Shown here: positions 1-64,000 of the stretch, piece after piece | Numbering within the stretch: the first letter of the stretch is position 1 | How the letters are laid out: the number at the start of each line of letters is the position of its first letter | DNA from: an uncultured delta proteobacterium | GTDB taxonomy: Bacteria; Desulfobacterota; Binatia; Binatales; Binataceae | Reading direction: 5' to 3' | Assembly: GCA_963721485.1 (NCBI GenBank) | Contig: CAVRJV010000014.1 | Span: 139,134 to 203,133 of the forward strand | Length of the DNA: 64,000 nucleotides | Made by a program: the position numbers and the translations under genes | Notes under the pieces: model-generated | What the model saw: the letters and a program-made list of their open reading frames with translations, nothing else | What the model was told of the DNA's origin: nothing | Databases searched by the model: none

Positions 1-174
1 GGCGTGGCCGGGATATTCGCCGACCAACAACTCGTCCGAGATCACGCTGACCGACGGGCGCCGGCTCGTTGCGAGTCGGGCGCGCTGCGTGGTCGGAGCG
101 CTTGCTGAACCAATCAACCATGATTCAAATGTAACCATCTGGCGGGTAGGTATTCCAGCGGGGCATCAATGACG

Positions 175-2898
175 TCAGCCAGCTTCACGCTTTGGCATGG
201 CCCCGATGTCGCTCTGGCGAATCTCGGTTCTGGAGCTGGCACGCTTACCGGGATCTGTTCCGTTCGAGGTCGCGGCGTTCGCGGACAACGCGATTTTCGA
301 GCGGGAACCCGAAAGCGCGATGACCGCCGCGCGCATCGAGTCCGCAATTTTGCGATAGGCGCCGGCGCCTTCCGAACTCTCCGCAATTTCGCGAAGCTCG
401 GCCGCCGTGATCGCGCGACCGATGCGCACTTCCACCGGATGCCGCCGCGGGATGAGACTGCCTTTGCCCATCACGTCGTGCGTGCCGCGAATGGACACCG
501 GCAGCACGTCGCATCGGCTGCGCAGCGCCAGGAATCCCGCGCCGCTCTTGAACTCGTGAATCGCGCCGTCGGCAGAGCGCGTGCCCTCGGGGAACATCAG
601 CACGCTGCGTCCCTGCGCCAACTCGCCGAGCGCATCCTCGAGCGATTCGAGCTGCGCGCGCTCGCGATCGAATGGCATCATCGAGGTGAAGTTGGCCGCG
701 AGGAAGCGCCGCGCTGGTGTGTTGAAGAAATAATCCCTCGCCGCGAGCACGCGGAGGTCGTCGCCGATCGCGCCGAGCGCGTGGCCGACCAGGCTGAAGT
801 CGAGATGACTGGAATGATTGGCGACGACGATAAAGTTGCGATTGGCAGGGACGTTGCCGCGCCCCAGGATTTTCGGCTTCAGCCATCCGTCGAAAATTGC
901 ACGCTCCGCCCCGCGCACCGCAAAGCGGCCGAGCCATTTGAGCGGCGCCGGCAGGTGCAGTGTGTAAGGCTCGGCGAACTTGGCGTACGAGGGCATGCGA
1001 CGCACGGCCGTTGCTGCCGGGTTGCGCCGCGAGGAGCTGCAGATCCGCGACGGTGCGCAGATCCGCGATTTCCTCCGGCGCAATCTCGCGGCTCGCGCGC
1101 TCGCCGATCAGCTCGCCAATTTCCGCCAGCGCGAGCGAGTCGAGACCGAGATCCTCGATCAGCCGCGTCGCCGGCGCGATGTTGACAGGCTCGCTGGCGA
1201 TCGATGCGAGCGCTTCCGCCAGCCACGTCTCAACCTCGGAGTTGGCACTATCGGCGGACGAGTCTTTAGGGCGAACGTCGACCATCCGCCGCAGCGTCGC
1301 GGCGACGTCGGTGCGTTTGATCTTGCGAGTGCGCGTGCGCGGCAGTTCGAGGTCGGTGAAGCGGAGAATCCGGATCCGCTTGTGCGCGCTGAGCTCGCGC
1401 GCGAACTTGTCGAAGTCAGTGCGCAGCCGATCTTCCACCGCGCGGCGGCTCTCGCCGCGTGCATACGCGGGCACCACCAGCGCCGCGACCTGCTCGCCCT
1501 GTCCGACCTTCAGGCCGACCACCGCCATCTCCTTGACGTACTGCGAACGGCCATAAATCTCCTCGAGCTCTTCGATGTAGATGTTGTTGCCGCCCGAATC
1601 GACGATGACTTCCTTGGCGCGCCCGACGATGTAGAGGCGGCCATCGTCGTCGAAGCGCCCGAGGTCGCCGGTGTGCAGCCAGCCGTCGCGTCAGCACTTC
1701 GGCGGTCGCGGCCTCGTTGCGATAGTAGCCCGCCATGACGTTGGGCCCGTGCGCGACGATCTCGCCGATCGATCCGGTCGCGGGCATCAGCTTGATCTCG
1801 ACGCCGTTCAGCGGCCTTCCGACTGCACCGGCCTGCAGCGGCTCGTCGGGCCGCGCGACGGACAGCACCGGCGCAGCTTCAGTCAGGCCGTAGCCTTCGA
1901 GCAGCGGGATGCCGATGTCGTTGAAAAACTCGGCGACGCGATGGGGCAGGGCGGAACCGCCGCTGACGGCGAGCCGCAGGCGTCCGCCGAGCGCGCCATG
2001 AACCTGCCGGAAAACGATCGAGCCGAAGTTGAGGCCCGAGTTCGAGTCGAGACGCCGATTCAGATCGCGCAGATTGTCGAAGGCGGCGTGAAAGAACGGG
2101 CCGCGCGCTTCAACCTCGTCGACGATGCGGCGATGGACCGCCTCCCACACCGCGGGCACTCCGATCAGCGCGGTCGGGCGCACATCGGCGAGCGTGCGCG
2201 ACAGCGTCTTCGCATCGACTCCGAGTGGATAGACAATCGTCGCGCCGCTCGCGAGCGGCAGCAGCATCCCGCAGGTGAACTCGAAGGTGTGATGCAGCGG
2301 TAGCAGCGACAGCACCACGTCGTCGGCGCCGAGCACGAAGACGCGCGCGAGCATCGCGATCTCGGCGGCGAAGTTGCCGTGCGTCAGCATCACGCCCTTG
2401 GGCGCGCCGGTGCTGCCCGACGTGAACAGGATCGACGCGAGCGCTTTTCGCTCGGGCGGCGCCGGCGGAGTCTTCGCGTCGCCGCGCAAAATGAACGGAC
2501 GCGCGAGCTCGGCGAGGTCGAGCTCGATGAGCTTCGGATGTGCGTCGCCAAGCGCGGAACCGAGGCGCTTGTGGACCGCGCTCGAGCGCAGCGCGGCGGC
2601 CGGCTCGGCGATCTTGCAGATGGGCGCCAGCTCTTCGGCGGAGATCAGACTGGTCGAGCGGCACCGCGATCGCGCCAGCGCACAGGATCGCGAAGTAGGC
2701 CAGCACCCAATCGGGCGAGTTCTCGCCGATCAGCAGCACGCGATCGCCCGGCTTGATCCCGCGGGTCGCGAGCAGCAGCGCCGCGCGATGCGCGCGGTCG
2801 CGCAGTTCGCGATACGTCGTTTGCGTCTGCTCGCCGGACGGCCGCCGCGCAATCATCGCGACGCGCGCGCCGTAGCGGTCGGCGGCGCGGTCGAGCAT
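175..2898 (-). CDS. multidomain protein: fatty acyl-AMP/CoA ligase - acyl carrier protein - 1-acyl-sn-glycerol-3-phosphate (lysophospholipid) acyltransferase, ElbD-like; frame interrupted several times
   Basis: Reading 2898->175, ORF 2110-2898 gives the ligase N-terminus ([18 protein letters not shown]...). ORF 1416-2489 carries the AMP-binding core ([25 protein letters not shown]) and ORF 245-1528 the ligase C-terminus ([10 protein letters not shown]) followed by an ACP motif ([11 protein letters not shown]). ORF 175-1083 is a PlsC-type acyltransferase (NHSSHLD and FPEGTRS motifs). The pieces sit in different frames, consistent with indels. Confidence 0.7.
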
Positions 2899-2949
2899 AT
2901 CGACGCAGACTGCGATGGCGCGGCAGCGACTTGGTTCGGCCGCGCGTAT

Positions 2950-4514
2950 GCAGATCGAGCTGCGGAAAAATGTGGCGGCGCAGTCCGGGCAGATGAATGT
3001 TGATCCAGTAGTCGTGCCAATCGATCAGGTCGGGACGAAACGGATGATGCTCGGCGTCGGCCGGCTTGAGCGACGCATAAAGCGCGCGAATGTTGCCTGC
3101 GTGAAAGGTGTAAACCAGCTCCTGGATATACGGGCGATAGACCTCGACCAGTTCGCGCGCGAGATCTGTATTCTCCTTGAACTTGTCGATCCCGGCCTCA
3201 ATCTTTTTCGCGCGCTGATTCTCCTCGCCCACGACGCTGCGCGCGAACGCCGCCGCCTGCTTGAGAATCTGCGGAAGCCGTGTTGCTGGCGAGGTCGTAA
3301 GTGTTCTGCGAGACGACGACGGCTTCCAGATGCGGGCCCAGCCAGCGCATCGTGCCAGCCGTCCTTGCGATGCTCGCGGCGATTGCTGAGCGCAGTCAGC
3401 TCGACCAGCCGGCGCATCGGCAGCGGATTCCGATCCGAAGTGCAGAGCTGGTAGATGGGCTTGTGCCGGCGCGACAGCAGCGCGGCGAGAATCGGAACCA
3501 TCGCATGCGCGGCGAGATCGACCGGGATCACGTCGAGCACCAGCTCCGCGCTTGGCGGGATAGAAGCGGTAGCCGCGGCCGGCGAGGTAAGTCAGCGGCG
3601 CGCTGGTGTTGACGCCCTGGTTCCATCCGGGGAACGGATCGCGCAGCGCGCTTTCGATCACCGCCGGGCGCACGACCGTGACGTTGAGCGTGTCGCGATC
3701 CGCGAGCACCAACTGCTCGCCGAGGCTCTTGGTGTAGCTGTACGTGTTGGGCCATCCCCAACTCTGCGCGCGCTTGCGGCCGACTTCCTTGAGGCGCTCC
3801 TCGACCCATTGCTTGCGCCGATGCTCGACTGGCGGACTCGCGCGGATTGCCGTCTTCGTCGGATTCGTCGCTCGCGAAACTCGGCGTGACGCAATTGATC
3901 GCGCGATTCGGCCTGCACTGCGCTCGATTGCCGCCAGCGCGTCGCGAATCTCGCGCTCAGGTTGAAAGATTTGCGGCCGATCGGGACACCAGTTCTCCGG
4001 GATGTCGTCTTCGTAGCGATGGCCGTCGGCGATGCCCGCGACGTAGCAGGTCGAGACGTGCATCATCGCGGCGCCGACTTTGTGGCAGAACTCGATGACG
4101 TTGGCGACGCCCGGTCGTGTTGACCTCGATCGCCTTTTCCAGCGACGCCTCGAAATTCACCAGCCCCGCGCAATGCACGACCGCGTCGAGGCTGCCCGGC
4201 TTGAACGGCTTCGCTTCGTCGCCGAGCAGGCCGTCATTGGTGATGTCGCCGGGAACGACGACGATCTTTTCTTCGATGTAGCGGTCGAACTTGTCGCCGA
4301 GATGTTCGCGCAGCGGGCCGAACACCGGCGAGTCGAGAATCTCGCGGCGAAAGCGGCTGAGGCTGCTGCGCCGGTCGCCGCGAATCAGCAGGTAGACGCG
4401 CTCGATCTCGGGATGCCATCGCAGCAGAATCGACAGAAACACTTTGCCGAGAAATCCGGTCGCGCCGGTCAGCAGGATGCGACGGCCCTTGAGCACCTGT
4501 TCGAGCGGCGGCAT
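2950..4514 (-). CDS. fatty acyl-CoA reductase (NAD(P)-binding, FAR/male-sterility family); frameshifted; possibly fused to the downstream ligase-ACP-acyltransferase
   Basis: The N-terminus [24 protein letters not shown] (Rossmann GxxGxxG) lies in the tail of ORF 3957-6842, with ATG at 4512-4514. The gene continues in ORF 2645-4066 ([18 protein letters not shown] = YxxxK catalytic motif) and ORF 3025-3540 ([13 protein letters not shown]). A FAR C-terminal segment ([16 protein letters not shown]...) reappears in the 2645-4066 frame. The 3' end is uncertain. Confidence 0.65.
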
Positions 4515-4546
4515 CGAGTCGAGCGGTGCCGTTGCGTTTGCCGTTG

Positions 4547-6188
4547 CTACTCGACATCGGCGATTACCAGCGGCGGCAGGTGCAGGTAGGTTATCGACGC
4601 CGAGCGCCCGAGCTCCGAGGTCGCCATCGCGATTGCTTCGTCGAGCGTGTCGGCCGCTTCCCATCCGAGCCGCGCCGCGACTTCCGGCTCCTCGCATCCC
4701 GCCGCGATCACGCGGCCGACGTGCTGGCGCGCCGGCTCGCCCCAGTACCACATGTAGAACGGATGCACGCCGTGGTACGCGTTGCCGTAGCGGTACATGT
4801 GGATGTAGGTCGGGTTGCGCGCGAACTCGCGCTCGAAAGTTTTCTCGAGCTCGACCGCGTCGGTCGTCTCGGCGAGGCATCGATGGAAAAACTCGATGTA
4901 ACTCGGATGATGCTCGGGGTGGAATTCGTCGCGCAGCGGATGACAGATGATCATCGTGCCGCCTTCGCGCACCAGCGGCTTGTTCCGATACATGTTGAAC
5001 AGGTAGCCGAGGCCGGTGCACTGCACGAGCACCGGATTCATGATCGAGTTGACGTTGTAGGGACAGATGTACGGCACGCCGACGATCAGGATGTCCGCCT
5101 GGCCCTTCACCGGCACCGCGTACTGCTGGAACACTCGCGCCAGCGCCTTCTGATGCACCGCCTCGGTGTCTCCCGCCCACACGCCGATCATTCCGTACGG
5201 CGCGGCGTAGTTGTGCAGCACGGTGCGGCGCATCTCGCTCGACATGTTGCGCATCGTCCACTGAAAGCCCTTCAGCCGCGTGCGATCCCAATCGGTGAAG
5301 TGGTCCTCGTTCTTGTGCAGGAAGTCGAGCATCCCGCCGTACATGCGGTTGTTGACGGCCGTCTCGATCTGAAAAATGTTGACCGACTCGTGAATCAGCT
5401 TGCCCATCCGGTCCGACGAGCGATGCAGCGCCGAGCGCGTCGGGTCCATGTACGAGTGCGAATCGCGCAGCGTGCCGACGTTGTGGTGATGGCGCAGGCT
5501 CTGATACGGCGCGAGCCCGACCGCGACCGACTTGTGCCCGCCGTCCATCGGCACCAGGTTGATGTTGAGATAGATGAGCAGGTCGGACTCGGCCGCGCGG
5601 CGCGACAGCCAGACTTCCTCGCCATGCTCGGTCTTGCCGAGCATCGCCAGCTCGGCGCGATTCTCGGCGTCGAAGTTGTACAGCCGGTCCGGCCAGTACT
5701 GCTTGAACGCGCGCTCGCCGACCACGCGGCGAATTTCCGCTTCCGTCATCCGCCGATGGAGCGAGGTCGCGATGATCAGATGCACGTCGTCGACGCCGTA
5801 GTCGGCGAGCGTCTGCAGCACCTGGTTGAGCAGGCGCTCGCGAATGTCGGGCCGGCGCATCTGCGGCAGCGGCAGGCTGATATCGTCGATCGCGATCGTC
5901 ACGCGCATGTTGGGACTTGAGCTGCGCGAACAGCGGGTCCTGGTTCTCCGGATGGAGCAGGGCATAGCGAATCGCTTGGTCGGGGTCGGCGAGCGGATCC
6001 AGCGGCGGCGGCGGATAGATGACGCGGGTGCCGACCGGCAGCTTCTCGAACAGAAATTCGTCGCCGTAGGGAATGATGCGGCGCTCGGAGCGTCGATTGA
6101 CCTTGACCACCAGGTCGCTGCGCGCGCCGACTTCGTGCCGCAGCTCGGCGGTTTTAAGTTCCTTGAGTTTGGCTTCAGGCCGCGCCAT
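4547..6188 (-). CDS. LarA-like / DUF2088 (lactate racemase N-terminal domain family) protein; one frameshift near 5915
   Basis: The N-terminus [12 protein letters not shown]...[55 protein letters not shown] (ATG 6186-6188) lies inside the 3957-6842 frame. The body [14 protein letters not shown]...[22 protein letters not shown]...[16 protein letters not shown] lies in frame 4547-6880. The overall architecture matches the LarA family. Confidence 0.55.
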
Positions 6189-6189
6189 C

Positions 6190-6990
6190 CGAGCCTCGCG
6201 TCGATCGTTCGTTGTCGTGGTTGAGTTCCAGGTCTGTTGTCGAAATCGTCGAGCTGCTGCGTATCCGAGGCCTTCTCGAAATGGATCACCGGCCATTGCC
6301 GGCTGAGCGCGGCGGCGCGCAATCTGCGGTCGGGGTTGACGGCGACCGGATGTCCGAGCGCGGCGAGAAACGCGGTGTCGTAGTGCGAGTCGGCATAGCC
6401 CCAGCAATCCGCGAGATCGATGTCGTGCTCGGCGGCGTAGTCTGCGCACCAGACGGATTTTTCGTCGCCCGCCATCACAGGTTCGGCGAGACGGCCCGTC
6501 GCGCGGCCGCGGCTGAAGACGAATCGGTTGGCGGCGAAGTCGGCGATGCCGAGATGACGCGCGAGCGGCGCCACGATGAAGTCCGGCGAGCCGGTGACGA
6601 GCACCGGCTCGATTCCGGCCTCGCGATTTGCTTCGATCAATTCGACTGCGCGCGGAAACAGATGGCCGATGAGGATGCGCTCGCAGTATTCCTCGCCGAG
6701 CGAGAACAGGCGGTCGCGCGAGACGCCCTTGAACGCCTCGAACAGGACTGTGTTCAGCAGCCGGCGGTCGCGCTGCTCGGCGATATACAAGCGCGGGATT
6801 CGCGCGGCGAAGCCGAGCAGGTAGGAGACGCGCCCGGTCCATTCGCCGACGTTGGCGAGGGTGAAAATGGCGGCATGCACGAGGTTCAGATCGACCAGCG
6901 TGCCGTCGAGATCGTAGAAGGCGGCGCGGCGCTTCGAGGCCTTGGCGGGCGTGCGAGTTGGAGCGTTTTCTTATGAGTGTAAACTGACAT
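6190..6990 (-). CDS. HAD-superfamily hydrolase, subfamily IB (phosphoserine-phosphatase-like)
   Basis: ORF 4547-6880 begins [13 protein letters not shown]...[24 protein letters not shown]...[28 protein letters not shown]. The HAD motif I ([12 protein letters not shown]) is found just upstream in the same frame. A possible ATG at 6988-6990 is in the -1 frame, implying an indel. The 3' end is not resolved. Confidence 0.5.
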
Positions 6991-7164
6991 GTCAGTCTAG
7001 TTTGGGCTCAAAAAAAGAGCTGCCGTTCGGAGCGGCTTCACCGCGTCGTGCGCGCAGCAAATTTCAGCAGCTCGGGACGCGCGACTCCGCTCAAGGCCGA
7101 AGTGCGAGAATCTCTTCGACCAGCGCCGCGATGTCGGTGGCGTTGCTGCGCGAGAGCATCCCGA

Positions 7165-7653
7165 TCACTTCCTTGATGCCGCCGAGGATGCGTAGGAGAC
7201 GGCGCGCGTGTCCGAGTTGCGCACCAGGTTCATCTCGATGCCGAGATCGAGCGAGCGCTTGATCAGCGCCGCGATGCGGTCGTAGAAATCCTGGATCTTG
7301 TCGTCGAGCTCGTGGTCGAAGCCGGTCGAATGGTTGAGCAGGATGTCGGTCAGCTCGCGCTCGGCGAGCACATAGCTCAGCACCCGGCTCAGATTCGCGC
7401 GCAATTGATCGACCGGGTCGGGCTCTCCCGGGCCTGGCCGCAGGCGCTGAATGCGATGCGTCAGCTCGGTGACGACCTGCTCGAGCAATTCCTCGAACAG
7501 GTCTTTCTTGTTCTGGAAATAAAGATAGAACGTGCCGCGCGCGATGCGGGCGCGGGCGATGATGTCCGCGACATTGGTCCTGTGATATCCCTTGCGCGCA
7601 AAGATGCGCTTGGCGTGGCGCAGCACTTGCGCGCGTCGGGCTTGGCGTTCCAT
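7165..7653 (-). CDS. TetR/AcrR family transcriptional regulator (C-terminus possibly frameshifted)
   Basis: The N-terminal helix-turn-helix region is typical of TetR: RAQVLRHAKRIFARKGYHRTNVADIIARARIARGTFYLYFQNKKDLFE. It is divergent from the PPOX gene. Confidence 0.8.
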   Translation of the reverse strand: MERQARRAQVLRHAKRIFARKGYHRTNVADIIARARIARGTFYLYFQNKKDLFEELLEQVVTELTHRIQRLRPGPGEPDPVDQLRANLSRVLSYVLAERELTDILLNHSTGFDHELDDKIQDFYDRIAALIKRSLDLGIEMNLVRNSDTRAVSYASSAASRK

Positions 7654-7748
7654 CGACGCGGTCTCCGTGCGGAAAGTTGAGCGTAGTGCGGGATACCGGG
7701 CAGTGTCAAATCCATAACGGGAGTGTTACGAAACTCGGAGGTGTTTGG

Positions 7749-8202
7749 ATGAGCGACTCGAAATTCTGGGAGAAGGTTCACGCGGCGGCGGCGAAGGCTA
7801 CGTGGGCATACCTGGCGACTGCCGTTGGCAGATCAGCCCAAGGTCCGCGTCGTGCATCCGGCGTTCGAGGGCGAGCGGGTGTGGGTCGCGACTGGACGCG
7901 CGTCGGCGAAGGCTCGGCATATCGACAAGAACCCCAAGGTCGAGCTCTTCTACCAGATCGGCGCCGACATGGTGCATCTGACGGTGACAGGCAAGGCGAA
8001 ATTTGTCGAGGATGTGGCGGAGAAAAAACGAATCTGGAACGGCAAGGTGTTCGACTACGATCTCTCGCAATTCTGGCCCGGCGGTCCCGAGTCGAAGGAC
8101 TTCGGCCTGATGCTGATAACGCCGGATCGCGTCGAGCTGACGTCTCTGGCCGAAATGACGACCGGAAAGAAGCCTGAGGTGTGGCGCGCGTCGGGGAAGT
8201 AA
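7749..8202 (+). CDS. pyridoxamine 5'-phosphate oxidase family (PPOX class, FMN/F420-binding; general stress protein 26-like); frameshift near 7830
   Basis: The N-terminus MSDSKFWEKVHAAAAKATWAYLATA (ATG 7749, GGAGG 9 nt upstream) is in frame 7677. It continues in ORF 7825-8202 (VVHPAFEGERVWVATG...FYQIGADMVHLTVTGKAKF). Confidence 0.7.
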
Positions 8203-8215
8203 CTCTTACGATTGT

Positions 8216-8345
8216 TTCCGCTTCCTTCGAGGGAAGGGTTAGGGGTTAGGCTCTTTGGCGCGAGCGCAGAATTTGGAATTTTGGAATTTGGTCCCCCCAC
8301 CCGCCGCGCGTGGACGCGCGTCGGCCTCCCCCCACGAACGGGGGA
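8216..8345. repeat. REP/BIME-like hairpin modules (cttccttcgagggaagg + gttagggg; cgcgcgtggacgcgcg; cctccccccacgaacgggggagg)
   Basis: This stretch consists of palindromic GC-rich modules. The 8293-8345 segment is about 80% identical to 56457-56525, and the hairpin plus 'gttagg' module recurs at 56336-56376 and 63809-63850. Confidence 0.6.
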
Positions 8346-8352
8346 GGCAATT

Positions 8353-8853
8353 TTAGCTGCGCACGCGTTCGCGGGCGAAGATTGCGCGCTCTTCGGCGGT
8401 CATCTTTTCGCGGATGCGCGAGCCTTTGCCGAGATGCCGATAGAGTCCGCCTTCCGAGAAGTATTCCTCGTACGGCTGAGCCGGGATCGGCTCCGGCGGC
8501 GGCGTGTCGGTGATCTTCACGCCGAGCACGTCCTCGACCAGGCTGCTGTCGTACATCCTGACGGCGTCGTAGTCCGTCAGCAGCGCGCATACCTCGACGC
8601 AGATGTAACATCCGATGCATTCCTGGAAGCGATCCTGCACCGGCTGCACGCCGCGCCCCGGCACCGAGCCGGGCGACAGGTACTCGATGCATTGCACGGG
8701 GCAGAACTCGGGACACTTGCCGCACGGGAAGCACAGGTTCACGTCCATGAACGCGACTTCGCGCGGGCGCTTTTTCTTTTGTCCGACTTCTTCGGGAGTC
8801 TCGGGGATGCGGTCTTCCTTGAGCCGGCGCTTGATGATGTCGATGGCGCTCAT
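8353..8853 (-). CDS. 4Fe-4S dicluster ferredoxin-type protein
   Basis: The 166-aa ORF carries two Cys clusters: CFPCGKCPEFCP and CIGCYICVEVC (CxxCxxCxxxCP type). Confidence 0.75.
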   Translation of the reverse strand: MSAIDIIKRRLKEDRIPETPEEVGQKKKRPREVAFMDVNLCFPCGKCPEFCPVQCIEYLSPGSVPGRGVQPVQDRFQECIGCYICVEVCALLTDYDAVRMYDSSLVEDVLGVKITDTPPPEPIPAQPYEEYFSEGGLYRHLGKGSRIREKMTAEERAIFARERVRS

Positions 8854-8909
8854 GCTTCTATTGTCACGCCATTTGAGCGCGCCCGGTCAAGCGGCCCGGC
8901 GAATCGCAC

Positions 8910-10540
8910 TTATCTGACGGCGAAGATGCGGCCGGTTGAGGTTCCGACGTAAAGCATCCCCGACGCCGACGATGCGGCCGTCGTGATCTTGCCGAAGCTG
9001 CGCGATGTCCATACCGGGCTGCCGTCACCCGCCAGTACCGCGCCCATGTCGCCCGCCGCCGCATCGAACACGCCGTCATAGCCGAGCACGACCACGCCGG
9101 CATCGCCCGGTTTCAGCGTCGAATTCTGTCCATCGGAGTTGCCCGTCGGCCGAGACTCCGTAGATCGCGTCATCGCCCGCGAAAATTGTTCCCGACGGAG
9201 CGACCGCCGGTCCCGCGGTTACCGAATGCGCGTAGCTCAAGTGCCACAACTGGTTGCCGTTGCTTGAATCGATCGCATACATGCCGCCGCCCGCCGATCC
9301 CGCGTACACGACATCGTCCGCAGTAGGCGACCGATCCGGAGAATCCGCCTTCGGGCTGGAACGTCCACAGCACCGCGCCGTCCGATGCGATCGAGTGACA
9401 GCGCCGCGCGAGGCTCCCACGACCACGCCGTCCGGCGTCGCCGCGGCTGTATTCACCGATCCGACACTCACGCGCCAGTTGAGAACCCCCGACGCGCTGA
9501 CAGACACCAGGTCGCCGCCGCCACCGAAGCGTAAATGGCGCATGATCGGCTCACCGCGAGCGGTCCCGCGCTCTCGCCAATTTCAAGATTCCACAGGACT
9601 GCCGCCGGCGGGACCAATCGCGGCGAGGGACGTGCTCGACGCCATCGCGATCACAGTGCCGTCGGGCAACACTGCCGGCGACGAGCCGTCGGCCTCGCGC
9701 CGCATGGTTTCCTTGCCGTTCGAATCCAGCCCGTGCAGCACGCCGTCACGCGTGATGAAGAATATCGAGTCCGTCGGGGCCCGTCGCGATTCTTCCGCGT
9801 ACCTCGGCGCCCGCATCGAAGGTCCACATCAGAACGCCCGCGCTGCGCGCCGACACGGCCGGCGTGCTTGCTCCTGCCGGCTCGACGGCGCCTTTGGGCG
9901 TCGAGGTAGCTGTCGGAGTAGCGGAGGGCTCGGACACAAAAACATCGTCCCGCCGCTCGACGGGCACGGGCAGGATGGGGCGCCGCATGAATTGACGTCG
10001 GTATAGACGCCGATTCCTACCTGCTGGCTGCTCACTCCGGAATTGCTGGCAAGGATGCAGACGCATCCCGCGTTTCCGGTTACGTAATTGGCCGCCAAGG
10101 TCGCCCGGACGGCTGCGCTTGCAGCATAGTGCTGTCCGTCGAACGTCCACAGGGTGGCCGATCCGGCCGTAATATCTCCGAATTTTACTTTCGTTTGCCT
10201 CGTGAACGTTCCGATCGCATTGAATGCGACTGTTCCGCCGGTCGGTACGCCGCTGGGTCCGGTCGCCACGATGTTGCTGCTGGTTGCGGCCGGGCGCGGC
10301 GTCAACGTTGGCGTAATAGTCTTGGTGGGCTTAGGAGTTTTCGTCGCGGGCGGCGTCGGGGTGAAAGTGGGCGAGACGGGGGCGCCGGTCGAGATCACAA
10401 TTGAATCTAGCTGGGAGTTGGGAGTCGCGGTTGCCGTCGGGCTGCTGCTGCCGCTGCCGCCGCAACTGAGCAATCCCTCCGAAAGCGAGCAACACAACCG
10501 GCGCGACCACCAGCAATCTGAGCCACCGCGATAACATCAA
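8910..10540 (-). CDS. secreted lipoprotein with Thr/Pro-rich linker and PQQ-like beta-propeller repeats; multiple frameshifts
   Basis: A signal peptide MLSRWLRLLVVAPVVLL (ORF 10331-10540) is followed by the lipobox LLSCGG and a TPTPPATKTPKPTKTITPTLTP linker (ORF 9829-10497). PQQ-type repeat segments follow (NGNQLWHLSYAHSVTAGPAV..., DGVLHGLDSNGKE...) across ORFs 9076-9543, 9583-9816 and 8910-9173. Confidence 0.5.
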
Positions 10541-10917
10541 GCGATGAGCTATGACTGATACGATCGCGCGATGTCAAGTTGATGCGCGAATTGCGATCGA
10601 AACTTGCAGACTTGACGCTGCACGAATGGAGCGCTGTGATTCACTGAAGTGGAACAAAAAAATGGCGGGCACCTGAAGAGGGGGGGACTCTCCGATGCCC
10701 GCCTGTTCGTAGCGGCCGTCCGCGTACGCTGCGGACGGAAACCGGTTGATTGGGAGGAACAAACCAACCGGCAGGATGCCAGAGCCGTTCGCACCCATTT
10801 ATTGAGACGATTCATTTCAGTGATTATTCAAAGTCAAAAATTTCATTTCAAAAGATTTTCGATTTGCACCCACGCTCGCGGCGGACTAGACTCGGCGGCG
10901 GAGGATACGAAAAAGCC

Positions 10918-11926
10918 ATGGAATATCGGCGATTAGGTGGTACCGGACTCAAAGTTTCGGAGCTTTGCCTCGGATGCATGACGTTTGGACGCGAAACAGA
11001 CGAAAAAACCGCGGCAAAAATTCTCGACAGATTCATCGAGGTCGGCGGCAATTTTCTCGATACCGCCAACGTCTATGCGGCCGGCGCGTCGGAGGAAATT
11101 CTCGGACGAATTGTCGGCGAGCGGCGAAAAGATCTGATTGTCGCGACCAAAGTCCGCTTCAACGCCAATATTTTCATGGGCAAACCCGTCGGCGCCCAAC
11201 CAAATCGGTCTCTCGCGCGGGCATATCATGTCCGAGGTCGAGGCCAGCCTGCGCCGCCTGAAGATGGACTACATCGATCTCTACCAGGTGCATTCGTGGG
11301 ACTTCGAAACGCCGATCGAAGAAACGATGCGCGCGCTCGACGACCTCGTGCGTCACGGCAAAGTCAGGTATATCGGCGCGTCGAATTTTACCGCGTGGCA
11401 GCTGATGAAGAGTTTGTGGGTCAGCGATAAACGCGACTTCGCGCGGTTTGACTGCCTGCAGCCGCAATACAGCCTGATTTCGCGCGAGATCGAGCGCGAG
11501 ATTTTGCCGCTATGCCGCTACGAAGGCGTCGGCGTGATTCCATGGAGTCCGCTCGGCGGCGGATTTCTGACCGGCAAGTATCGTTCGGGTCAGCGTCCGC
11601 CCGAGGACAGCCGGCTCGCGAAGATGGATATGTGGAATCGGCTGGCCGACGAGCGCAACTACTCGACGCTCGAAGCCGTCGAGCAGGTCGCGAAGGAGCG
11701 CGGGCGTGCGATCTCGCAGGTCGCGCTGGCGTGGGTCAATCAGCAGCCCGGCGTCAGCTCGGTGATTTACGGCGCGCGCACCGAGGAGCAGAACGAGCAG
11801 AACCTCGGCGCGATCGGCTTCCGCCTCGAAGCGGCGGAGCTCGCGGCGCTGAACAAGGCCAGCGCATTGCCGGCCGAGTATCCCAACTCGATGCAGGCGC
11901 GACTCCCGGGTTATCCTCGACAGTAA
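10918..11926 (+). CDS. aldo/keto reductase family oxidoreductase; frameshift near 11200
   Basis: [24 protein letters not shown]...[18 protein letters not shown] lies in frame 10750, with GGAGGA 12 nt upstream of ATG 10918. It continues in ORF 11138-11926 ([13 protein letters not shown]...[10 protein letters not shown]...[14 protein letters not shown]). Confidence 0.85.
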
Positions 11927-11931
11927 GGGAA

Positions 11932-12010
11932 TCCAGTAGGACGGAATTTATTCCGTCGTCTCAGCCAACCAGGAAGCGAAGACGACGGCAATAAATGTGC
12001 CGTCCTACTT
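11932..12010. terminator. bidirectional rho-independent terminator-like inverted repeat between convergent genes
   Basis: Two hairpins (gacggaatttattccgtc and gacggcaataaatgtgccgtc) form the arms of a larger, approximately 29-bp imperfect palindrome (agtaggacgg...ccgtcctact). The element lies between the AKR stop (11926) and the SDR stop (12015). Confidence 0.5.
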
Positions 12011-12014
12011 TTGC

Positions 12015-12863
12015 TCATCCCTGGAACGACGGGCCCATGAACGCGCTCGGTGGCGTAAGCGGTGACTGCGTATCCTGTCCGGGTGCGTTTGCGAAGAACT
12101 GGCTGCCCACAGTCATCCCGCCGTCGACGACCATCGCCTGCCCGGTGACGAATTCCGAATCGTCGCTGGCCAGATAGAGCGCCATCCCCGCGATATCTTC
12201 CGGATGGCCGGCGCGCCGAATCGGCTGCCCTTCGCCATAAATTGCTCCATCGCCTCCTTCATGCCGGGCTGATTGCGATGCAGTATCGGCGTATTGATTC
12301 CGCCGGGGCAGATACAGTTGACGCGGATTTTGTCCTTCGCGAATTCCAGCGACGCCGAACGCGTCAGGTTGACGACGCCGGCCTTCGCCGCGCAATACGC
12401 ATGCAAGCCGTTGAAGCCGCGGATACCCGCGACCGACGCGGTCGAGATGATCGAGCCGCCGCCGACTTTACGCATCTCGGGCGCCGCGTGCTTCATCCCG
12501 AGGAATACGCCGCGCAGCAACACCGACTGGCTCCTGTCCCAGTCTTCGACCGAGATTTGTTCGAGTGGTCCGACCGCGCCGCCGATTCCGGCGTTGTTAT
12601 AGATAATGTCGAGACGGCCGAACTCGCTGATGGCGCGCGCGACCAAGCGCCTTGATTTCGGCTTCGGCGGAAACGTCGGTCTTCTGGAAGACCGCGCGCC
12701 CGGCGTTCTCCTTGCAATCGCGAACGGCGGACTCGCCGCCTTCGACGTTAAGGTCCGCGATCACGACGGCCGCGCCTTCACCCGCGAACTTGATCGCAGT
12801 CGCGCGCCCGATCCCGCTCGCCGCGCCGGTGATTACCGCCACTTTGCCCTTGAGCCTGTCCAT
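12015..12863 (-). CDS. SDR family NAD(P)-dependent oxidoreductase (paralog 1); frameshifted
   Basis: ORF 12597-12863 gives [21 protein letters not shown] (TGxxxGxG). ORF 12113-12646 gives NNAGI...[21 protein letters not shown] (YxxxK). ORF 12015-12395 gives the C-terminus [22 protein letters not shown] plus an approximately 40-aa extension. Confidence 0.8.
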
Positions 12864-13008
12864 TTGAGATTTCCTCTGTTGAAAAATTTAGACGTTACTA
12901 CAGACCAACGACTCGCTATCGTAAGTCGGAATCAGACCGCAACTTTTCGAAGGCTCGCTCGTCTTGCAGCTAAGAAACGAGCGGCGATAGCCGCCGAGGG
13001 TGATTAAC

Positions 13009-13529
13009 ATGCGGAAATTCGGATTTTCGATCCTGATTGCGACCGCGATTCTAGGCATTTGCTAAACACGGGCAGGGTACCGCTCAGTGTGCCCGCCCGG
13101 AGGCATGATGGGCCGCCACCCGGGGGTCCGATGGGTGGGCCGCCGCCGGTTCCGCCACTCCTGATGATGGCGCTGCGCGCCGCGGACCTGACCGAGCGAC
13201 AGCAGAAACAGATTCGTGACATCATGGACTCGAACCGAACGAGCAGCGCGCCGCTGATGGAGTCAGATGCACTCGATTCGCGAGCAGATATCAGACAAGC
13301 TGCTGTCATCGGGCAGCGTGAGCGCCTCGGACCTGGCGCCACTGCTGGCGCAGCAGAGCAGATCCAACAACAGCTCGACAATCAGATGGTATCGACGGCG
13401 ATTCAGATTCGCGGCGTGATGACGCCCGGCCAGTTGAGCAAAGTGTCTGCGGTGAACGAGAAGCTCAAGGCAATTCATTCCCAAATCGAGTCGATTCTCG
13501 GACCACCGGATGCGCCACCGCTCCCTTAG
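13009..13529 (+). CDS. periplasmic LTXXQ-motif protein (Spy/CpxP/ZraP-like); frameshift after the signal peptide
   Basis: The signal peptide MRKFGFSILIATAILGIC (ATG 13009) is followed by ORF 13059-13529, which carries LTERQQKQIRDIM and MTPGQLSKV (LTXXQ-type motifs). Confidence 0.55.
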
Positions 13530-13540
13530 CGTCGCAAGCG

Positions 13541-14093
13541 TTGCTGGTGCCCGCGCCCGATCTCGCCGCGACAGTCGAGAAGGCGCGGGCCGGCGACAGT
13601 CGGCAATTCGCGAGCTGATCGAACTGTACCAGGGGCGCGTCGGGCGATTCGTGCGCTCGATGATGGGTAATGACCGCGATTGGGAAGATGTGGCGCAGGC
13701 CACATTCGTCAAGATGATGCTGGGAATCGAGCGGCTGCAATCCACCGAGATTTTCGAGTCGTGGCTATTCAAAATCGCTCGCAATTCCAGCCTCGACCAT
13801 CTGCGGCGACGGAGATGGCGACGGCTGTTCACATCGTGGGAGCCGCATCACGGCGAGGTCGCTGCCCCGGCGCACGGATTCGAAGACGGACGCCTCGCGC
13901 AAGTCGAACGTGCGCTGATCCTAATGCCCGCCGATCAGCGCGAACTGATACTGCTGATGCGCGAGAACGATTGGAGCTACGGCGACCTCGCGCGCATAAC
14001 CGGCGCGACCCCGCCGCGGTCAAGTCGAGGTTGTTCCGCGCCCGCAGCCGCCTGCGCGCGCTGATAAGAAAGGTGACGAATCGTGAAAAATGA
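13541..14093 (+). CDS. RNA polymerase sigma-70 factor, ECF subfamily; two frameshifts
   Basis: Region 2 (ELIELYQGRVGRFVRSMMGNDRDWEDVAQATFVKM) and region 4 (LMPADQRELILLMRENDWSYGDLARITGA) lie in ORF 13510-14064. The C-terminus (VKSRLFRARSRLRALIRKV) is in ORF 13680-14093. The start (TTG/GTG near 13541-13547) is uncertain. Confidence 0.75.
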
Positions 14094-14510
14094 AGGATTT
14101 CCCTGGACCAAGTCGGCTCGGGCCCGGAGCCGCGGCTGCCGGCTGATTTTGCCGTCGCGCGTGATCGAGCAGGCGCACGCAGGCGTGGCGCGTAAGCGTC
14201 GCGATGAAGCTCGGATTCGCCGCGGGATTGGGCCTCGCGGCGGTCGGCGCTACGGTCTCTCTTCGATGCGCCTGACGCCGGCAAATCAACGGCGCCGGCT
14301 TGCGATCGCCACCGTCATCATACGGTGCGCTCTCGGATCTCAACGCGTCACGTGGAACGATCAGTCCGACCCCGATCTACTCACGGTGCTGATACCCAGC
14401 GCCCGGCCCGCCGAGAAGTTCGACGCGTACTACGGCGCCGTCAGCGGTGACACCTACGCCAGTTGGGATCCCGATCTCGTACGATTCGTCGCAGACCCGT
14501 ATCGCGTTTC
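14094..14510 (+). CDS. putative anti-sigma factor (single transmembrane helix), badly frameshifted
   Basis: Its position directly downstream of the ECF sigma gene supports the call. One frame encodes a TM helix, MKLGFAAGLGLAAVGATVSL, and another encodes ...PDLLTVLIPSARPAEKFDAYYGAVSGDTYASWDP. No single intact frame exists. Confidence 0.3.
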
Positions 14511-14515
14511 GAAAT

Positions 14516-15340
14516 TCACATCTCGAACGAAGGACCGGAGAAGCCGCTGTCCGGCAGCCCCGCCATCCGAAAGCGCGCGTTGCCGGTGTTGATTCCGCCG
14601 TCGACGACCATCGCAGTGCCGCTGATCCAGTCGGCGTCGTCGCTCGCGAGGAACAGCGCCATCGTCGCGATGTCTGTCGGGCTTGCCGGCGCGCGGTATC
14701 GGCTGCATTCGCGCCATGACTTCTCCGATCGCTCTTCGGCGCCCGGGCCCCGCGATGGATCAGTGGCGTATTCACGCCGCCGGGGCAGATGCAGTTGACG
14801 CGAATCTTGTCGTGCCCGACTTCGATCGCGACCGCCTGCGTCAGGTTCACGACCGCCGCCTTCGCCGCGCTGTATGCGGCCAGATAGCCGACGCCGCGCA
14901 GTCCCGCGACTGACGCAGTCGAGATAATCGAGCCACCGCCCGCCTTGCGCATCTCGGGGATCGAATACTTCATGCCGAGGAAGGCCGCGCGCAGGAGTAT
15001 GGCGATAGTTTTGATCGAAGTCGGCGGATGCCACTTTTTCGATCGGCCCGACGGCGCCGGCGACGCCCGCGTTGTTGAACATGATATCGAGCCGCCCGTA
15101 TTCCTTGACCGCGCGCGCGACCGCGGCCTTGATATCGGCCTCGCTGGTCACGTCGGTGCGCTGAAACACGGCGCGTCCGCCCGCCGCCGCGCATTCTGCC
15201 ACCGCGGTCTCGCCGCCCTGCGAGTTCAAATCGGTGAGCACGACGCTCGCGCCTTCTTTCGCGAACCGAAGCGCCGTCGCGCGGCCCATCCCGCTCGCTG
15301 CGCCGGTGATCACTGCAACTTTTCCCTGGATTCTGCCCAT
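14516..15340 (-). CDS. SDR family NAD(P)-dependent oxidoreductase (paralog 2); frameshifted
   Basis: [21 protein letters not shown] (ATG 15338-15340, AGGAGA RBS) and ...NNAGVAGAVGP lie in ORF 14516-15484. ORF 14377-14973 gives SVAGLRGVGYLAAYSAAKAAV. The C-terminus ALFLASDDADWISGTAMVVDGG...SGPSFEM parallels paralog 1. Confidence 0.8.
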   Translation of the reverse strand: MGRIQGKVAVITGAASGMGRATALRFAKEGASVVLTDLNSQGGETAVAECAAAGGRAVFQRTDVTSEADIKAAVARAVKEYGRLDIMFNNAGVAGAVGPIEKVASADFDQNYRHTPARGLPRHEVFDPRDAQGGRWLDYLDCVSRGTARRRLSGRIQRGEGGGREPDAGGRDRSRARQDSRQLHLPRRREYATDPSRGPGAEERSEKSWRECSRYRAPASPTDIATMALFLASDDADWISGTAMVVDGGINTGNARFRMAGLPDSGFSGPSFEM

Positions 15341-15458
15341 TGAATTTCTCCTGCGCGCATAGCGTCGCGCGGTGTTTTGATGTGAATCGCAAATTCTCAA
15401 TAGCAATGATTGAGGCGAGGTCGGGTAGAGCGGCGGCGCAATGATATAGTAGGCGGCC

Positions 15459-17549
15459 ATGCTCCCCGAAGATGAAAGCGACAAGCCGGCGGGACCGCAG
15501 CACGACTCGCTGATCGATTATCCGAAGGAAGCTCTGGCGGAAAGCGGCAATCCCGAATCGTTGGTTCTCGAAGACGAATCGAACGCCATCGATCAGAAGT
15601 TAGCCGCCACTCCCACCGAGCCCGGCGTCTACCTGCTGCGCGATCGCGGCGGCAAAGTGCTCTACGTCGGCAAGGCGAAGTCGCTGCGCTCGCGTGTGCG
15701 CGCGTACTTTCGCGAGGGCGGCGACGGCCGCTTCCAGGTGCGCTTCCTGATGAAGCGGGTGCGCGACTTCGACACCCTGGTCACCGCCAGCGAGAAGGAA
15801 GCGCTGATTCTCGAAAACAACCTGATCAAGCAATACAAGCCGCGCTACAACATCCGCCTCAAGGACGACAAATCCTACTTGAGCGCGAAGATCACCAATC
15901 ATCCGTGGCCGCGCATCACGGTCACGCGCAAGATCGTCAAGGACGGCGGCCACTACTTCGGCCCGTTCGGTTCGGCCGACGGCCTGCGCGAGACGATCGA
16001 CGTCATCCGCAAAGTATTTCCGCTGCGCACCTGCTCCGACGCGGTGTTCCGCAATCGCTCGCGGCCGTGTCTCGAATATCAGATCAAGCGATGCCTCGGG
16101 CCGTGCTGCCTGCCGGTCGATCGCGACGAGTACGGCCGCCATCTGCACGCCGCGCAGATGCTGCTCGAGGGCAAGAATCTCGAGCTGCTGCGCGAGATGC
16201 GCGAGCAGATGAAGGATCACGCGTCGCGGCTCGAATTCGAGCAGGCGGCGCGGATGCGCGACCGCGTCCGCGCGATCGAGAAGACCGTCGAGCGCCAGAC
16301 CGTGCTGCATCACTGGGGAATCGACCAGGACGTGTTCGGGCTTTACCGCGAAGGCGGCTTCATCGAGGCGATCGTGCTGATGGTGCGCGGCGGCAAGCTG
16401 ACCAGCACGCAGGGCTGGAGCTTTCCAGGACCTGGAATTTGCCGGTCCAGGATATTCTTGCCGATCTGCTGACGCAGTATTACTCGGGCGCGCGCAATAT
16501 CCCCGACGAGGTGATCGTGCCGGTCGCGCTCGAGGACGCCGACGTGCGCGCCGAGCTGCTCTCCGAGCGGCGCGGAAAGAAAGTCGAAGTTCCTGCGTGC
16601 CGCAGCGCGGCGAGAAGCTGCGCCTGCTCGAAATGGCGATGGAGAACGCGCGCCAGAGCTTCGCCTCGCGCCGCGACAACGAGAAGACGCGCGAGCAGAT
16701 GCTCGAGGAGCTGCGCGTCAAGCTCGGCCTGCGCAACACGCCCAAGCGGATGGAATGCTACGACATCTCGAATCTGCAGGGCTCGATGGTGGTCGGCTCG
16801 CAGGTGACGTTCGACGAGGGCGAGCCGCAGCAAGGATCTCTACCGCCGCTACCGGATTCGCAGCTTCGAGGGCCAGGACGACTTCGCCAGCATGTACGAA
16901 GTGCTGAAGCGGCGCCTCGACGCGCGCCGTCGCGCGAAAACGAGTATCCCGACTTGTGGGTCATCGACGGCGGCAAGGGTCAGCTCAATGTCGCGCTCGA
17001 AGTGCTGCGCGAGTTCAGCCTGCTCGACCAGATCGATTGCGTGTCGCTGGCCAAGCAGCACGTGCTGAACGACCGGCGCGAAAAGGAGGTGGTGAAATCC
17101 GAGGAGCGCGTCTTCGTTCCGCGTCGCAAGGATCCGATCGTGCTGCCGAAGAATTCCACCGCGCTGTTCCTGCTGGTGCGGATTCGCGACGAGGCCCATC
17201 GCTTCGCGATCACCTACAACCGCGAACTGCGGCGGCGCGCGCGGCTGCGCTCGGTGCTCGACGATATCGAGGGCATCGGCCCGGTGCGGCGGCGCGCGCT
17301 GCTGCGCCATTTCGGCAGCCTCAAGCGGATTCGCGAGGCGACGCGCCGAGGAGATCGCCGCGGTCAAGGGGATCAACCGCGAACTCGCGGCCGAGATTCG
17401 CCGCGCATCTCGACGAAATGACGGCGCTGCTCGACGTCGAGGAAGTCCGCCGACCCCGCCGATCAGACTCGCGCTTCCGCTCGAGTCGCCCGCGACTCCT
17501 GCCGATGACGCCGCACGCGCGAGTCAACGACACGCCCGCGCGCGAGTGA
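15459..17549 (+). CDS. uvrC: excinuclease ABC subunit C; several frameshifts
   Basis: The GIY-YIG domain (PGVYLLRDRGGKVLYVGKAKSLRSRVRAYF) is in ORF 15459-16472. The UvrBC-interacting and endonuclease regions are in ORFs 15905-16807 and 16597-17421 (CYDISNLQG, WVIDGGKGQLN, EAHRFAITYNR). The C-terminal HhH (IGPVRRRALLRHFGSLKRIREAT...INRELAAEI) follows. The exact 3' end is uncertain. Confidence 0.85.
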
Positions 17550-17641
17550 CACAAAAGTTCTCCAGAGCACATATCGGTGGTCGTGCTGAGCTACATGTGT
17601 TAGCGCATAATCTTTAAGTCAACATTGACCGCACGGCGCCA

Positions 17642-20257
17642 TTGATGCGCAAAGGAGTGCGTACCTATCGCTGCGGGAGCGCTTTCCGTAAGACGCGCCG
17701 CCTCGCGACCTGCCGGGCTGGAGTCGGTCGAGCTCGCGCGCAGACCTGCCGCCGATTCCGGCATTCAGCCCGCGTCGAGCGCATCGCGCCAATCTACGCG
17801 GTCGCAATCGCGGTCGTCGCCGGCGATGCGCTCGGCAATTTCCACTTCGCGATTCCGCTGCCATTTGCGTTGGCGTTCGCCGCTTTGGCGCTCGGCGCAT
17901 TTCTGTTCGCCTGACGCTCGCTCGGCCTGGTGATCGCGTACGTTGCAATCGCGCTCGCCGCGAACGCCGCGGTTGCGAACGTGCTCGAGCCTGCCGCATG
18001 CCGCCCACAGCATCGCCACGATGGTGGAAGGCTCGCGCGTGACGATCGAAGGACGCGTGTATCGCGAGACCGAGCACGAAGCATACGGCGACCGCGTGTA
18101 CGTCGCTGTCGAGCGGGCCGCCGAGCAGGGTGGCGTCTATGTCGGCGTCGAGCGGCAACATGCGGGTCGCGGTGATTGGTGGCGGAGTTTTCAAGCTGGG
18201 CGATGAGATCCGGCTGACCGCGCGAATTCATTTTCCGCGCAACTACGGCAATCCCGGTGAATTCGACTACGTCGGGCTTGATGGCGCGCGACGGCATCGA
18301 CGCGACGATGACCGCGCCGAAGCAAGTCGCTCGGCTCGCCGGTGTTTCAAATCATCGGGCATCGTTCGCTGTTCCTTGCGAGCCAGATCGAATCGATAAG
18401 GACTCATATCGGCGAGTTCTTCGATCGCAATCTTGCCTATCCTGAAAACGCCGAGATGCGCGCGCTGGTGATCGGCGATCAAGGCGAAATCGGCGATCCG
18501 CTCCGGCAAACCTTCGCGCGCACCGGCATGGCGCATCTGCTGGTGATCTCCGGACTGCACCTGAGCATCGTCGCCGCCGCGATGTTCGCCGCGGCGCGGC
18601 TTGCGATGATGCTGTTGCCGGAGCTGGCAAATCGCGGTTACGCGAACAAGGTCGCCGCGCTCGCCGCGATGCTCGCGGTGTGCGCGTACGCTTCGATCGC
18701 GGGGCATCACGTGTCGACGGTGCGCGCGCTGGTGATGGTGCTGGCGTACATGCTGGCCGTGATGATCGATCGTCCGCGCGAAGCGATGGCGTCGCTGGCG
18801 CTGGCCGCGATCGTGATCTGCGTTGCGCTGCCCGGTTCGACCGCCGACATCGGCTTCCAGCTCTCGTTCGCGTCGGTGATCGCGATCGTGCTCGGGATGC
18901 GCCGATTCGCCGCATGGTTCGCGCGCCGCAAACGCCTCGGATGCCTGCGCGGCGAGCCTCCGTCGCCGCGAGTGGCGATTGCTCGAAGTGCCCGGCCGGC
19001 TATCTCGCAGTCTCGTTCTGGGCGATGGCCGGGACGGCTCCGCTCACCGCGTACCACTTCAACCAGTTCGCGATTGTCGGAATCGTCGCCAACGCTGTGG
19101 TCGTGCCGATCATGGCATTCGGCGCGACGATCAGCGGACTGATCGCGGCCGCCGATCAGTTTCTTTTCCGAATCGGCCGCGCGCCCGATACTGCTGTTCG
19201 GCGCGAGCGCGCTCGCCGCAGGCAACTGGCTGGCGGCATGGTTCGTCGATTGGCCGTTGGCCTGGTTCCGCATCTTCACGCCGACAATTCTCGAACTCGC
19301 AATCGCGTACGCATTCCTGATGCTCTGGTTGCTGGCCCCGCTTGCCGTCGCGATGATGCAAGAACCGATCGCGCTATGAGACGTTCGACGCAAACGCGCA
19401 GAGTGCCCGATTCGGCTGGCGCGCGCGATGCGCGGTCGCACTGGCGGTCGTGCTGACGGTCGACGCGGGATACTGGACACTACGATCGCTTCTTCAATCC
19501 CGACCTGCGCGTGACGTTTCTGTCGGTGGGGGAGGGCGACGGCGCGGTCGTGCGATTTCCCGGCTCGCGCGTGATGCTGATCGATGGCGGTGGCTCCTAC
19601 GGCGGCTTCGACGCCGGCGAGCGAATCGTCGCGCCGTACCTGTGGTCGCAGAAAATCATGCGCGTCGATTACATTGCGCTCAGCCATCCCGACCTCGACC
19701 ATTTCGGCGGCCTGGATTTCATCGCGATGAACTTCGCGCCGCGCGCGTTCTGGACCACCGGCGTGTCGAGCCTCGACGTCAGCTACGCGCGGTTCATGGA
19801 CGATCTCGAACGCGCCAAAATTCCGATGGTGCAGGTGCTGAAGCGGCGCCGCTGGCATACCGATCGGCGGCGTCGCGATCGTTTCGCTCAACGGCGAGCG
19901 ACGCTTTCGCGGAATCGCACAACAACAGCTCGATGGTGTTGCGATTGAGTTTCGGCAACGCCGTCAATTCTGTTCACTGGCGATATCGAGTCGGCGGGCG
20001 AGCGCGCGCTGCTCGCGAGCGGCGGCGATCTTCACGCGACGATCCTCAAGGTACCCCATCATGGCAGCGCGACTTCCTCGACCGCAGCATTCATTGCGGC
20101 GGTGCATCCCGCGGCGGCGGTCATCTCGGACGGATACTTGAATAACTTTCATTTCCCGGCTGACGCAGTCATCGAACGCTACGTCGAAGCGGGCGCCATC
20201 CTGATGCGCACCGACCTCGACGGCGCCGTGATGGTCGATGCCACCCCGGCCCGATGA
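17642..20257 (+). CDS. comEC: DNA internalisation competence protein ComEC/Rec2 (DUF4131 + competence + metallo-beta-lactamase domains); several frameshifts
   Basis: N-terminal TM helices appear in ORF 17642-17914 and an OB/DUF4131 region (GNPGEFDYV) in 17943-18399. The competence domain (GMAHLLVISGLHLSIVAAAMF...) is in ORF 18342-19142. The MBL domain (MTFLSVGEGDGAVVRF...ALSHPDLDHFGGL) is in 19511-19948, and the C-terminus (...KVPHHGSATSS...VMVDATPAR*) ends at stop 20255-20257. The start is uncertain. Confidence 0.75.
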
Positions 20258-20425
20258 CCGTGCGAACTTTCCGTGATCGCCGCGGTGGTCCGCTTCGCAT
20301 CGTCCCCGCCGCGATCCGTTCGATGTTCGATCGGGCAATCGGAACAGTCGTTCAGAGCGCCTCGTAAAATCGCCGCGCGTTTCTATCGACCCCGCCCATC
20401 ACTGTAAGCTACATATTGGATCGAG

Positions 20426-21572
20426 ATGGATCTCGAACTCACAGAAGCCCAGCGCGGCGCGCGCGACGTTGCCCGCCGCTTCGCGCGCGAGAAGCTCGGG
20501 CCGATCGGCGTCGAGGCCGACCGCTCGCATCGCTATCCCGCCGAGGCGATCGACGAACTGGCGCGGCTCGGCATGCTCGGCATCTTCATCCCCGAGCAAT
20601 ACGGCGGCGCCGGCCTCGATCATGTCGCGTATTCGCTGGTGCTCGAGGAGCTCGCGGTCGAATGCGCTTCGACCGCGGTCATCATGTCGGCGCATTGCTC
20701 GCTCGCGTCGTGGCCGATTCTCGGGCTCGGCACGGCGCAGCAGAAGAATCATTTTCTGCCGAAGATGGCGACCGGCGAATGGATCGGATGCTTCGCGCTG
20801 ACCGAGCCGCAGGCCGGCTCCGACGCCGCCGGTCAGAAGACGCGCGCGGTGCGCGACGGCGACTCGTACGTCATCAACGGCACCAAGAATTTCATCACCA
20901 ACGCGCCGCAGTCGAAGGTGGCGATCGTGTTCGCGATGACGCAGCCCGACAAGGGCCATCATGGCATCAGCGCGTTCGCCGTCGAGACCGGCACGCCGGG
21001 ATGGGCCGTCACGCGCGTCGAAGACAAGATGGGAATTCACGGTGCGCATAGCGCGCAGCTCGAGCTTCACCGACATGCGCGTGCCGCGCGAAAATCTGCT
21101 GCTCAAGGAAGGCGAGGGCTTCAAGGTCGCGATGAAGACGCTCGACGGCGGGCGCATCGGAATCGCGTCGCAGGCGATCGGAATCGCGCGCGCGTCGCTC
21201 GAGGCGTCGTTGAAGTACGCGCAGGAGCGGCAGACCTTCGGCAAGCCGATCGCGCAGTACCAGGCGATTCAGTGGAAGCTCGCCGACATGGCGGTCGAGA
21301 TCGACGCGGCGCGCCTGCTGACGCATCGCGCGGCAACGCTAAAGGATCGCGGCCAGCCGTGCACCAAGGAATCCGCGATGGCGAAGCTGTTCGCCGCCGA
21401 AACCGCGATGAAGTCCGCGACCGAGGCGGTGCAGATTCACGGCGGCTACGGCTACACCAAGGAGTTCAAGGTCGAGCGTTATTTCCGCGACGCCAAGATC
21501 ACGGAGATCTACGAAGGCACTTCCGAGATTCAGCGCCTGGTAATCGCAGGCAGCGTGCTCGACAACCGCTGA
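20426..21572 (+). CDS. acyl-CoA dehydrogenase (short/branched-chain type); frameshift near 21040
   Basis: ORFs 20426-21586 and 20961-21572 carry the motifs [41 protein letters not shown] and [11 protein letters not shown]. Confidence 0.85.
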
Positions 21573-21582
21573 GGTCAGTCCT

Positions 21583-23217
21583 GTGAGCAACAAAAAGCAA
21601 TGGCTCGAGACGACCTACAAGCAGGCGAGCGAGCGCCCGGTCCGCTTCTCGACCGTCTCCGACATGGAGATCGATCCGCTCTACACGCCCGAGGATGTGA
21701 GCGGCGCCTACGACGACGCGCTCGGCAATCCGGGCGAGTTTCCGTACACCCGCGGCGTATACGGCTCGATGTATCGCGGGCGCCTGTGGACGATGCGCCA
21801 GTTCGCGGGCTTCGGCCTCGCCGAGGACACCAACGCGCGCTTCCATTTCCTGCTCGGCCAGGGCCAGGACGGGCTCTCGACCGCCTTCGACATGCCGACG
21901 CTGATGGGCTACGACGCCGACCACGAGCGCGCGCGCGGCGAAGTCGGACGCGAGGGCGTCTCGGTCTCCACCGTCCACGACATGGCGACGCTGTTCGATC
22001 GGATCCCGCTCGACAAGGTCACCACCTCGATGACGGTGAACTGCTCGGCGTCGGTGCTGCTCGCGATGTACCTGGTGGTGGCCGAGCGCAACGGCATGCC
22101 GTGGGAGCGCGTCGGCGGCACGATCCAGAACGACATGCTCAAGGAGTACATCGCGCAGAAGGAATGGATTTGTCCGCCGCGTCCGGCGCTCAGAATCGTC
22201 ACCGACATGATCGAGTTCTGCGCGCGCAAGGTTCCGCGCTGGCACGCGGTATCGATTTCCGGCTACCACATCCGCGAAGCCGGCTCGACCGCGGTGCAGG
22301 AACTCGCGTTCACGATCGCCGACGGCATCTGCTACGTCGAGGAAGCGGTCAAGCGCGGGCTCGACGTCGACGAATTCGCGCCGCGGCTGTCGTTCTTCTG
22401 GAATCTGCACAACGATTTTCTCGAAGAGGTCGCCAAGCTGCGCGCCGCGCGCCGGATGTGGGCGCGAATCATGAAGGATCGCTTCGGCGCGAAGAATCCG
22501 AAATCGATGATGCTGCGGACGCATGCGCAGACCGCCGGCGCCTCGCTGACCGCGCAGCAGCCGATCAACAACGTCGTGCGCGTCGCGATCCAGGCGCTGG
22601 CGGGCGTGCTCGGCGGAATCCAGTCGCTGCACACCAACTCGATGGACGAGACGCTCGCGCTGCCGACCGAGCAGGCCGTGATGGTCGCGCTGCGCACGCA
22701 GCAGGTCATCGCCGAAGAGACCGGCGTCACCAACACGATCGATCCGTTCGGCGGCAGCTACGCGGTCGAGGCGCTGACCGACCGGATGGAGCGCGAGGCG
22801 ATCGACTATATCCGGCGCATCGACGAGATGGGCGGGATGGTCAAGGCGATCGAGACCGGCTATCCGCAGCGCGAGATCGCCGAGGCCGCATTCCACTTTC
22901 AGCGTCAGCTCGAACAGGGAATCAAGACCGTCGTCGGCGTCAACAAGTATTCGATTCCCGAGGAAATTCCGATCGCGACGCTGAAGATTGATCCCGAGAT
23001 CGAAGAGCGGCAGATTCAGCGCGTGCGCAAAGTCAAGCGCGAGCGCAATTCGGTCGCGGTCAAGGAAGCGCTCGCGCGCGTTTCCGAGGCGTGCCGCTCG
23101 GGCGAGAATCTGATGGGGCCGATTTGCGAGGCGGTGCGCCGCGACGCGACCGTCGGCGAAGTTTCAGATATCTTTCGCGCCGAGTTCGGCGTGTACACAG
23201 ACCCAGGCTGGATTTAG
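21583..23217 (+). CDS. acyl-CoA mutase large (substrate-binding) subunit lacking a B12 domain; methylmalonyl-/isobutyryl-CoA mutase family (IcmA-like)
   Basis: The ORF is intact at 544 aa and ends without a C-terminal cobalamin-binding domain. Its sequence ([26 protein letters not shown]...[19 protein letters not shown]) places it in the MCM-family substrate-binding barrel. Confidence 0.85.
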
Positions 23218-23220
23218 GCG

Positions 23221-23637
23221 ATGGCGGAAAAGAGACTCAGAATTCTGGTCGCGAAACCCGGACTCGACGGTCACGATCGCGGCGCAAAGATTATCGCGCG
23301 CGCGCTGCGCGACGGCGGCTTCGAGGTAATCTACACCGGGCTGCATCAGACGCCCGAGATGATCGCCGAGGCCGCCGTGCAGGAAGACGCCGACGCGGTC
23401 GGGCTCAGCGTGCTGTCGGGCGCGCACATGACGCTGTTTCCCGAGGTGATGCGCCTGCTGAAGGAGCGCGGCGCCGGCGACGTCGCGGTTTTCGGCGGCG
23501 GGATCATTCCCGACGACGACGCGGTGAAGCTCAAGCAGATGGGCGTGCGGCAAATCTTCACGCCCGGCGCGTCGACCGAAGACATCGTCAAGTGGGTGCG
23601 CGAGAATGTCGCGCGCCGCGCACTTAGGTTCCGATGA
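23221..23637 (+). CDS. cobalamin (B12)-binding small subunit of acyl-CoA mutase (IcmB-like)
   Basis: The ORF is intact at 138 aa. It carries the B12-binding Rossmann motif: [34 protein letters not shown], with DxHxxG. Confidence 0.85.
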
Positions 23638-24790
23638 ATTTCGATCTGACTGAAGAGCAGCGGCGCATCCGCGAAACGCTCACCGACTTTGCCGAGCGCG
23701 AAATCAAGCCGCACTCGACCAAGTGGGACAAGGACGAGACCTTCCCGCGGCATATCGTCGAGCAGCTCGGCCAGCTCGGCTTTCTCGGCGTCGCGTTCCC
23801 GGAGAAATTCGGCGGCGGCGGCGCGGATACGCTGTCGCAAGTGCTCGTCGTCGAAGGCCTCTCGCGCTTCGACGCGTCGATCGGCCTCACCTGCGCCGCG
23901 CACATGTCGCTCTCGACCGGGCACATCGCCGGGTTCGCCTCTGACGAGCATCGCGATCACTACGTTCCCGAGATGCTGCAGGCGAAGAAGCTTGGCGCAT
24001 GGTGCCTGACCGAGCCGAGCTCCGGCTCCGATGCGGCCGCGATGCATACCAAGGCAACGCGTGTCGGCGACAACTACTCGATCACCGGCTCCAAGATGTT
24101 CATCACCAACGGCACCGTCGCTGACGTGTACGTCGTGATGGCGATTACCGAGCAGGCTCGCGGGCGTGACGGCGTGTCAGCGTTCATCGTTGATCGCGGC
24201 ACGGCGGGACTCTCGAACGGCAAGAAAATCGAGAAGCTCGGTCTGCGCGCGTCGGACACCGCCGAAGTGATTTCGAAAACGTCACAGTGCCGGCGCGCAA
24301 CCTCGTCGGCGAGCTCGGCGCGGGCTATCGGCAGACGCTCAAGGTGCTCGAAGCGGGACGAATCGGAATCGCGGGATTCGCCGCAGGAATCGCGCGCGGC
24401 GGTTTCGAGGAAGCGCGCGCATACGCGCTCGAGCGCGGGCAGTTCGGCAAGAAGATCGCCGAGTTCCAGGCGATCCAGTGGATGTTCGCCGACATGGCGA
24501 CGCGAATCGACGCCTCGTGGATGCTGATCTGCCGCGCCGCCGCGCTCAGGGATGCGGGCAAGCCGTTCGCGCGCGAAGCCGCGATGGCGAAGCTGTTCGC
24601 GTCGGAAACCGCGATGTGGACGACGATCAAAGCCGTGCAGATTCATGGCGGCTACGGCTACGTCACCGATTTCCCGGTCGAGCGCTACATGCGCGACGCC
24701 AAGCTCTCGGAAATCGGCGAGGGCACCAGCGAAGTGCAGCGCATGATCATCGCCAAGTCGCTGCTGCGCGACGGCTACATGCCCGCCTGA
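23634..24790 (+). CDS. acyl-CoA dehydrogenase; frameshift near 24270
   Basis: ORFs 23634-24527 and 24287-24790 carry [39 protein letters not shown] and [14 protein letters not shown]. Confidence 0.85.
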
Positions 24791-24795
24791 TCGAT

Positions 24796-25620
24796 TTAGT
24801 CTTCGAGCAAATCTTCGCGGATGATAGTCGCGAACTCGGAAGCTCCGAGGCCGATTACCTCGCGCATGAAACCCTCGATTCCGCCGTTCTCGTCGATCAT
24901 CTCAAAGACGGGATCCAGTTGCTCTGCTGCGAGAGGAATCTTCTTGAAGACGAGGTTGCTGTCGAGGAAGTCGGCGACGATTCGATCGCGCTCGACGCCA
25001 AGCATCGACAGCAGCATCGCGGCGCCGACTCCGGTGCGGTCGCGGCCGGCGGAGCAATGGAAGAGCAGGGGATACACGTCGCGCTCGGCAAGCAGCTTGA
25101 AGAAGCGCCGCCAGTCATCGCGGAAGTGCATGACGAGCGCGAGATGCTCGCGCCCGGGCTCTGGTGCGACGCGCGTGTAGCCTTGGTCGTTGAACCATTC
25201 GTCGCCCATCGGGATGTGTTCCCATCGGACGCCGTCTCGCGAAGCCGGAACCGGCGCGCCGAGGTGCTTGACTTCGGCGCGGCTTTGCAGGGTGACGAGA
25301 GTGCGCAGCTCGAGCTGGCTGATTGGACTTTCGGCCGGCACCTCGGCCAGATGCGATGAGCGGAATATCATTCCAGCGGCGGACGCGGCGTCGGTTGGCG
25401 ACCGGGTGTCCTCCGAGGTCGCGGAAATTCTGCGCGGCGAAACTGCGCAGCAGATCGAAGTCGACAACGACGCGCGGCTTTTCCGGGTTTTCCGTAACGT
25501 CGCTGATCCTGTTTTTTCTTTCGGCAAGTCGTTCAGTTCTCCACCCATTTTAGCAGGGCGCATCGGCTCGATAAAGCCGAGTTGTCCGACACGGGCACTT
25601 GCTTCGTATATCGCGGTCAT
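24796..25620 (-). CDS. protein tyrosine/serine phosphatase (Y_phosphatase3-like, CX5R active site); N-terminal part uncertain
   Basis: The active site HCSAGRDRTG (C-X5-R) is present, followed by VGAAMLLSMLGV. An upstream region, IFRSSHLAE...LVTLQSRAEV, resembles the family N-terminus. Confidence 0.6.
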   Translation of the reverse strand: MTAIYEASARVGQLGFIEPMRPAKMGGELNDLPKEKTGSATLRKTRKSRASLSTSICCAVSPRRISATSEDTRSPTDAASAAGMIFRSSHLAEVPAESPISQLELRTLVTLQSRAEVKHLGAPVPASRDGVRWEHIPMGDEWFNDQGYTRVAPEPGREHLALVMHFRDDWRRFFKLLAERDVYPLLFHCSAGRDRTGVGAAMLLSMLGVERDRIVADFLDSNLVFKKIPLAAEQLDPVFEMIDENGGIEGFMREVIGLGASEFATIIREDLLED

Positions 25621-25643
25621 TTAATAGACTGGAGTCTACTTAT

Positions 25644-26317
25644 ATGGCTCGAGTATATCGAGACTTCCGAGCGTTCATGCCGTTGCCGCGGCGCCTGTAT
25701 CGCGGCGCGAGCGCAAGAAAGGGACGCACCCGCGCTGAAATTTACAACGCTGCGATGAACCTATTTCCTGCGGCGCGGTTTCGATTCGGTTACGATTGAG
25801 GATATCTGCGACGGCGCCGACGTGGCGCGTGCGACTTTCTTTTTGCATTTTCCCGCCAAGGAAGCGTTGCTGATCGAGTACGGCGAGCGCGCTAACGACG
25901 AGCTGGCGGCTGCCATTGCCGAATATCGTGGGAGCGCGACTGCGACTATCGGATGGCGCTCAAGATGTTGGCGGAGCGGGCAGTGCGGCATCCCGACGTC
26001 GTGCGGCTTGTGATTCGCGAAATGCTGGCGCGGCCGCGCGTGCTTAGTGAGCACGACGAGAGCGCCGCCGACTTGATCAATTTGCTCGCGGCGGTTATCC
26101 GGCGCGGACAGAAGAGCCGGTGAGTTTCGGCGGCGGACGGAGCCGACGGTTGCGGCGCTGACCGCATGCGCGGCGTTTTTCGCGCTCATCTACACGTGGG
26201 TGCGGCATGACGGGAAGGTCGATATCGAGAGCCGCGGTGGCGGAGACCTTGGACATTATCTTGAACGGGCTTAGTGAGAAGAAATCCAAGCGCGGGCAAG
26301 CGCCCGCGCCGAATTAG
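25644..26317 (+). CDS. TetR family transcriptional regulator; frameshifted
   Basis: RKGRTRAEIYNAAMNLF is followed, after a frameshift, by DSVTIEDICDGADVARATFFLHFPAKEALL (HTH). The C-terminal segments lie in other frames, and a GC hairpin (gcgcgggcaagcgcccgcgcc) sits near the 3' end. Confidence 0.55.
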
Positions 26318-26334
26318 AAGGACGAACAGCTAAG

Positions 26335-27697
26335 ATGGCAAACACTCATGCGATTGTGATTGGCGGAAGCATGGCCGGGACTTTGTGCGGCGCGCGTGCT
26401 GAGCAGGTTCTACGACAAGGTCACCGTCATCGACCGTGATGCGTATCCTGCCGGTGCTCATGAGCGGGCCGGTGTTCCGCAGAGCAGGCACGTTCATGCG
26501 CTGCTGATGCGCGGGCGGCTCGAACTGGACCGGCTGTTCCCGGGCTTCGAGAATACGATGCTCGAGCGCGGCGCGATCGAGATAAATTTCGGGCGCGATT
26601 TCGCCGCACTGCAGCGAGGACGGCTGGGCCGAGCCGGCGCGCCGAACAACATTACGACACTGTTCGCGAGCCGCGTGCTGATCGAAGCGACGGTTCGCGA
26701 GCTGCTCCGAAAAATGCCGAATGTCGAGCTGATCGAGCGGGCTGAGGCCGTCGGCTTCGAGACGGTGCGCGGCGATTCGATTCGGGTCAGCGGAGTTAAA
26801 GTGAATCCGCGCGACGGTGGCGCCGCGTTCACGCTGACTTGGCGACCTGATCGTCGATGCGAGCGGGCGCGACGACCAAAATTCCGTCGTGGATCGAAGC
26901 GATGGGCTTGCCGATGCCGCCCGAGACCGTAGTCGATTCGCATACCGGGTACGCGTCGCGATGGTACAAAGTGAATCCCGAGCGGCGTCCCAAGGATTGG
27001 TGGTGGAAGGGAATCTGGATCGATCCGATCGCGGAGAATGTTTCGACCGCCGGCGTGTTGTTCCCGGTCGAAGGCAATCGGATGATCGTTTCGCTGGCGG
27101 GGATCGGCGGGCATTATCCGCCGAGCGACGAGGCGGAATTCACCGCCAAGCTGGCGCAACTGCGCTCGCCGATAATCGCCGAGGAAGTCGCGCTGGCGGA
27201 ACCGATGTCGCAGGTTTATTCGTACCGGCAGATGGCGAATCGCTGGCGGCATTACGATAAATGGGGCGCGCGGCTCGACGGCTTCGTCGCGCTCGGCGAC
27301 TCGTCGTGCGCGTTCAATCCCGTCTACGGGCAGGGGATGACGTCGGGCGCGTTGTCGGCGATGATGCTCGGCGAATGCCTGCAAACAAACGGCATCAGCG
27401 ACGTCGAAGTCCCGCGAAAATTCTTCGCGGCGCAGGCGCGCTTCCAGGCCGAGCCGTGGGGACTCGCGACCGGCCTCGGATTTCAGAATTCCAGGCACCG
27501 AAGGCAAGCGTCCGATGATGAGTCGCGTGATCGATCCGATGATCGGCAAGATGTTCCAGGTCGCCAACGACGATCCTGCGATCGGCGAACGTATCGGCGA
27601 AGTGATCAATATGATGAGGCCGCCGTCGGCGCTGTTCGAGCCGTCGATTCCTGAAGATGATCGCCAAGGCCTGGTCGCGGCGACTCATCGGCGGTAA
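26335..27697 (+). CDS. FAD-dependent monooxygenase/oxidoreductase; about 3 frameshifts
   Basis: The N-terminus HAIVIGGSMAGTL (GxGxxG) is followed by SRHVHALLMRG. The conserved GDSSCAFNPVYGQGMTSG (GD...GQG motif) is in ORF 26857-27654, and the C-terminus is in ORF 27515-27697. Confidence 0.7.
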
Positions 27698-27782
27698 GAA
27701 GCCGCAACAAGAGGCGACTTCGATGCCTCCGCTGGCGCTGGGCGCCGAAGGTTAGAGACCCAAAGAGGAGTTTTCCCTATCA

Positions 27783-28325
27783 ATGGATCTCGTGTTTATT
27801 CATGGGCCGGCTGCGGCGGGGAAGCTTACTGTAGGTCGTGAGTTGCAGAAGATTACCGGGTTGCCGGTGTTTCACAACCAGTTGGTCGTCGATGCGCTTA
27901 CTCCTGTGTTTGAGTTTGGGAGTCAGGAATTTGTAAGGCTGCGCGAGAAGATGTGGCTGGCTGTATTTCGGGAAGCCGCTCGCGCGGGCAGGTCGATAAT
28001 ATTCACCTATGTGCCCGAGAAGACTGTTACCGAGTCCTTTGTGCGCAACACGGTTAGCCTGGTTCATGCCGAGGGTGGACGGGTGCTATTCGTCGAGCTT
28101 TCGTGCCCCGCATCGGTGCAGGAGGAACGTGTCGAGGCGGCCTCGCGCGCTGAGTTTGGTAAGATCAGATCAGCGAAAGTGTTGCGGGAGTTGCGGGAGA
28201 GTGGCGCTTTCGATGTGGGAGCATTACCGGATTCGGGGTTGAAGATCGATACGACCAAGGTTGGAGCGGCGGAATCGGCGCGCACCATCACCAAGTTCTT
28301 CGGAATTACAGAAACCGAATCGTGA
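27783..28325 (+). CDS. P-loop NTPase/kinase (AAA_33-like ATP-binding protein)
   Basis: The ORF is intact at 180 aa and carries a Walker A motif (FIHGPAAAGKLTV). Its GC content is visibly lower than that of its neighbours. Confidence 0.55.
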   Translation: MDLVFIHGPAAAGKLTVGRELQKITGLPVFHNQLVVDALTPVFEFGSQEFVRLREKMWLAVFREAARAGRSIIFTYVPEKTVTESFVRNTVSLVHAEGGRVLFVELSCPASVQEERVEAASRAEFGKIRSAKVLRELRESGAFDVGALPDSGLKIDTTKVGAAESARTITKFFGITETES

Positions 28326-28335
28326 TAAGTGATAG

Positions 28336-29250
28336 CTACTGCTGGTTTTGTTGGTTGGAACCGCTGTTGGGATCGATAGGACGAGGAAGATCTGCTTGTG
28401 GTTCTATCGTTAGTTCTACCGACATCACCTGTTTGCCGCCGTGACTCCTATATACGCCGCGCATAGGTGGTACGTCGGAGTAGTCGCGGCCGATAGCGAC
28501 TCTGATGTGGCGCTCGTCGATGCATGCATCCGTTGGTTGGATCGAAGCCGGTCCATCCCGGCCGCGGCAGCTGAGCTTCGAGCCAGGCGTGACTGGCTTG
28601 CGCGCCGACCGACTCCATCGCCGGTTGGCGGCGGGAGCCAGATAGCCGGAGACGTAGCGGGCGGGATGCCGGCAAGCCGCAGCACCCCGATGGTCAGATG
28701 CGCAAAATCCTGGCATACGCCGCCGCCGACATTGAGGATTTCGTCGGCGGTCGATTGCACATTGGTCATGCCCGGCTCGTAGATCGAACTGGTCGCGCAC
28801 GAAGGCCACGATTCGGTTCGCGTAGGCGGCGACGTCTTCTGAAGGATCGGGCTTCGCCATCCAGAAAAACTTGCGCATCGGCTCGCTGAACGGAACGTGG
28901 CGGCTCGCGTTGAGAAAGTCGTACTCGACGCGATTGCGCGACCAGATCCTCGAGTGAGAAATTCGCCGAACGGCATCGGAAGCGCTGGGCGGCGCGGTAC
29001 TGAACCGCTCGACCAGCGATTGGCGCGACAATCAGCTCGGGATGCGGGTCGTGGATCGAAAATCCGATATACGCGGTTGCCGTAGTAGTCGTCGATACTG
29101 ACAGTGGACGCGGCGGGCGTCAGATCCAGGTCAAATTCGAGGCATCGCTGAGTCGGCGCCCTCCAGCGGCCGCATCCGCACCTCGTTGTGCGAATCGTAG
29201 GCCGGCATCTGGTATTCGAAGCGGGTCGTGTGGCAGATCCGCAGTAGCAT
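28336..29250 (-). CDS. transglutaminase-like cysteine peptidase family protein (with bacterial transglutaminase N-terminal domain); frameshifted
   Basis: The N-terminus [28 protein letters not shown] has its ATG at 29248-29250. The catalytic region GVCQDFAHL...[11 protein letters not shown]...[21 protein letters not shown] is spread over ORFs 28425-28976, 28336-29031 and 28448-28675. Confidence 0.75.
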
Positions 29251-29268
29251 CACGCAACTTCACTCGGT

Positions 29269-30220
29269 CTATTCAATCGGCCTTGAGGTAGCGTTCGAAG
29301 ACCTCGTCGCCCAGGCGCCGCGCATCCATCCTGAATCTGAATCAGAAACTGATGCAACCCCGATTTGATGACCTCGCGCGGACCGCTTCGAGTGCATCAT
29401 CGCCAGCAGATCTTCGAGCTGGGCGGAGTGGCGGCGAAGGTTCGGGCGCCAGGCTCTTGATGCGGCTGAGCGACGTCTCGAGCATCGCGAGCGCGAACCT
29501 GGCCGAGCGCGGAAAGGTCGGATCGAAGAGCAGGATTTCGACCACGTTGTCGATTCTGATCGCGTTGCCGAAGCGCTTGCGATAGGCCTCGAGCGCCGAC
29601 GCGCTGCGCAGCACCGCCGCCCATTGCAGGATGTCGAGCCGGGCCGCCGATATCCTCCAGCCGCGGCAGCAGGAAGTGATACTTGACGTCGAGCATCCGC
29701 GAGACGTCCTCGGTCCGCTCGAGCATGATGCCGAGTTGCATGAAGTCGTAGGCGATGTCGCGCGGGATCGTGCTCTGGCGGATTCCGGACGAGGCGATAG
29801 AAGCTGTCCTTGAGATCGGCGAAGAACGCGAACACGCCGGGCGAGACGAAAAGCTCCGGGCGTCCATCCTGTGCGTTCAGATAGAGCGTGTTCAGGTCGA
29901 GCCACAGCTCGGACGAGATGTAGTGGCGCAGCGAGATGGCGTTGTTGCGCGCGGTGTTGATGCAACTGCGAATCGAATTAGGGTTGTCGTTGTCGAGCGC
30001 GAAGAAGTTGAGCACCGAGGCTTCGTCGGCGGTCGATGTAGGTCTCGGCGAACAACTCGCGCTCGCCGAAAATCGCGAGCAGCGGCTCCCACGGCTGCGC
30101 GTCGCGCGGCGGACTTTCGATCAGCAGATGGTAGTTGACGTCGACCAGGCGCGCGCGCCATTCGGCGCGTTCCAGATTGCGCGCCGCCCAGAACAGATGA
30201 CTCGCGATTCGCCGGAGCAT
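29269..30220 (-). CDS. alpha-E domain protein (DUF403)
   Basis: The N-terminus [33 protein letters not shown] (ORF 29978-30220) is a hallmark of the alpha-E family. The C-terminal parts lie in ORFs 29342-29965 and 29269-30015. Its position between the ATP-grasp and transglutaminase-like genes is typical of the conserved triad. Confidence 0.75.
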
Positions 30221-31791
30221 CTAGGCCTCCAGCACCCAGGTATCCTTGCTGCCGCCGCCTTGCGAGGAATTCACGATCAGCGAGCCCTCGCGCAGTGCGA
30301 CGCGCGTCAGTCCGCCGGCCAGCACGCGCGGTTTGGCTCCGAGCAGCACGAAGGGCCGCAAATCGACGTGCCGCGGCGACCATCGCTGCATTCCGCTCGT
30401 CAGAGCCATTGTGAATGATCGTCGGATGGACCGAGAGCGGGATGACCGGCTGCGCGATGAAGGCCGACGGATCGTTGACGATTCGCTCGCGCGTCTGCGC
30501 CAGCTCCTCTTCGCTCGCCTTGGGTCCGATGACGACGCCGTAGCCGCCCGATGCGCCGGTCGGCTTGACCACGTAGCGGTCGAGATTGTTGCAGTACCGC
30601 TTCGCGCACTTCGGGGTCGCGCATCAGGTAGGTCTCGACGATCGGCAGAATCGGCTCCTCGCCCAGGTAGTAGCGAATCATCGCGGGCGTGTAGGCGTAG
30701 ACGGCCTTGTCGTCGGCGACCCCGGTGCCGACGCCATTGGCGATCGCCGCGTTGCCGGCGCGCAGCACCGCGGTCAGGCCCGCGACGCCGAGCAGCGAGT
30801 CGGGGCGGAAGACCAGCGGATCGAGGAAGTCGTCGTCGATGCGCCGGTAGAGGACGTCGATTTGCCGCAGGCCCGTGAACGTCCTTCATGTAGAGCTTGC
30901 GATCGACGCAGACCAGGTCGCACGCCTTCGACCAGCTCGATGCCCATCTGCTGCGAAAGGAACACGTGCTCGAAGAACGCCGAATTGAACGGGCCCGGCG
31001 TGAGCAGCGCGATGGTCGGATTGCGATTTGCCGTTGGGCGCCAGCTCCATCAGGCATTGCAGCAGGTCGGCCGGGATAGCGCTCGACGCTGCGCACGCGC
31101 GATCGCGCGCATCAGAGTCGGGCATCAGGCGCGTCATGACGACGCGATTTTCGATCACGTAGGACACGCCCGTCGGCGTGCGCACGTTGTCTTCCAGCAC
31201 GTAGAAGCGGCCGTCGGCGCCGCGCACGAGATCGATTCCTGCGACGGTGACGAAGTTGCCCAGCGGCGGCTTGATGCCGACCGCGGCGCGCCGAAACTGC
31301 GGGCATCCGAGCACCAGGTCGCGCGGGACGACGCCGTCCGGACAGGATGCAGCCGTCGCCGTAGACGTCGCGCGAGGAAGGCGTTGAGCGCGCGCACGCG
31401 TTGGATCAGGCCGGCTTCGAGCGTGGCCCAGGTCTGCGGCGTCGATGACGCGGGGAATCGGATCGAAGGGGAAGATGCGCTCCGATCCGTCGGCGGCGCC
31501 GTAGACGTTGAAGGTCACGCCCATGCGCCGGAACATCCGGTCGGCCCGCGCGCAGATTTCGGTGAATTGCGCCGGCGGCATCGAGAACATCGTCTCGATC
31601 ACGCCTCCGCAGCCGGTCCGCGGCTGGCTTGAAAGATCCAGCATCTCGTCGAAAACGCTTGCGTCGGTCTTGTACGCCGCCCAAACGGGCACCGCCTTGC
31701 CTGTTTCGGAAACAGTCGAAGTCCATCGACACATCACCCCACCGCCGTGAGCTGGCGCAGAATTCAGCATCGCCAGCACGACCGGTATCAT
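30221..31791 (-). CDS. circularly permuted ATP-grasp type 2 protein (DUF404/DUF407); frameshifted
   Basis: Pieces lie in ORF 30886-31791 (VFDEML...MGVTFNVY...[10 protein letters not shown]...[21 protein letters not shown]), ORF 30400-30768 ([36 protein letters not shown]) and ORF 29892-30572 ([16 protein letters not shown]). The C-terminus ...[20 protein letters not shown] is in ORF 30221-31096. Confidence 0.75.
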
Positions 31792-31817
31792 TTAAAGAGC
31801 AATCGACGGGCCAGTAA

Positions 31818-33750
<1,933 letters not shown>

Positions 33751-33800
33751 GCTCGTCGGCGTACAGCAGATTCGCGCGCGAGTCGCGCGGCGCAGCGACG

Positions 33801-35707
33801 TCAGGCATTGCTCACCTCGCGAATCGGCACATCGTCGAGTGCCGATCCGTCGGCGGCAACGATTCGGCCGGCGGCGATCTGGTAGATGCGGTCGGCGCGC
33901 GAGGCGGTCGTGCGGCGATGCGTCGCGAGAATCACCATGCGGCGGTCGGGCTCCTCGTTCACCCAATCGCGCAGGCCGAGCATCACGGCGTCTTCGGTCG
34001 CGACATCGAGCGCTGAGGTCGGTTCGTCGAGCAGGAGGATCGGCGCGTCGCGCAAAATCGCGCGGGCGAGGCCAATCCGCTGCGCCTGCCCGGACGGAGA
34101 GCTTCGATCCTTTTTCGCCGAGCATCGTGTCGAGGCCGGCGGGCAGCGAGCGAACGAATTCGCCGAGGCCGGCGCGGTGAATCGCCTCGAGCCACCTCGG
34201 CCGCCGATGAGTCGGGGCGCCCGTACGCAACGTTGTCGCGGATGGTCGCGGTGAAGAGCGGATTTTCCTGCAGCGCGACCGACAGCATTCCGCGCCACGC
34301 GGGAAGATCGAAGCCGTCGATTGGCGCGGCGTCGAGCAGGATGCGGCCGACCGCCGGATCGAAGAATCTCACGATCAGCGAGATGATCGTGCTCTTGCCG
34401 GAGCCGCTGGGACCGGCGATGGCGGTGATCTCGCCGGCGCGCGCCTCGAGGCTCACACCGCTGAGCACCGGGCGTGCGCGGGTCGTAGCCGAAGGTCACG
34501 TGGTCGAAGGTCAGCGCGGTCGCGGACTTTGGCGGGATCGCGTGTCCGCTCGCGACGCTTTGCTCCGGCGCTCTGACCGAGCATCTCGAGCACGCGCGAG
34601 ATCGCGACGACCACGTCCTGCATGCTGCCCCACAGGTCGGCCAGGTTCCGCGTGCGCGCGCTGACGTTGGTGAAAAGCGTGAGCGAACCCTGGAACAGTC
34701 CGAGCGAAACGGCAACGTGCGCGAGGCCCGCGGTCCCGCCCGCCATCACTTCCGTCGCGCCGACGTACATCGCGGCGACATACGCGAGACCGCGCACCGT
34801 GTTGGTCATGACGCGATAGCGCGCGAGCCTCAGGCGTGCGCGGCGGCCGGCCAGGAACGCGTCCCAGTTATCGCGCGCGTAATTTTCCGTTTCGCGCGCC
34901 TCGGTGCCGAAAGCCTTGACGGTTCTGATCGACGCGAGCGTTTCTTCGATTCGCGTGGTCGCCTGTGCCGTCGTCTCGCGCTCGGCGATGAACCCGGCGC
35001 GCATCGAATCGGCGAACATCCACGCCAGCATGAGGTTCGCGGGCATCAGCAATGCGGCGATCAACGCCATTCGGTAGTCGTAACCAGAGCAGGTAGAGCA
35101 GCGTGCCGAGGGCGGCGGGAACGAAAATCAACGGCTGGACGATCAAGCCGTTGATCACACCCGGAATCGCGGCGGAGTCCTGGAACATCCGGAAAATCGC
35201 GTCGCCGATTTTTTCCTCGGAATGAAAGCGGACGCTCAGTTCCTGCATGCGAGTGTAAAGGTTGACGCGGAAGAGGTTGCTGATGCGCTGCAGAATCCAA
35301 ATCCCGTAGCCGAAGAGAAGTCCGAGAACGAACACGGCCGCCGACCGCCGCGATACCGCCGAGGACGCATCCGTGAATGAGGACCGTGCGCCGATCTGCA
35401 TCGAGCGGCACGTGCAGCATCCACGCCTGCGCGCGGCGTGAGCGCGGCGCCATTGCCGACGACGTCGAAGAATATGCGCGTGAGATTCAGCCCGATGAGC
35501 CCGCCGAGCAATGCGGGCAACGTGAGCAGGAACAGGTAGACGAGATGGCGGCGGTACGGCCGGACGAACGGCCACACCCGCGCCACCAGGCGGAAGACGT
35601 CGCGCGAGCGCAAGCTGGCGAGCGTCGGGGAACGCCACCTCGCGTGCGGGGCGGCGGCGCGGCGATGGTCGGTTCAGCGTCCAATCGATGCCAGCGAGTG
35701 TTTTCAT
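33801..35707 (-). CDS. ABC transporter permease/ATP-binding protein (second exporter-type half-transporter); frameshifted
   Basis: The N-terminal TMD (VWPFVRPYRRHLVYLFLLTLPALLGG) lies in ORFs 35236-35613 and 34453-35070. Walker A (IAGPSGSGKST) is in ORF 33983-34468. The C-terminus (LLLDEPTSALD...VILATHR) is in ORF 33801-34715. Confidence 0.8.
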
Positions 35708-35844
35708 GACTAACCTTCATGTGGCGTAAGTAAGTGAGTCCTTCAGAGGATCATAACGGCCCGCGGAGCGGCGGGTAAAGTACAAAGTCGCGAGTGTTTG
35801 ATGGTAACTTCGCGGAGTCGGTGCTATCAATTAAGGAGCGAATT

Positions 35845-36655
35845 ATGCCTGCGCTGATTTTCGAAAAACGCGAATCACGTCGCTTATCTCACACTCAACC
35901 GGCCCGAGGTTCACAATTCGCTGAATCCCGAAATGCTCGTGAGCCTCGCGGCGGCGTGGAAGGAGATCGATGAGCGACGACGCGGTTCGCGCGACGATCG
36001 TGACGGGCGCGGGCAAGGTCGCGTTCTCGGCCGGCGCCGATCTCGGGCAGTTGATTCCGCTGTTCACCGGCGCGCGCAAGCCCGAGGACGAATGGGACAG
36101 CAAGCTGCTCGCGGACCGCAAGCTCGGCGATATCGCGCTGCTGCGCGGCTACGACATGGACAAGCCGGTGATTTCGGCGGTCAACGGATTTTGCATCGCG
36201 GGCGGAATGGAATTCATCCAGGGCACCGATCTTCGCGTCGCGTCGGAGAACGCGAGCTTCGGCTTGCAGGAAGTGAAGTGGGCGATCATCCCGGCGGCCG
36301 GATCGCTGGCGCGACTTCAGCGGCAGATTCCGTACTGCAAGGCGATGGAGATTCTGCTGACGGGCAACCGCATCGACGCGCAGGAGGCGTGGCGGCTCGG
36401 GACTCGTCAACTACGTCGTGCCGCAGGAGAAGCTGATCGCGAAGGCGGAAGAACTTGGCGGCGACGATCGCGCAGAACGGACCGCTGGCGGTGCGCAAGA
36501 TCAAGGAAGCGGTGCGGCGAACGTCGGGGCGTCCGTACGAAGAGGCGTTCAAGATCGAAAACGAAATCGCGCGCGAGGTGATGAAGTCCGAGGACGCGAA
36601 GGAAGGTCCGCGCTCGTTCATGGAGAAGCGCAAGCCCAACTACAAAGGCCGATAG
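35845..36655 (+). CDS. enoyl-CoA hydratase/isomerase (crotonase) family; frameshifted
   Basis: AAGGAG lies 8 nt upstream of ATG 35845. ORF 35970-36581 gives IVTGAGKVAFSAGADL and ISAVNGFCIAGGMEF. ORF 36455-36655 gives the C-terminus EGPRSFMEKRKPNYKGR. Confidence 0.8.
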
Positions 36656-36658
36656 CGA

Positions 36659-37672
36659 TCAAGCTCCGGCGAGCGCGCGCATCGTGTTGGGATAGTCGCG
36701 CGACGTAGTGGCGGCGGGGCCGATCGGAAAGACCACGGGATGCGTGACGCCGGCGGCGCGGAAGCGCGCGACGAAATCGCGCCCTGCCTGCGCATTTCCG
36801 AACACTGCGATCTTGCGGCACGATGCTTCCGAGATGGCTCTGGGAGCCTCGTCGCGCTTGCCTTCCTTCCACAGCCGGCGCACCTCGTCGAACTCGGCGG
36901 CGAGTCCGTAGCGCGCGAACATCTTGTTGTAGCTGTCGACGAATGCGTAGCCGCCAGCTCGCGCCGGAACGAATCGACCGCTTTCGCTTCGTCTTCGGTG
37001 ATGCACATGCGGATGTAGATGCCGACGTCGACGGCGGACGGGTCGCGCCCCGCGGCTTTGGCGCCCTCGGCGATGTGCTGCACCATCTGCGGGATCGCCT
37101 CGGGCGGCGAGTAGTTCATCAGGACGCCGTCGGCGACTTCGCCGGCGAGGCGCAGCATCGGCGCGTTGAGGCCGGCGAGATAAATTTTCGGCGGACGCGG
37201 CGCCGTGATGCGCATGCTCAGCTTGAAGTCGGACTTGTACACCTCGCCCTGGAACTTCGAGCGGCCCTCGGTGAACAGCTGGCGCATGATGGTGACGCAT
37301 TCGCGCATCGCGGTTACCGGCTTGCGATACGACGCGCCGTGCCATCGCTCGACGATGATCGGACTCGATACGCCGAGCCCCGCGATGGCGCGGCCGCCCG
37401 ACAGTTCGTTGATGGTGAGGAATCCCATCGCCATCGCGCCCGGCGTGCGAATCTGCATCGGGATGACGCCGGTCGCGAGTTCGGCTTTGCGGGTGTTGAC
37501 CGCGAGCGCGGCGAGACTGACGAACGCGTCGGGGCCGCTGACTTCGGCGATCCACAGACGAAGTGTAGCCGAGGTCCTCGGCCTCGCGGATGAGTGCGAG
37601 GCGGGCGGGGAGAGCGTCGTCGCCGACGCCGACGTTGGTTTGAAGTCCGAGCTTTTGGGCTGATGGCATCAT
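36659..37672 (-). CDS. LLM-class (luciferase-like) flavin/F420-dependent oxidoreductase; frameshifted
   Basis: ORF 36659-37672 gives the N-terminus MMPSAQKLGLQTNVGVGDDALPARLALIREAEDLGYTS. ORF 36640-37458 gives the core (GRAIAGLGVSSPIIVERWHG...YLAGLNAPMLRLAGEVADGVLMN). Confidence 0.7.
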   Translation of the reverse strand: MMPSAQKLGLQTNVGVGDDALPARLALIREAEDLGYTSSVDRRSQRPRRVRQSRRARGQHPQSRTRDRRHPDADSHAGRDGDGIPHHQRTVGRPRHRGARRIESDHRRAMARRVVSQAGNRDARMRHHHAPAVHRGPLEVPGRGVQVRLQAEHAHHGAASAENLSRRPQRADAAPRRRSRRRRPDELLAARGDPADGAAHRRGRQSRGARPVRRRRRHLHPHVHHRRRSESGRFVPARAGGYAFVDSYNKMFARYGLAAEFDEVRRLWKEGKRDEAPRAISEASCRKIAVFGNAQAGRDFVARFRAAGVTHPVVFPIGPAATTSRDYPNTMRALAGA

Positions 37673-37902
37673 AAACTCTGCTAGTGGTTCCAGTCAGTTT
37701 GACGAGATTCCTACCATAGGTTGTGGTCAAGGGAGGATCGATCCACCAGGGGTCGTTTCGTTCCGTAAATAATGTGCTTGCAACAATGCGGTGGCCGCCG
37801 GTTCTTCGGATCGAGGAGCTAACGTCTCGGAGGGTCCCATAGCTTAGGAGTAGCACGTCAAATCGGGTTGGGTAAGGCTGAAAAGTTCATCCCCCCGAAG
37901 GT

Positions 37903-38008
37903 GCGCTGCGCGATTTCGGAGACCGGAACCGGCTTCGGTTGCGCGAAGCTGTGCGAGGTCCTTCCTCCCGTCGCTATCGCTCCGGTCGTCAGGATGAGAC
38001 AAGAGAGG
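37903..38008 (+). repeat. intergenic repeat family A, copy 1 (about 105 bp, internal hairpin ggcttcgGTTGCGcgaagc)
   Basis: Copies 1 and 2 are about 87-90% identical; copy 3 at 62297-62400 is roughly 80% identical. All three are in the same orientation. Indels between copies break any reading frame, so the element is non-coding. Confidence 0.8.
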
Positions 38009-38104
38009 GAAGAGCTGTCAGTTCATTTCGAATTTGAGTTGCGCAGAGTGGGCGGGTATTCGATTATGGCTGCGAGAAGAAAGCGAGACAGGGAGCGGTG
38101 AACG

Positions 38105-38865
38105 ATGGCTTACTTTGATTCCGACGGCGTGCAGATTTATTTCGAGGAACATGGTACGGGCGAGCCGGTCGTGCTGGTGCATGGGTTTGCGTCGCGCGCG
38201 GAGCATAACTGGGGTCTGACGAGTGGTACACCGCGCTCGCACCGCACTATCGCGTCATCGCGCTTGATTGTCGCGGTCATGGCAAGAGCGGCAAGCCGCA
38301 CGATGCGGGGGCATACGGCGGCGAGACGATGGGCGACGACGTCATTCGGCTCATGGACCATCTCGGAATCAGGCGGACGTTGATCATGGGCTACTCGATG
38401 GGCGGGCGAATCGTGACGGGACTGCTGATGCATCATCCGGAGCGTCTGTGCGCGGCAGTGCTTGGCGGAATCGGGGCGGCAACTGCGACAGAGCCGTCAT
38501 TCGATCGCAAGCCGATCGTCGATGCGTTGCTCGCAGAGAGCGATGCAGGCGTTAAGGAGCAGCGCGAACGGGAATTTCGCCAGTTTGCGGAGGCTGCCGG
38601 CAACGACCTGAAGGCGTTGGCGGCGTGCATGGGATCGAATCGCGAAGATTTCACAGCGGAACAGATTGCCGCGCAGAAGATTCGCGTGCCTGTGATGATC
38701 GTGATCGGGACGAAGGATCTGCTGGTCGGCAATCCCAAGCTGCTGCACGACGCGATTCCCGGCAGCAAGCTGGTGATGCTTGAGGGACGCGATCATCTGA
38801 ACGCTCCCGGCGACCATCGCTACAAGGAAGCGGTGTTGGAGTTTTTCAAATCGGCGCCAGCGTAA
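38105..38865 (+). CDS. alpha/beta-fold hydrolase; one frameshift near 38225
   Basis: VVLVHGFASRA is followed by the nucleophile elbow MGYSMGG and a C-terminal His region (GRDHLNAPGDH) in ORFs 38105-38383 and 38329-38865. Confidence 0.8.
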
Positions 38866-38879
38866 TAATTTGAGATCGA

Positions 38880-39302
38880 TCAGATATCAGATGCGCGGGT
38901 GAAGTCGGCGGCCGGCCGGTTCAACCATCTGAAGATCCGCATTACGCCGGGGAACACGACTCGTTTTCCTTTCGACAGGTGTATCAGGCTCGCGACGTTT
39001 GTGCCGATTTCCTTTGCGACCTCGGGCCATGTGATTTCTCTCTCGAGGCGGCGAGCGTCGAGCGCCGCATAGATCTTCTTCGCGTCGAATCGTAGAACCT
39101 TGCCGGGGGGAACGTCCGGCAGGCGCGCATCGATCTGTTCCGACTCGCGGTAGCCCGGCATGAAACTCTCCGGCGTGCGATTCAGCCATCGGAGCATCGC
39201 GAGCACGCCGTCACCCTCGGCGGCTGACCTGGTGCGGGTGCCCGTCATCGTAGATGCGCTGAGGCGACGAGCGGTGGCAGGGCGCTGGTGCATCTGATGC
39301 AT
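38880..39302 (-). CDS. hypothetical protein with an internal tandem duplication of an approximately 45-aa module
   Basis: ORF 38880-39539 contains RLRTLYNALDAQRRARGLSWSGVTREM and KKIYAALDARRLEREITWPEVAKEIG, each followed by ...LRWLNRTP / ...FRWLNRP. The upstream part overlaps repeat A copy 2 and is unlikely to be coding. The start is uncertain. Confidence 0.35.
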   Translation of the reverse strand: MHQMHQRPATARRLSASTMTGTRTRSAAEGDGVLAMLRWLNRTPESFMPGYRESEQIDARLPDVPPGKVLRFDAKKIYAALDARRLEREITWPEVAKEIGTNVASLIHLSKGKRVVFPGVMRIFRWLNRPAADFTRASDI

Positions 39303-39431
39303 TTCTCTCGTAACTCCCGACCACGAGAGTCCGCGCGCTCGGCGCTGCGCGTCGAGCGCGTTATAGAGAGTGCGAAGACGGAAGTCGTTCGATGACGCCA
39401 CGGTTGTTATCTCGGGACCGATTCTAGAAGA

Positions 39432-39536
39432 GCGCTGCGCGATTTCAAAACCGGTACCGGCTTCGCTTGCGCGAAGCTGTCCGAGGTCCTTCCTCCCGTC
39501 GCTAACGCTCCCGTCGTCAGGATGACACGAGAGTCG
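39432..39536 (+). repeat. intergenic repeat family A, copy 2
   Basis: See copy 1. Copy 2 lies between the hypothetical gene and the gspN stop. Confidence 0.8.
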
Positions 39537-39551
39537 CATTTCTCGCGTCGT

Positions 39552-40382
39552 TCAGCTGATTCGGGGGGCGGTTAGGGTGCCGGTCAGGTGGTAGGGTTGG
39601 GGGCCCGGGGGGTGGGGCAGGGTTGAGAGGAGCATTCCTAGTTGGGCGGAGGCGGCGGGAGTCGTCGATAGGGTGAACTGGATTGCGAGCGCACTTTCGC
39701 CAGGATCGGGCGCTAGTTGGATTGTTCCCTCAGCGGTCAACGTCAAGTCGCCGCCGCTCGTCTTGAATTCCTCGATCGTTAGCGTGCCTTGATCCAGTTT
39801 GAATTTTGAATGGCCCTGGCCGAGACGGATTGGCGACGATGCCAGCGGCGACACCAGCGTCAAGCCGGCGGCGCTCAGGTCGCCGCCGCCGCTTTCCGCG
39901 ATGTCATCGGAAGAGAGCAAGAGACTGCCGCTGCCGGAGAGTCTGCCCGACGCGTCGGCGCCGGGAATCGCGACGAAGTGCTGACGCGCGATATCCACCG
40001 AGTTGAGGTCGTAGCTGATTGCGGTGCCGCCGCTGCTGGGACGGAGCATGACGTTGACGATGCCGTCGAAGAGCGCGGCCTTCACGCGGACGCCCGGATG
40101 CATCGAGAGCATCGAGAGAAACGCAGGCGCGATCGTTACGGTTGGGCTCTCGACGATCAGCCCGGGGGAGGCGGGACGCGTGGAGATCAGGCGCACTTCG
40201 GAAAGCCGCGCGCCGAAGGGGAAGCTCGCGCTCTGACTCGTGCTCGAGACCTCGAGGCCCATCGGCGCGAGCAGTTTCGACAGAGTGGCGGAGTAGGGGA
40301 AGGTGGAAATCAGGTACGCGGCGAACAGCGTGAGGCCGACCACCGCGTAGCCGACGCGCACGAGAGCCGGTCGCCGCAGCAT
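39552..40382 (-). CDS. gspN: type II secretion system protein N
   Basis: It is the last gene of the gsp operon. The N-terminus MLRRPALVRVGYAVVGLTLFAAYLIS is a signal anchor, followed by a periplasmic domain. Both size (about 276 aa) and position match GspN. Confidence 0.65.
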   Translation of the reverse strand: MLRRPALVRVGYAVVGLTLFAAYLISTFPYSATLSKLLAPMGLEVSSTSQSASFPFGARLSEVRLISTRPASPGLIVESPTVTIAPAFLSMLSMHPGVRVKAALFDGIVNVMLRPSSGGTAISYDLNSVDIARQHFVAIPGADASGRLSGSGSLLLSSDDIAESGGGDLSAAGLTLVSPLASSPIRLGQGHSKFKLDQGTLTIEEFKTSGGDLTLTAEGTIQLAPDPGESALAIQFTLSTTPAASAQLGMLLSTLPHPPGPQPYHLTGTLTAPRIS

Positions 40383-40404
40383 GGCGGAGACGCCGCCGTT
40401 TAAA

Positions 40405-41049
40405 TCAGGTGTTCTTGGCGAGCGCGACACAGGTGAGGTCAACGTCATACGAATGCGTGTCCTGGGTGCGGCGCTGGATGCGGATATTCGATACGCCAAT
40501 CGGCATCGAGAGCGAATTGATGCCGTAGAGGGCGTCAACCAACTGCGCGAGATTCACGTTGTCGAGCTTCAACTGCACGCTGTACTCGGTGAAGCCGTCG
40601 CTGAGCTTGCGATCGGAGCCGGGCGTGATCGAGCCGATCTTCTCGCGTCCGACGCTCTTGGTCATCGACGCTTCGACGACCGAGAACAGCGAGAAATCCT
40701 TGCCCATCGGCACCGTGCGACGCTCGGCGTTGGCGAGGTCGCCCTTGAGCTGCGCATAGGTGGCGGCGAGACGGCGAACCTGCGCGAGATCGTTCTGCCG
40801 CTGGGCAATCTTCGCGTCGAGCCCCGAGCTGAGGTCGACGATCGGCGTATAGACAAGATTGTAGATGAGAAAAACGCCGACCAGGCCGGCGGCGATTTGC
40901 ACCAGGATGCGTTCGCGCGGCTCGAGTTTCTGATAGCGGCTGCGCGCCTGCGCGAGATAGGGATCGATGCGGACAGCCGCCTGCTTAAGCCACGGCCGAA
41001 GCAGGTCCATCACTCGTGCGCGCAAATTGTCGATCCATTCTCTAAGCAT
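40405..41049 (-). CDS. gspM: type II secretion system protein M
   Basis: The ORF is intact at 214 aa. It has an N-terminal TM helix (ILVQIAAGLVGVFLIYNLVYTPI) and sits between gspL and gspN. Confidence 0.75.
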   Translation of the reverse strand: MLREWIDNLRARVMDLLRPWLKQAAVRIDPYLAQARSRYQKLEPRERILVQIAAGLVGVFLIYNLVYTPIVDLSSGLDAKIAQRQNDLAQVRRLAATYAQLKGDLANAERRTVPMGKDFSLFSVVEASMTKSVGREKIGSITPGSDRKLSDGFTEYSVQLKLDNVNLAQLVDALYGINSLSMPIGVSNIRIQRRTQDTHSYDVDLTCVALAKNT

Positions 41050-41054
41050 GGCAG

Positions 41055-42564
41055 CTATTCGTCACGACCGTCCGACGGTAAGTCACGATCGGCGGCCGGC
41101 GCCGCGTCCTTGAAGTCGGCGTCCATCCGAAAATCCACTTTGCTCGGATCGGAGCCGGCCTTGGCATGGGCGACTTCGATCGAGCCGAAGAAGCCGCTCT
41201 GGTCGAGCGCGCGTTTCGCCTGATCGACGGTCGCGAACGAATCGGCCTGGCCGGTCACGCGAAGTCCCTGCGAATCGATCTGAACGTCGGCCATCTGCAC
41301 CGGGAATCGCGGCGGCAATGCGCGCGAGACCGCGACCAGAGTGTCGAGCGGCGAGTGAGTCAGGTTGCCGCCGATCAGATTAAGCCGCTTGTTCATCTTC
41401 GACGATTCCGAGTCTGCAACTGTTCCTTGGCGTTGGCCGGGTCGGTTTCGCCCAGCACCGGCCCGGCGACAGCGCGGCGATTTGCGCGTTGACCTGGCTG
41501 AGCCGATGGAGATTGGCGGACACACCCAGCGCGAAGTGAAAAACGATCACGGCGCACCAGCGCCGCGGCGAGAATCCCCGAAGTGTAGAACGGGCTGAGG
41601 TCGCCGCGGATGCGCCCGCGGAACATGAACTCGCCCTGGCGGAAATTGATCAGTTCGAGCCGGCTCGGCCGGCAACTCGCCGAGCAGCATCGCGACACAC
41701 GACGAATACTTGCCGGTGTTCGGCACCGAGCCTTCGAAGAGGCCGGTGTAGTCGAAGGCGCCGCCGTCGCGCACCGACATGGCGAGCGAATCGGACAGCA
41801 GGCCGCGCACCTTGGGATACGCCGCCGCCGCGCCTGCGACGATCACCTCGGTCTGTTCGGTCTCCTCGCCATGTGCGAGCAGGGTCTGACGCACCGAGTT
41901 GAGAATCGGCGTCGCCGCATCCTGCGAGACCGCCGAGCCGTCCGACATCATCAGCCCGCCGCTGCATCGAGCGCAGCGCGCGCGGCGTGCCGTCCGGATC
42001 GACCAGCACCACCGAGGTGGAGCCCTCGTCGCCTTCGACCACCAGGTGCGCCACCGGCTTGTCGCCGTTGCCGTTGCTTCGCGCGCGTGAACATGGCGGC
42101 CAGCGCGAGCGGCGCCAGCGTGACAATCTTGGGATCGAGTCCCGCCTTCTGCAGCAAATCGAGATGGTGCTGGAGGTCGGCCTTGCGCACCATCGCGGCC
42201 ATGACCAGCGTGTGCTCGCCCTCGCGCCCGACCCGGGTGAACGCGACGGTGCCATTGTCGACCGGGAACGGGCAGATGCTCTTCCAGCGCGAACGGCACC
42301 ACCTGATGCAGCCGGCGCGCATCCTTGAACGGCAGATCGAGCAGGCGCTTGACGACGAGATCGCGCGGGCAGCGCCGAGATCACGATGTCGGGCTGGCCG
42401 GCCTCGGCGACCAGCCGCGAGAGCGCGCCGCGAGGTCGGCTTCGTCGTCGGCGCGCACCTTGTCGAACACGCCGGCCAGCGTGAACGAATTCCACGATGC
42501 GCTCCGCGACTGCCGCGCGCACGCGGTCGCCGGCGAATTCCAGCGCAAGTATTCGTTGAGCCAT
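41055..42564 (-). CDS. gspL: type II secretion system protein L; frameshifted
   Basis: A cytoplasmic actin-like domain (VVPFALEEHLPFPVDNGTVAFTRVGREGEHTLVMAAMVRKADLQHHLDLLQKAGLDP) lies in ORFs 41951-42322 and 41547-42302. A TM segment follows, and the periplasmic C-terminus (ORF 41055-41525) ends ...FKDAAPAADRDLPSDGRDE*. Confidence 0.7.
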
Positions 42565-42579
42565 CAGCCGCCTTGCCCC

Positions 42580-43528
42580 TTAATCTTCATGCCACGCCGC
42601 GAGCGTGCCGATGCCGTTGGACTCGCGATGGAACGTTGCGGTAATAATTTTGCGCGCGCCCGCAAACGTACCCGTGCCGGTAATCGTGAAGAACTGGCTG
42701 CGCATGACCACGTCCTTCGACAGGAGCCTGCGCGACGTCGGCCGAGATCGGGAAGGTTCATGATGTCGGTGACCTGGGCGAACGGCCGAATCGCGCGGGC
42801 ATCGAGAATCTCCAGCACGAGCTTTTGATCCTCCGTCAACTGCGGCTCGAGCGCTGCCAGCACTTGCGGCGACGCGGTGTTGGCGTTCACCTCCGGCTCG
42901 GGCATTACCGTCAGGAACGGACTGACGCGGTTGAAAATCGCCTCGTTGAATCCCTGGACCATCTGCAAGTCGCCGATCGTCGGCATCGGTCCATAACGCG
43001 GCTAATACGGCGGCCTCAATCCCATGTAGTAGTCGCCGACGCTGCTGTTCTGCGAGTTGCCGTTCGGCGTTATCCAATCGACGATACCCTGAACGAGGTC
43101 GACATTCACGTTGAGAATCGTGAAGAGCCGCTGCACCTTCATTATCGCGGCCTGGTTGGGGACACCGTTCTGGACCATCGCGTTAATTGGCATCTTGCGC
43201 GCTTCGTCGACGATCGACAACGAGACAGTGCCGCCCTCGAGCTGTATCGGCGGAAACGGCGTCGCCCATGCCTCGACCGAGGTTGTCGGTCGGGGTTTGC
43301 GACAGGAGATCGTTGCGCGCGTCGGCCGCGAGCAAGCCGAGACCGATACCGATTGCCGAGCGCGACGAGGTAGCTGGCGCGCAGCTCGTTGGCCTGGTTC
43401 GCCGCCGACACGAAGCCGAGTCCCGAGGTCATCGCGAAGTCCACGACGATCAGCGTCATCAGCGCGATTCCCAGCAGGACCGCCAGCAGCGCGACGCCGC
43501 GCTCATTTTTGCGCAGCTGCTTTACCAT
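42580..43528 (-). CDS. gspK: type II secretion system minor pseudopilin K; frameshifted
   Basis: The N-terminus MVKQLRKNERGVALLAVLLGIALMTLIVVDFAMTS has its ATG at 43526-43528. The C-terminal parts are in ORFs 43002-43220, 42564-42986 and 42580-43077. Confidence 0.7.
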
Positions 43529-44193
43529 TGCTGTATCGCCATCGGCAGCGTGACTTGCGTCGCAAAGTCCATCACGTGTCCGCCCGGCGCGGCCATCTGA
43601 ATTTGGATCGCCACCGCTACCGGCAACTGGCGTCCCCGCGGCAGACTCGACGAATCCCAGCTCTCGCCCCATTTTTGGCCGTCGAAATAGCGGATATGCA
43701 TCGACAGCACATTGTCCGCCAGCACCGTCGACCTGCGGGTTGACCGAATTCGTCAGCAACCCGCTTTGCTGCGATCGCTGGCAGCAGGTACCAGCCCTGC
43801 TGATTGGGATTCGGCACCAAGTTGTAGGTGACTATCGTCTCGGGCGTCATCCCGGTGATCGCGCTGGCGATGCCCGCCGCTGAAGGTCGACAGCGTGACT
43901 GTATCGATCGGCGCGCCATTGCCCATGCGTCCGTTGCCGAGCAGCGCAACATTGCTCGGCGCATACGGGGTCTGGACGGCGTTGCGCAATTCCTTGGCCA
44001 TCTGCCACAGCAGCGAGCGGCCCTCGCGATCGACCATCAGCCGTCCTTCCGCGTGTACCTTGCTATGCGCGATTGTGCTGAACGAACTCGCGAGCATCGT
44101 CAGGATCAGCGCCAGCACGCCGATCGCGAGCATCATCTCGATCAGCGTAAAGCCGCGCGGCGCGCGACGCGTCGTGATAGGGCGCCCGATCAT
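43522..44193 (-). CDS. gspJ: type II secretion system minor pseudopilin J; frameshifted
   Basis: A prepilin-type N-terminus RAPRGFTLIEMMLAIGVLALIL (ATG 44191-44193) is present. The C-terminus lies in ORF 43522-43725. Confidence 0.7.
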
Positions 44194-44258
44194 GGAGTAG
44201 ATCCCGGCGGCAGCTGAGTCGTATCGGGCGGGATCGGCGAATGCATGAACTCCACCAG

Positions 44259-44617
44259 CTAGAAATTCTGCGAAAGCTTGGGACCGTACCGGACCAGAAC
44301 CTCGACCTTGCGCACGTCGGGAAACATCCCCGACGCTTCGACATCCCGTTCCCATCGGAAGTCGGGGAATTCACCGGGGAAGGCCGCTTCGAAGTCGCCG
44401 CTGGTGATGCCGAGATCGGGAATCGCTCGAGCTCCGCTTCGGTCATCACCGCCTGCGCCAGCATCGAGGCGCGGGTCGACTGCTGAGCGCGTATCACGGA
44501 TTGGATACTCTGATGTTGCAGGCCGAGCAGGCCGAGCAGCGCGATACCGAGGATCGCCATCGCGACCATCACCTCGAGCAGGGTAAATGCGCGCGCGCTT
44601 GTGCGAAGCGGATTCAC
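44259..44617 (-). CDS. gspI: type II secretion system minor pseudopilin I; frameshifted
   Basis: The N-terminus MNPLRTSARAFTLLEVMVAMAILGIALLGLLGL is a prepilin N-methylation-type signal. The C-terminus ...VRYGPKLSQNF* is recovered in another frame, with stop at 44259. Confidence 0.7.
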
Positions 44618-45219
44618 TGCGTTCCCTGTGTCATTCCCTGCGGCATTACATCGCCGGCGATAATCGCGACCTGGCCGGTCAATGGCGAAATTTCAAGCGT
44701 CATCACGTCGTCCGACGCGTCTTCGAGATGAATCACGGTCGCATCGACGTAACCTTCGGGGTAGAAGTTGGTCGCGACCACGCCTTTATTGACGGTGCCG
44801 ATTCCTTCGATAGTCACGTCGCGAATGCGAATCGCCGCCGGCAACATTACCGGCTTGCCCGACAGGCTGTTGTCCGGCGCGAAGACGGGCGTAACCGCGT
44901 ACGGATCGAGTTGCGCGGCCGCGTAGCCGTTGTTGTCCAGGTCGAAGATCAGTCGCAGCACCAGCTTGTGGCCCGTGGCCTCGTCGAACATGTAAGTCGC
45001 GCGTCCCGCCATGCGGCGCGCCTGGCTTTTGAGCGCGGCCTCGCGAAATCCGCCCAGGTACGGCAGCGCCAGCGTCAGCATCAACCCCATGATGAAGATA
45101 ACGACCGCGAGCTCGAGCAGCGTGAAGCCCGGCGCGGCGAATTTCGTTGTCCCATCCGGACGCGCGCGCACCGTCGATTTGGCTACACGGCATACTGGCT
45201 CGGCGGGATCCCCTCTCAT
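44614..45219 (-). CDS. gspH: type II secretion system pseudopilin H
   Basis: A prepilin motif (FAAPGFTLLELAVVIFIMGLMLTLALP) is followed by a GspH-like body. The true start is probably an internal GTG/ATG near 45180. Confidence 0.7.
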   Translation of the reverse strand: MRGDPAEPVCRVAKSTVRARPDGTTKFAAPGFTLLELAVVIFIMGLMLTLALPYLGGFREAALKSQARRMAGRATYMFDEATGHKLVLRLIFDLDNNGYAAAQLDPYAVTPVFAPDNSLSGKPVMLPAAIRIRDVTIEGIGTVNKGVVATNFYPEGYVDATVIHLEDASDDVMTLEISPLTGQVAIIAGDVMPQGMTQGTQ

Positions 45220-45232
45220 ACTGCCGTCACGG

Positions 45233-45646
45233 CTATTGGCTGGCGTCTATATCGTCGGAGCTTTCTACCCCGTCGGCGCCGAACGACTTCAGGACGTAAG
45301 AGTTGCCGTCGCTCTGGTAGAAGTAGGGCGTCCCCCAGGGATCCTGCGGCAGGCGCTCGATATAGCCGCCGCTTTCGTAATTGGCCGGCACGCGGCCGTT
45401 GGTCGGCGGCGTCACCAGCGCGTTGAGGCCCTGGTCGGTGGTCGGGTAGTAGCCGTTGTCGAGGTAGTAGCGATCCAGCGCGGTCTTTATTTCGGCGAGG
45501 TCGGCCTGCGCCTTGGTGCGCTTGGCCTTGTCGGCGGCGCCGCGGAGACTTTGCACGACGATCGTCGCGAGCAGACCGAGGATCAGAATAACCACCATGA
45601 TTTCAATCAGGGTAAATCCATCCTGATTGTATCGGCGTGATTTCAT
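45233..45646 (-). CDS. gspG: type II secretion system major pseudopilin G
   Basis: MKSRRYNQDGFTLIEIMVVILILGLLATIVV has its ATG at 45644-45646, with GGAGGT upstream. The conserved body (AKRTKAQADLAEIKTALDRYYLDNGYYPTT...PWGTPYFYQS) follows. Confidence 0.85.
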   Translation of the reverse strand: MKSRRYNQDGFTLIEIMVVILILGLLATIVVQSLRGAADKAKRTKAQADLAEIKTALDRYYLDNGYYPTTDQGLNALVTPPTNGRVPANYESGGYIERLPQDPWGTPYFYQSDGNSYVLKSFGADGVESSDDIDASQ

Positions 45647-45684
45647 CGCCATTACCTCCGGCGCGTTCTTCATCTTTTCACTTC

Positions 45685-46914
45685 TCACTGCATCAACTGG
45701 TTGAGCTGGAAGATTGGCATCAGCACGGCCAGCATCATGAACACGATAATAGCAGCCATCGCGATCGTCATCACCGGCTCGAGAATCGTCGTCATCTGGC
45801 TCAGCGAGTGCGACACTTCGCGCTCGTAGTTGTCGGCCACGCGCTCGAGCATCCGCTCCAGTTCGCCGGAACGCTCGCCGACGCGGATCATCTCGATCAG
45901 CAGCGGTGGGAACAGCCCGCTCTGCGAAAGCGTCTGCGCCATGCCGTGGCCCTCGCGGATACTCTCGCGGCTCTGCTCGACGGCGTCTTTCAGCAGTCCG
46001 TTGGTCACGACACCCTTGACCGCGTCGAGCGCGGGCAGCAACTGCACGCCGCTGGCGAGCAGGGTGGCCAGCGTACGTGCAAAGCGCGCGCAGATGATTC
46101 GAATCATCGTCGGCCCGAGGTAATAGACCTTCAGGATCGCAGTGTCGTACATCCGCCGGCCACGCGGCGTCGCCATCGCAGCGGTGAATCCCGCCACCAT
46201 TCCGACGATCAGCAGCCCCAGCGGAATCCAGTAGCCCGTGACCAGCGCCGACAAGCCGATCAGGATCTTCGTCGCCATCGGCAAGGCCGCATGCTGCTGC
46301 TCGAATATCGTCGCTACTTGCGGCACCACGTACGCGACCAGGAACGCCATGATACCCGTGCCGACGCACATCATGATGATCGGATAGGTCAGCGCGCCGC
46401 GCACCTTGGTGATGAATTCATTCTGGCGCTCGCTGTACTCGGCCAGCCGATCGAGCACCGCCTCGAGCGCGGCCGCCTGCTCGCCCGCGCGCACCATCCC
46501 GATGTAGAGGTCTGAAAAGACGTCGCGATGATTGCTGAGCGCGTCGGCCAGCGACGAGCCTTCGCGCACGCGCTCGCGCACCTGCGAGAGCATCCGCTTG
46601 GTCGCGGCACGGGCCGATTGATCAGCCAGCGCGCTCAGTGCGTCGACCAACTGCACGCCCGCGCCGAGCAGCGCGCTCAACTGGCGCGTCAGGAGCGCGA
46701 GGTCCGAGGCCGGCATCTTGCGCCGCCACAGCGACGGGAGCCATTCGCGCCGCGCTTCCTGACGCTCGGCGGCGTTACTCTCCTCGTTAAGATCGGTCGG
46801 GAAAATTCCCGAGGCGCGCAGCTTGCCACGGGCGGTGCGCGCGCTGTCGGCGTCGACCACGCCGTTTACCGAACGGCCGTCAGCGCCAAGACCTCGATAA
46901 GCAAATACTGGCAT
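45685..46914 (-). CDS. gspF: type II secretion system inner-membrane platform protein F
   Basis: The ORF is intact at 409 aa and carries two GspF/PilC repeats with TM segments. Confidence 0.85.
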   Translation of the reverse strand: MPVFAYRGLGADGRSVNGVVDADSARTARGKLRASGIFPTDLNEESNAAERQEARREWLPSLWRRKMPASDLALLTRQLSALLGAGVQLVDALSALADQSARAATKRMLSQVRERVREGSSLADALSNHRDVFSDLYIGMVRAGEQAAALEAVLDRLAEYSERQNEFITKVRGALTYPIIMMCVGTGIMAFLVAYVVPQVATIFEQQHAALPMATKILIGLSALVTGYWIPLGLLIVGMVAGFTAAMATPRGRRMYDTAILKVYYLGPTMIRIICARFARTLATLLASGVQLLPALDAVKGVVTNGLLKDAVEQSRESIREGHGMAQTLSQSGLFPPLLIEMIRVGERSGELERMLERVADNYEREVSHSLSQMTTILEPVMTIAMAAIIVFMMLAVLMPIFQLNQLMQ

Positions 46915-46941
46915 CGGTGAAAAAACTTAAGCGCGGGCGCT

Positions 46942-48660
46942 CTAGTCGATGTCTTCCTGCGTGACCCGCAGCAGCTCCTCGATCGAGGTCTCGCCGCGCA
47001 GCACGCGCGCCGCGCCGTCCTGGCGCAGCAGCGTCATCCCCGTGTCGGTGCACTTGCGGCGCAGCATCGCGGCATCGGCTTTCTGCATGACGAGCGAGCG
47101 GATTTCGTCGTCCATGATCATCAATTCCTGGATCGCCATACGGCCGCGGTAGCCGGTGTTGCGGCAAAGCCGGCATCCCTTCGGACGGCAGATTTTGGAG
47201 GTAGCGAGGTCCATCGGCTTGAGTCCGATACGCGAAAGCTCGGACTCGCTGGGGCGGTATGGCTCGCGGCAATCGGGGCAGAGCTTGCGGATAAGGCGCT
47301 GCGCGAGCACGGCGAGAATCGACGACGAGACCAGGAACGGCTCGATGCCCATTTCCACCAGTCGCGTCACCGCGCCGAACGAATCGTTGGTGTGGAGCGT
47401 CGAGAACACGAGATGCCCCGTCAAGGCCGACTGGATTGCGATTTCGGCGGTCTCGGCGTCGCGGATTTCGCCGACCATGATCACGTCGGGATCCTGGCGC
47501 AGAATCGATCGCAGCCCGCTGGCGAACGTCAGTTCGATTTTCGGGTTCACCTGCATCTGGCCGACGCCGCGCAACTGGTACTCGATCGGATCTTCGATCG
47601 TGATGATGTTTTTCTCAGGCGAGTTGATTCTCGACAGACACGCGTACAGCGTCGTCGATTTGCCCGAGCCGGTCGGTCCGGTCGCGAGGATAATCCCGTG
47701 GCTCTGTCTGATTAAGCGATCAAGGCGCTGGAGGTTATCGCCCGAAAAACCGAGATGGTCGAGGTTTACGTCGACGGCGGCTTGCGCGCGATCGAGCAAT
47801 CGCAGCACGATGCGCTCGCCGAACGCGGTCGGTATCGACGAGACGCGCAAGTCGATATCGCGGCCCGCGATGCGCAGGCGGATACGTCCGTCCTGCGGCA
47901 GGCGCTTCTCGGCGATATTGAGACCCGCCATGACCTTGACGCGCGATGTGATCGCCGGCTGAAAGCGCTTCGGCGGCGACAGTACGTCGTAGAGCATGCC
48001 GTCGACGCGGAAGCGGAACACCAGTTCCTTTTCGAAGACTTCGATATGGATGTCCGACGCGCGGTCCTTGACCGCCTGCGACAGCACGCCATTGACCAGC
48101 TTGATAATAGGCGCGGAGTCGTCGGACTCGAGCAAGTCCAGCGGCTCCGAGGCGAGCTCGCTGGCGACCACGTCGAGCCGCTCTTCCTGCAGGTCGATCA
48201 TCAGATCTTCGGCCGAAGTAGCCGACGCCTGGTCGTATGCGCGGTTGATAGCCTCGGCGATAACTTCGGCCGGCGCGACCAGCGGATTTATCTGGGCGCC
48301 GTAGAGGATTCGCAAATCGTCGAGCGGCTCGAAGTTGGCCGGATCGGCAATCGCGACAGTCACCGTGCCGTTCTCGCTCGACAGCGGGATCAGCCGATTC
48401 TTCTTCGCGTAGTTGATTGGAATTTTCGAGACGAGGGTCGGGTCGAGCGAGTTCTCATCGATATGCGCCTGGAACGGCATCCGGTATTCCTGCGCGAGCG
48501 CGCGCGCGAGGCGCTGAGGCTCCAGCGCGCCCATCTCGACCAGCACATCGGCCAGCTCCTGCCCGGGCTTTTTGCGCTGGCGCGCCTTGTCGAGATCTTG
48601 GGCAGAAACCCATGATCGGTCGAGCAGAATTGCCTCGAAACTTTTGCGTGCGGTCGCCAT
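46942..48660 (-). CDS. gspE: type II secretion system ATPase E
   Basis: The ORF is intact at 572 aa. It has Walker A (ILATGPTGSGKSTTL), Walker B and the tetracysteine motif (CPDC...CRLC). Confidence 0.9.
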   Translation of the reverse strand: MATARKSFEAILLDRSWVSAQDLDKARQRKKPGQELADVLVEMGALEPQRLARALAQEYRMPFQAHIDENSLDPTLVSKIPINYAKKNRLIPLSSENGTVTVAIADPANFEPLDDLRILYGAQINPLVAPAEVIAEAINRAYDQASATSAEDLMIDLQEERLDVVASELASEPLDLLESDDSAPIIKLVNGVLSQAVKDRASDIHIEVFEKELVFRFRVDGMLYDVLSPPKRFQPAITSRVKVMAGLNIAEKRLPQDGRIRLRIAGRDIDLRVSSIPTAFGERIVLRLLDRAQAAVDVNLDHLGFSGDNLQRLDRLIRQSHGIILATGPTGSGKSTTLYACLSRINSPEKNIITIEDPIEYQLRGVGQMQVNPKIELTFASGLRSILRQDPDVIMVGEIRDAETAEIAIQSALTGHLVFSTLHTNDSFGAVTRLVEMGIEPFLVSSSILAVLAQRLIRKLCPDCREPYRPSESELSRIGLKPMDLATSKICRPKGCRLCRNTGYRGRMAIQELMIMDDEIRSLVMQKADAAMLRRKCTDTGMTLLRQDGAARVLRGETSIEELLRVTQEDID

Positions 48661-48852
48661 CAGGCAAGCACCTCATCGGCGACAAGCCGTGTCGATTCAA
48701 GTCATATCCAGTCATTTTCAACGACAATGCCACCACACCGAACTTACCACCATTCCCCCCGTTCGGGGTCAATTAGACACGATGGTTCTGGCTAGTTGCA
48801 AGTATGCGTTCCCCATAGCACAGCCCAGTTTTGCAGCCATTTTACAGCGACT

Positions 48853-49314
48853 CTAGTAGTGCACTGCGCCGGGCTGTGTCTCGGTTCCGTTCCCAATCGG
48901 TCCCTGGCTGATCCCCAACCCGATCCCCGTATGTCCCTTGGCCGGCATCGTATGCTCGGCTTCCTGCCATGAGACGAGTTTACCCCCCACAAACTTCAAA
49001 TCGAGGAAAGTGCCCTTGTCGCCGTCCTTGGCCGAGGTGTAGAGCAAGGCCGCCGTAACGTCGTTGCTGTTAGGTTTGTAGGCGTAGCTCCAGACCTCGG
49101 TATCGCCCGGCAGGTAGGTGCGGAGGTCCGGCTCGCCCCAAGAATGATGTATCTCGGGCGAGGTCTGCCCGACCTGCAGCGAATCTGACATCCGCGTCGC
49201 CTTGATCCGAGTCCCGGCCTGGTAGGCCAGCCCGCACCCGGAAACGAGCGCCGCGAACACGATAATGAGCAATGTGTATCGGAAAAATCGCAATCTATTC
49301 GTCATTCGATCCAT
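48853..49314 (-). CDS. small lipoprotein, hypothetical
   Basis: The signal peptide MDRMTNRLRFFRYTLLIIVFAALVSGC carries a lipobox (LVSGC). It lies in the distal part of ORF 48853-49695; the upstream remainder of that ORF looks non-coding. Confidence 0.55.
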   Translation of the reverse strand: MDRMTNRLRFFRYTLLIIVFAALVSGCGLAYQAGTRIKATRMSDSLQVGQTSPEIHHSWGEPDLRTYLPGDTEVWSYAYKPNSNDVTAALLYTSAKDGDKGTFLDLKFVGGKLVSWQEAEHTMPAKGHTGIGLGISQGPIGNGTETQPGAVHY

Positions 49315-49392
49315 CGGCGCGATTCTGTGGGCGCCATCCTTGATTGTCAACGTTATGCTATAGAGCAACGGATATGAACGAGGGAGACCCCG

Positions 49393-49632
49393 ATGGCCCG
49401 TAAGCTGACTCTGGTGAAGGGAAGGTCGCAGCGCGGCTCGCTGGTTTACGGGATGCGCATCTTCGATGTGGGCAGCGTCGCCGGTGTCGAGGATGCGCGC
49501 GTCAACCTGGCCGACGGCACCAGCGGGCGCGTCACGATGCATCTGATCGAAGGCACGCGAGTGCAAATACGGCGGCAACTGATGCAAAGCATCGACGCAT
49601 TTTTCGAACTGCTCGGACGAGCAGTAATATAA
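49393..49632 (+). CDS. hypothetical small protein (79 aa)
   Basis: Support is an ORF only, in the intergenic space upstream of the crotonase gene. No recognisable motif was found. Confidence 0.25.
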   Translation: MARKLTLVKGRSQRGSLVYGMRIFDVGSVAGVEDARVNLADGTSGRVTMHLIEGTRVQIRRQLMQSIDAFFELLGRAVI

Positions 49633-49654
49633 TTTCCGAATGGACGGTGAAAAA

Positions 49655-50444
49655 ATGGATCTGAAATTCATCAAGTACGAGAAGCGCAACCACATCGCCT
49701 ACATCACCTTCAACCGGCCCGAGCGGATGAACGCGCTGCATCCGCCCTGTCACGTCGAGATGGACCAGGTGTGGGACGACTTCGTCGCCGACAAGTCGGC
49801 GTGGGTCGCGATCGTCACGGGCGCCGGCGACAAGGGCTTCTCGGCCGGCAACGATTTGCGCTGGACCGCGGAGAATCGCGCGGCAGGTCTCGGAGGTGCT
49901 TCGCAGGCCAAGGGCGGCTTCGCCGGCATCACCGCGCGCTACGACATCTACAAGCCGATCATCGCGGCGGTGAACGGCTTCGCGCTCGGCGGCGGATTCG
50001 AGATCGCGCTCGCCTGCGACATCATCATCGCAGCCGAGCACGCGCGCTTCGGGTTGCCGGAACCGCGCGTCGGCCTGATGGCGGCGGCGGGCGGCGTGCA
50101 TCGCCTCCCGCGGCACATCCCGCTCAAACTCGCGATGGGCATGATGCTGACGGGCAAGCACATCACGGCGGCGGACGCGCTGCAATTCGGAATCGCCAAC
50201 GAGGTCGTGCCGCTCAAGGACTTGATTCCGACGGCCGAGAAATGGGCGGCGCGAGATCATGGAATGCTCGCCGCTGTCGGTGCAGGCCACGAAGCAGGCC
50301 GCGATGGACGGCCTCGGCCTGCCGGTGGAAGACGCGAACGCGAAGCACTACGACTGTGCGACGAAACTTTCGGCATCGAAGGACGCAATCGAGGGCCCGC
50401 TGGCATTCTCGGAAAAGCGAAAACCGAACTGGACGGGAGAGTAG
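49655..50444 (+). CDS. enoyl-CoA hydratase/isomerase family; frameshift near 50250
   Basis: AYITFNRPERMNAL, IVTGAGDKGFSAGNDL and IAAVNGFALGGGFEIALACD are in ORF 49640-50491. The C-terminus (EGPLAFSEKRKPNWTGE) is in ORF 50259-50444. Confidence 0.8.
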
Positions 50445-50831
50445 GGCGGCTCGCCCGAGGCGGGCGCTTGGAGGCGAGGAGTCGCAGCTAGAATGCACGA
50501 ACTCTGGCTACTGCACGACACGATCGCATCGCTAGTCGTCGGCGCGACGACGGCAGCCTTCCCGCCGGTCGACACGGGCGCATTCTGGACCATCGTCGCG
50601 TTCTACGGCGTAGTCTCGATTTTCTTCGACGACGAAACCCCGCGCGGCGTCCCCGGCATGGATTACTTCTACGCCACCAGGCCGCATCTGAAAGATCCGC
50701 AGAGTTAAGCGGCTGCGCTTCCGAAGAAAATTGTAGCGGCGAGAACAAAAGGTTTGACCAAATGTGGGCCCTTTCGTTTGACATATGGCATGCACGGGTT
50801 GTGTCCGGTTGTGCTACGATTACCGCCATAG

Positions 50832-51089
50832 GTGACAGGCATGCCGATAAATTCTGTGATCCCCTCTCCGATTTTCGAGACGCTCGGGGCGTCCGAGGAA
50901 ACCCTGCGGTCCACGCTCGCCGAGCTGGCCGAAGACAAACGCAAGCAGCGGCCGAACATCTCGGAGCGCAAGCTCGCTGAGTACCTGGCCGATCAGATGG
51001 GCTATCGCGGCGCAAAGAATGTCGAGGCGCTGGTGGCCTCGCGCGAGCGAATCGCGAAATCGCGGCAGGCCGTTGGCTTGAACAAGTAG
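50832..51089 (+). CDS. hypothetical small protein (85 aa)
   Basis: Support is an ORF only. It is charged and helical (LAELAEDKRKQRPNISERKLAEYLADQMGYRGAKNVEALVASRERIAKSRQ). Confidence 0.3.
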   Translation: MTGMPINSVIPSPIFETLGASEETLRSTLAELAEDKRKQRPNISERKLAEYLADQMGYRGAKNVEALVASRERIAKSRQAVGLNK

Positions 51090-51095
51090 TTCCCC

Positions 51096-51816
51096 TCAGT
51101 GCCCGAGGTGGCGGCCGAAGAACGCAGCGATGCGTGTCCAACTGTCTTCGGCGGCCTCGGGATTGTACTCCGCCTTCATCGGGCCGATTTTCCCGATCCA
51201 CGGCAGGAATCCGCTGTTGCGGCTCATGAAGCTGTGGCCCGCGTCTTCGTAGACTTTCACGTCGTGATCGATTCCCATCTCGGTTAGCAGCTTTTCGAGC
51301 CGGCGTCCCTGCGCCGCGAACATGCGATCTTGCCCGCCGTAGCCGCCGAGCACGGGACATACACCGCGTAACTGATCGGCAGTTTTCGGTACGTCGCCGT
51401 AGAATGTCGCGGCGACGCCGAGCGGAGCGCGCGCCGCGTACATCAGGGCGAAGCCGCCGCCCATGCAAAAGCCGATCACACCGATACGCGCAGTGTCGAC
51501 GCCGGGTTGTTGCTGCAGGAAAATCCGCGCCGCATCGAGATCCTCGAACGCGTCGCCCTCGCCGCGATTCAATGTCATCAGCGTGCGCGCGATACAGATG
51601 AGACGCGCGCCTTGTCGATCATAGAGGTCAGGCGCGAGGGCTGCGTAGCCGAGGTCGGCGACCATCCCGGTGATACGCCGGATGTCGTCGTTGAGCCCGA
51701 AGATTTCGTGGATAACGATCACGCCGGGATGTTTCTCGACGCCGGCAGGCGCGGCATAAGCAGCGCGCATCGGGCGTCCGTCGTCGAGCGGGGAAGGTGA
51801 TGTCAGTGGTGGTCAT
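51096..51816 (-). CDS. dienelactone hydrolase family protein; N-terminal frameshift
   Basis: HPGVIVIHEIFGLNDDI is followed by the nucleophile motif GVIGFCMGGGFAL and a His region (YEDAGHSF). The N-terminus MTTTDITFP (ORF 51628-51816) is in another frame. Confidence 0.8.
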
Positions 51817-51830
51817 CGGATACTCCTTAA

Positions 51831-51889
51831 CACTGGGTGCAGGGGGTCCCCCCTGCCGAAGGAAGTTTGAAACCCACCGCGGGTTTCAA
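51831..51889 (-). repeat. intergenic repeat family B, copy 1 (inverted orientation; hairpin tgaaacccNNNNgggtttca + cttccttcggcaggggNNcccctgcac)
   Basis: Its reverse complement matches the 5' part of the copies at 52838-52929 and 56213-56304. Confidence 0.75.
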
Positions 51890-51895
51890 GTTAGA

Positions 51896-52777
51896 TTAAT
51901 TCTTCTTGTTCCCTTTTTTCTTCGACGCGCGATTCTTCGAGCGCGGGCCCGAGCCATAATCGCCGAATGGATCGTCGCGATCGCGGACTGCCTGCCGAAA
52001 TCCTGCTGCTTGCGCGCGCGCGACGAAATCGAGGCCTTCCTGCGTGTGCCGCGCGATCCCGTCGAACAGCGATCCAACCAGCCTCGACGTCGCGAGGCCC
52101 ATATTCTCCGCCGTGTGATTGCAGAGCAGCTTCAGCATCTGCAGTTGATTCGTCGGCACTCGCGCCATCCGCTCGGCCAGCGCGGTCGCGCGCGCGTCGA
52201 GTTCGTCGTCGGGGACGGTTTCGAGAATCAGTCCGATACGCGCAGCTTCGGGCGCGGGGATTTCATCGCCGGTCAGCAAGTAACGCTTGGCGCGTTCGAG
52301 GCCCATCCGATAGACCCACATCGCGGTGGTCGGCGTGCCCCACACCCGCGACGGCGGATAGCCGAACGACGCCGACTCGGCGGCGATGATCAGGTCGGCG
52401 CATAGCACCATGTCGGTGCCGCCGCCGATACACCATCCGTGAACCGCGGCGATAGTCGGTTTCCGCGCGTACCAGAGCTTCATGTAGACGTTGACGTATT
52501 GCGAGATCATCCCGTAGTCGGCGACCGAGTCCCACACGCGCTTGCGCGACCCTTCGCCGGCCTGCGCGCGGGTCGAGCCGTCGAGTGCGTAGCCGGCGCA
52601 GAACGCGGGACCCTCGGCGCGAAGCAGGATTACGTGGACGCCTGGGTCGGCGTCGGCGCGATCGATCGCGGCGGCCAGCTCGTCGCGCAGGTCGGGAGTG
52701 ATCGTGTTGTACTCGGCAGCGCGCGTGAGCGTGATGATACCGACGCCGTTGCGAGTCTCGGTGCGCAGAGTTTTCAT
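51896..52777 (-). CDS. enoyl-CoA hydratase/isomerase family
   Basis: The ORF is intact at 293 aa. It carries ILLRAEGPAFCAGYAL and IAAVHGWCIGGGTDMVLCADLIIAAE. Confidence 0.85.
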   Translation of the reverse strand: MKTLRTETRNGVGIITLTRAAEYNTITPDLRDELAAAIDRADADPGVHVILLRAEGPAFCAGYALDGSTRAQAGEGSRKRVWDSVADYGMISQYVNVYMKLWYARKPTIAAVHGWCIGGGTDMVLCADLIIAAESASFGYPPSRVWGTPTTAMWVYRMGLERAKRYLLTGDEIPAPEAARIGLILETVPDDELDARATALAERMARVPTNQLQMLKLLCNHTAENMGLATSRLVGSLFDGIARHTQEGLDFVARAQAAGFRQAVRDRDDPFGDYGSGPRSKNRASKKKGNKKN

Positions 52778-52837
52778 GGGAGTCGGATATAGCAGAGCAC
52801 GTAGGGAAAGGGGGAAGGGCAGATCACTTTATTTTAA

Positions 52838-52929
52838 TGTGAAACCCGACGTGGGTTTCACGCTTCCTTCGGCAGGGGTAACCCCTGCACCTTGGCATCA
52901 AGAAAAGATGCGGGACTTCGTCCCTGTTA
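52838..52929 (+). repeat. intergenic repeat family B, copy 2
   Basis: The sequence is tgtgaaacccgacgtgggtttcacgcttccttcggcaggggtaacccctgcac...agatgcgggacttcgtccctgttag. It is about 90% identical to copy 3. Confidence 0.8.
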
Positions 52930-52952
52930 GAACGTTTGAGCGACGAGCGTCG

Positions 52953-53648
52953 TCAGGCTGCCTTCGGCTTTTTCTGCACCGGCGGGGTGGTCTCGCTCAT
53001 GCGGCGCGTCACTTCCTCGTCGCTCATTGTCCAGATGCGATTGTCGGGCGGGTAATCCATCAGCGGCTTCGACGGATCGGGCTTCGGCTGCGCGACTTTG
53101 CCGCCCTTCGATTCGAACGGCGCGGGATGCTTGTACTTCTCGACTTCGTCCGCACTTATTCCCGCCAGCGCCTGGACTTCGGGATCGATCCATGCCTCAG
53201 CGTCGATCGAGCCGCCGTCCGAGGTCGAGAACTCGAGCATGATTCCCTCGGGCGCTGCCAGGTAGATCGATTTGCAGAAGCCGTGATCGAGCGGGCCCAT
53301 CACCCAGTGTCCGTGCGAGCGGACGCGGTCGCGAATCGCAAGCAAGTCGGCGTAGGTGTCGACGTTGAGCGCCAGATGCTGCATCGCGCCAGGCGCGACG
53401 TTCTGCGTCGTGTGTCCCGCGTGCGAGACGCCCTTGATTGGCTGGATCTTGGCGATGTCGGGATGCTGGACGAAAGCGATCGACGAGCTGTCGCTCAGCT
53501 TCATGAAGCCGTGGAAGGTGTTGTCGACCCCATGCATCCAGTAGAGCGCGACCAGTTCCATCCCGACGACTTGCGAGAAGTAGTCGATCTGCTGCTTGAT
53601 GTCCTTGGTGCAGATAGCGAGGTGATGCACTCCGTTGGGCAAACCCAT
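52953..53648 (-). CDS. VOC family protein (glyoxalase/bleomycin-resistance/extradiol dioxygenase fold)
   Basis: The ORF is intact at 231 aa. It shows two beta-alpha-beta-beta-beta modules (GVHHLAICTKD...; MQHLALNVD...). Confidence 0.75.
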   Translation of the reverse strand: MGLPNGVHHLAICTKDIKQQIDYFSQVVGMELVALYWMHGVDNTFHGFMKLSDSSSIAFVQHPDIAKIQPIKGVSHAGHTTQNVAPGAMQHLALNVDTYADLLAIRDRVRSHGHWVMGPLDHGFCKSIYLAAPEGIMLEFSTSDGGSIDAEAWIDPEVQALAGISADEVEKYKHPAPFESKGGKVAQPKPDPSKPLMDYPPDNRIWTMSDEEVTRRMSETTPPVQKKPKAA

Positions 53649-53776
53649 GATGCCGACCTCCGTGGTGAGTGATCCTGTTCTGCCACAACGAGAGCTTGAA
53701 GGGAACTGCCTGATCCTTCGCCCGTTATTTTCACGGGAGAGGTTAGGTGAGGGTTCTGCGATTCGAGCAGAAAACG

Positions 53777-54676
53777 TTAACCGATGATCTTATTCAACGG
53801 GAACTCGACGATTCCCACTGCGCCTGCCTCGAGCAGTTTCGGGAACAGCTCGCGCACTGTCTGCTCGGTGATCACAGTCTCGACGGCCAGCCATTCGACG
53901 CCCTTGAGCGCCTTCGACGGGTAGAGATGCGATATGGTCGGCGCCGTGATCGACGGCAGCAGGGCGATCACTTTTTCGAGATTCTCTTTCGCGCAATTCA
54001 TCTTGATCCCGACGCGATTCTCGGCGTCGAGCGCGCCGCGAATCAGGATGCCGATCTGCCGAATCTTGGCCTGCTTCCACTTATCCGTCCACGCCGCCGG
54101 ATTGGCGACCAGCACCGGATTCGAGGTCATCAGCTCCTCGACGATGCGCAGGCCGTTGGCGCGAATCGACGATCCGGTCTCGGTCACGTCGATCGCCGCG
54201 TCGATGATGCCCTCGGCGACCTTGGCCTCGGTCGCGCCCCATGAAAATTCAACTTCTGCTTTAACTTTGCGCTCGGCCAGGATTCGCTTGACGAACTGCA
54301 CCAACTCGGTCGCGATTCGCTTGCCCTGCAGATCTTCGAGCCGCTTGACCGGCGAATCGTTGCGCACGTACAGCACCCATCGCGAGGGCGTCAGCGTCGC
54401 CTTGGCGTAGATGAAGCTCTCGACCTGCTCGAGCTTGACGTTGTTCTCGACGATCCAGTCGCTGCCGGTGATGCCCGCGTCGAGCGATCCGTCCGCGATA
54501 TACCGCGGCATCTCTTGCGGCCGCAGGATGCGGCAGCTCAGCGCCGCGTCGTCAGTCGCCGGTATGTATGAGCGCGCGTCGGCGGTGATGCGCCAACCGG
54601 ACTTGCGCATCAGCTCGAGCGTCTGATTCTCGAGGCTTCCTTTCGGGATGCCGAATTTCAGAACCTTGTCAGCCAT
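53777..54676 (-). CDS. hisG: ATP phosphoribosyltransferase, long form
   Basis: MADKVLKFGIPKGSL has its ATG at 54674-54676. The protein is about 299 aa with a C-terminal regulatory domain, and the core carries DAAIDVTETGSS. Confidence 0.85.
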   Translation of the reverse strand: MADKVLKFGIPKGSLENQTLELMRKSGWRITADARSYIPATDDAALSCRILRPQEMPRYIADGSLDAGITGSDWIVENNVKLEQVESFIYAKATLTPSRWVLYVRNDSPVKRLEDLQGKRIATELVQFVKRILAERKVKAEVEFSWGATEAKVAEGIIDAAIDVTETGSSIRANGLRIVEELMTSNPVLVANPAAWTDKWKQAKIRQIGILIRGALDAENRVGIKMNCAKENLEKVIALLPSITAPTISHLYPSKALKGVEWLAVETVITEQTVRELFPKLLEAGAVGIVEFPLNKIIG

Positions 54677-54683
54677 GTTCGAA

Positions 54684-55124
54684 TCAACCGGCCGGCTTCT
54701 TTTGATGCCCGTAGTTGGGGCCGTACTTGGCGGGATCGACTTTGCGCTGGTCGACGACCTTCCATGCGCCACCGTCGAGCTTGCGAAAGAAGCACGACTC
54801 GTAGCCCTCGTGGCATGCGGCGCCGTCGCCGCGCTGCTCGACCGCGACCACGACCGCGTCGGCATCGCAATCGATGCGAATCTCGTGCACGATTTGAAAA
54901 TTTCCCGACTCTTCGCCCTTGCGCCACAGCTTGTTGCGCGATCGCGAGAAGTAGCACGCGCGGCCGGTCGCGATCGTCTCGTCGAAGGCCTCGCGATTCA
55001 TGTAGGCGACCATCAGCACGCGATGGCTCTGGTGATCGACGGCGATCGCGGCGACGACGCCGCCGTTCTTGTCGAAATCGATTTCCGCCGATGCATCCGA
55101 GCCCGCTTGTGCATTCGTTGCCAT
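54684..55124 (-). CDS. hisI: phosphoribosyl-AMP cyclohydrolase (monofunctional)
   Basis: [27 protein letters not shown]...[28 protein letters not shown] identifies it. It is about 146 aa, with ATG at 55122-55124, and lies immediately upstream of hisG. Confidence 0.85.
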
Positions 55125-55321
55125 TACTTTTCCCGAATTCGATAGTGCACTAAAATAAATATAGCGCTTGTGAACCAAGCAGTATCGGTCAAACCCCGGT
55201 GCGATTCAATGCGGCATGTTGTGCGCGCCACGCCTGCCTGTTTAAAAATAGCGACAATGCGAGTAGATTACGGGCCGATGTCAGACGGCTTACCGGGCGC
55301 CTCGCCCGTTCACAATTAAAC

Positions 55322-56186
55322 ATGCATCCATTCAAAGCGCGAAGATTGGTGAAGCTTTCTATTGTGGCGATCATGCTCGCCGTGTCGTCGATCGCATGCC
55401 ATATCCCCGGCAAATCGATCGCGTCGAATTACAACAACGTCGATCAGTTCAACTTCGACGTTGCGCATGGGCCCAAGAATTACCATATCGAGGGCTACCT
55501 GACGCGCAGCAGCGAGCAGGGTCGGCGCCCCGGTCTGCTGGTGCCTCAACGGCGGCGAGGGCAACGTCGATCAGTGCGTCAAGATGAGCCAGGGAATCGC
55601 CGCGATGGGAATCCAGGTCGCGTGCGTGAGTATCCCCGGCTACGGCAATTCGTCGGGACCGAGCCGCTTCGTCGGGACAGCCGTCGGTGCTGGCGTCGCG
55701 CAAGGCGCTCGACCTGCTGGCAGGGCGCAACAACGTCGATGCGTCGCGGCTGGCGGTCTGGGGTCTTGGGCATGGCGCAGTCGCGGCGGGCTTGTTGATG
55801 GACTACGACTCGCGGCCGCGCGCGCTGATACTTGAATCGGGATGCTACGATCCGCTGTCGCTGTGGCCGAGGCGCCGCTGCGCACCAAGCTGTCGATCCT
55901 TCGCGAAGTATGGCCCAGCAAGCGGATATTGCAGGAGCGCAGCGTAATGGCGCATCTGCCGTCAAAGCTCGATATCAGCGTGTTGATCATGCACGGCCAG
56001 CAGGATAACCGGATGCCGGTGGGACAGGCGGTAAAGCTCGCGGACGCATTGCGCGAGCGCGGCGCGAAAGTCCAGACGTATTATTTTCCGCAGGCGTCGC
56101 ATGACCTCGGGAAGCGCGTCGAGCCCGAGCTGCGCGCGTTCCTGCGCGACAACCTGCTCGACACGAATCGCGCCGCCGCATCGTAA
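55322..56186 (+). CDS. secreted alpha/beta hydrolase (dienelactone hydrolase/peptidase S9-like); frameshifted
   Basis: The signal peptide MHPFKARRLVKLSIVAIMLAVSSIAC is followed by a nucleophile region (LAVWGLGHGAVAAG) in frame 55687. The C-terminal His region (IMHGQQDNRMPV...QASHDL) is in ORF 55842-56186. Confidence 0.6.
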
Positions 56187-56204
56187 GGGCAAGCAGAATT
56201 CACG

Positions 56205-56530
56205 TAATTTAATTTGAAACCCACGGTGGGTTTCAAACTTCCTTCGGCAGGGGTGACCCCTGCACCCAGTAATATAAAGAGATGCGGGACTTCGTCCCTG
56301 TTAGGAACTCGTTTTGGGAGAGGCGGCGGCCGTCCGGGTTCCCTCCTCCTACGTGGGAGGAGGGTTAGGATGGAGGACAAATGCGCCGCGCAAATTTCTG
56401 GAGCACGGCACGTTCCTGTGCGGGTACGAGCAGCAATCAGAAATTTAGAAATTAAGGTCCTCCACCCGCCGTGCGCGAACGCACGTCGGCCTCCTCCCAC
56501 GAACGGAGGAGGCGAGGATAGGATTGTCGT
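56205..56530. repeat. composite REP/BIME-like array: repeat family B copy 3 (56213-56304) plus at least two further hairpin modules
   Basis: Family B copy 3 (56213-56304) is followed by a gttccctcctcctacgtgggaggagggttagg hairpin (56336-56376) and a 56457-56525 module matching 8293-8345. The array fills the intergenic space between the hydrolase and bcp. Confidence 0.8.
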
Positions 56531-56544
56531 CGCCGGCGGAGTGG

Positions 56545-57084
56545 CTACGCGATTTCCTTTAGCGCCCCGAGCACTTCCTCGGTGTGGCCGTTCACCTTCA
56601 CCTTCGGGAACACCTTCCGCACGATGCCCGCCTTGTCGATTATGAAAGTCGTGCGCTCGATGCCCATGAACTCGCGGCCGTACAGCGACTTCATCTTGTA
56701 CACGCCGTAGAGGTTGCAGACCTTGTTGCCGGGATCGGCGAGCAGCGGGAAGTTCAGATCGTGCTTGGCGATGAACTTGCCGTGCGAATCGGTCGAGTCG
56801 GCGCTGATGCCGACGACCTTCGCGCCGAGCTTTTTGATGGGCGCGATATTGTCGCGGAAGCTGCACGCCTCGATCGTGCATCCGGGCGTCATATCCTTGG
56901 GATAGAAATAGAGCACGAGGCTATTCGCGCCGATCAGATCTTTCAGCGCGACGGTTTTTCCGCCGGCGTCGAAGAGCTCGAAGGAGGGTGCCTTCTTTCC
57001 TGCGAGCGCGGCGCCGGCGCTCTTGGCGGTTGCGGATGCGGATTTCTTCGGAGCTTTGGCGGTGGATTTTTTGGATGTCGGCAT
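56545..57084 (-). CDS. bcp: peroxiredoxin (Bcp-type thiol peroxidase) with Lys/Ala-rich N-terminal extension
   Basis: The ORF is intact at 179 aa. It has the peroxidatic motif FYPKDMTPGCT and a resolving Cys (EACSF). Confidence 0.85.
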   Translation of the reverse strand: MPTSKKSTAKAPKKSASATAKSAGAALAGKKAPSFELFDAGGKTVALKDLIGANSLVLYFYPKDMTPGCTIEACSFRDNIAPIKKLGAKVVGISADSTDSHGKFIAKHDLNFPLLADPGNKVCNLYGVYKMKSLYGREFMGIERTTFIIDKAGIVRKVFPKVKVNGHTEEVLGALKEIA

Positions 57085-57270
57085 GGGACTGATTTAGCCG
57101 CGCTCGCCGCTTGAGGCAACTTGGACCTCTATTCGGCTCGCGCGCAGAAATTTCCGAAGTTCACGAAACCCCCATATTAGAAGGGTTTCGTCGCCCCTAG
57201 TTGACGAGGTGCCGGTCTCCCCTTAGACTTGGCGGGCTGACAGTCTTCATTTGATCGCGCCCGCATCGCT

Positions 57271-58306
57271 ATGGCCGTTTACACCGAGTTAAGCAAACCG
57301 TTTCTAAAGGAGTTGGCCGACGACTACGGTCTCGGCCGCGTCAGCAGCGCGACCGGTATCCCCGAGGGATCGGTCAACACCAACTACGTGCTCGAAGCGG
57401 CGAAGGGCAAATTCCTGCTGCGGATCGACGAGGTCAAAAGCGAGAACGAGCTGAAGCGCGAGATCGATCTGCTGTCGTTCCTGCGCAAGCATGCGCTTCC
57501 CGTGCCCGCATCCGATGCAGGATCGGATGGGGCGCTTCTACCGCAACTACAACAACCGCTGCGTGTCGCTGTTCAAGTACCAGGAGGGCAAGGTGCTCGT
57601 GCCCGCGCGTCTCAAGCCGAGCCAGCTCGAGACGATCGGGCATGCGCTCGGCGACCTGCACGTGATCGGCAAGGCCTACAAGAAGGGAATCGACAACCGC
57701 TTCAGCTTCGAGCGAATCGCCGACCTCTACCTGAGCGTGCGCAACCGGCTGCCGAACTACTTCCGCAAGATTTGCCGCACGCTCGACGACGAAGTCGAGT
57801 ACCTGACGCGTTACCTCGAAGGCAAGCTGCCCAAGGGCGTGATCCACGGCGATATTTTTTCGGACAACCTGCTGTTTCGCGGCGAGAAGCTGACGGCGAT
57901 GCTCGACTTCGACGCGGCCTGCCGCGGCAAGTTTATTTTCGATATCGCGACCGCGGTCAATGCGCTGTGCTTCGTCGACGGCAACTACTCGCTCGACCGC
58001 TTCCGCTACCTGCTGTCAGGCTACGAGTCGGTGCGCACGCTGTCACTGGCGGAATGGGACGCGTTTCCCAACGAGCTGCGGTTTTCGTCGCTGCGCTTCA
58101 CCGTGACGCGGCTGCATGATTTTTTTCTGTCGCCCGTTGACGGCAAGAATCGCGTGGACAAGGACTTCCGCGAGTTCTTCGATCGCCTGCGCGTGCTGCG
58201 GCGCGAGCGCGAGGGCGGGATGGAGCCGCTGCTGATGGCGATGGCGACCGGCTACGACTATCGCAAGTACCAGAAGGTCAAGGCGACCGAGCGCCGCCAG
58301 GCGTGA
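57271..58306 (+). CDS. thrB: homoserine kinase type II (aminoglycoside phosphotransferase fold); frameshift near 57500
   Basis: The N-terminus is in ORF 57271-58119 (EGSVNTNYVLEAAKGKFLLRI). The body is in ORF 57491-58306 (GVIHGDIFSDNLLF...MLDFDAAC). Confidence 0.75.
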
Positions 58307-58327
58307 GACTCGCCGACTGATTCGCGC

Positions 58328-59253
58328 ATCCGCGGAGAAATCCGTTGCCGCTCAATCCTCGACAGCCTGAACGCCACCGCGCCCGCGCTATGGCTCGAAG
58401 TGTCGCCGCCGCGCGGAATCAATCCGGCGCCGCTGCTGCACCAACTCGGTGAGCTGGCGGGGCATGTCGATGCGATCAATCTGACCGACAATGCGCTCGG
58501 GCAAGGTGAAGATGTCGGGGCTGGTGTTCGGCGCGGCGATCAAGGAGCGGCTTGAAAATTCCGGTCGTGCTGAACGTCTCGTGCCGCGACCGCAACCGCT
58601 TCGCGCTGAAGTCCGATCTGCTGGGCGCGGCCGCGATCGGGATCGACGCAGTGGTCGCGCTCAACGGCGACAAGATTCCGCCCGGCGCCGACGGCAATGC
58701 GATCGTCTCGCACGATATCGACGCCTACGCGCTGCTCGCGATGGTCGCGGCGCTGAATCGCGGCGATACCGGCGAGGGCAAGGCGCTGCTCAAAGCGATC
58801 CCGTCGCTTGTCGCGGGCTCGGTCGCCAATCCGAATCGAAAAAATATCGAGCGCGAGTTCGAGCTGCTCGAGCGCAAGGCCGCCGCGGGCGCGCGCTTCG
58901 TGATCACGCAGCCGGTGTTCGACGCCGAGACCGGCGCGCCGCTTCGTCGGCGAAGGCGCAACAGCCTGGGAATCAAGACGATGCTCGGTATCCTGCCGGT
59001 CAAGCGCGAGGCGATGGCCGACTACCTGATCGACCGCGTGAAGGACCTGAGCGGCGCGCGCAGCCATCTGGACAGATACGCCGGGATGAGCGAAGAAGAG
59101 GTGCGCGCGATGTCGATTCGCGAGAACCTGGCGCTGATGAAGTCGTTGGCTCGCGACGCGGCCGGGTTCATCATCATGAGCGGCGGCGGCCCGTCACTCG
59201 CGATCGAGCTGGCGCTCCAGTTCAGCCGGTGGCGCAAGGAGATCGGTAAATGA
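58328..59253 (+). CDS. methylenetetrahydrofolate reductase-like (MetF family) protein; N-terminal frameshifts, start not identified
   Basis: ORF 58552-59253 is MetF-like ([38 protein letters not shown]...[11 protein letters not shown]). The N-terminal segment ([24 protein letters not shown]) is in another frame beginning right after the thrB stop. Confidence 0.55.
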
Positions 59254-59893
59254 ACCGAACTCAGGCAAATGGCTCGCAGGCCAAAGTGGCGGCGGTAAAA
59301 GACGGCACTGAGCCGAATGACGCGGTCGGCCGCGACAAGCTCGAAGATGCGGTCCGCGTGATCCTGCGGCATATCGGCGAAGACCCGGAGCGCGAGGGAC
59401 TCGAGCGCACGCCGGCGCGCGTCGCCAAAGCGTACGAGTTTCTGACCAGCGGCTACGCGCAGGATCCGAAGGAAGCGATCAACGGCGCGCTGTTCCCGAA
59501 GAGGATTACCAGGAGATGATCCTGTGCAAGGATCTCGATTTCTATTCCCTGTGCGAGCATCACCTGCTGCCGTTCATGGGCAAGGCGCATGTCGCGTATC
59601 TGCCGAATCGGAAGATCGTCGGGCTCTCGAAGCTGGCGCGGATGGTCGAGATTTATGCGCGGCGGCTGCAGGTGCAGGAGCGGCTGACGACGCAGATCGC
59701 GCAGACTCTGATGTCGGAGATCGACCCGCTGGGCGTCGCGGTGGTGCTCGAGGCCGAGCATCTATGTATGCGGATGCGCGGCGTCGAGAAGCAGAATTCC
59801 TACGTCACGACGTCGGCGATGCTGGGGGTGTTCCGCACCAATCACGAAACGCGGCACGAGTTCATGCAGTTGCTGAGGAATGGGCAGCCGTAA
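59250..59893 (+). CDS. folE: GTP cyclohydrolase I; frameshift near 59500
   Basis: ORF 59250-59519 gives the N-terminus ([19 protein letters not shown]). ORF 59516-59893 gives the catalytic core ([22 protein letters not shown]...[21 protein letters not shown]). Confidence 0.85.
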
Positions 59894-59909
59894 AAGGCGT
59901 CTAGGTGTC

Positions 59910-60872
59910 ATGGTTAGGGTTCACTTCATAAACGTAGGCCACGGTGACTGCACCATAATCGAGCACTCAAGTGGTAACCTCACGATGATCGATATTAACA
60001 ACGGCGACGATCTTGATTCTGAATCTGCGCGGGACATCGCAAAGGCTTACGGGATCGAGAACTACGGGATTAAATCAGCCTTGGCAAAGGCGCTCGGCGA
60101 GAGCCGAGAAGAGCTGTTAGAAAAATCGGGTTATGACATCGAATTGACGAACCCAGTGCTTTTTTTCAAGGGAAAATATCCGAATCGTGGATTGTTCCGA
60201 TACATCCAGACCCATGCAGACCTCGATCACATGCGAGGCCTAGTGGCGCTGCGAAATGAGGGAATTGGCATCCAGAACTTCTGGGATACAAACCATGATA
60301 AAGAACCAGACTTTCATTGGCCCGGGGACAGGGAGGAATGGAATGAGTATCTCCAACTCGCGGAAGGGAATCGTGGAAACACAACGCTGTACCTGACGCG
60401 TGACCAACATGGGCAATTTTACAATCGCGACAGCGGTGGGAACCCTCCCGGAGATGGATTAGAAATCCTGTCTCCTCCTCCAGAGATGATGACGGAGATT
60501 AGAAAAGGCGTTGATACAAATAACCTAAGTTACGTACTTCGCCTGACGTATAAGGGAATCGTCGTGATCTTCGGAGGAGATGCCGAAGACAGGGCATGGG
60601 ATTCGATCGTCGACCACTACGGCGATAACCTGAAGTGCCAGGTGCTTAAGGCTAGCCACCATGGGCGAGATTCAGGGTTCCATCAGGAAGCCGTCAAGCT
60701 CATGAATCCCGATTTCACTATTGTTTCGGTTGGAAAAAAACCGAGCACCGATGCCAGCAACAAGTATCGGCAGTATTCGAAAAACGTGTGGTCGACTCGC
60801 TGGCGCGGAAACATAACGCTCACCATTCCTGATAGCGAACAGGCGAGAATCGACTCAGAATACGACAGGTGA
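59910..60872 (+). CDS. stand-alone metallo-beta-lactamase-fold protein of the ComEC/Rec2 C-terminal nuclease type; intact frame, low-GC
   Basis: VHFINVGHGDCTIIE, THADLDHMRG (HxDxDH) and VLKASHHGRDSGF parallel the MBL domain of the comEC gene in this window (SVGEGDGAVVRF, SHPDLDHFGGL, LKVPHHGSATS). The ATG at 59910 is preceded by AAAAGG/AGGTG. Local GC is about 50% against about 67% in the flanks. Confidence 0.8.
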   Translation: MVRVHFINVGHGDCTIIEHSSGNLTMIDINNGDDLDSESARDIAKAYGIENYGIKSALAKALGESREELLEKSGYDIELTNPVLFFKGKYPNRGLFRYIQTHADLDHMRGLVALRNEGIGIQNFWDTNHDKEPDFHWPGDREEWNEYLQLAEGNRGNTTLYLTRDQHGQFYNRDSGGNPPGDGLEILSPPPEMMTEIRKGVDTNNLSYVLRLTYKGIVVIFGGDAEDRAWDSIVDHYGDNLKCQVLKASHHGRDSGFHQEAVKLMNPDFTIVSVGKKPSTDASNKYRQYSKNVWSTRWRGNITLTIPDSEQARIDSEYDR

Positions 60873-61537
60873 TCATGCGCGGGTTCGAGTTCTATGAAAT
60901 CGTGGGAGTTTTGGTTCCCGGAAGCATTTTGCTCGTCGGGATCTCCATCTTGTACCCCCAAATTCGCTTGTCGCCCCAGGATGCTAGCGTAGCCGTCGGA
61001 GAGTTTGGGATCTTCACGCTGCTCGCATACGGGATGGGACATCTTCTGCAAGCCATCGGCAACGCGTTGGAATGGATGTGGTGGCACCTCTGGGGTGGGC
61101 TTCCAAGTGACTGGATCAAATCGACCGCGCATCCACTGCTTTCCGAGAATCAAAGGGCGACACTTCTGACTCAAATCGGCCGAAAGCTAGGTGTTACAGT
61201 TCCGGCAGACCCAACCACTATTGATGCGCCTGCCTGGTTCGGAATCACTCGACAAATGTATGCGGCAGTAGCTGGGGCAGGGCGTTCTCAGCGCATCGAT
61301 ATTTTCAATGCAACTTATGGGCTATCGCGTGGTATCGCCGCCGCAGCAGTCTCTCTGGCCGCGCTTGTGTTGGTCGAGCAAGGCTGCAACGGCCTGAAGA
61401 CAGCGGCGCTTTTGTTCGGAGCCTGCGCTATCGCAATTTATCGGATGCACCGCTTCGGTAAACACTACGCGCGCGAGCTGTTTGTCCAGTTCCTTCAGCT
61501 TCCGATGCCGGTGAACACCGAGGGACGTGCTGATTGA
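60869..61537 (+). CDS. hypothetical polytopic membrane protein (4-5 predicted TM helices); intact frame, low-GC, translationally coupled to the MBL gene
   Basis: The 222-aa ORF overlaps the MBL stop (ATGA). Hydrophobic segments are VGVLVPGSILLVGISILY, FGIFTLLAYGMGHLLQAIG, IAAAAVSLAALVLV and TAALLFGACAIAIY. No family is recognisable. Confidence 0.55.
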   Translation: MIMRGFEFYEIVGVLVPGSILLVGISILYPQIRLSPQDASVAVGEFGIFTLLAYGMGHLLQAIGNALEWMWWHLWGGLPSDWIKSTAHPLLSENQRATLLTQIGRKLGVTVPADPTTIDAPAWFGITRQMYAAVAGAGRSQRIDIFNATYGLSRGIAAAAVSLAALVLVEQGCNGLKTAALLFGACAIAIYRMHRFGKHYARELFVQFLQLPMPVNTEGRAD

Positions 61538-61618
61538 AGGACTCTGCTCCACGCTCCTAGGTGGTGTTGCTCGCTTAATCGCGGAGCTGGGATCACTCTG
61601 AGTGTTTGATAGAAAACT

Positions 61619-62290
61619 ATGCCGGCTGATGATGCATCGCTGGAGGCGCTGGGGCGGTATGCGCTCCGGTACGTTAAGCCGGGGCAGACCTGGGTCTCGG
61701 CACCGGGCGGGCGGCCAGTGCGTTCATTCGGGCTTGGGAGCGAGCGGGATTAGCGTGCGCGGAGTGCCCACTTCCAAGGCGTCGGAAGAGTTGGCAAGGT
61801 CGGTGGGGATTCCGATCGTTACGTTGACCAGGCGGGAAAAATCGACATTGATATTGACGGGGCCGACGAGGTCGATCCGCGGCTCAATCTGATCAAGGGC
61901 TATGGTGGCGCGCTGGTGCGCGAGAAGATCGTGGCCGCGTCGTCGCGGCGGTTTGTCGTGCTGGTCGGTTACGAGAAGATCGTGAAGTGGCTGGGCGAGC
62001 GCGGGCCGCTTCCGGTCGAAGTGATGCCGTTCGGGTTGTCGCTGGTGAGGCGAAGATCAAGGCGATGGGGATGAAGCCGCAGGTTCGCGAAAAAGACGGT
62101 CAAGCAGTACATCACAGATAACGGCAACCTGATTCTCGACTGTGCGGTGAAGAAGATTGCGAATCCGGCGCGGCTGGATCGCGAGCTGCTCGCGATTCCG
62201 GGCGTGGTCGGCACCGGGTTGTTCATCGCGATGGCGGACGTGGTGCTGGTGGCGGAAGAGTCGGGGAAGATTCGCGCGTTCAAGCGGTAA
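61619..62290 (+). CDS. rpiA: ribose-5-phosphate isomerase A; about 3 frameshifts
   Basis: The N-terminus MPADDASLEALGRYALRYVKPGQT has its ATG at 61619. It is followed by VGLGTGRAASAFI (shifted frame) and VPTSKASEELARSVGIPIVTL...IDIDIDGADEVDPRLNLIKGYGGALVREKIVAASSRRFVVLV...GVVGTGLF. Confidence 0.8.
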
Positions 62291-62296
62291 GGAGGA

Positions 62297-62400
62297 GCGC
62301 TGCGCGATGTTCAGAACCGGAACCGGCTTCGCTCGCGGCGAAGCTGTCCGAGGTTCCTCCTCCCGTCGCTTCGCTCCTGTCGTCGGAATGACACACAGAC
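62297..62400 (+). repeat. intergenic repeat family A, copy 3
   Basis: See 37903-38008. It lies between the rpiA stop and the glycerate kinase start. Confidence 0.8.
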
Positions 62401-62418
62401 GTTGCTCGCGTCGTCAGA

Positions 62419-63773
62419 ATGACCGAGCTGCCGATGGCAGAAAGCGCAAGAGGGCCGATCTCGAGAAGATTTATCGCGCTGCGGTGGCGGCTGTTGATCC
62501 TGCGCTGCTCGTCGGCATCGCGATGGATGGGCGATGTTCCGGCGCGGAGCAGGTTCCCGATTTGATTGCGGGCGCGTCGCGAATTCTGCTGCTCGCGGTG
62601 GGCAAGGCGGCGGGCGCGAATGGCGCATGAAATCGAACGCCGCGTCGGGGACAGGCTCGCCGATGGAATCGCCGTGATCCCACGAAAGATCAGCGGGCGG
62701 CAGCGGCGCTGCTGTCGCCGGGATCGAAGATGCGAGTCGTTCGCGTCGAGTCATCCTGTCCCTGACGAGTCGTCGGAGCAAGCGGCGCTGTTGGCGTGCG
62801 AGATGCTGCATGGGGCGACGGCCGACGACCTGGTGATCGTCGCGATTAGCGGAGGCGCGTCGGCGATGTTCACGCTGCCTGCCGAGGGGCTCACGCTCGC
62901 CGACAAAATCGCGGTCAACGAGGCGCTGCTGAAAGCCGGGGCGTCGATTCGCGAGCTGAATACCGTGCGCAAGCATCTGTCGGCCGTGAAAGGCGGACGC
63001 CTGCTTGCCATTGCGGCGGAGCGCGCGTGCTCGGGCTGATTACTGTCCGATGTGCCGGGCAATGATTTGGCGACGATCGGGTCGGGGCTTGACTGCGGCG
63101 GACTGGAGCAGCTTCGGCGACGCCGTCTCGGTGATGAAGCGGCGCGGCGTGTGGGGGCGCGCGCCGGAGGCGGTGCGCTCGTACCTGGAGCGAGCGGTGG
63201 CGGGCGAAGTGGGCGCGACGGTGAAGACCGGCGATCCGATTCTCGAGCGCGTGACCAACGTGATAATCGGCGACGGCAATCTGGCTCTGGAAGGCGCCGA
63301 GCGGGCCGCGGTCAGAACTTGGGTATCATCCGCATCGATGGAAGGGGTTGCATGGCGAGGCTAACGACGCCGGCCGCGCAATCGCGGAGGACATGTGCGA
63401 GATCACACATGAGCGGGTGTGCGTCGTGGCGGGCGGTGAGCCGGTCGTGACGGTACGCGGGGGCGGGAAGGGTGGGCGCGCGCAACAATGTGCGCTGGCG
63501 ATGGGAATCGAGCTGTCGCAAATCGGGCGCGGGCGCCGAATCGCGGCGCTGGTCGCGGGCACGGACGGAATCGACGGGCCGACGGATGCGGCGGGCGCAT
63601 TTGCGTCGCCGGGCACGGTCGCCGATGGCGAGCGCGGCGAAGGTCAGTGCCGCGACCGCATTGACGCGCAACGACGCGTACAACTTTTTTCAAGGGGTCG
63701 GGCGGGCTGTTCATCGACGGGGCCGAGCGGGACCAACGTCAGCGACGTTTTTTTCGGGCTGGTGAATTATTGA
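62419..63773 (+). CDS. glycerate kinase (MOFRL family, glycerate 2-kinase/hydroxypyruvate reductase-associated type); about 4 frameshifts
   Basis: Segments lie across ORFs 62157-62630, 62566-63039, 63005-63364 and 63348-63773. They include EKIYRAAVAAVDPALLV, ILLLAVGKAAGAMA, DLVIVAISGGASAMFTLP, NTVRKHLSAVKGGRL, CVVAGGEPVVTVRGGGKGGRAQQCALA, GTDGIDGPTDAAGA and TGPSGTNVSDV. Confidence 0.75.
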
Positions 63774-63808
63774 ATGTGTGGGGGCGGGCGAATTCAGAGC
63801 AGAGCCAG

Positions 63809-63850
63809 AACCTCACCCCTAACTCCTCTCCCTTCTGGAGAGGGAGCGGA
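63809..63850. repeat. REP-like hairpin module (cccctaac + ctctcccttctggagagggag)
   Basis: It has the same 'gttagggg' plus GC-hairpin organisation as 8225-8250 and 56336-56376. Confidence 0.5.
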
Positions 63851-64000
63851 ATTGCGCGCTGAACGAGGAGGACCTTCGGCTCGACGACCCGGCGGACTCC
63901 GTTTTTCCTTTTGCGGTTGAATGGCTCCGAGAGATCATTACATCGGAGTACCGTGAGCAAAAAATCCAACCACATAATAAAAGCCCGACGCGGCCGCGCG

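What the first reader, a model, noticed from the sequence alone, without database searches (positions are those of the whole stretch)
175..6990. Candidate bacterial ether-lipid (alkylglycerol/plasmalogen-type) biosynthesis locus: FAR + ligase-ACP-AGPAT multidomain enzyme (ElbD-like), with LarA-like and HAD partners
On one strand and tightly packed are four genes. (i) A fatty acyl-CoA reductase (2950-4514). (ii) A single long reading unit encoding an AMP-dependent ligase, an ACP with a DSL phosphopantetheine site and a PlsC-type acyltransferase with the HX4D motif (175-2898). (iii) A LarA/DUF2088-like protein. (iv) A HAD-IB phosphatase. The FAR + ligase + ACP + AGPAT domain set is what the multifunctional ElbD enzyme of Myxococcus uses for ether-lipid formation. 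This comparison rests on established knowledge recalled from memory, and the domain order is not verified. Here the FAR may be a separate or N-terminally fused module, since the FAR 3' end and ligase start lie within about 50 nt (2950 vs 2898). The nearby isobutyryl-CoA-mutase-like genes (21583-23637) would fit the supply of iso-branched chains, but that link is speculative.
Basis: partly seen in the sequence, partly recalled or inferred. Interest (0 to 1): 0.7.

Follow-up and report, generated by a model that had tools for sequence, protein, structure and literature searches.

The report
Binatus ether-lipid (elbBCD-type) gene cluster
This stretch holds a soil bacterium's (Candidatus Binatus) copy of the three-gene core that myxobacteria need to make ether-linked membrane lipids, so it is a new member of a known system; its middle gene is a nickel-cofactor (LarA-type) enzyme, which gives a testable idea for the unknown ether-forming step.

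Summary
On the minus strand of 185-6990 lie three tightly overlapping genes: a HAD-IB phosphatase (6990-6175), a LarA-superfamily protein (6188-4547) and one ~1450-aa protein with the domains FAR, AMP-ligase, ACP and PlsC-acyltransferase (4557-185). The apparent gap between FAR and ligase comes from a 1-nt insertion at 2904. The sequence carries 23 frameshifting 1-nt indels in 185-7653. With these removed, no internal stops remain, and synonymous differences to a close relative outnumber non-synonymous ones about 4:1, so they are sequence errors, not gene decay.

More than 120 full-length single-polypeptide homologues (69-91% identity) come from Candidatus Binatus and Binataceae. The gene order HAD, Lar_N, ElbD matches elbB-elbC-elbD of Myxococcaceae. 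A Corallococcus elbABCDE-type cluster has ElbD 39% identical over 1433 aa and ElbC 54% identical.

The "unknown" ElbC is a LarAH14/15/16-family protein. It keeps the Lys, His and Asp residues that hold the nickel-pincer cofactor, plus one catalytic His. It lacks the second His and the carboxylate-binding Arg.

There is no adjacent ElbE. The suggested link to the acyl-CoA mutase genes is unsupported.

Verdict: a new member of a known kind. Ether-lipid output is inferred, not shown.

The parts
185..4557 (-). ElbD-like multifunctional protein, about 1450 aa after removing 13 single-base insertions and 2 deletions. It is one polypeptide: FAR, AMP-ligase, ACP, PlsC-type acyltransferase.
   Evidence: There are no internal stops after correction. 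It is 94.5% identical in amino acids to P0001 of L001 and 39% identical, collinear, to Corallococcus ElbD.
2921..4557 (-). FAR domain of ElbD-like (NAD_binding_4 plus Sterile). It has the motifs TGATGFLG and YSYTK.
   Evidence: Pfam. Motifs were read in the corrected translation. 102 synonymous against 32 non-synonymous differences to L001.
1270..2906 (-). AMP-dependent ligase (acyl-CoA/acyl-ACP synthetase) domain. It has the motifs [17 protein letters not shown] and WLHTGDLG.
   Evidence: Pfam AMP-binding 269 bits and AMP-binding_C.
1030..1240 (-). Acyl carrier domain with the phosphopantetheine site LGLDSL.
   Evidence: Pfam PP-binding; corrected translation.
339..984 (-). PlsC/AGPAT-type acyltransferase domain with NHSSHLD (HX4D) and FPEGTRS.
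   Evidence: Pfam Acyltransferase, 83-86 bits.
4547..6188 (-). ElbC-like LarA-superfamily protein (546 aa; one inserted base at 5919). It overlaps the ElbD start by 11 nt.
   Evidence: NCBIfam NF052592 (LarAH14/15/16) scores 839.5 bits against a cut-off of 740, and Pfam Lar_N matches. The best solved relatives are the LarA-like NPN enzymes 9q2u and 9q3j.
6175..6990 (-). ElbB-like HAD-IB phosphatase (~270 aa; three inserted bases). It has the motif FYDLDGTL and overlaps the LarA-like start by 14 nt.
   Evidence: TIGR01490 scores 114.5 bits against a cut-off of 98.3, and Pfam HAD matches.
6992..7653 (-). TetR-family (weakly FadR-like) regulator directly upstream on the same strand. It is conserved in this position in Binatus relatives.
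   Evidence: L001, L002, L063, L072, L082.
1..121 (-). First ~40 codons of the DSP-family phosphatase gene that follows ElbD in relatives. The window ends inside it.
   Evidence: tblastn with the L001 protein; gene order.

Best explanation
Window 185-6990 is the core (elbB-elbC-elbD type) of an ether-lipid biosynthesis operon of a Candidatus Binatus bacterium (phylum Binatota). It is read here from error-rich sequence.

Proposed working:
- The ligase domain of the ElbD-like protein activates a fatty acid and loads it on its own ACP. This activity was shown in vitro for M. xanthus ElbD and is inferred here.
- The ACP-bound acyl group then has two fates. The PlsC-type domain transfers it to a glycerol-phosphate acceptor, or the N-terminal FAR domain reduces it to a fatty aldehyde or alcohol (inferred).
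- The LarA-type ElbC-like protein acts on a glycerolipid intermediate by hydride transfer, using a nickel-pincer cofactor and a single catalytic histidine. It is the best candidate for the still unknown step that replaces the sn-1 ester by an ether (inferred from conserved residues and gene neighbourhood).
- The HAD-IB phosphatase removes a phosphate from a lysophosphatidate- or phosphatidate-like intermediate (inferred).
- In intact Binatus relatives the operon continues just beyond the window edge with a DSP-type phosphatase, a phosphatidylcholine-synthase-like CDP-alcohol transferase and a DUF7064 protein. This points to a finished ether phospholipid.
- A TetR/FadR-like repressor heads the operon.
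For: Homology and architecture:
- More than 120 full-length homologues have the identical Pfam set, and the named ones are Candidatus Binatus or Binataceae.
- Pfam domain order in P0001 is NAD_binding_4 27-348, Sterile 461-525, AMP-binding 549-939, AMP-binding_C 990-1072, PP-binding 1105-1166 and Acyltransferase 1225-1349.
- All catalytic motifs are intact in the corrected window translation.

Synteny:
- TetR, HAD, Lar_N, ElbD, DSPc, CDP-OH_P_transf and DUF7064 occur in this order in intact relatives.

Link to the characterised system:
- Corallococcus L061 has epimerase, HAD, Lar_N, ElbD (1469 aa) and epimerase in order. This matches the published M. xanthus elbABCDE layout.
- Identity to the Binatus proteins is 39% for ElbD and 54% for ElbC.
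- Genetics summarised in PMC9131029: elbD disruption strongly lowers alkyl and vinyl ether lipids, and the ACS and ACP activities were shown in vitro.

ElbC-type LarA homologues travel with glycerolipid genes across phyla:
- HAD is adjacent in 55/75 loci, a FAR domain lies directly downstream in 37/74, and the full FAR-ligase-AT is present in 26/54.
- Alternative fusions occur beside Lar_N: FAR+AT and FAR+HAD. PlsY, a DAGK-like kinase and a CDP-alcohol transferase are found in the Terriglobia form.
- The same COG associations are tabulated for LarAH groups 14-16 in Desguin 2020, Table S1.

Cofactor site:
- Asp (LarA D72) is present in 88/88 sequences. His108, Lys184 and His200 equivalents are each present in 86/88. 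The Arg75 position is always hydrophobic, and there is no His at the His174 position.

Selection:
- 325 synonymous against 79 non-synonymous differences in ElbD, with the same pattern in each domain.
Against: - No lipid data exist for any Binatia, and the function is transferred across phyla at 39% identity.
- In M. xanthus the FAR and acyltransferase activities of ElbD could not be shown in vitro.
- No ElbE/ElbA-type NAD-epimerase is adjacent in Binatus or present in the window, although elbE disruption lowers ether lipids in M. xanthus.
- The role proposed for ElbC has no experimental support. LarAH14 of Frankia, from the same family, showed no activity on the substrates tested.
- Two distant family members still next to FAR/HAD (P0133 in L006, P0147 in L007) lack the Lys and His.
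- Nickel-pincer biosynthesis genes (larB, larC, larE) were not seen in the window, and the rest of the genome could not be searched.
Confidence: 0.7

Rival explanations
1. The cluster makes fatty alcohols or aldehydes and ordinary ester glycerolipids (or wax-type neutral lipids), not ether lipids. ElbD-like would work as an Aas-like acyl-ACP synthetase/acyltransferase with an attached reductase. The HAD and LarA-like proteins would serve some other modification.
For: - The ligase plus acyltransferase parts also hit the Aas model NF006386 (209 bits, far below its cut-off of 1221).
- FAR enzymes make wax-ester precursors elsewhere (PMC11948995, listed).
- The FAR and AT activities of M. xanthus ElbD were never shown in vitro.
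- In Acidobacteriota the link between elb genes and ether lipids is unproven.
Against: - No wax synthase/DGAT gene is present in the window or in the Binatus loci.
- The four-domain order and the HAD and Lar_N partners are those of the only genetically tested system, in which loss of elbD removes ether lipids.
- The downstream genes are phospholipid head-group genes, not neutral-lipid genes.
Confidence: 0.17
2. The locus is a decayed pseudogene array. The many frameshifts are real and the pathway is dead in this organism.
For: There are 23 frameshifting indels in 7.5 kb, and 8 of them fall within 3000-3999, inside the FAR domain.
Against: - The same kind of 1-nt insertion breaks unrelated neighbours (TetR, PNPOx, PQQ protein).
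- No stop codons remain once the indels are removed.
- Synonymous changes outnumber non-synonymous ones in every domain, including FAR (102 against 32).
- Amino-acid identity to an intact relative is 94-98%.
Confidence: 0.03
3. The LarA-like gene is an ordinary 2-hydroxyacid racemase/epimerase that sits next to the lipid genes by chance and has no part in the pathway.
For: NCBIfam names the family 'NPN-dependent hydroxyacid isomerase'. All characterised LarA homologues act on 2-hydroxy acids (PMC11770544 and PMC7583248).
Against: - The adjacency to HAD, FAR and acyltransferase genes is kept in Binatota, Myxococcota, Acidobacteriota, Chloroflexota, Gemmatimonadales and Planctomycetota. It persists through different gene fusions (Table S1).
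- The start and stop codons overlap with both neighbours in the window.
- The Arg that binds the substrate carboxylate in LarA is replaced by Leu/Val/Met in all 88 sequences, and the second catalytic His is missing.
- Frankia LarAH14 was inactive on the substrates tested.
Confidence: 0.07

Closest known systems
Myxococcus xanthus elbABCDE operon with ElbD (Lorenzen et al. 2014, as described in PMC9131029 and PMC13012113); compared directly with the orthologous cluster of Corallococcus terminator (L061)
   Same: - ElbD has the same four domains in the same order in one polypeptide.
- It is preceded by a HAD phosphatase (ElbB) and a Lar_N protein (ElbC) on the same strand.
- Homology is end to end (39% for ElbD, 54% for ElbC, about 39% for ElbB).
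   Different: - Binatus has no flanking NAD-epimerase genes (ElbA/ElbE).
- Instead a TetR regulator lies upstream, and a DSP phosphatase, a Pcs-like CDP-alcohol transferase and a DUF7064 protein lie downstream.
- The organism belongs to a different, uncultured phylum.
elb-like clusters of Acidobacteriota and Poribacteria, including the split-elbD variant (preprint 10.64898/2026.06.23.733905; Terriglobia locus L036)
   Same: The same parts list is present: FAR, ligase, ACP, acyltransferase, HAD and Lar_N. In both cases the capacity is predicted and not proven.
   Different: In L036, FAR is a separate 525-aa protein and the second protein reads ACP, ligase, AT. PlsY, ElbE and a DAGK-like kinase are included. 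In Binatus the four domains are fused as in myxobacteria.
AGPS route of eukaryotes and of M. xanthus MXAN_1676-1674 (FAR, GNPAT, AGPS, acyl/alkyl-DHAP reductase)
   Same: It uses a fatty acyl reductase plus a glycerol-phosphate/DHAP acyltransferase. FAR-acyltransferase fusions occur in both (MXAN_1675; the L005 protein of 791 aa).
   Different: No AGPS-like gene was noticed in the window translations or listed in the related loci. A LarA-type protein occupies the cluster instead. The ether-forming chemistry of the ElbD route is unknown.
LarA superfamily: LarAH14 of Frankia, and the single-histidine LarA-like enzymes of Streptococcus plurextorum and Blautia wexlerae (PDB 9q2u, 9q3j; PMC12611868)
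   Same: It has Lar_N and a C-terminal domain. The Lys that tethers the nickel-pincer cofactor, the Ni-binding His, the ribose-binding Asp and one catalytic His are kept. The second catalytic His is absent.
   Different: - The 9q2u/9q3j subfamily has Asn at the His174 position, Lys at the Arg75 position and a carbohydrate gene context.
- The ElbC type has Asn or Val (depending on the alignment) at the His174 position, Leu/Val/Met at the Arg75 position and a glycerolipid gene context.
- Sequence similarity to 9q2u is remote (E 1e-28, about 25-30% identity).
Aas (acyl-ACP synthetase/2-acyl-GPE acyltransferase) and carboxylic acid reductase (CAR)
   Same: These proteins also combine an adenylating domain with an acyltransferase (Aas) or with a carrier and a reductase (CAR). 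Both models give partial hits.
   Different: The domain order and content differ: Aas is AT-ligase without FAR or ACP, and CAR is A-PCP-R without AT. Scores are far below both curated cut-offs (209 against 1221; 168 against 1300).

Membership tests
ElbD-type multifunctional ether-lipid enzyme | A single polypeptide with the domain order FAR (NAD_binding_4 + Sterile), AMP-ligase, ACP, PlsC/AGPAT acyltransferase | tested here: met
   Pfam on P0001. More than 120 single-polypeptide homologues cover 97-100% of the stitched query. The corrected window ORF has no stops.
ElbD-type multifunctional ether-lipid enzyme | End-to-end homology to the ElbD of a myxobacterial elbABCDE cluster | tested here: met
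   39% identity over 1433 aa, collinear, with the Corallococcus terminator ElbD-position protein. M. xanthus ElbD itself was not available.
ElbD-type multifunctional ether-lipid enzyme | Intact catalytic motifs in all four domains (GxxGxxG and YxxxK; adenylation core motifs; DSL serine; HX4D) | tested here: met
   [43 protein letters not shown] and FPEGTRS were read in the corrected translation.
elb operon (elbA-E) | elbB (HAD phosphohydrolase) and elbC directly upstream of elbD on the same strand | tested here: met
   HAD 6990-6175 and Lar_N 6188-4547 precede ElbD 4557-185 with overlapping junctions. The order is the same in L061.
elb operon (elbA-E) | elbE (and elbA), NAD-dependent epimerase/dehydratase genes flanking the cluster | tested here: not met
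   There is no such gene next to ElbD in L001, L002 or L072. tblastn finds no ElbE-like match anywhere in the window. A copy elsewhere in the genome cannot be excluded.
elb operon (elbA-E) | Required for formation of alkyl or vinyl ether lipids | not testable with these tools
   Genetic evidence exists only for M. xanthus. No papers on Binatia lipids were found.
LarA superfamily, LarAH14/15/16 family | Score above the curated cut-off of NCBIfam NF052592, with a full-length match | tested here: met
   839.5 bits against a cut-off of 740, covering profile positions 2-520 of 520. Pfam Lar_N scores 124 bits.
LarA superfamily, LarAH14/15/16 family | Residues that hold the nickel-pincer cofactor (Lys184, His200, Asp72 of L. 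plantarum LarA) and catalytic His108 | tested here: met
   K219, H235, D102 and H144 of the window protein align to these residues. They are conserved in 86-88 of 88 ElbC-type sequences.
LarA-type 2-hydroxyacid racemase/epimerase (classical mechanism) | Second catalytic histidine (His174) and the Arg75 that binds the carboxylate | tested here: not met
   There is no His in the [14 protein letters not shown] loop. The Arg75 position is Leu here and L/V/M/A/Y in all 88 sequences. Groups 14 and 15 are reported to lack His174.
LarA superfamily (cofactor supply) | larB, larC and larE present in the same genome | not tested
   None was noticed in the 64-kb window (translations; partial Pfam) or as a recurrent neighbour in 87 loci. 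Whole genomes could not be searched.
HAD-IB phosphatase (TIGR01490) | Score above the curated cut-off, with the DxDGT nucleophile motif | tested here: met
   114.5 bits against 98.3 for the L001 orthologue, which is 90% identical. FYDLDGTL is present in the window translation.
AGPS-dependent (eukaryote-type) ether-lipid pathway | An alkylglycerone-phosphate synthase gene | tested here: inconclusive
   None was seen in the window translations or in the Pfam-annotated neighbours of the related loci. The window was not scanned exhaustively and the rest of the genome is unknown.
   The generic MCM-family domains score well (TIGR00641 691 bits, TIGR00640 154 bits). The IcmF model is far below its cut-off (312 against 1500) and the MCM equivalog is below its cut-off (590 against 876). 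There is no positional link: the genes are ~15 kb away, on the opposite strand, with unrelated genes in between.

The most novel reading that the evidence does not exclude
The ElbC-type LarA homologue is the missing ether-bond-forming enzyme of the ElbD pathway, a functional stand-in for the flavoenzyme AGPS. It would use a nickel-pincer nucleotide cofactor in a redox-neutral 'borrowed hydride' reaction on a glycerolipid. One possible route: it oxidises the C2 hydroxyl of 1-acyl-glycerol-3-phosphate, the acyl group is exchanged for the FAR-made alcohol, and the hydride is returned. Another possible route: it oxidises the fatty alcohol, the aldehyde condenses with the glycerol hydroxyl, and the hydride is returned. 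This would be the first lipid substrate and the first non-racemase reaction for this cofactor. It would also make Binatia, which are common in soils and peat, an unrecognised source of bacterial alkyl ether lipids.
Probability: 0.2. Interest if true: 0.85.

Novelty: new member of a known kind. Interest (0 to 1): 0.5.

Why it matters
Non-isoprenoid ether lipids of bacteria are used as environmental and palaeoclimate markers, yet their producers and the aerobic ether-forming chemistry remain poorly known. This locus adds the uncultured phylum Binatota to the carriers of the myxobacterial elb core. No paper in the searchable library links Binatota with ElbD.

More generally, ElbC is still drawn as 'unknown' in reviews up to 2026. 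It belongs to the nickel-pincer LarA superfamily, in a subfamily that keeps the cofactor site but has lost the residues needed for hydroxy-acid racemisation. It is locked to reductase, acyltransferase and phosphatase genes in at least six phyla. That gives experimenters a concrete candidate for the step that has been open since ElbD was described in 2014. It also gives the LarA field a likely physiological context for its orphan groups 14-16.

Tried and rejected
- Separate FadD, PlsC and FAR genes: rejected. There is no stop after correction, and more than 120 homologues are fused.
- Pseudogene array: rejected on synonymous/non-synonymous counts and on the same errors occurring in unrelated neighbours.
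- Link to the acyl-CoA mutase cluster: no positional or functional support.
- Direct comparison with M. xanthus ElbD: the sequence could not be obtained with the tools.
A 5-sequence alignment worked.
I did not pursue it, since solved relatives are already found by sequence.
- Promoter/terminator scan of 1-8400: no promoter-like site, and terminator-like sites were not above the shuffles. Rfam found no hits in the whole window.
- Single-linkage clustering of ORFs from 87 loci merged the overlapping elb genes into one cluster. It was useful only for finding further recurrent neighbours (DAGK-like kinase, PlsY).
- One literature search was too broad to be useful. A search for LarC/LarE together with Myxococcus found nothing.
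- Whether larB/C/E exist in Binatus or Myxococcus genomes could not be tested.

Full report
**What is in the sequence**

The minus strand of window 185-7653 is densely coding, but every reading frame is broken.

I stitched the in-frame pieces by eye into a 1443-aa query. It found more than 120 proteins of 1438-1472 aa that cover 97-100% of the query at 69-91% identity. All carry the same Pfam set, and the named ones are from Candidatus Binatus or Binataceae. So FAR is the N-terminal domain of the ligase-ACP-acyltransferase protein, and the organism is a member of the Binatota (taxonomy).

**The frameshifts are errors**

I compared the window with an intact contig of a very close relative (L001, ENA ERZ27253762) using tblastn and a DNA alignment.

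- DNA identity is 88% overall, and corrected amino-acid identity is 90-98%.
- There are 23 frameshifting indels in 185-7653, of which 20 are single-base insertions. They are not tied to homopolymers.
- By gene: 13 insertions and 2 deletions in ElbD, 1 in the LarA-like gene, 3 in HAD and 4 in TetR. There are more in the unrelated PNPOx and PQQ genes next door.
- The apparent FAR/ligase boundary is one inserted G at 2904.
- After removing the indels, no internal stop remains. ElbD differs from L001 by 325 synonymous and 79 non-synonymous codons.
- The same bias holds in each domain, including FAR (102 against 32).

This pattern fits sequence error, not gene decay. The uneven spacing of the errors (8 in 3000-3999, none in 4531-5918) is unexplained.

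**Anatomy**

Gene limits from the comparison:

| Gene | Window coordinates (minus strand) |
|---|---|
| TetR-family regulator | 7653-6992 |
| HAD-IB phosphatase | 6990-6175 |
| LarA-superfamily protein | 6188-4547 |
| ElbD-like protein | 4557-185 |
| Start of DSP-family phosphatase | 121-1 |

- HAD overlaps the LarA-like gene by 14 nt, and the LarA-like gene overlaps ElbD by 11 nt. This suggests one transcript with coupled translation (inference).
- No promoter-like or convincing terminator-like site lies inside the cluster, and there are no Rfam matches.
- The domain order in the intact orthologue P0001 is NAD_binding_4 27-348, Sterile 461-525, AMP-binding 549-939, AMP-binding_C 990-1072, PP-binding 1105-1166 and Acyltransferase 1225-1349.
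- The corrected window protein keeps TGATGFLG and YSYTK (reductase); [17 protein letters not shown] and WLHTGDLG (adenylation); LGLDSL (carrier serine); and NHSSHLD and FPEGTRS (acyltransferase).
- The HAD protein passes TIGR01490 (114.5 against 98.3 bits) and has the FYDLDGTL nucleophile motif.

**Surroundings**

In intact Binatus relatives the order is PQQ propeller, ferredoxin, (PNPOx on the opposite strand), TetR, HAD, Lar_N, ElbD, [Zn phospholipase C in one genome], DSP phosphatase, CDP-alcohol phosphatidyltransferase, and a 596-aa DUF7064 protein.

The CDP-alcohol transferase is closest to phosphatidylcholine synthase models but far below their cut-offs. The window shares the upstream part of this order and ends just inside the DSP gene. 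So the operon probably runs on into head-group genes that lie outside the window.

**Comparison with the characterised system**

Published descriptions (PMC9131029; PMC13012113) give the following:

- M. xanthus elbABCDE encodes NAD-epimerase (ElbA), HAD phosphohydrolase (ElbB), a protein of unknown function (ElbC), ElbD (N-terminal FAR, then ACS, ACP, AGPAT) and NAD-epimerase (ElbE).
- Disruption of elbD strongly lowers alkyl and vinyl ether lipids.
- The ACS and ACP activities were shown in vitro. The FAR and acyltransferase activities were not.
- The steps from fatty acid to alkyl ether lipid remain unknown.

I could not obtain the M. xanthus sequences. A genome scan with an alignment of the LarA-like protein returned cultured Myxococcaceae. 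Corallococcus terminator (L061) has epimerase, HAD, Lar_N, a 1469-aa FAR-ligase-ACP-AT protein and epimerase in that order, which is the published layout. Its ElbD aligns with the Binatus protein over 1433 residues at 39% identity, without rearrangement. Its ElbC-position protein is 54% identical over 520 residues.

So the window carries an elbB-elbC-elbD homologue. The difference is that no ElbA/ElbE-type gene is adjacent in Binatus or present in the window.

**The middle gene**

The protein at the elbC position is a full-length member of NCBIfam NF052592, 'LarAH14/15/16 family' (839.5 bits against a cut-off of 740). [quoted passage not shown]

Alignments to those chains and to L. plantarum LarA place window residues as follows:

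| Window residue | LarA position | Role |
|---|---|---|
| D102 | Asp72 | binds the cofactor ribose |
| H144 | His108 | catalytic |
| K219 | Lys184 | cofactor tether |
| H235 | His200 | nickel ligand |
| Leu | Arg75 | carboxylate/phosphate-binding Arg in LarA |
| Asn or Val (depends on alignment) | His174 | second catalytic His in LarA |

Across 88 ElbC-type sequences from at least six phyla, Asp is present in 88/88 and His, Lys and His in 86/88 each. The Arg75 position is hydrophobic throughout (Leu, Val or Met in 86/88), and the His174 position is never a conserved histidine. This agrees with the report that LarAH groups 14 and 15 lack His174. Frankia LarAH14 was inactive on every substrate tested.

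More distant family members lose the Lys and His (alignment A1).

**Gene neighbourhood of the ElbC type**

The genome scan found at least 597 species genomes with this protein. Among the best 80 loci:

- a HAD gene is adjacent in 55 of 75 loci that could be assessed
- a FAR domain starts directly downstream in 37 of 74
- the full FAR-ligase-AT protein is present in 26 of 54
- an ElbE-like SDR is present in 37 of 54

Other arrangements keep the same parts:

- Chloroflexota: Zn-ADH, Lar_N, DAGK-like kinase, FAR+AT fusion, HAD, PlsY.
- One locus has a FAR+HAD fusion followed by Lar_N.
- Terriglobia: CDP-alcohol transferase, FAR, ACP-ligase-AT, PlsY, HAD, Lar_N, ElbE, DAGK-like kinase. This is the split-elbD form mentioned in the sponge preprint.
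- A Myxococcales metagenome genome has HAD, Lar_N, ElbD, ElbE.

Desguin et al. 2020 had already tabulated PlsC, HAD, thioester-reductase, acyl-CoA-synthetase and epimerase COGs around LarAH groups 14-16 in a supplementary table. Their text never mentions lipids. No paper in the searchable library connects ElbC with LarA/DUF2088, or Binatota with ElbD.

**How it most likely works**

Shown elsewhere and transferred here by homology: the ligase activates a fatty acid and loads the ACP, and elbD is needed for alkyl ether lipids.

Inferred from domain logic:

- The acyl-ACP is either transferred by the PlsC-type domain to a glycerol-phosphate acceptor or reduced by the FAR domain to an aldehyde or alcohol.
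- The HAD-IB enzyme dephosphorylates a lysophosphatidate- or phosphatidate-like intermediate.
- The downstream CDP-alcohol transferase and DSP phosphatase finish a phospholipid head group.

Inferred from residues and neighbourhood: ElbC binds a nickel-pincer cofactor and performs a hydride transfer on a non-carboxylate, probably lipidic, substrate using one acid/base residue.

The conserved parts around ElbC cover the signature steps of the eukaryotic ether-lipid route (FAR; GNPAT/AGPAT-type acyltransferase; an SDR or Zn-ADH that could serve as the acyl/alkyl-DHAP reductase, a comparison from my own knowledge of that route) plus a phosphatase. The one signature enzyme with no counterpart is AGPS. 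ElbC is therefore the best candidate for the ether-forming step. This last point is a hypothesis (I put it at about 0.2).

Counter-evidence to that hypothesis:

- Degenerate family members without the Lys and His still sit beside FAR and HAD genes.
- The cofactor biosynthesis genes could not be looked for outside the window.

**The mutase suggestion**

Window 20414-24787 (plus strand) encodes an acyl-CoA dehydrogenase, a split MCM-family acyl-CoA mutase (large subunit 21553-23172, B12 subunit 23263-23634) and a second acyl-CoA dehydrogenase.

- The specific substrate cannot be called from the models. IcmF scores 312 bits against a cut-off of 1500, and the MCM equivalog scores 590 against 876.
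- The large subunit has Gln where methylmalonyl-CoA mutase has the carboxylate-binding Arg207 (YIAQKEW). By my own knowledge this fits a non-carboxylated acyl-CoA substrate.
- The genes lie about 15 kb from the elb genes, on the other strand, behind SDRs, an aldo-keto reductase, UvrC and ComEC.
- Nothing ties them to the elb genes.

**Verdict**

This is a new member (a new phylum) of a known kind of system.

Production of ether lipids is inferred, not shown, and the lack of an adjacent ElbE is a real difference from the myxobacterial operon. The most useful by-product is the identification of ElbC as a cofactor-site-retaining LarA homologue, which makes the unknown step of the ElbD pathway testable.

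Noticed in passing
window 1-10400 (measured), probably the whole window: Single-base insertions break nearly every gene. There are 23 frameshifting indels in 185-7653 (20 insertions, 3 deletions), mostly outside homopolymers. Spacing is uneven: 8 in 3000-3999 and none in 4531-5918. The cause (read type or added noise) is unknown.
   Followed up: partly
window 20414-24787 (+): Acyl-CoA dehydrogenase, split MCM-family acyl-CoA mutase (large subunit 21553-23172, B12 subunit 23263-23634) and a second acyl-CoA dehydrogenase. The large subunit has Gln (YIAQKEW) where methylmalonyl-CoA mutase has Arg207, so the substrate is probably not methylmalonyl-CoA. No link to the elb genes was found.
   Followed up: partly
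window 39801-48612 (-): A run of type II secretion genes. Pfam gives T2SSE at 46945-47712, T2SSF at 45688-46881 and T2SSG at 45236-45604. Pseudopilin-like and GspL/M/N-like reading frames lie around them (the latter judged by eye only).
   Followed up: partly
window 28786-31701 (-): Circularly permuted ATP-grasp (31009-31359) and Alpha-E (29758-30039) domain genes. This is a pairing of unknown function that is widespread in bacteria.
   Followed up: no
window 31821-35634 (-): Two consecutive ABC exporter genes (ABC_membrane by Pfam at 34531-35121; Walker motifs seen by eye). Whether they move lipids is unknown.
   Followed up: no
window 7825-10305: PNPOx-like gene (7825-8202, +), 4Fe-4S ferredoxin (8353-8853, -) and PQQ beta-propeller protein (8910-10305, -). 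They are in the same order as upstream of the elb genes in the Binatus relatives L001 and L002. A strong bidirectional terminator-like hairpin lies at 8324-8348.
   Followed up: partly
L005 10592-12967; L007 5665-8004; L006 9584-13084: Alternative fusions lie next to the ElbC-type gene in other phyla: FAR+Sterile+acyltransferase (791 aa, like MXAN_1675), FAR+HAD (779 aa), and FAR+ligase without a detected acyltransferase (1166 aa). In L006 and L007 the LarA-like proteins (P0133, P0147) lack the cofactor Lys and His yet keep the neighbourhood.
   Followed up: partly
L001 10327-13423; L002 14371-18361 (just beyond the window's left edge): Downstream of ElbD in Binatus lie a DSP-family phosphatase, a phosphatidylcholine-synthase-like CDP-alcohol transferase (158 bits, below the cut-off) and a 596-aa protein with only a weak DUF7064 match. 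One genome has an extra Zn-dependent phospholipase C. These may complete the lipid head group.
   Followed up: partly
PMC12611868 compared with the chain 9q2u_A alignment: The paper names His221 as the nickel ligand of the S. plurextorum enzyme. In the aligned chain, the His at Lys195+16 is His211. The numbering discrepancy was not resolved.
   Followed up: no

Follow-up and report, generated by a model that had tools for sequence, protein, structure and literature searches.

An ABC exporter pair and an adjacent ATP-grasp/alpha-E/transglutaminase-like trio with a predicted sigma-54-type promoter in a Candidatus Binatus-like genome

On the minus strand of a 64-kb stretch of DNA (the window) from a Candidatus Binatus-like genome (Binatia), positions 28336–35707 carry two ABC half-transporter genes followed, in order, by genes for a circularly permuted ATP-grasp protein, an alpha-E protein and a transglutaminase-like (TGase-like) protein. 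The locus raises the question of whether the five genes form a single peptide-ligation operon with dedicated export, as an initial annotation proposed, or two systems lying side by side. We favor the latter, with a probability of roughly 0.7: the region would consist of two adjacent, independent modules, the exporter and the trio with its own sigma-54-type promoter, and the frameshifts that interrupt the genes would be assembly errors.

Gene order and the trio proteins

In the window, all five genes are interrupted as ORFs. Pfam searches of the raw ORF fragments detected Transglut_core/Bact_transglu_N, Alpha-E, CP_ATPgrasp_1/2 and ABC_membrane plus ABC_tran domains, and an intact relative, locus L001, contains the same five genes in identical order, thereby confirming the gene identities, order and strand given initially. 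Two start positions were revised from homologue N-termini and a frameshift-corrected alignment: ABC_B, the second half-transporter gene, begins at 33808–33806 rather than at 33750, and the ATP-grasp gene at 31726–31724 rather than at 31791. The claim that all gaps are 50 nt or less does not hold at the ABC_B/ATP-grasp junction, which spans 91 nt (31818 to 31726; 88 nt in L001 and 90–118 nt in 24 further relatives). The junctions elsewhere are tight: ABC_A, the first half-transporter gene, overlaps ABC_B, the ATP-grasp stop abuts the alpha-E start, and 22 nt separate alpha-E from the TGase-like gene.

The predicted circularly permuted ATP-grasp amidoligase (30221–31726, about 496 aa) matched PF04174 (3.3e-29, 102 bits against a cut-off of 23) and PF14403 (5.9e-28, 98 against 32). 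Its gene carries 11 single-base insertions in the window; after correction, the product was 92.5% identical to an intact orthologue (P0007) and retained the GGGSKDTW motif and one 10-residue motif. P0007 aligned with PDB entry 3N6X (6.6e-150), the only solved relative, whose name, “putative glutathionylspermidine synthase”, is a structural-genomics label and not a tested activity. Two fragments of the alpha-E protein (29273–30220, 313 aa) matched PF04168 (1.3e-15 and 4.2e-14; 58 and 53 bits against a cut-off of 20.8); the corrected protein shared 90.7% identity with that of L001, and the PDB contained no solved relative. The third protein (28336–29250, about 300 aa), a predicted transglutaminase-like cysteine peptidase/transamidase, was detected as a fragment matching PF01841 (24.7 bits against a cut-off of 23) and PF08379. 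Its orthologues in L001, L082 and L083 have Bact_transglu_N and Transglut_core domains on record, the predicted Cys-His-Asp residues can be read from the corrected sequence (GVCQDFA, SHAWLE and FDPTNG), and PDB entry 3ISR (“putative cysteine protease”) was a weak match. No NCBIfam family matched any of the three proteins, and no signal peptide or membrane segment was apparent when the corrected sequences were judged by eye. The combination recalls the logic of GspSA, in which an ATP-dependent amide ligase works alongside a papain-like cysteine amidase able to undo the bond. By comparison, the ligase and the cysteine enzyme of the trio are separate proteins, the latter is transglutaminase-like and not a CHAP enzyme, and alpha-E is an extra component.

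All three domains that define the cpATP-grasp/alpha-E/TGase-like trio are present in order (PF04174/PF14403, PF04168, PF01841), in line with the initial view of a known, functionally uncharacterised association. This trio was reportedly described by Iyer, Abhiman, Burroughs and Aravind in 2009. It also corresponds to the “Anbu operon” (Valas and Bourne 2008; Fuchs et al. 2017; Piasecka et al. 2018), with which the window has the three domain families, their order and their tight coupling in common. The window differs from the Anbu operon in having an ABC exporter pair directly upstream, an arrangement seen only in a Binatia clade, and in containing no gene for Anbu (proteasome beta-like) after the TGase-like gene; no proteasome-family gene was listed in the neighborhoods of L001 and the further relatives looked at. 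The trio of the window is the already known Iyer/Aravind and Valas/Bourne association without Anbu. The next gene is an intact, convergent 180-aa ORF for a chloramphenicol-phosphotransferase (CPT)-like P-loop kinase, and an FAD-oxidoreductase-like gene occupies this downstream position in relatives.

Among the matches listed, the window ATP-grasp protein was 50–55% identical to proteins of many phyla, and at one distant locus (L058) the trio follows immediately on an NrtABCD-like nitrate/cyanate ABC importer. The ATP-grasp protein of the Yersinia Anbu operon releases phosphate from ATP (PMC6376114), and Rv2411c was negative in one assay, in which it served as the negative control for GABA-trehalose synthesis (bioRxiv 10.64898/2026.04.15.718621). 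We found no paper assigning a substrate to the trio. The Pseudomonas rlo operon was considered as a relative and set aside, because it is a different, RimK-like ATP-grasp system.

The spacer and the linkage of the two modules

The ABC_B/ATP-grasp spacer contains a sigma-54 (RpoN)-type –24/–12 element, TGGCCCGTCGATTGCT (31798–31813, minus strand; GG at 31812–31811 and TTGC at 31802–31799), predicted from motif match and conservation. It begins 4 nt past the ABC_B stop, lies 71 nt upstream of the ATP-grasp ATG, and fits 11 of the 12 specified positions of TGGCAC-N5-TTGC(A/T). Although it is the sole match to TGGCACG-N4-TTGCW (one mismatch or fewer) on either strand of the window, a single match is not significant alone (1 per 128 kb scanned versus 0.58 expected; 38 of 100 shuffles had at least one), so the case rests on position and conservation. 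Across 17 distinct relatives, GGC...CG.TTGC.C was the sole invariant block of the spacer, with GG and TTGC unchanged throughout. The element occurred in all 32 loci with an ATP-grasp of at least 63% identity, including L002, L003 and L084–L086, which have no ABC pair, and 37 of 109 upstream regions scored at least 10/12, compared with none of 109 control windows inside the gene. These data point to a conserved sigma-54-type promoter belonging to the trio, a prediction that is the one useful addition to the known picture of this gene set. No enhancer-binding protein gene (GAFTGA motif) is encoded within the 64-kb window, no E. coli-type NtrC site was found near the promoter, and neither a sigma-70 promoter nor an intrinsic terminator was predicted in the spacer.

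In Pseudomonas putida under nitrogen limitation, no gene set was more strongly upregulated than the Anbu operon (ATP-grasp, alpha-E, transglutaminase and Anbu), according to the accounts of Hervas et al. 2008 in PMC3235984 and PMC5666114. The induction reported there would fit the sigma-54-type promoter of the window.

The predicted 5′ untranslated region includes a box conserved in relatives, GCTGGCGATGCTGAATTCTGCGCCAGC (31751–31777, minus strand), which forms a 7-bp inverted repeat around GATGCTGAATT and recurs as GCGATGMTGAATTCCGCGCCAG or GGCGATTAATTCCGCGGCAAAT. Its folding signal was weak (z –0.1 to –2.4), and the spacer gave no Rfam match and no RNAalifold consensus. A search for a precursor-peptide ORF, which the initial annotation had suggested, yielded no convincing one near the locus. 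A spacer ORF of 14–18 codons ending at the ribosome-binding site was rejected as a candidate, because relatives do not share its frame, start and stop; the promoter and the box account for the conserved bases over it.

We examined how regularly the two modules occur together. Among the matches listed, the trio lacked the ABC pair in 83 of the 83 other loci examined, including its nearest relatives (70–75% ATP-grasp identity). These comprise the 80 genome loci L002–L081, which are a sample of the family and not a census, and the three metagenome loci L084–L086 (75% ATP-grasp identity), so the conservation of the linkage across trio-bearing genomes that the initial annotation had asked to be checked is not seen (0/80 and 0/3). 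Adjacency was observed only in one Candidatus Binatus-like clade among the loci examined: in 24 of 34 evaluable metagenome ABC loci, in L001, L082 and L083 and in the contig of P0237 (60–94% ABC_B identity). Since the flanking genes are syntenic wherever the adjacency is kept, it is not independent evidence for coupling.

The exporter pair was present without the trio at the remaining 10 of the 34 evaluable orthologous loci. ABC_B is followed by a phosphatase gene in L098, L118, L110, L111 and L117, a syntenic arrangement in which the two genes directly adjoin in L098 and L118, by an FAD-oxidoreductase-like gene in L106, and by other contexts in L088, L093, L122 and L134. Promoter remnants persist after ABC_B in some of these trio-less loci (11/12 positions in L117, 9/12 in L122 and L134) and are gone in L098 and L118, which indicates several independent deletions of the trio.

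Because the conserved promoter lies between ABC_B and the ATP-grasp gene and also upstream of trios without an ABC pair, the trio is predicted to be its own transcription unit. Neither short gaps throughout with no internal promoter nor regular co-occurrence of the modules, as would be expected of a single operon, was seen at the sequence level. The description of the genes as co-operonic is not supported, in view of the 91-nt spacer with its conserved element and the separate occurrence of the modules (83/83 among the matches listed, and 10/34), and neither is that of export as dedicated, in view of a clade-limited linkage, an exporter that persists without the trio and a promoter found with the trio in relatives lacking the ABC genes. 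Separate transcription of the ABC genes, which the initial annotation had named as counting against its model, is nearly what the predicted trio promoter would amount to.

We therefore regard as unlikely a single five-gene operon whose trio would make or modify a peptide for secretion by a heterodimeric ABC exporter. The shared strand, a spacer without a predicted terminator and the constant-spacing adjacency within the clade speak for this model. Against it stand the missing linkage outside the clade, the retention of the exporter without the trio, in some cases at the orthologous position, the internal promoter that travels with the trio, the syntenic flanks that accompany the adjacency, the want of a convincing precursor-peptide ORF, and the properties of the exporter described below.

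The frequency of the adjacency (24/34), its constant spacing (90–118 nt) and its persistence down to 60% ABC_B identity count against two independent modules. Some functional coupling of exporter and trio may exist within the clade, and read-through from the ABC promoter into the trio is possible, with no terminator predicted between them. A more specific proposal is that an ancient juxtaposition has become functional in the Binatia clade, with the exporter carrying an amide-linked product or conjugate of the trio across the inner membrane, read-through providing basal coupling and the sigma-54 promoter a stress boost. We consider this quite unlikely; if true, it would offer the first sign that what the widespread orphan trio makes is a small molecule destined for export, not a protein tag used inside the cell.

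The exporter pair

ABC_A (33801–35707, minus strand; about 630 aa) encodes a half-transporter with TMD and NBD, as its L001 orthologue does (ABC_membrane plus ABC_tran in Pfam). The gene contains at least seven single-base insertions in the window, and the corrected product shared 87% aa identity with that of L001. Its stop is the TGA at 33803–33801; the ATG at 35707 is a plausible but uncertain start, and the sequence upstream of the GTG that was called in L001 can be read as an N-terminal extension, ...LARDVFRLVARVWPFV. The protein has the Walker A (GPSGSGKST), signature (LSSGQ), Walker B (ILLLDE) and H-loop (THR) motifs. ABC_B (31818–33808, minus strand; about 660 aa; PF00664 and PF00005) starts at an ATG (33808–33806) that gives an 8-nt overlap with the ABC_A stop, suggesting translational coupling, and ends with TGA at 31820–31818. 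Its N-terminus, MPDVAAPRDSRANLLY, matches those of P0121–P0240, and its homologues of 83–90% identity are assigned to Candidatus Binatus sp. by NCBI.

ABC_A and a plus-strand enoyl-CoA hydratase gene (start at 35845) diverge from an intergenic region (35708–35844) that is syntenic with L001 and likely represents the promoter region of the ABC pair. The only two sigma-70-like matches in 27700–36000 both fall within it, on the minus strand (35830–35801 and 35779–35750), at chance level (2 found versus 1.5 expected). A 37-codon TTG ORF is located at 35830–35717.

ABC_A and ABC_B are about 30% identical and are encoded by adjacent, overlapping genes, each with both domains, and the heterodimer of TMD-NBD half-transporters proposed initially is probable. 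Full-length TMD and NBD in each subunit are also found in the heterodimeric ABCB-type exporters TM287/288, BmrCD and TmrAB. Pairs of the TM287/288 type have one degenerate site, whereas here the catalytic glutamate and the H-loop histidine are retained at both nucleotide sites, which look catalytically competent. The best bacterial PDB matches were Sav1866, PCAT1, MsbA, NaAtm1 and TM288 (E 1e-60 to 1e-67); Sav1866, MsbA, Atm1 and PCAT1 are homodimeric, in contrast to the two genes here. A further difference from known ABCB-type exporters, besides the lack of a peptidase domain, is the unusually long, conserved first outward-facing loop of ABC_B.

A peptide or bacteriocin exporter of the PCAT or HlyB type was considered and rejected. 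Only about 35–45 residues precede the first membrane segment, and neither protein contains a C39 peptidase or C39-like domain. Matches to the curated NCBIfam exporter families were all sub-threshold, with scores far under the cut-offs for bacteriocin_ABC (183–186 bits versus 524), HlyB (250–278 versus 726) and NHLM ABC (191–220 versus 709–853), and no membrane-fusion or outer-membrane partner gene was listed in the neighborhoods of L001 and L082.

It is very unlikely that the pair is the lipid A or lipid-linked flippase of the organism, an MsbA-like function unrelated to peptides. The top NCBIfam matches were indeed MsbA_rel and MsbA_lipidA, at about 300 bits, but these fell far short of the cut-offs (302 versus 780 and 297 versus 602; for the MsbA models, TIGR02203 294–297 versus 602 and NF008381 206–236 versus 867) and hardly exceeded the scores for HlyB, HepA, CydDC or TAP models. 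MsbA is, moreover, a one-gene homodimer, unlike these two diverged, apparently translationally coupled genes. Membership of an MsbA/lipid-A clade, which had been named as evidence against peptide export, was thus not found, although the pair belongs to no peptide-exporter family either.

Frameshifts, proposed mechanism and implications

Frameshift-aware alignment to the L001 proteins identified 44 shifts over the five genes (ABC_A, 7; ABC_B, 10; ATP-grasp, 11; alpha-E, 6; TGase-like, 10). They look like errors of the deposited assembly and not gene decay, because 41 of the 44 are +1-nt insertions (at positions outside homopolymer runs), no in-frame stops remain after correction, substitutions are mostly synonymous and flanking genes are shifted as well. 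Amino acid identity to L001 was 84–92% across the five genes, and differences from it were mainly at third codon positions; in the ATP-grasp gene, 122 codons differed only synonymously and 37 changed the amino acid. A 268-aa fragment in the public record (P0001, from a 1.49-Mb contig) is 100% identical and represents the same broken ORF, which places the errors in the deposited assembly and not in the biology. The raised shift density continues into the neighboring genes of either strand (enoyl-CoA hydratase, 4; luciferase-like, 2; FAD-oxidoreductase-like, 5), indicating a positional sequencing or consensus problem and not selection on one operon. That the cluster is a decaying pseudogene array with real frameshifts is highly improbable on these grounds and from a divergence pattern like that of intact flanking genes, even though 44 shifts fall within 7.4 kb while the genes for methylmalonyl-CoA mutase, a B12-binding protein and T2SS M/N have none, P0001 carries the same broken ORF and the neighboring P-loop ORF is intact. 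The window illustrates that single-base insertion errors in a long-read assembly on deposit can disrupt all genes of a region and move apparent starts and spacers.

On the preferred reading of two independent modules, the exporter would consist of two ABCB-type (type IV fold) half-transporters whose genes are translationally coupled and probably have their promoter in the divergent region ahead of ABC_A, and the trio a widespread cytoplasmic set driven by its own sigma-54-dependent promoter right after the ABC_B stop codon. The ATP-grasp enzyme would activate a carboxylate as an acyl-phosphate and join it to an amine through an amide or isopeptide bond, with alpha-E as its partner or specificity subunit, and the transglutaminase-like enzyme may hydrolyze or transfer the bond so made. 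An enhancer-binding protein would switch on the trio, most plausibly under nitrogen limitation, a link borrowed from the Anbu operon of Pseudomonas putida. The juxtaposition of the modules probably arose once in the clade and would not be obligatory, the trio having been deleted several times while the exporter was retained.

Of the bacterial gene associations still without an assigned function, the trio is one of the more widespread. Dedicated export would have hinted strongly at what it makes; the comparative data take this clue away. The predicted sigma-54-type promoter in Binatia lends independent support to the idea, from Pseudomonas, that the system is regulated as a response to stress, nitrogen limitation being the probable one, and provides a concrete handle for metatranscriptomic tests.

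Gene content and frame breaks of the five-gene region

On the minus strand (28336-35707), all five gene families, in order two ABC exporter half-transporters (ABC_A and ABC_B), a circularly permuted ATP-grasp, alpha-E and a transglutaminase-like (TGase-like) protein, were recognized by Pfam even from raw ORF fragments. A six-frame map showed no intact ORF among the five genes, each of which was spread across two or three frames. Proteins of an intact relative with the same five genes (L001, on a 2.58-Mb ENA contig) were aligned to the window by a frameshift-aware dynamic programme, and 44 frameshifts were required: seven in ABC_A, ten in ABC_B, 11 in the ATP-grasp gene, six in alpha-E and ten in the TGase-like gene. 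Single extra bases accounted for 41 of these, and nucleotide alignment placed the extra bases outside homopolymer runs. The corrected genes contained no in-frame stops and shared 84-92% identity with L001. In the ATP-grasp gene, differences fell at 135 third, 26 first and 18 second codon positions, and 122 codons differed only synonymously versus 37 with an amino acid change; this is similar to the intact flanking mutase gene and is as expected under purifying selection. Frameshifts were also present in the genes to either side, on both strands (enoyl-CoA hydratase, four; luciferase-like, two; FAD-oxidoreductase-like, five), and no shifts were found farther out, in methylmalonyl-CoA mutase (21589-23214), a B12-binding protein (23221-23622) and T2SS M/N (39558-41049). 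The extra bases, the lack of in-frame stops, the predominance of synonymous differences and the shifted flanks together argue against gene decay as the cause of the frameshifts. A public 268-aa ATP-grasp fragment (P0001), from a 1.49-Mb contig, was 100% identical, indicating that the breaks sit in the deposited assembly. We therefore read the frameshifts as a probable, locally poor consensus of a long-read assembly. The density of insertion frameshifts was very uneven across 20400-41100, and a frame plot suggests more shift-rich stretches elsewhere in the window.

After correction, ABC_A occupies 35707-33801 (minus strand; its start is plausible, if uncertain). ABC_B (33808-31818, minus) begins at an ATG within the last ABC_A codons (ATGCCTGA), giving an 8-nt overlap, and its N-terminus, MPDVAAPRDSRANLLY, agrees with homologues. 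The ATP-grasp gene (31726-30221, minus) starts at the ATG at 31726-31724, just preceded by GGTGGGGTGA; an ATG at 31791 was rejected as a by-product of a stretch that is open in another frame. Alpha-E (30220-29273, minus) abuts the ATP-grasp stop, and the TGase-like gene (29250-28336, minus) follows 22 nt after alpha-E. Because the ATP-grasp gene starts at 31726 and not at 31791, the spacer that separates it from ABC_B is 91 nt, and not 50 nt or less as the initial annotation had it for all gaps; the corresponding length is 88 nt for L001 and 90-118 nt across another 24 relatives. The gene identities and order of that annotation were confirmed by Pfam and L001, but the genes are broken by probable assembly errors, and two of its starts and this key spacer had to be revised.

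Upstream, an enoyl-CoA hydratase gene (from 35845) is divergent from ABC_A. An intact 180-aa P-loop kinase gene, chloramphenicol-phosphotransferase-like (27783-28325, plus strand; PF07931, 28 bits), converges on the TGase-like gene, and has no frameshifts, despite its position next to the gene with the densest errors. It is missing from L001, in which the TGase-like gene and the next gene are only 23 nt apart. ABC_B homologues at 83-90% identity bear the NCBI name Candidatus Binatus sp., which belongs to the Binataceae, Binatales, Binatia, phylum Candidatus Binatota.

Exporter and trio as separable modules

ABC_A and ABC_B each comprise a full TMD and NBD of the ABCB/type IV fold, with the Walker A, catalytic glutamate and H-loop histidine retained at both nucleotide sites. 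Their top PDB matches were eukaryotic ABCB1-type proteins, and the bacterial matches were Sav1866, PCAT1 (TMD and NBD only), MsbA, NaAtm1 and TM288. NCBIfam exporter families scored the subunits alike and all far under their cut-offs: MsbA_rel, 302 bits (cut-off, 780); MsbA_lipidA, 297 (602); HlyB, 250-278 (726); and bacteriocin_ABC, 183-186 (524). No C39 or C39-like domain was found in the subunits, and no gene for a membrane-fusion or outer-membrane partner was found near the pair in the window or in the relatives' neighbourhoods. The pair is a generic exporter adjoining the trio of ATP-grasp, alpha-E and TGase-like genes. The first outward-facing loop of ABC_B is long and near-invariant (GLDQAG.TA..AN.G.SLWNGLFGYLE; conserved across relatives at 73-94% identity; approximately 33390-33550, minus strand; columns 120-160 of alignment A3); such a loop is uncommon among exporters of this fold and could have a role in substrate release or partner binding.

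A scan of a genome collection with the ATP-grasp alignment yielded at least 80 loci, spread over many phyla and 49-70% identical, and the three genes occurred in the same order in nearly all of the 80 listed. The initial annotation had proposed checking whether the ABC linkage is conserved among trio genomes. It is not: this pair was found at none of the 80 genome loci listed, including two Binataceae MAGs at approximately 70% identity, nor at three metagenome trio loci with 75% identity. Among the loci listed, pair and trio occurred together only in close relatives with at least 81% ATP-grasp identity to the intact orthologue P0007 (L001, L082, L083 and the P0237 contig), in which the flanks are also syntenic, bounded by an enoyl-CoA hydratase gene at one end and by genes for acyl-CoA dehydrogenases and methylmalonyl-CoA mutase at the other. 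The trio is often tandemly duplicated; a second, more divergent copy (28-37% identity) lies a few kilobases from the first in L016, L031, L037, L052, L058, L065, L078 and L079.

Metagenome contigs were also scanned for LWNGLFGYLE, a motif diagnostic of the outward-facing loop of ABC_B, and 60 loci were obtained, 34 of which were evaluable in that 500 nt or more of sequence followed ABC_B. The trio followed ABC_B in 24 of the 34 and was missing in ten. In the latter, ABC_B was followed by a phosphatase gene (L110, L111 and L117; directly following and syntenic in L098 and L118), by an FAD-oxidoreductase-like gene (L106), or by other contexts (L088, L093, L122 and L134; short-chain dehydrogenase, phosphodiesterase, acyl-ACP-synthetase-like gene). 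Since the trio occurs without the pair and the pair without the trio, the modules are separable both ways. A gene for a 161-aa protein with no Pfam match and, by eye, an apparent signal peptide lies just upstream of ABC_A in L001 (5578-6063) and in many of the ABC_B-carrying metagenome loci, at a distance of 13 nt in the P0237 contig; the window and L082 lack this gene.

A sigma-54-type element between the modules

In the spacers of 28 relatives, GGC..CG.TTGC.C was the single invariant block, the remaining spacer having diverged, with even a 20-nt indel. In the window, this block corresponds to a sigma-54-type -24/-12 element, TGGCCCGTCGATTGCT (31813-31798, minus strand), which begins 4 nt past the ABC_B stop and agrees with TGGCACG-N4-TTGCW at 11 of 12 specified positions. 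No second such match was found on either strand of the window, although a lone match is not significant (chance expectation, 0.58). The case for a promoter is based instead on position, invariance and presence upstream of the trio with or without ABC genes. The element falls within a target of 91 nt and is on the correct strand. All 32 listed loci at 63% identity or more carry it upstream of the ATP-grasp gene, at a distance of 60-107 nt, among them L002, L003 and L084-L086, which lack ABC genes. Among the loci listed, 37 of 109 upstream regions scored 10/12 or higher, and none of the 109 control windows placed within the gene did. Its position, its invariance and its travel with the trio point to a predicted sigma-54-type promoter of the trio's own, internal to the five-gene array. 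No intrinsic terminator was predicted in the spacer, so that read-through is possible.

Remnants of the element persist right after ABC_B in trio-less loci (11 of 12 positions in L117, 9 of 12 in L122 and L134), and it is entirely gone in L098 and L118. These remnants imply that the clade ancestor had the order ABC pair, promoter, trio, and the pattern indicates that the trio was probably deleted several times independently, with differing end points, while the exporter was retained.

The predicted 5' untranslated region holds, past the element and before the ribosome-binding site, a conserved box (31777-31751, minus strand; GCTGGCGATGCTGAATTCTGCGCCAGC) with a 7-bp inverted repeat. The box gave no Rfam match and no alignment-based structure, and its folding z-scores were weak. 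More distant relatives have a related box, GGCGATTAATTCCGCGGCAAAT.

The initial annotation had treated the five genes as co-operonic and as a peptide-ligation system with dedicated export. Separability in both directions and the conserved promoter between the modules argue against the former, and neither comparative genomics nor promoter architecture supports the latter; we consider it unlikely that the adjacency seen in this clade stems from genuine export of what the trio makes. The search it had called for, for a small precursor-peptide ORF nearby, found none, and the frame of the small spacer ORF was not kept among relatives. Its identification of the trio and of the exporter was borne out.

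Kinship and proposed role of the trio

The locus is one more example, in a Binatia genome, of a gene trio that is known yet still orphan; its neighbour is an exporter of generic type. The ATP-grasp/alpha-E/transglutaminase-like association was reportedly described by Iyer et al. in 2009. [quoted passage not shown] In the TGase-like protein, the motifs for Cys, His and Asp are all retained, and there was a weak match to a "putative cysteine protease" in the PDB. Valas and Bourne (2008; PMC3235984) presented the same association together with Anbu, but, unlike the Anbu operon, neither this locus nor the relatives' neighbourhoods contain an Anbu gene. Published work on Yersinia showed that its ATP-grasp protein liberates phosphate from ATP, and that study detected neither stable complexes nor peptidase activity (PMC6376114). 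Rv2411c was negative in GABA-trehalose synthesis (bioRxiv 10.64898/2026.04.15.718621).

We propose that the trio would form a cytoplasmic system under sigma-54 control, in which the ATP-grasp protein, with alpha-E as partner, would make an amide or isopeptide linkage by way of an acyl-phosphate, and the transglutaminase-like cysteine enzyme would hydrolyse or transfer that linkage. Such a logic would be analogous to that of glutathionylspermidine synthetase/amidase.

According to PMC3235984 and PMC5666114, which cite Hervas et al. (2008), no gene set was induced more strongly than this operon when Pseudomonas putida was limited for nitrogen. In Haloferula chungangensis (Verrucomicrobia; L058, 4867-9877), the trio follows immediately after an NrtABCD-like nitrate/cyanate-type ABC importer (NMT1_2 binding protein, permease and two ATPases), a nitrogen-assimilation context. 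The sigma-54-type promoter and this importer context are consistent with a role of the trio in nitrogen stress.

Follow-up and report, generated by a model that had tools for sequence, protein, structure and literature searches.

Three copies of a repeat of about 105 nucleotides, here called repeat A, are found in the window (the whole stretch of 64 kb that was analyzed), all of them direct and on the plus strand (Table 1). They lie at the places where the original prediction had put them, and nhmmer recovers them with E values from 1e-28 to 2e-32. The pairwise identities of the three copies, calculated over the coordinates of that prediction, are 88.7%, 83.3%, and 85.0%, and a 27-nucleotide degenerate core pattern has 2 matches in the window vs. 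0.00 expected from shuffles. Each copy starts with GCGCTGCGCGAT and ends with GTCGTC(A/G)G(G/A)ATGA(G/C)ACA, as claimed, and all three copies have the hairpin CCGGCTTCG-loop-CGAAGCTG, with different loops on a stem that is kept. An alpha/beta-hydrolase gene and a hypothetical gene are indeed flanked by copies 1 and 2. The bounds proposed for these two genes need correction: a frameshift divides the hydrolase ORF in two, and the hypothetical gene, which encodes an internally duplicated (double-HTH) protein with a 172-aa homolog in L018, extends to about 39404 and not to 39302. Copy 2 is antisense between gspN and this HTH gene, and copy 3 begins 1-3 nucleotides past the stop codon of rpiA. A partial tandem 3′ module (GCTCGCGTCGTCAGAATGAC) follows copy 3, and the flank alignment places a similar module just downstream of about half of the family A members.

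Table 1. Repeats and neighboring genes in the window. Bounds of the three A copies are profile bounds.
Feature	Position	Strand	Apical hairpin	Long-range helix	Basis
Repeat X (second dispersed family)	37674..37901	+			alignment of 10 X copies; nhmmer
Repeat A copy 1 (subfamily A1)	37898..38004	+	37929-37951	GTCCT 37958-37962 with AGGAT 37991-37995	sequence, alignment, nhmmer E=7.5e-31
Alpha/beta-hydrolase ORF (frameshift-split)	38105-38383 + 38329-38865				
HTH gene	38880-~39404	-			
Repeat A copy 2 (subfamily A1)	39427..39532	+	39457-39479	GTCCT 39486-39490 with AGGAT 39519-39523	sequence, alignment, nhmmer E=2.3e-32
gspN	39552-40538	-			
Repeat A copy 3 (subfamily A1, GTTCC/GGAAT haplotype)	62290..62397	+	62323-62346	GTTCC 62353-62357 with GGAAT 62385-62389	sequence, alignment, nhmmer E=1e-28
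Partial tandem 3′ module of A	62401..62426	+			nhmmer partial match, model positions 83-108, E=0.028

ORF callers read through repeat A, for example with a 219-aa ORF over copy 2. A protein-coding reading of A was rejected, as indels between copies break every frame and no ORF is present; the minus-strand peptides of copies 1 and 2 are similar, but 1-nucleotide indels abolish this similarity in copy 3. Another dispersed family, repeat X (about 230 nucleotides), adjoins copy 1 directly on its 5′ side, and X and A together form an insertion of about 330 nucleotides in the spacer between the hydrolase and LLM oxidoreductase genes. X was found by nhmmer at 10 loci (11 matches, one locus having a second partial match), and 6 of the 10 sit right at the 5′ side of a co-oriented A copy. 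X has no Rfam match, and RNAalifold gives no convincing fold for it. Pairing of the X 3′ end (GTTCATCC) with the A 3′ end (GGATGAC) was also considered and dropped, covariation being absent by eye. At least one further hairpin repeat is seen besides A and X.

The core pattern identifies 30 loci in about 10 species-level Binatia/Binatus MAGs, with 3-7 matches per genome; the genomes include palsa_1089, Microflora Danica MFD MAGs, and Candidatus Binatus sp., and matches also come from the near-complete long-read Binatus MAGs CAVOUW01, CAWJET01, CAVQEQ01, and CAVUUH01. Repeat A is multi-copy in these species-level genomes, and profile searches raise the family to about 46 copies, diverged ones included. 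Because the search pattern fixed CCUCCC and the bases of the hairpin 3′ arm, their invariance in these 30 loci is uninformative. All family A copies are intergenic. They occur as head-to-head pairs (L011, L013, L028, and L029), as tandem or partial arrays (L007, L017, and L019), and as half copies. Related metagenome loci totaling 615 kb yielded only 3 copies of A, and 54 kb yielded 0, vs. 3 in the 64-kb window; the copy number per genome seems modest, i.e., tens and not hundreds. Viral contigs have 0 matches to the A and X patterns. At the Rfam gathering threshold nothing is found in the whole window; at E≤10, the region 37600-39700 has three chance-level eukaryotic or archaeal matches (E 0.9-6, below gathering scores), none of which is on A. 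No Rfam family matches A, hence its novelty as predicted. To our knowledge, Binatota is an uncultured phylum for which metagenomes are the sole source, and a literature search returned no description of Binatota repeats.

The plus strand of A has a conserved fold with three helices. One joins the 5′ arm to the 3′ arm, the second is the apical hairpin (12 bp, interrupted), and the third is a long-range helix of 5 bp in which GUCCU pairs with an AGGAU close to the 3′ end. This third helix crosses the first in a pseudoknot-like manner. RNAalifold on 32 copies recovered the apical hairpin and missed the long-range helix, which was spotted by eye and then tested by explicit pair counts. Among 40 copies, pairing reaches 99% in the long-range helix, where two pairs show double changes (in 8 and 17 sequences) and 6 sequences have A-U in place of G·U; in the apical hairpin it reaches 97%, and two pairs change from UA to GC. 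The score for covariation is 0.160 vs. 0.105 for shuffles, 0 of 500 of which reach it, and slid controls give at most 0.073; each covarying position was either a wildcard in the search pattern or outside it. Both helices, the apical hairpin and the long-range GUCCU/AGGAU helix, carry compensatory changes, which bears out the covariation predicted for the stem. There are many more G·U than A·C pairs (113 vs. 23 overall; 76 vs. 4 in well-aligned helices), which identifies the plus strand as the one that folds.

All three sites of A in the window are empty in close relatives. At the copy 1 site, A is present in the window, L034, and L040 and is absent from L031, L055, and L042; among the 23 other loci that span this spacer, none has A, and the spacer is 64-126 nucleotides long in 16. 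In the spacer of copy 2, L033 has A, whereas L040, L056, and L046 have other repeats and L066 has nothing; the rpiA-glxK spacer of copy 3 is about 30 nucleotides long and free of A in all three relatives (L111, L112, and L113). Sites that are filled in more than one genome also differ: the copy 1 site has subfamily A1 in the window vs. A2 in L034 and L040, the subfamilies are swapped between L028 and L013, and the orientations of A are opposite in L004 and L019. The three filled/empty comparisons show no visible target-site duplication, and no sharp empty-site junction can be defined at the three window sites, where both flanks are diverged and rich in adenine; in most copies of the family, the last bases of the 5′ flank are AA. 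The presence/absence pattern could in part be due to deletion rather than insertion. Orthologous A copies in L014 and L021 are about 96% identical vs. 87.6% for the adjacent 2.4 kb, which could instead reflect a host function under purifying selection. A restriction of A to three places, with neither covariation nor presence/absence polymorphism, is contradicted on every testable count. Repeat A is a previously undescribed non-coding, insertion-polymorphic intergenic repeat of uncultured soil bacteria (Binatia).

The original prediction had likened the segment to a MITE/REP-flanked cassette or a recombination hotspot. The structured dispersed MITE/REP-like repeat, a novel one, has held up, and the flanked mobile cassette has not. 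The order gspM-gspN-hydrolase-LLM-ECH is kept in dozens of relatives that lack A; the hydrolase lies between gspN and the LLM oxidoreductase gene in 43 related metagenome loci, of which almost none has A, and the hydrolase-LLM spacer itself is free of A in 24 of the 26 loci spanning it. As gene order is conserved without the repeat, the cassette reading fails, and for the hydrolase it is already contradicted: the hydrolase in the window is an ordinary syntenic gene and not cargo. A comparison of relatives for the presence or absence of the 38105-39302 segment finds the hydrolase constant and the small double-HTH gene as the sole variable gene here. Two direct A copies do bracket 1.4 kb, and in palsa_1089 the HTH gene stands in a different context, again beside an A copy, as might be expected if A copies were attC-like recombination sites or hotspots bounding a mobile hydrolase and HTH cassette. 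We find such a role hardly credible, since in L040, L056, and L066 the HTH gene is present without A, copy 1 is part of an X-A insertion at the opposite side of the hydrolase, and other pairs of A enclose ordinary unrelated genes (thiolase and OB-fold genes in L005; a secreted protein in L019). Moreover, the aligned A copies have no GTTRRRY-type core by eye, the window has no cassette array, and A copies are dispersed, e.g., between rpiA and glxK, unlike the sites with R′/R″ cores that bound integron gene cassettes in an array beside an integrase. The HTH protein was also considered as a partner of A and was rejected because its gene is found without A in three loci.

The gene context of A bears on whether it acts in transcripts. 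About two thirds of the A copies follow a gene of the same orientation (26 vs. 15; 22 vs. 10 in a second count), and a third are antisense to the nearest upstream gene, copy 2 of the window among them. These counts are approximate because of errors in our home-made gene callers: composition-based callers (GC3, GC1-GC2) mis-call shadow ORFs in this frameshift-rich sequence of 63% GC, and a codon model trained on the called genes of L111-L113 made 0 wrong-strand calls in 20 test genes and missed 6. A was found in all four gene-orientation classes, convergent genes and inverted pairs included. Together with the antisense position of copy 2 between minus-strand genes and the unrelated genes downstream, this speaks against the suggested 5′-UTR regulatory element. 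A riboswitch or 5′ leader was likewise rejected, there being no Rfam model match, no constant position, and no coherence among downstream genes. No conserved promoter or terminator is seen at A, and the only promoter- or terminator-like site at the three window copies is one minus-strand promoter-like match at copy 2. Because the fold is strand-specific, A may still be a small structured RNA, as was also raised at the outset.

Differential cistron stability has been shown for some REP, ERIC, and Correia elements. By analogy, A might be a UTR RNA of benefit to the host, the pseudoknotted fold of which would block 3′-exonucleases or direct RNase processing and thereby set cistron stability; its multiplicity would then reflect recruitment and not selfish spread. 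The strand-specific fold with its conserved G·U pairs and compensatory changes, the excess of copies downstream of co-oriented genes, the start of copy 3 so close to the rpiA stop codon, and the better conservation of orthologous copies than of adjacent coding DNA are all consistent with it. We nevertheless regard this explanation as unlikely, given the third of copies that are antisense, the frequent inverted pairs, half copies, and degenerate arrays, the functionally unrelated flanking genes, and the fact that the same three sites are A-free in most close relatives; in addition, no terminator-like U-tract is present. Much less probable is a family of trans-acting sRNA genes, formed by A or X-A, in which the C/U-rich UCCUCCC would mask Shine-Dalgarno sequences as in cuckoo/CcsR. 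The UCCUCCC stretch of A is an exact CCUCCUCCC in two of three haplotypes (GTTCC and GTCCC only), the CCUCC-type anti-SD-like motif is unpaired between the strands of a covarying helix, and the plus strand is the folded one; CCUCCUCCC in hairpin loops is the defining mark of the cuckoo family, whose members exist in multiple and tandem copies (PMC4615179). However, the motif was demanded by the search pattern, so that its invariance in L001-L030 is an artefact, and it is absent from the A2 copies found by the profile (L011b, L013a, L019a, L029b, L034, and L040). The sequence 5′ of A is not conserved, hence there is no shared promoter, and no intrinsic terminator follows A. Each unit has one motif and not 2-4 hairpins, and two Rfam scans returned no match to an sRNA family.

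Taken together, we favor, with a probability of about 0.6, the reading of A as a non-autonomous, non-coding repeat of about 105 nucleotides that has spread within Binatus/Binatia genomes by insertion and turnover in intergenic DNA, an element of the MITE/REP/REPIN/ERIC kind. Compensatory changes appear to define subfamilies that are each amplified across loci and species, which suggests that selection acts on the fold in the lineage that propagates. The fold may be needed for copying or mobilization, probably as a single strand recognized in trans by an enzyme encoded elsewhere, and candidate chemistries would include ssDNA HUH-type transposition, another transposase, and recombination or gene conversion. 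A regex for HUH/Y1 motifs in the six frames of 0.92 Mb, a crude scan, gave no candidate, and the DNA between neighboring A copies has ordinary genes and no transposase ORF. A has no terminal inverted repeats: its 5′ arm (GGAGCGCTGCGCGAT) is complementary to the internal GTCGC..CGCTCC, and as a 16-nucleotide tail follows, the termini are not inverted repeats of each other. In 29 of 41 copies, the G-rich strand is the one that carries A (19 vs. 6 with pairs and orthologs collapsed by hand), local skew being a weak proxy for the direction of replication. REP and ERIC elements affect transcript stability, and sense-transcribed copies of A would also fold in the 3′ regions of mRNAs, where an effect on transcript stability might be incidental. 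A more specific idea, which we consider a long shot, is that the GUCCU/AGGAU helix might be a guide-target pairing that places the 3′ end of A at the foot of the apical hairpin for single-strand cleavage and joining, A alone or with X being the substrate of an undescribed HUH-type or RNA-mediated system in Binatota; alternatively, X-A might be a new class of structured ncRNA.

With its compensated strand-specific fold and crossing helix, and without terminal inverted repeats or a visible target-site duplication, A is a candidate substrate for single-strand mobilization, and a partner enzyme could be worth finding. Together with X and the further hairpin repeat, A also marks variable intergenic hotspots and accounts for local problems of assembly and annotation, and it provides a lineage-specific marker for strain typing.

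Among known systems, classical MITEs (Correia/NEMIS, RPE, Nezha) have by definition terminal inverted repeats matching a parent IS and target-site duplications, and they can give neighboring genes promoter or structure elements. A resembles them in being small, non-autonomous, non-coding, multi-copy, and polymorphic in presence/absence, and differs in that terminal inverted repeats are not present and target-site duplication is not visible in the diverged flanks. The ends of IS200/IS605 elements and of their miniature derivatives (PATEs) are a comparison of how A may work: they have a strand-specific subterminal imperfect hairpin, short internal sequences that pair near the element end, no terminal inverted repeats or target-site duplications, and a folded strand that tends to be G-rich. 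A may resemble them in these points, with target-site duplication not visible in its diverged flanks; no tnpA or tnpB was found near A. In IS608 the guide is 5′ of the hairpin, whereas the guide-like segment of A is 3′ of it, and the likeness is a lead and not a test. Cuckoo/CcsR RNAs (RSs0680) are alphaproteobacterial and consist of 2-4 adjacent hairpins with CCUCCUCCC in each loop (PMC4615179). They are similar to A in having a C/U-rich anti-SD-like motif in an unpaired stretch and in being multi-copy and sometimes tandem, whereas A has at most one motif per unit and none in subfamily A2.

REP sequences are extragenic, with a strand-specific compensated hairpin, and form head-to-head dimers and clusters downstream of or between unidirectional or convergent ORFs (PMC3733652, PMC3116915); the unit measures 20-40 bp and has at one end an unpaired tag, GTAG or CGTC, next to a stem of 8-9 bp (PMC3733652). 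A is like REP/REPIN in its extragenic, multi-copy distribution, its inverted dimers and clusters, its preferred positions relative to genes, its compensated strand-specific hairpin, and its lack of terminal inverted repeats and of a visible target-site duplication. It differs in being about 105 nucleotides long, with three helices instead of one palindromic stem-loop; it has no GTAG, and the CGTC near its 3′ end (CCCGTCGTCAGGATGAC) is followed by a stem of only 3-5 bp. Its copy number is below that of REP, and the motif scan of 0.92 Mb gave no candidate for a gene of RAYT, the HUH Y1 transposase that mobilizes REP/REPIN and whose gene is flanked by these repeats. ERIC/RU elements are intergenic imperfect palindromes of about 100-170 nucleotides, found in either orientation and insertion-polymorphic, for which a dedicated transposase is not known. 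ERIC, also named IRU, belongs to the enterobacterial ‘RU’ small mobile sequences, treated in two reviews (PMC2229807, PMC3184786). In A, an additional 3′ tail folds back to form a crossing helix with the body of the element, a feature that is not known from ERIC. Unlike ERIC, A is also without terminal inverted repeats; its sequence is unrelated, and it belongs to a different phylum (Binatota). It shares with ERIC the size class of about 100-130 nucleotides, the non-coding and intergenic character, the occurrence in either orientation, the polymorphism between related species, the long imperfect hairpin, and the formation of variants by internal insertions or half copies.

Repeat A, an intergenic repeat of about 105 nucleotides, shows the pattern of a bacterial interspersed repeat of the MITE, REP or ERIC kind. 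The three same-strand copies first noted, with a hairpin of constant stem and variable loop, are borne out in the window. Within the boundaries first proposed they share 88.7%, 83.3% and 85.0% pairwise identity, all are recovered by nhmmer with E-values of 1e-28 or better, and all three contain the hairpin CCGGCTTCG-loop-CGAAGCTG with different loops. A 27-nucleotide degenerate core pattern matches the window twice, compared with 0.00 matches expected from shuffles. Three 1-nucleotide indels separate the copies and shift the reading frame between them, and thus the ORFs crossing A (e.g., a 219-aa minus-strand ORF over copy 2) are not conserved. No Rfam family matches A at the gathering threshold, in line with a novel element; the hits at E ≤ 10 are at chance level, below gathering scores and off the element. 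The 3′ boundary lies at ...AGGATGACA (±2 nucleotides).

The family is dispersed beyond these three sites. Using the wildcard core pattern AGCTGTNCGAGGTNNNTCCTCCCGTC, we have identified 30 matches in about 10 species-representative genomes, ranging from 3 to 7 per genome. All of these genomes are soil or peat MAGs of Binatus/Binatia/Binatota, labeled “uncultured delta proteobacterium” (Microflora Danica), “Deltaproteobacteria bacterium palsa_1089” or “Candidatus Binatus sp.”; viral contigs gave no match to the pattern. A profile built from the pattern-found copies yields about 46 matches in about 0.92 Mb (the same loci plus metagenome loci), adding diverged copies. Among them is subfamily A2, which differs in both its 5′ and its 3′ arm, has a compensated apical stem and is devoid of the CCUCCC motif. 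A has three copies in the 64-kb window, as many in the 615 kb of gspM loci, and none in the 54 kb of rpiA loci, a density pattern that suggests a lineage-specific expansion.

Copies of A are intergenic and variously arranged. Head-to-head inverted pairs, about 20 nucleotides apart, are found at four loci (L011, L013, L028 and L029), tandem copies at L007, full copies followed by 3′ half copies at L005, L013, L017 and L018, and isolated 5′ halves at L005 and L019. A second copy of the 3′ module (GCTCGC..GTCAGGATGAC) follows about half of the copies, among them window copy 3, where it lies at 62401-62426. The genes between neighboring copies are ordinary and mutually unrelated. According to two home-made gene callers, both imperfect, A occurs in all four orientation classes (convergent, divergent, co-directional sense and co-directional antisense). 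For the upstream gene, co-orientation with A is roughly twofold more frequent than the opposite (26 vs. 15 and 22 vs. 10 with the two callers); for the downstream gene, neither orientation is preferred (19 vs. 20 and 13 vs. 17). These results reject the idea that A is a 5′-UTR regulator of the downstream gene. Of 41 copies, 29 have A on the strand that is locally G-rich (19 vs. 6 when inverted pairs are left out and orthologues are collapsed by hand). Coding co-orientation does not explain this bias, because the bulk of the nearby coding sequence runs the same way as A at only 7 of 22 loci (crude caller). The bias hints at replication direction, which is suggestive only, the local 8-kb skew being a weak proxy.

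Explicit pair counts over 40 distinct copies support three helices on the plus strand of A. The apical hairpin (helix i; 9 + 3 bp with an asymmetric internal loop) is 97% paired and shows UA-to-GC double changes at two pairs in A2. Helix (ii), 99% paired, is a long-range helix of 5 bp that joins GUCCU, just 3′ of the hairpin, to AGGAU, which lies six bases before the 3′ end. Double changes are seen at two of its pairs (CG/UA in 8 and UA/CG in 17 sequences) and a G·U-to-A-U change in 6 sequences; its haplotypes GUCCU/AGGAU, GUCCC/GGGAU and GUUCC/GGAAU are each found at several loci in several genomes. Helix (iii) pairs the 5′ arm with the 3′ arm (GGAGCG..GCGAU with GUCGC..CGCUCC), is 70-85% paired in the 40-copy alignment, and in A2 gives place to another complementary arm pair. 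Since helix (ii) crosses helix (iii), the two make a pseudoknot if they coexist rather than alternate. The overall covariation score of A is 0.160; shuffles give 0.105±0.006 (0/500 reach 0.160), and slid controls do not exceed 0.073. The covarying positions of helix (ii) are wildcards in the search pattern or lie outside it; the invariance of CCUCCC and of the hairpin 3′ arm in the pattern-matched Binatia loci (L001-L030) was imposed by the pattern and does not count as evidence. G·U pairs are far commoner than A·C pairs (113 vs. 23; 76 vs. 4 in well-aligned helices), and therefore the plus strand is the folded strand. Single-sequence folding energy is only mildly better than that of shuffles (z = +0.6 to -2.6).

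It is also evident that A-free orthologous spacers exist in relatives for the window sites. Of the 26 loci that span the copy 1 site, 16 have a spacer of 64-126 nucleotides between the hydrolase and LLM oxidoreductase genes, and 8 others have a longer one, still without A. In the window, L034 and L040 this spacer is 433-488 nucleotides and contains X, a second repeat family of about 230 nucleotides, directly followed by A, which belongs to subfamily A1 in the window vs. A2 in L034 and L040. The gspN-HTH spacer (copy 2 site) carries A in the window and in L033. In L040 and L056 it is occupied by a different hairpin repeat (CCCCTTCC...GGGTTAGGGTTAGG), which in L046 is accompanied by X; in L066 it holds none of them. 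At the copy 3 site (rpiA-glxK), three relatives identified through RpiA homologues lack A, their spacer measuring about 30 nucleotides. No target-site duplication of A was recognized. Orthologous copies in L014 and L021 are about 96% identical, compared with 87.6% for the adjacent 2.4 kb. Between different species, one orthologous inverted pair has its subfamilies swapped (L028 3394-3613 vs. L013 4578-4796) and one orthologous single copy has the opposite orientation (L004 4310-4407 vs. L019 3138-3246). Such copies suggest that inversion or conversion took place, or that preferred sites received independent insertions repeatedly.

The divergent hydrolase-LLM spacer is an insertion hotspot in relatives, holding DUF4238 and DUF5677-like genes beside an X copy (L035 9311-11555), a 458-aa repeat-rich secreted protein (L056 4224-5600) and an uncharacterized 1.1-kb insert (L039 11525-12628). 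The sole in-frame glxK start 5′ of the conserved N-terminus (ADLEKIYRAAV) is an ATG in the 3′ end of copy 3 (GGAATGACA; window 62386-62440); in relatives it is a TTG in a short unrelated spacer. Insertion of copy 3 may have remodeled the glxK 5′ end, with frameshift errors adding uncertainty.

Copies 1 and 2 had also been proposed to flank a cassette of the hydrolase and a hypothetical gene. A metagenome scan with the window T2SS-M protein gave 80 related loci (615 kb in total), in which genes were mapped by tblastn. The order gspM-gspN-hydrolase (opposite strand)-LLM oxidoreductase-ECH is kept in nearly all sufficiently long loci, down to about 50% GspM identity. As 43 of these loci have the hydrolase in this order, it is a resident gene, which contradicts the cassette. 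The product of the hypothetical gene, about 172 aa long, has two Cro/C1-like HTH repeats in tandem (weak Pfam HTH_26 hit, E = 0.086). The gene lies between gspN and hydrolase only in the window, L040, L046, L056 and L066 (5 of about 45 related loci), and elsewhere in palsa_1089 (L018), between dapB and an MFS transporter; it is an accessory gene inserted between gspN and hydrolase. Single frameshifts split each of the window genes for hydrolase (38105-38865), LLM oxidoreductase (36640-37672), enoyl-CoA hydratase (35970-36655), rpiA (61754-62289) and glxK (MOFRL; 62400-63770). Metagenome orthologues are intact (hydrolase 253 aa and LLM 336 aa in L035 and L056), and the frameshifts look like long-read indel error rather than pseudogenization.

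Similarly, X is dispersed, being found at 10 loci, in 6 directly 5′ of A in the same orientation and in 4 alone. Blocks of its sequence are strongly conserved; it matches no Rfam family and gives no clear consensus fold. The invariant blocks are, in order, ATACCAT..GT(T/A)GTGG-variable hairpin-CCAC.A.GGGTAGTTTCGTTCCGTCAAAA, TAGTAGCACG and GGTAAGGCTGAAAAGTTCATCCC. On its minus strand, a conserved, extended -10-like TGGTATnnA at the X 5′ end is directed away from A. In the third repeat type, GTTAGGGTTAGG comes after a hairpin, CCCCTTCC-loop-GGAAGGGG. Two more intergenic repeat families in the window show 80-93% identity.

Coordinates of repeats and HTH genes in the window and related loci (descriptions of the two further window families are matched by listing order)
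Feature	Locus	Position	Strand	Remark
A copy 1	window	37898-38004	+	nhmmer
A copy 2	window	39427-39532	+	nhmmer
A copy 3	window	62290-62397	+	nhmmer
X	window	37674-37901	+	
X	L014	7484-7711		
X	L012	5072-5277		
X	L030	1694-1923		
X	L007	3758-4004	-	
X	L034	12471-12713	-	
X	L040	3914-4139	-	
X	L035	11585-11823	-	
X	L046	4163-4400	-	
X	L054	1755-1997	-	
Third repeat type	L040	~2330-2400		gspN-HTH spacer, place of A in window
Third repeat type	L056	~2800-2870		same
Third repeat type	L046	~3900-4160		same
First further family	window	8270-8348		GC-rich hairpins after AT-rich run
First further family	window	56435-56513		same
Second further family	window	51843-51899	-	GAAACCC..GGGTTTC hairpin + GGGGT.ACCCC
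Second further family	window	52829-52891		same
Second further family	window	56205-56266		same
HTH gene	window	38880-~39404	-	
HTH gene	L018	1391-1909	-	
HTH gene	L040	2423-2929		
HTH gene	L046	4414-4920		
HTH gene	L056	2885-3388		
HTH gene	L066	6345-6878		

The anti-SD motif CCUCCUCCC, characteristic of the cuckoo sRNA family (PMC4615179), raised the alternative that A is an sRNA of this type. This reading is weakened by ascertainment bias, the motif having been imposed by the search pattern, by its loss from A2, and by the absence of a conserved promoter or terminator. The sequence 5′ of A is not conserved across copies, and no promoter- or terminator-like sites were found at the three window copies except for one on the minus strand. 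This sigma-70-like promoter site (TTGAAA-16-TAGAAT, 10/12; window 39448 to 39421), a pattern match only, faces the HTH gene start and takes its -35 box from the copy 2 5′ end, read in reverse complement; it may be a hybrid outward promoter made by the insertion of copy 2. By analogy with REP and ERIC elements, which are reported to affect mRNA stability, copies of A in sense orientation in 3′ regions, which would also fold in the transcript, may alter its stability.

A gene-specific regulator or cassette boundary is rejected in favor of an interspersed repeat, because A is confined to one lineage, multi-copy, intergenic in any orientation, and found in clusters, halves and composites, with empty orthologous sites and with subfamily and orientation turning over within a site. 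Thus, the novel structured repeat of the original prediction stands, without its cassette and 5′-UTR leader. The compensatory changes are common to whole subfamilies that were amplified afterwards, for which the simplest explanation would be that propagating copies need the fold, i.e., for mobilization. The strand specificity of the fold suggests that mobilization could involve a single strand; no ORF with an HUH/Y1 motif was found in a crude motif scan of 0.92 Mb of sequence.

A represents a new family of an already known kind of repeat. What defines REPs (a 20-40 bp unit and a GTAG/CGTC tag beside an 8-9-bp stem; PMC3733652) is lacking from A, as are the TIRs of classical MITEs, for which no TSD was recognized either, the 2-4 motif-bearing hairpins of cuckoo sRNAs (PMC4615179) and the marks of attC sites (no GTTRRRY core seen by eye). 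ERIC-like imperfect palindromes are closest to A in size and behavior, and REP/RAYT or IS200/IS605-type single-strand elements in possible mechanism. The one feature of A that could yield something new is its crossing, covarying helix, in an element without TIRs or a recognized TSD.

Follow-up and report, generated by a model that had tools for sequence, protein, structure and literature searches.

Core copies and associated modules in the window

The window, that is the whole 64,000-nt stretch of DNA analysed, carries three copies of a core unit of approx. 76 nt, which is built, in this order, of an AT-rich head ((A/C)ACTTaATTgAATG), hairpin 1, a pyrimidine-rich linker (CTTCCTTCGG), hairpin 2 and the end CACCCAGTnTTAAGAA. 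The consensus head adjoins hairpin 1 as GAATG-TGAAACCC, and in a minority subfamily as TGTAG-TGAAACCC. The core coordinates were obtained by profile search (nhmmer). The pattern CTTCCTTCGGCAGGGGNNNCCCCTGC had 3 matches in the window vs. 0.00 expected from shuffled sequences, and the limits of conservation were sharp, beginning 36 nt before and stopping 14 nt after the searched pattern. The end symmetry of the core is limited to the 6-7-nt CTTAAT...ATTAAG.

Copy 1 (51826-51902, minus strand, no tail), for which an orthologous site was found, consists of the AT-rich head (51902-51890), hairpin 1 (51889-51867), the linker (51866-51857) and hairpin 2 (51856-51839), followed by ACCCAGTGTTAAGGAG, all on the minus strand; its hairpin 2 is the variant GGGGGG-A-CCCCC. 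Copy 2 (52829-52897, plus strand), which has an orthologous copy in locus L066, contains hairpin 1, GTGAAACCC-gacgt-GGGTTTCAC (52839-52861), the linker GCTTCCTTCG (52862-52871) and hairpin 2, GCAGGGG-taa-CCCCTGC (52872-52888). It has an upstream companion on the same strand, the purine-rich arm GGGAAAGGGGGAAGGGCAGATCAC (52800-52828), which recurs as GGGAAGGGnAAATCAC upstream of many cores. In copy 3 (56201-56275, plus strand) hairpin 1 is TTGAAACCCA-cgg-TGGGTTTCAA (56214-56236), the linker ACTTCCTTCG (56237-56246) and hairpin 2 GCAGGGG-tga-CCCCTGC (56247-56263). An earlier note on this DNA had placed three copies in the window, and all of them were confirmed with slightly corrected positions, as was the second stem it described (hairpin 2, found in 3/3 copies). 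In case of hairpin 1 the proposed stem is present, but the loop (TGAAACCC/GGGTTTCA) is of 5 nt instead of 4, and the exact pattern had 0 matches.

Two of the three copies carry a third hairpin module, tail A. In copy 2 it lies at 52906-52930 (plus strand) and comprises GATGC, the hairpin GGGAC-ttc-GTCCC (52912-52924) and TGTTAG, and the tail of copy 3 (56280-56304, plus strand) is identical to it. The tail string AGATGCGGGACTTCGTCCCTGTTAG matched at these two positions of the window vs. 0.00 expected; thus the conserved tail formerly ascribed to three copies holds for copies 2 and 3, but is absent from copy 1. The ATG of tail A was discarded as a coding start, the downstream sequences being different and without a conserved ORF.

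Downstream of copy 3 lie a P-type module, the pyrimidine-rich hairpin CCTCCTCC-tacgtg-GGAGGAGG followed by GTTAGGATGGAGG (56341-56372, plus strand), and a composite module (56435-56522, plus strand) made of an AT-rich stretch, a GC hairpin, the hairpin GCCTCCTCC-cacgaac-GGAGGAGGC and GAGGATAGGATTG, its hairpin and tag part being at 56488-56522. A second copy of the composite module at 8270-8348 (plus strand) repeats 56435-56513 with 80% identity over 79 nt. It is preceded by a P-type module with the hairpin CTTCC-ttcgag-GGAAG and then GGTTAGGGGTTAGG (8221-8250, plus strand; 7 matches in 6 sources), and another one, CCTCTCC-agaag-GGAGAGG followed by AGTTAGGGGTGAGG, is found at 63811-63843 (minus strand). 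Related modules had indeed been expected near 8216-8345 and 63809-63850. The combination of a pyrimidine-rich hairpin and a GTTAGG-like tag occurred 97 times in the window and the loci vs. 14 times in shuffled sequence.

Copy number, distribution and turnover

Further copies, suggested earlier as a check, proved to be numerous. When one genome per species was scanned, at least 117 stretches turned up, spread over 32 assemblies that are without exception Binatus-type MAGs, and the profile found 180 copies in the 0.93 Mb of the window and the loci. The record titles read Binatus, Binataceae, uncultured delta proteobacterium or similar, except for one bin labelled Acidiferrales; the records were tied to Binatus by cross-locus synteny and by repeats in common. 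The contigs of the Acidiferrales-labelled bin match a Binatus contig at 91%, and the bin is probably mislabelled. In more distant relatives, where the hydratase is 72-84% identical, every module was absent from the 236 kb searched. When two window proteins were looked up for identical entries, i.e. strain-level relatives, none was on record.

The 180 copies form the mosaic that the earlier note had called BIME-like: the core is followed by tail A in 69 cases, by tail B in at least 45, and otherwise by other modules, P modules among them, or by nothing. Hairpin 2 and the tag were also found on their own, without the rest of the core; convergent core pairs exist (e.g. in L093, L003, L080 and L058), and four copies contain another repeat nested in the loop of hairpin 2.

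Comparison of orthologous sites showed the copy to be stable at the same site in 110 of 135 comparisons and missing in 25, clean empty sites among the latter. The stop codon of the hydratase gene was compared in 26 loci, two of which break off too close behind the gene to be judged; in the remaining 24 assessable close relatives the core was present in 13, two of these with an internal deletion. Among the other 11 the site was empty, bore what may be a footprint, held a truncated element or had the ORF fused to hairpin 2, and different subfamilies are found at this one site. Neither long terminal inverted repeats nor a target duplication was seen in the pairs of filled and empty sites and the hydratase junctions, which were compared between species 80-93% identical, so that the junctions are fuzzy. 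A classical MITE, which would have terminal inverted repeats and target-site duplication, was rejected on this basis. A TTAA target was also rejected: inspection of the sequences by eye showed no joint variation of the two TTAA-like motifs at the ends, and duplication is absent from the empty sites.

Stem covariation and sequence conservation

Covariation of the stems, likewise proposed as a check, was detected in both core hairpins. In the core stems 96.9% of the cells were paired, and double-sided changes occurred at 5 of 16 pairs (26 cells); in 500 shuffles at least 26 double-change cells were never reached (0/500), and at least five such pairs only once (1/500). Compensatory changes were present in the stems of tails A and B as well, the loop of tail B being nearly always AGGA. 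Wobbles on the element strand were not enriched (6 G.T vs. 14 A.C), which, together with the lack of gene-orientation bias described below, argues against a strand-specific RNA role. RNA folding predictions gave stable structures for either strand, the z-scores of copies 2 and 3 ranging from -2.9 to -4.6.

The cores are 91% identical vs. 86% for the flanking coding DNA, non-orthologous copies from different species still share 88% identity, and the unpaired linker is conserved as strongly as the stems. The higher identity of the core and the conservation of the linker look like sequence constraint, something that a purely selfish element could do without, although the cores could also have been kept alike by gene conversion or by ongoing copying of a few masters.

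Orientation and gene context

The orientation of the core tracks the local GC skew and favours the G-rich strand. With one locus taken per syntenic group the split was 35:14 (p=0.004), rising to 26:5 where |skew| was at least 0.02; with the skew calculated from coding DNA alone it was 34:15. The partial correlation between orientation and skew, controlled for gene strand, was r=0.55 (p=4e-5). In most bacteria the G-rich strand carries the sequence of the lagging-strand template, and in the IS200/IS605 elements movement in single-stranded form produces just this kind of orientation bias. The core orientation may be linked to the replication strand, the direction of replication being inferred from the skew alone. 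If this link holds, the family would offer a new type of substrate for single-strand DNA transposition and a handle on the enzyme; if it fails, it is one more REP-like family.

Nearly all copies lie between predicted genes, metabolic genes being among the neighbours. The four gene-context classes count 31, 34, 28 and 25 copies, and the orientation of the element is unbiased towards the neighbouring genes, even in co-directional pairs (31 vs. 28); about one fifth of the copies lie between divergent genes. Where the upstream gene is co-oriented, the head lies a median of 11-13 nt past its stop codon and frequently includes that stop. In case of copy 1 the head contains the TAA (51896-51898) that terminates the enoyl-CoA hydratase gene, the 3' end provides the SD for the ATG at 51816, and the copy sits precisely between stop codon and SD. 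At this site a copy gives the upstream gene a stop and the downstream gene an SD, and copies of either orientation can put stable hairpins at the 3' ends of mRNAs. Annotators should be aware that the repeat can be the source of a stop codon or ribosome-binding site in an ordinary gene.

The terminator role suggested in the earlier note was not borne out: on the element strand no T tract comes after hairpin 1 or hairpin 2, and the orientation is unbiased with regard to genes; an intrinsic terminator was rejected for these reasons. The reverse strand of tail A gave a weak 5-bp terminator match, not above shuffles, and a consensus promoter and terminator scan gave nothing exceeding shuffles. A stand-alone small RNA gene, also suggested before, is unlikely since nothing is conserved upstream of the element. 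With a co-oriented downstream gene in just 57 of 121 cases, a riboswitch or 5'-UTR element was also rejected. In a search for recurrent neighbouring genes, clustering of 930 predicted proteins yielded ordinary metabolic paralogues and four IS1595-like transposases, which are located 250-1300 nt from cores without a consistent link.

Interpretation

These elements are hairpin-forming small DNA repeats located between the genes of the uncultured soil genus Binatus, a previously undescribed family of a familiar class. The Binatota are a phylum of uncultured soil bacteria known only from metagenome-assembled genomes, and within the literature searched their non-coding DNA is undescribed so far. 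The description of a hairpin-rich, modular, REP/BIME-like repeat was borne out, and so was the impression that the family is unfamiliar: Rfam 15 had no match in the window at the gathering score, E-value searches of three to four stretches (window elements and tail B loci) gave chance-level matches only, and searches of the literature by sequence string and by taxon found no paper matching the family. The Rfam candidate skipping-rope was dismissed, scoring 16 bits vs. a cut-off of 36.7 on a single copy, with no match on the others.

We favour the view, at a probability of about 0.55, that in family B we see an interspersed repeat, modular and non-coding, which is confined to the Binatus lineage (phylum Binatota) and has spread as single-stranded DNA hairpins. 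The repeat is probably non-autonomous, being moved in this form by a trans-acting enzyme. New sites between genes would receive, or would have received, copies of the modules in the form of hairpins that become exposed at the replication fork, through an enzyme presumably encoded elsewhere in the genome, for which an HUH/Y1-type transposase is the leading candidate; after insertion the copies may persist, decay by deletion or be replaced. The stability of the copy in 110 of the 135 ortholog comparisons counts against this view. A search by phmmer with E. coli TnpA-REP (query sequence verified against 4ER8) and IS200 TnpA against 10,488 six-frame ORFs detected no Y1/RAYT transposase in the 0.93 Mb of the window and the loci, which amounts to approx. 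0.6% of each genome and gives low power; the single match was false, a thymidylate kinase. A Y1 motif search of the same sequences (~0.6% of each genome) yielded nothing.

On a more specific and tentative reading, drawn by analogy with REPIN/RAYT systems, the core might be more than a selfish repeat in decay: it would work together with an enzyme of its own, passed on vertically and recognising a new two-hairpin-plus-linker substrate on the lagging-strand template. This would explain why several old subfamilies with compensatory differences coexist across species, why the linker is conserved like the stems and why the orientation tracks the GC skew.

Cis-acting RNA roles have been described for the REPs of E. 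coli, and hairpins in 3'-UTRs or between cistrons could protect the mRNA against exonucleases, pause ribosomes at stop codons or uncouple cistrons. The position of the head just past co-oriented stops, the exact fit of copy 1 between stop and SD, the compensatory maintenance of the hairpins, their stable folds on both strands and the better conservation of cores than of flanking coding DNA would all suit such a role. We nevertheless hold it to be unlikely, since orientation is unbiased with respect to neighbouring genes, G.U is not in excess over A.C, about one fifth of the copies have divergent genes on their two sides, decay is unhindered in some lineages, and gene orientation does not account for the bias to the G-rich strand. 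Small RNAs acting in trans, pairing with ribosome-binding sites through the single-stranded CUUCCUU/CCUCCUU linker, which is anti-Shine-Dalgarno-like, seem very improbable. The linker is nearly invariant and placed between two hairpins, and one subfamily carries CACCUCCUU, which matches the 3' end of 16S rRNA, but there is no shared promoter or any conservation upstream of position -36, the element strand lacks a T-tract terminator, the head overlaps the stop codons of upstream genes, the wobble asymmetry is absent and no Rfam family matches.

As an alternative, the core could be a DNA site to which a protein binds and which serves the chromosome, e.g. in nucleoid organisation or in a function linked to replication; such sites, KOPS and Chi among them, are strand-biased. 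Conservation reaching the unpaired linker, the 88% identity across loci and species, the gene-independent correlation of orientation with GC skew and the lack of bias towards genes are in line with it. However, the element is confined to one genus-level lineage and close relatives lack it, its copies come and go, can be truncated and have other repeats inserted in them, and the compensatory stem changes in a unit of 76 nt indicate a folded single strand and not a duplex site, therefore we consider this role quite improbable. The repeat accounts for recurrent breaks and variable intergenic regions in Binatus assemblies, and the family can serve as a lineage marker, which already flags the one bin probably mislabelled.

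Comparison with known systems

By analogy, family B is best read as belonging to the same general class as the REP/BIME elements and the hairpin-ended miniature transposons (PATEs). Like the REP/BIME elements and REPINs of Enterobacteria and Pseudomonas, mobilised by the Y1 enzymes RAYT/TnpA-REP, it consists of lineage-specific extragenic hairpin repeats in many copies (180 in 0.93 Mb, though the unit is a 76-nt double hairpin), forms mosaics with other short motifs, often lies just past stop codons, keeps its stems by compensatory change and lacks long inverted ends and target duplication. The resemblance to REPs noted earlier therefore stands, but strict membership is doubtful: the REP unit is one palindrome of ~35 nt, whereas that of family B has two unlike hairpins and a conserved unpaired linker. 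REPs form inverted doublets, while the copies here are mostly single; the GTAG conserved at the foot of the REP palindrome precedes hairpin 1 only in the minority subfamily (TTGTAGTGAAACCC); and the RAYT gene, usually flanked by repeats, was not found in the ~0.6% of each genome sampled so far.

PATEs, miniature derivatives of IS200/IS605 moved as single-stranded DNA, share with family B hairpins near the ends, the lack of inverted terminal repeats and target duplication, an orientation bias relative to GC skew and a short motif at the 5' junction, here a moderately conserved (A/C)ACT, which at the hydratase site is part of the host gene. They differ in that the end hairpins of family B are dissimilar to each other, and neither a TnpA/TnpB gene nor a full-length parent was seen in the window and the loci (~0.6% of the genomes). 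The BOX (Streptococcus pneumoniae), ERIC and Correia elements are also of about 100 nt and modular (boxes A, B and C in BOX), have stable predicted folds and are able to donate expression signals to adjacent genes, but show no sequence similarity to family B; Correia and ERIC have long inverted ends and Correia a TA duplication, neither of which was seen here.

The attC sites of integrons are imperfect hairpins acting single-stranded with a GTTRRRY core, similar to the tags GTTAGAA/GTTAGGG, although the seventh base of the family B tag falls outside that core. An attC identity was rejected, the copies being dispersed among housekeeping and metabolic genes in both orientations with no cassette array or integrase seen. 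The hairpin 1 arms GTGAAAC/GTTTCAC resemble parS half-sites, but in reversed order and 9 nt apart.

Copies of the element and other repeats in the window

Three related elements were confirmed in the window by sequence reading and by a repeat search (families D19, I1 and I2), and a profile search located their cores of about 76 nt at 51826-51902 (-), 52829-52897 (+) and 56201-56275 (+), copies 1, 2 and 3. The pattern made of the linker and hairpin 2 had three matches in the window against 0 expected, which bears out the three-copy hairpin element described in the earlier note; the 25-nt tail had two matches against 0 expected. Hairpin 1 was found as well, but its spacer is 5 nt and not 4 nt long, and because of this the literal pattern matches nothing. 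The conserved tail ascribed to every copy is present in two of them, but not in the inverted one. The extra modules reported elsewhere in the window were recovered as a repeat of 80% identity in the repeat search (8270-8348 against 56435-56513) and as four pyrimidine-rich hairpins that each precede a GTTAGG-like tag, at 8221-8250, 56341-56372, 56488-56522 and 63811-63843 (-). Such tagged hairpins occur 97 times in the window and the loci (stretches from other assemblies and metagenome contigs bearing the repeat or a hydratase homologue) against 14 in shuffles. A very common module of the loci (e.g. L035, L089 and L103), CCGGTTCCCCTTCCCGCTCGGGAAGGGGTTAGGGGTTAGG, also at 8221-8250 in the window, consists of a pyrimidine-rich hairpin and a tandem GGTTAGG tag giving several G runs. 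Covariation is seen in its stems (CCCTTCCC, CTCTCCT, CCTCCTCC), and no GC-skew bias was seen in the few loci inspected for it.

Two other kinds of repeat were observed in the window. One, containing GCGAAGCTGTCCGAGGTCCTTCCTCCCGTCGCT and presumably family A of the earlier note, lies at 37922-38005, 39450-39533 and 62338-62370 and matches the Binatus loci L006, L039, L105 and L097 with 79-90% identity. The long direct repeats of 72-75% identity (12115-12875 against 14592-15352 and 21216-21515 against 24422-24721; D1-D3, D9 and D10) look like tandem paralogous coding genes, not non-coding repeats.

Distribution

One genome per prokaryotic species was scanned with the pattern CTTCCTTCGGCAGGGGN{2,5}CCCCTGC. 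At least 117 stretches were obtained, with 32 assemblies among the matches listed. Most listed records are titled 'Candidatus Binatus', Binataceae or 'uncultured delta proteobacterium', and a few stand under other broad labels such as 'Deltaproteobacteria bacterium'; Binatus is placed in the phylum Binatota, and the window is syntenic with a Binatus-type MAG locus, L066, at about 85% identity. A core profile built from 134 exact-pattern copies (131 in the loci, 3 in the window) detected 180 near-full cores in 0.93 Mb, including diverged ones missed by the pattern. The expectation of extra copies outside the window was thus confirmed. The feature is genuine, and no description of the family turned up in the libraries searched, in agreement with the earlier remark that it was unfamiliar.

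Metagenomes were scanned with the enoyl-CoA hydratase encoded between copies 1 and 2. Cores are present at loci where the hydratase is at least 88% identical, and at 54 loci with a 72-84% identical hydratase (236 kb) no core, tail A or tail B was found, with one match to the tag of the P-type module. Thus the core and the tails are restricted to a narrow lineage. Binatus-type repeats were also seen on six contigs (L078, L080, L093, L106, L113 and L117) of the bin DATNLS01 ('Candidatus Acidiferrales bacterium SMAG_U11458'). In its best alignment L080 shares 91% identity with a Binatus contig, and L117 matches other repeat-bearing loci at about 89%; this bin is probably mislabelled or contaminated.

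Anatomy and conservation of the hairpins

Conservation extends from 36 nt 5' of the searched pattern to 14 nt 3' of it. The core consensus, from head through hairpin 1, linker and hairpin 2 to the short end, is (A/C)ACTTaATTgAATG / GTGAAACCC-gcggt-GGGTTTCAC / gCTTCCTTCGG / CAGGGG-tga-CCCCTG / CACCCaGTnTTAAGAa. Tail A (GATGC, GGGAC-ttc-GTCCC, TGTTAGAA) follows 69 of the 180 cores and tail B (AATC, GCgAAATGnCG-AGGA-CGnCATTTcGC, TCTCAGG) at least 45; the remaining cores have other modules or the neighbouring gene directly 3'. Hairpin 2 with its tag also occurs without the rest of the core, with a tandem arrangement in L023, and in four cores the loop of hairpin 2 is interrupted by another repeat. 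The modules are all built alike, as a hairpin and then a short conserved tag. Two more short repeats, GTGTCATTCnGAGCGAAGCGAAGAATCC and the related CTCCTTCGGCTTCGCTCAGGACAGG, were noticed downstream of the tails in many loci, the latter being the repeat nested in hairpin 2 of L114, L037, L108 and L055.

In 96 distinct cores, 96.9% of the stem cells are paired, as against 36-53% in shifted registers. Both sides had changed in 5 of the 16 pairs (26 cells), these compensatory changes being subfamily events, with fewer independent events than cells counted. None of 500 shuffles reached 26 such cells and one reached five such pairs, so that the stem covariation proposed as a check was found. Linked compensatory changes distinguish the subfamilies, the arms being GTGAAACCC/GGGTTTCAC, GTGGAACCC/GGGTTCCAC, GCGGAACCC/GGGTTCCGC or TTGAAACCC/GGGTTTCAA in hairpin 1 and CAGGGG/CCCCTG, CAGGGC/GCCCTG or CAGGGT/ACCCTG in hairpin 2. 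Covariation extends to the stems of both tails, and the loop of tail B is almost always AGGA.

Orthologous sites and turnover

Copies 1 and 2 occupy the same sites in L066. The copy 2 alignment shows identical stems, with differences in the spacer, the loop of hairpin 1 and a single base of the linker; in the ortholog of copy 1, 8 nt are inserted in the linker and a loop is altered. In syntenic comparisons the copy was kept in 110 of 135 and missing in 25, and the filled/empty pairs align cleanly, lacking both a target duplication and long inverted ends. In 59 unique orthologous pairs the cores average 91% identity and the flanking, mostly coding DNA 86%, random non-orthologous cores average 88%, and core identity rises with flank identity (r=0.36). 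The cores thus accumulate changes slowly at their sites, and the whole family remains within a narrow sequence space, which could be explained by constraint or by continued copying and conversion.

At the hydratase stop codon, 24 of 26 close loci reach far enough past the gene for judgement, and 13 of these 24 have a core directly 3' of it. The site is empty in L119 and L122 (9 nt from the stop codon to the next ATG), holds a short AACTTAATTAAAGAA resembling joined ends in L125, retains just the head and seven bases of hairpin 1 in L136 and L138, and carries internal deletions in L127 and L129. In the metagenome contigs L133, L141 and L142 the head and hairpin 1 are lost and the hydratase reading frame runs into hairpin 2, the loop TGA serving as stop; here a repeat hairpin has become part of a coding sequence. 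At filled sites the element head provides the stop codon, as TAA or TGA, and in the window and L118 the next gene has its Shine-Dalgarno sequence in the element 3' end (TTAAGGAG). Different lineages hold different subfamilies here, which suggests that the site was re-occupied by insertion or converted and that the copies did not simply diverge in place. At a second site, upstream of the hydratase, the L118 copy is visibly decaying and L137 is empty.

Two further observations concern the neighbourhood of copy 1. Between the core and the hydrolase gene, L066 has about 1.2 kb (1569-2766, at least one ORF) that is missing at window 51818-51831. As this break falls precisely where the core ends on its 3' side, repeat borders may coincide with rearrangement points. 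The dienelactone-hydrolase gene (51770-51816, -) has one extra base near its 5' end, with 43 nt before CCGATGCGCGC against 42 nt in three orthologues. The ATG at 51816, which has a good Shine-Dalgarno sequence, is therefore not in the reading frame of the enzyme body, whose start is otherwise at 51770; the base is a frameshift, a sequencing error or the mark of a shortened start.

Gene context, strand bias and interpretation

Genes were called with a simple GC3-based method, itself validated on the window. Flanking genes fall about equally into the four orientation classes (31, 34, 28 and 25), and therefore the core was excluded as a riboswitch, leader or polar terminator. The terminator role suggested earlier gained no support from the consensus scan either, where a weak reverse-strand match in tail A was the only hit. 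The stop codon of a co-oriented upstream gene lies at a median of 11-13 nt from the head, often inside it, and a divergent gene starts 54-70 nt from the head. No conserved sequence was found upstream of the head, so the family lacks its own promoter, and consensus scans of the elements detected none. On the element strand 6 G.T wobbles stand against 14 A.C mismatches; as G.T is not in excess, selection of one strand as RNA is not indicated. A role primarily as RNA, a small-RNA role and a chromosomal protein-binding role remain as rivals, with lower weight than spread as single-stranded DNA by an HUH-type enzyme.

This last step would be the most likely mechanism in view of the 'hairpin plus tag' plan and of the orientation bias with GC skew. 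The forward strand lies on the locally G-rich strand in 118 of the 179 cores with non-zero skew (out of 180). When a single locus represents each syntenic group, the ratio is 35:14 (p=0.004), rising to 26:5 for |skew| ≥ 0.02 and 17:2 for |skew| ≥ 0.04. The association persists when gene strand is accounted for (partial r=0.55, p=4e-5), for the replication-type skew component (23:11) and with skew from coding DNA only (34:15). In most bacteria the G-rich strand carries the sequence of the lagging-strand template, and IS200/IS605 elements, which move as single-stranded DNA, show an orientation bias of this kind. In the window and loci, a sample of about 29 kb per genome that gives a negative little weight, no Y1 transposase was found by motif search or by phmmer with E. 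coli TnpA-REP (identical to PDB 4ER8) and IS200 TnpA. Four IS1595-like transposase genes (L079 3885-4838, L096 2076-3002, L097 6725-7660 and L089 1-344), judged from sequence by a zinc ribbon and DDE, lie 250-1300 nt from cores, with no consistent link to cores seen in the loci.

The family is best filed with the REP/BIME-like and hairpin-ended miniature elements, since, like them, it is extragenic, mosaic in build, restricted to a lineage and subject to turnover, keeps its hairpins by compensation and lacks inverted ends and target duplications. The REP/BIME-like label given earlier holds for an extragenic mosaic hairpin repeat, but does not readily extend to REPs in the strict sense: the Binatus unit consists of two hairpins and a conserved linker, a GTAG head is confined to a minority subfamily, and the family has no known RAYT. 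The effects on genes (stop codon, ribosome-binding site and 3'-end hairpins), shown at one site as read from its sequence, are probably by-products.
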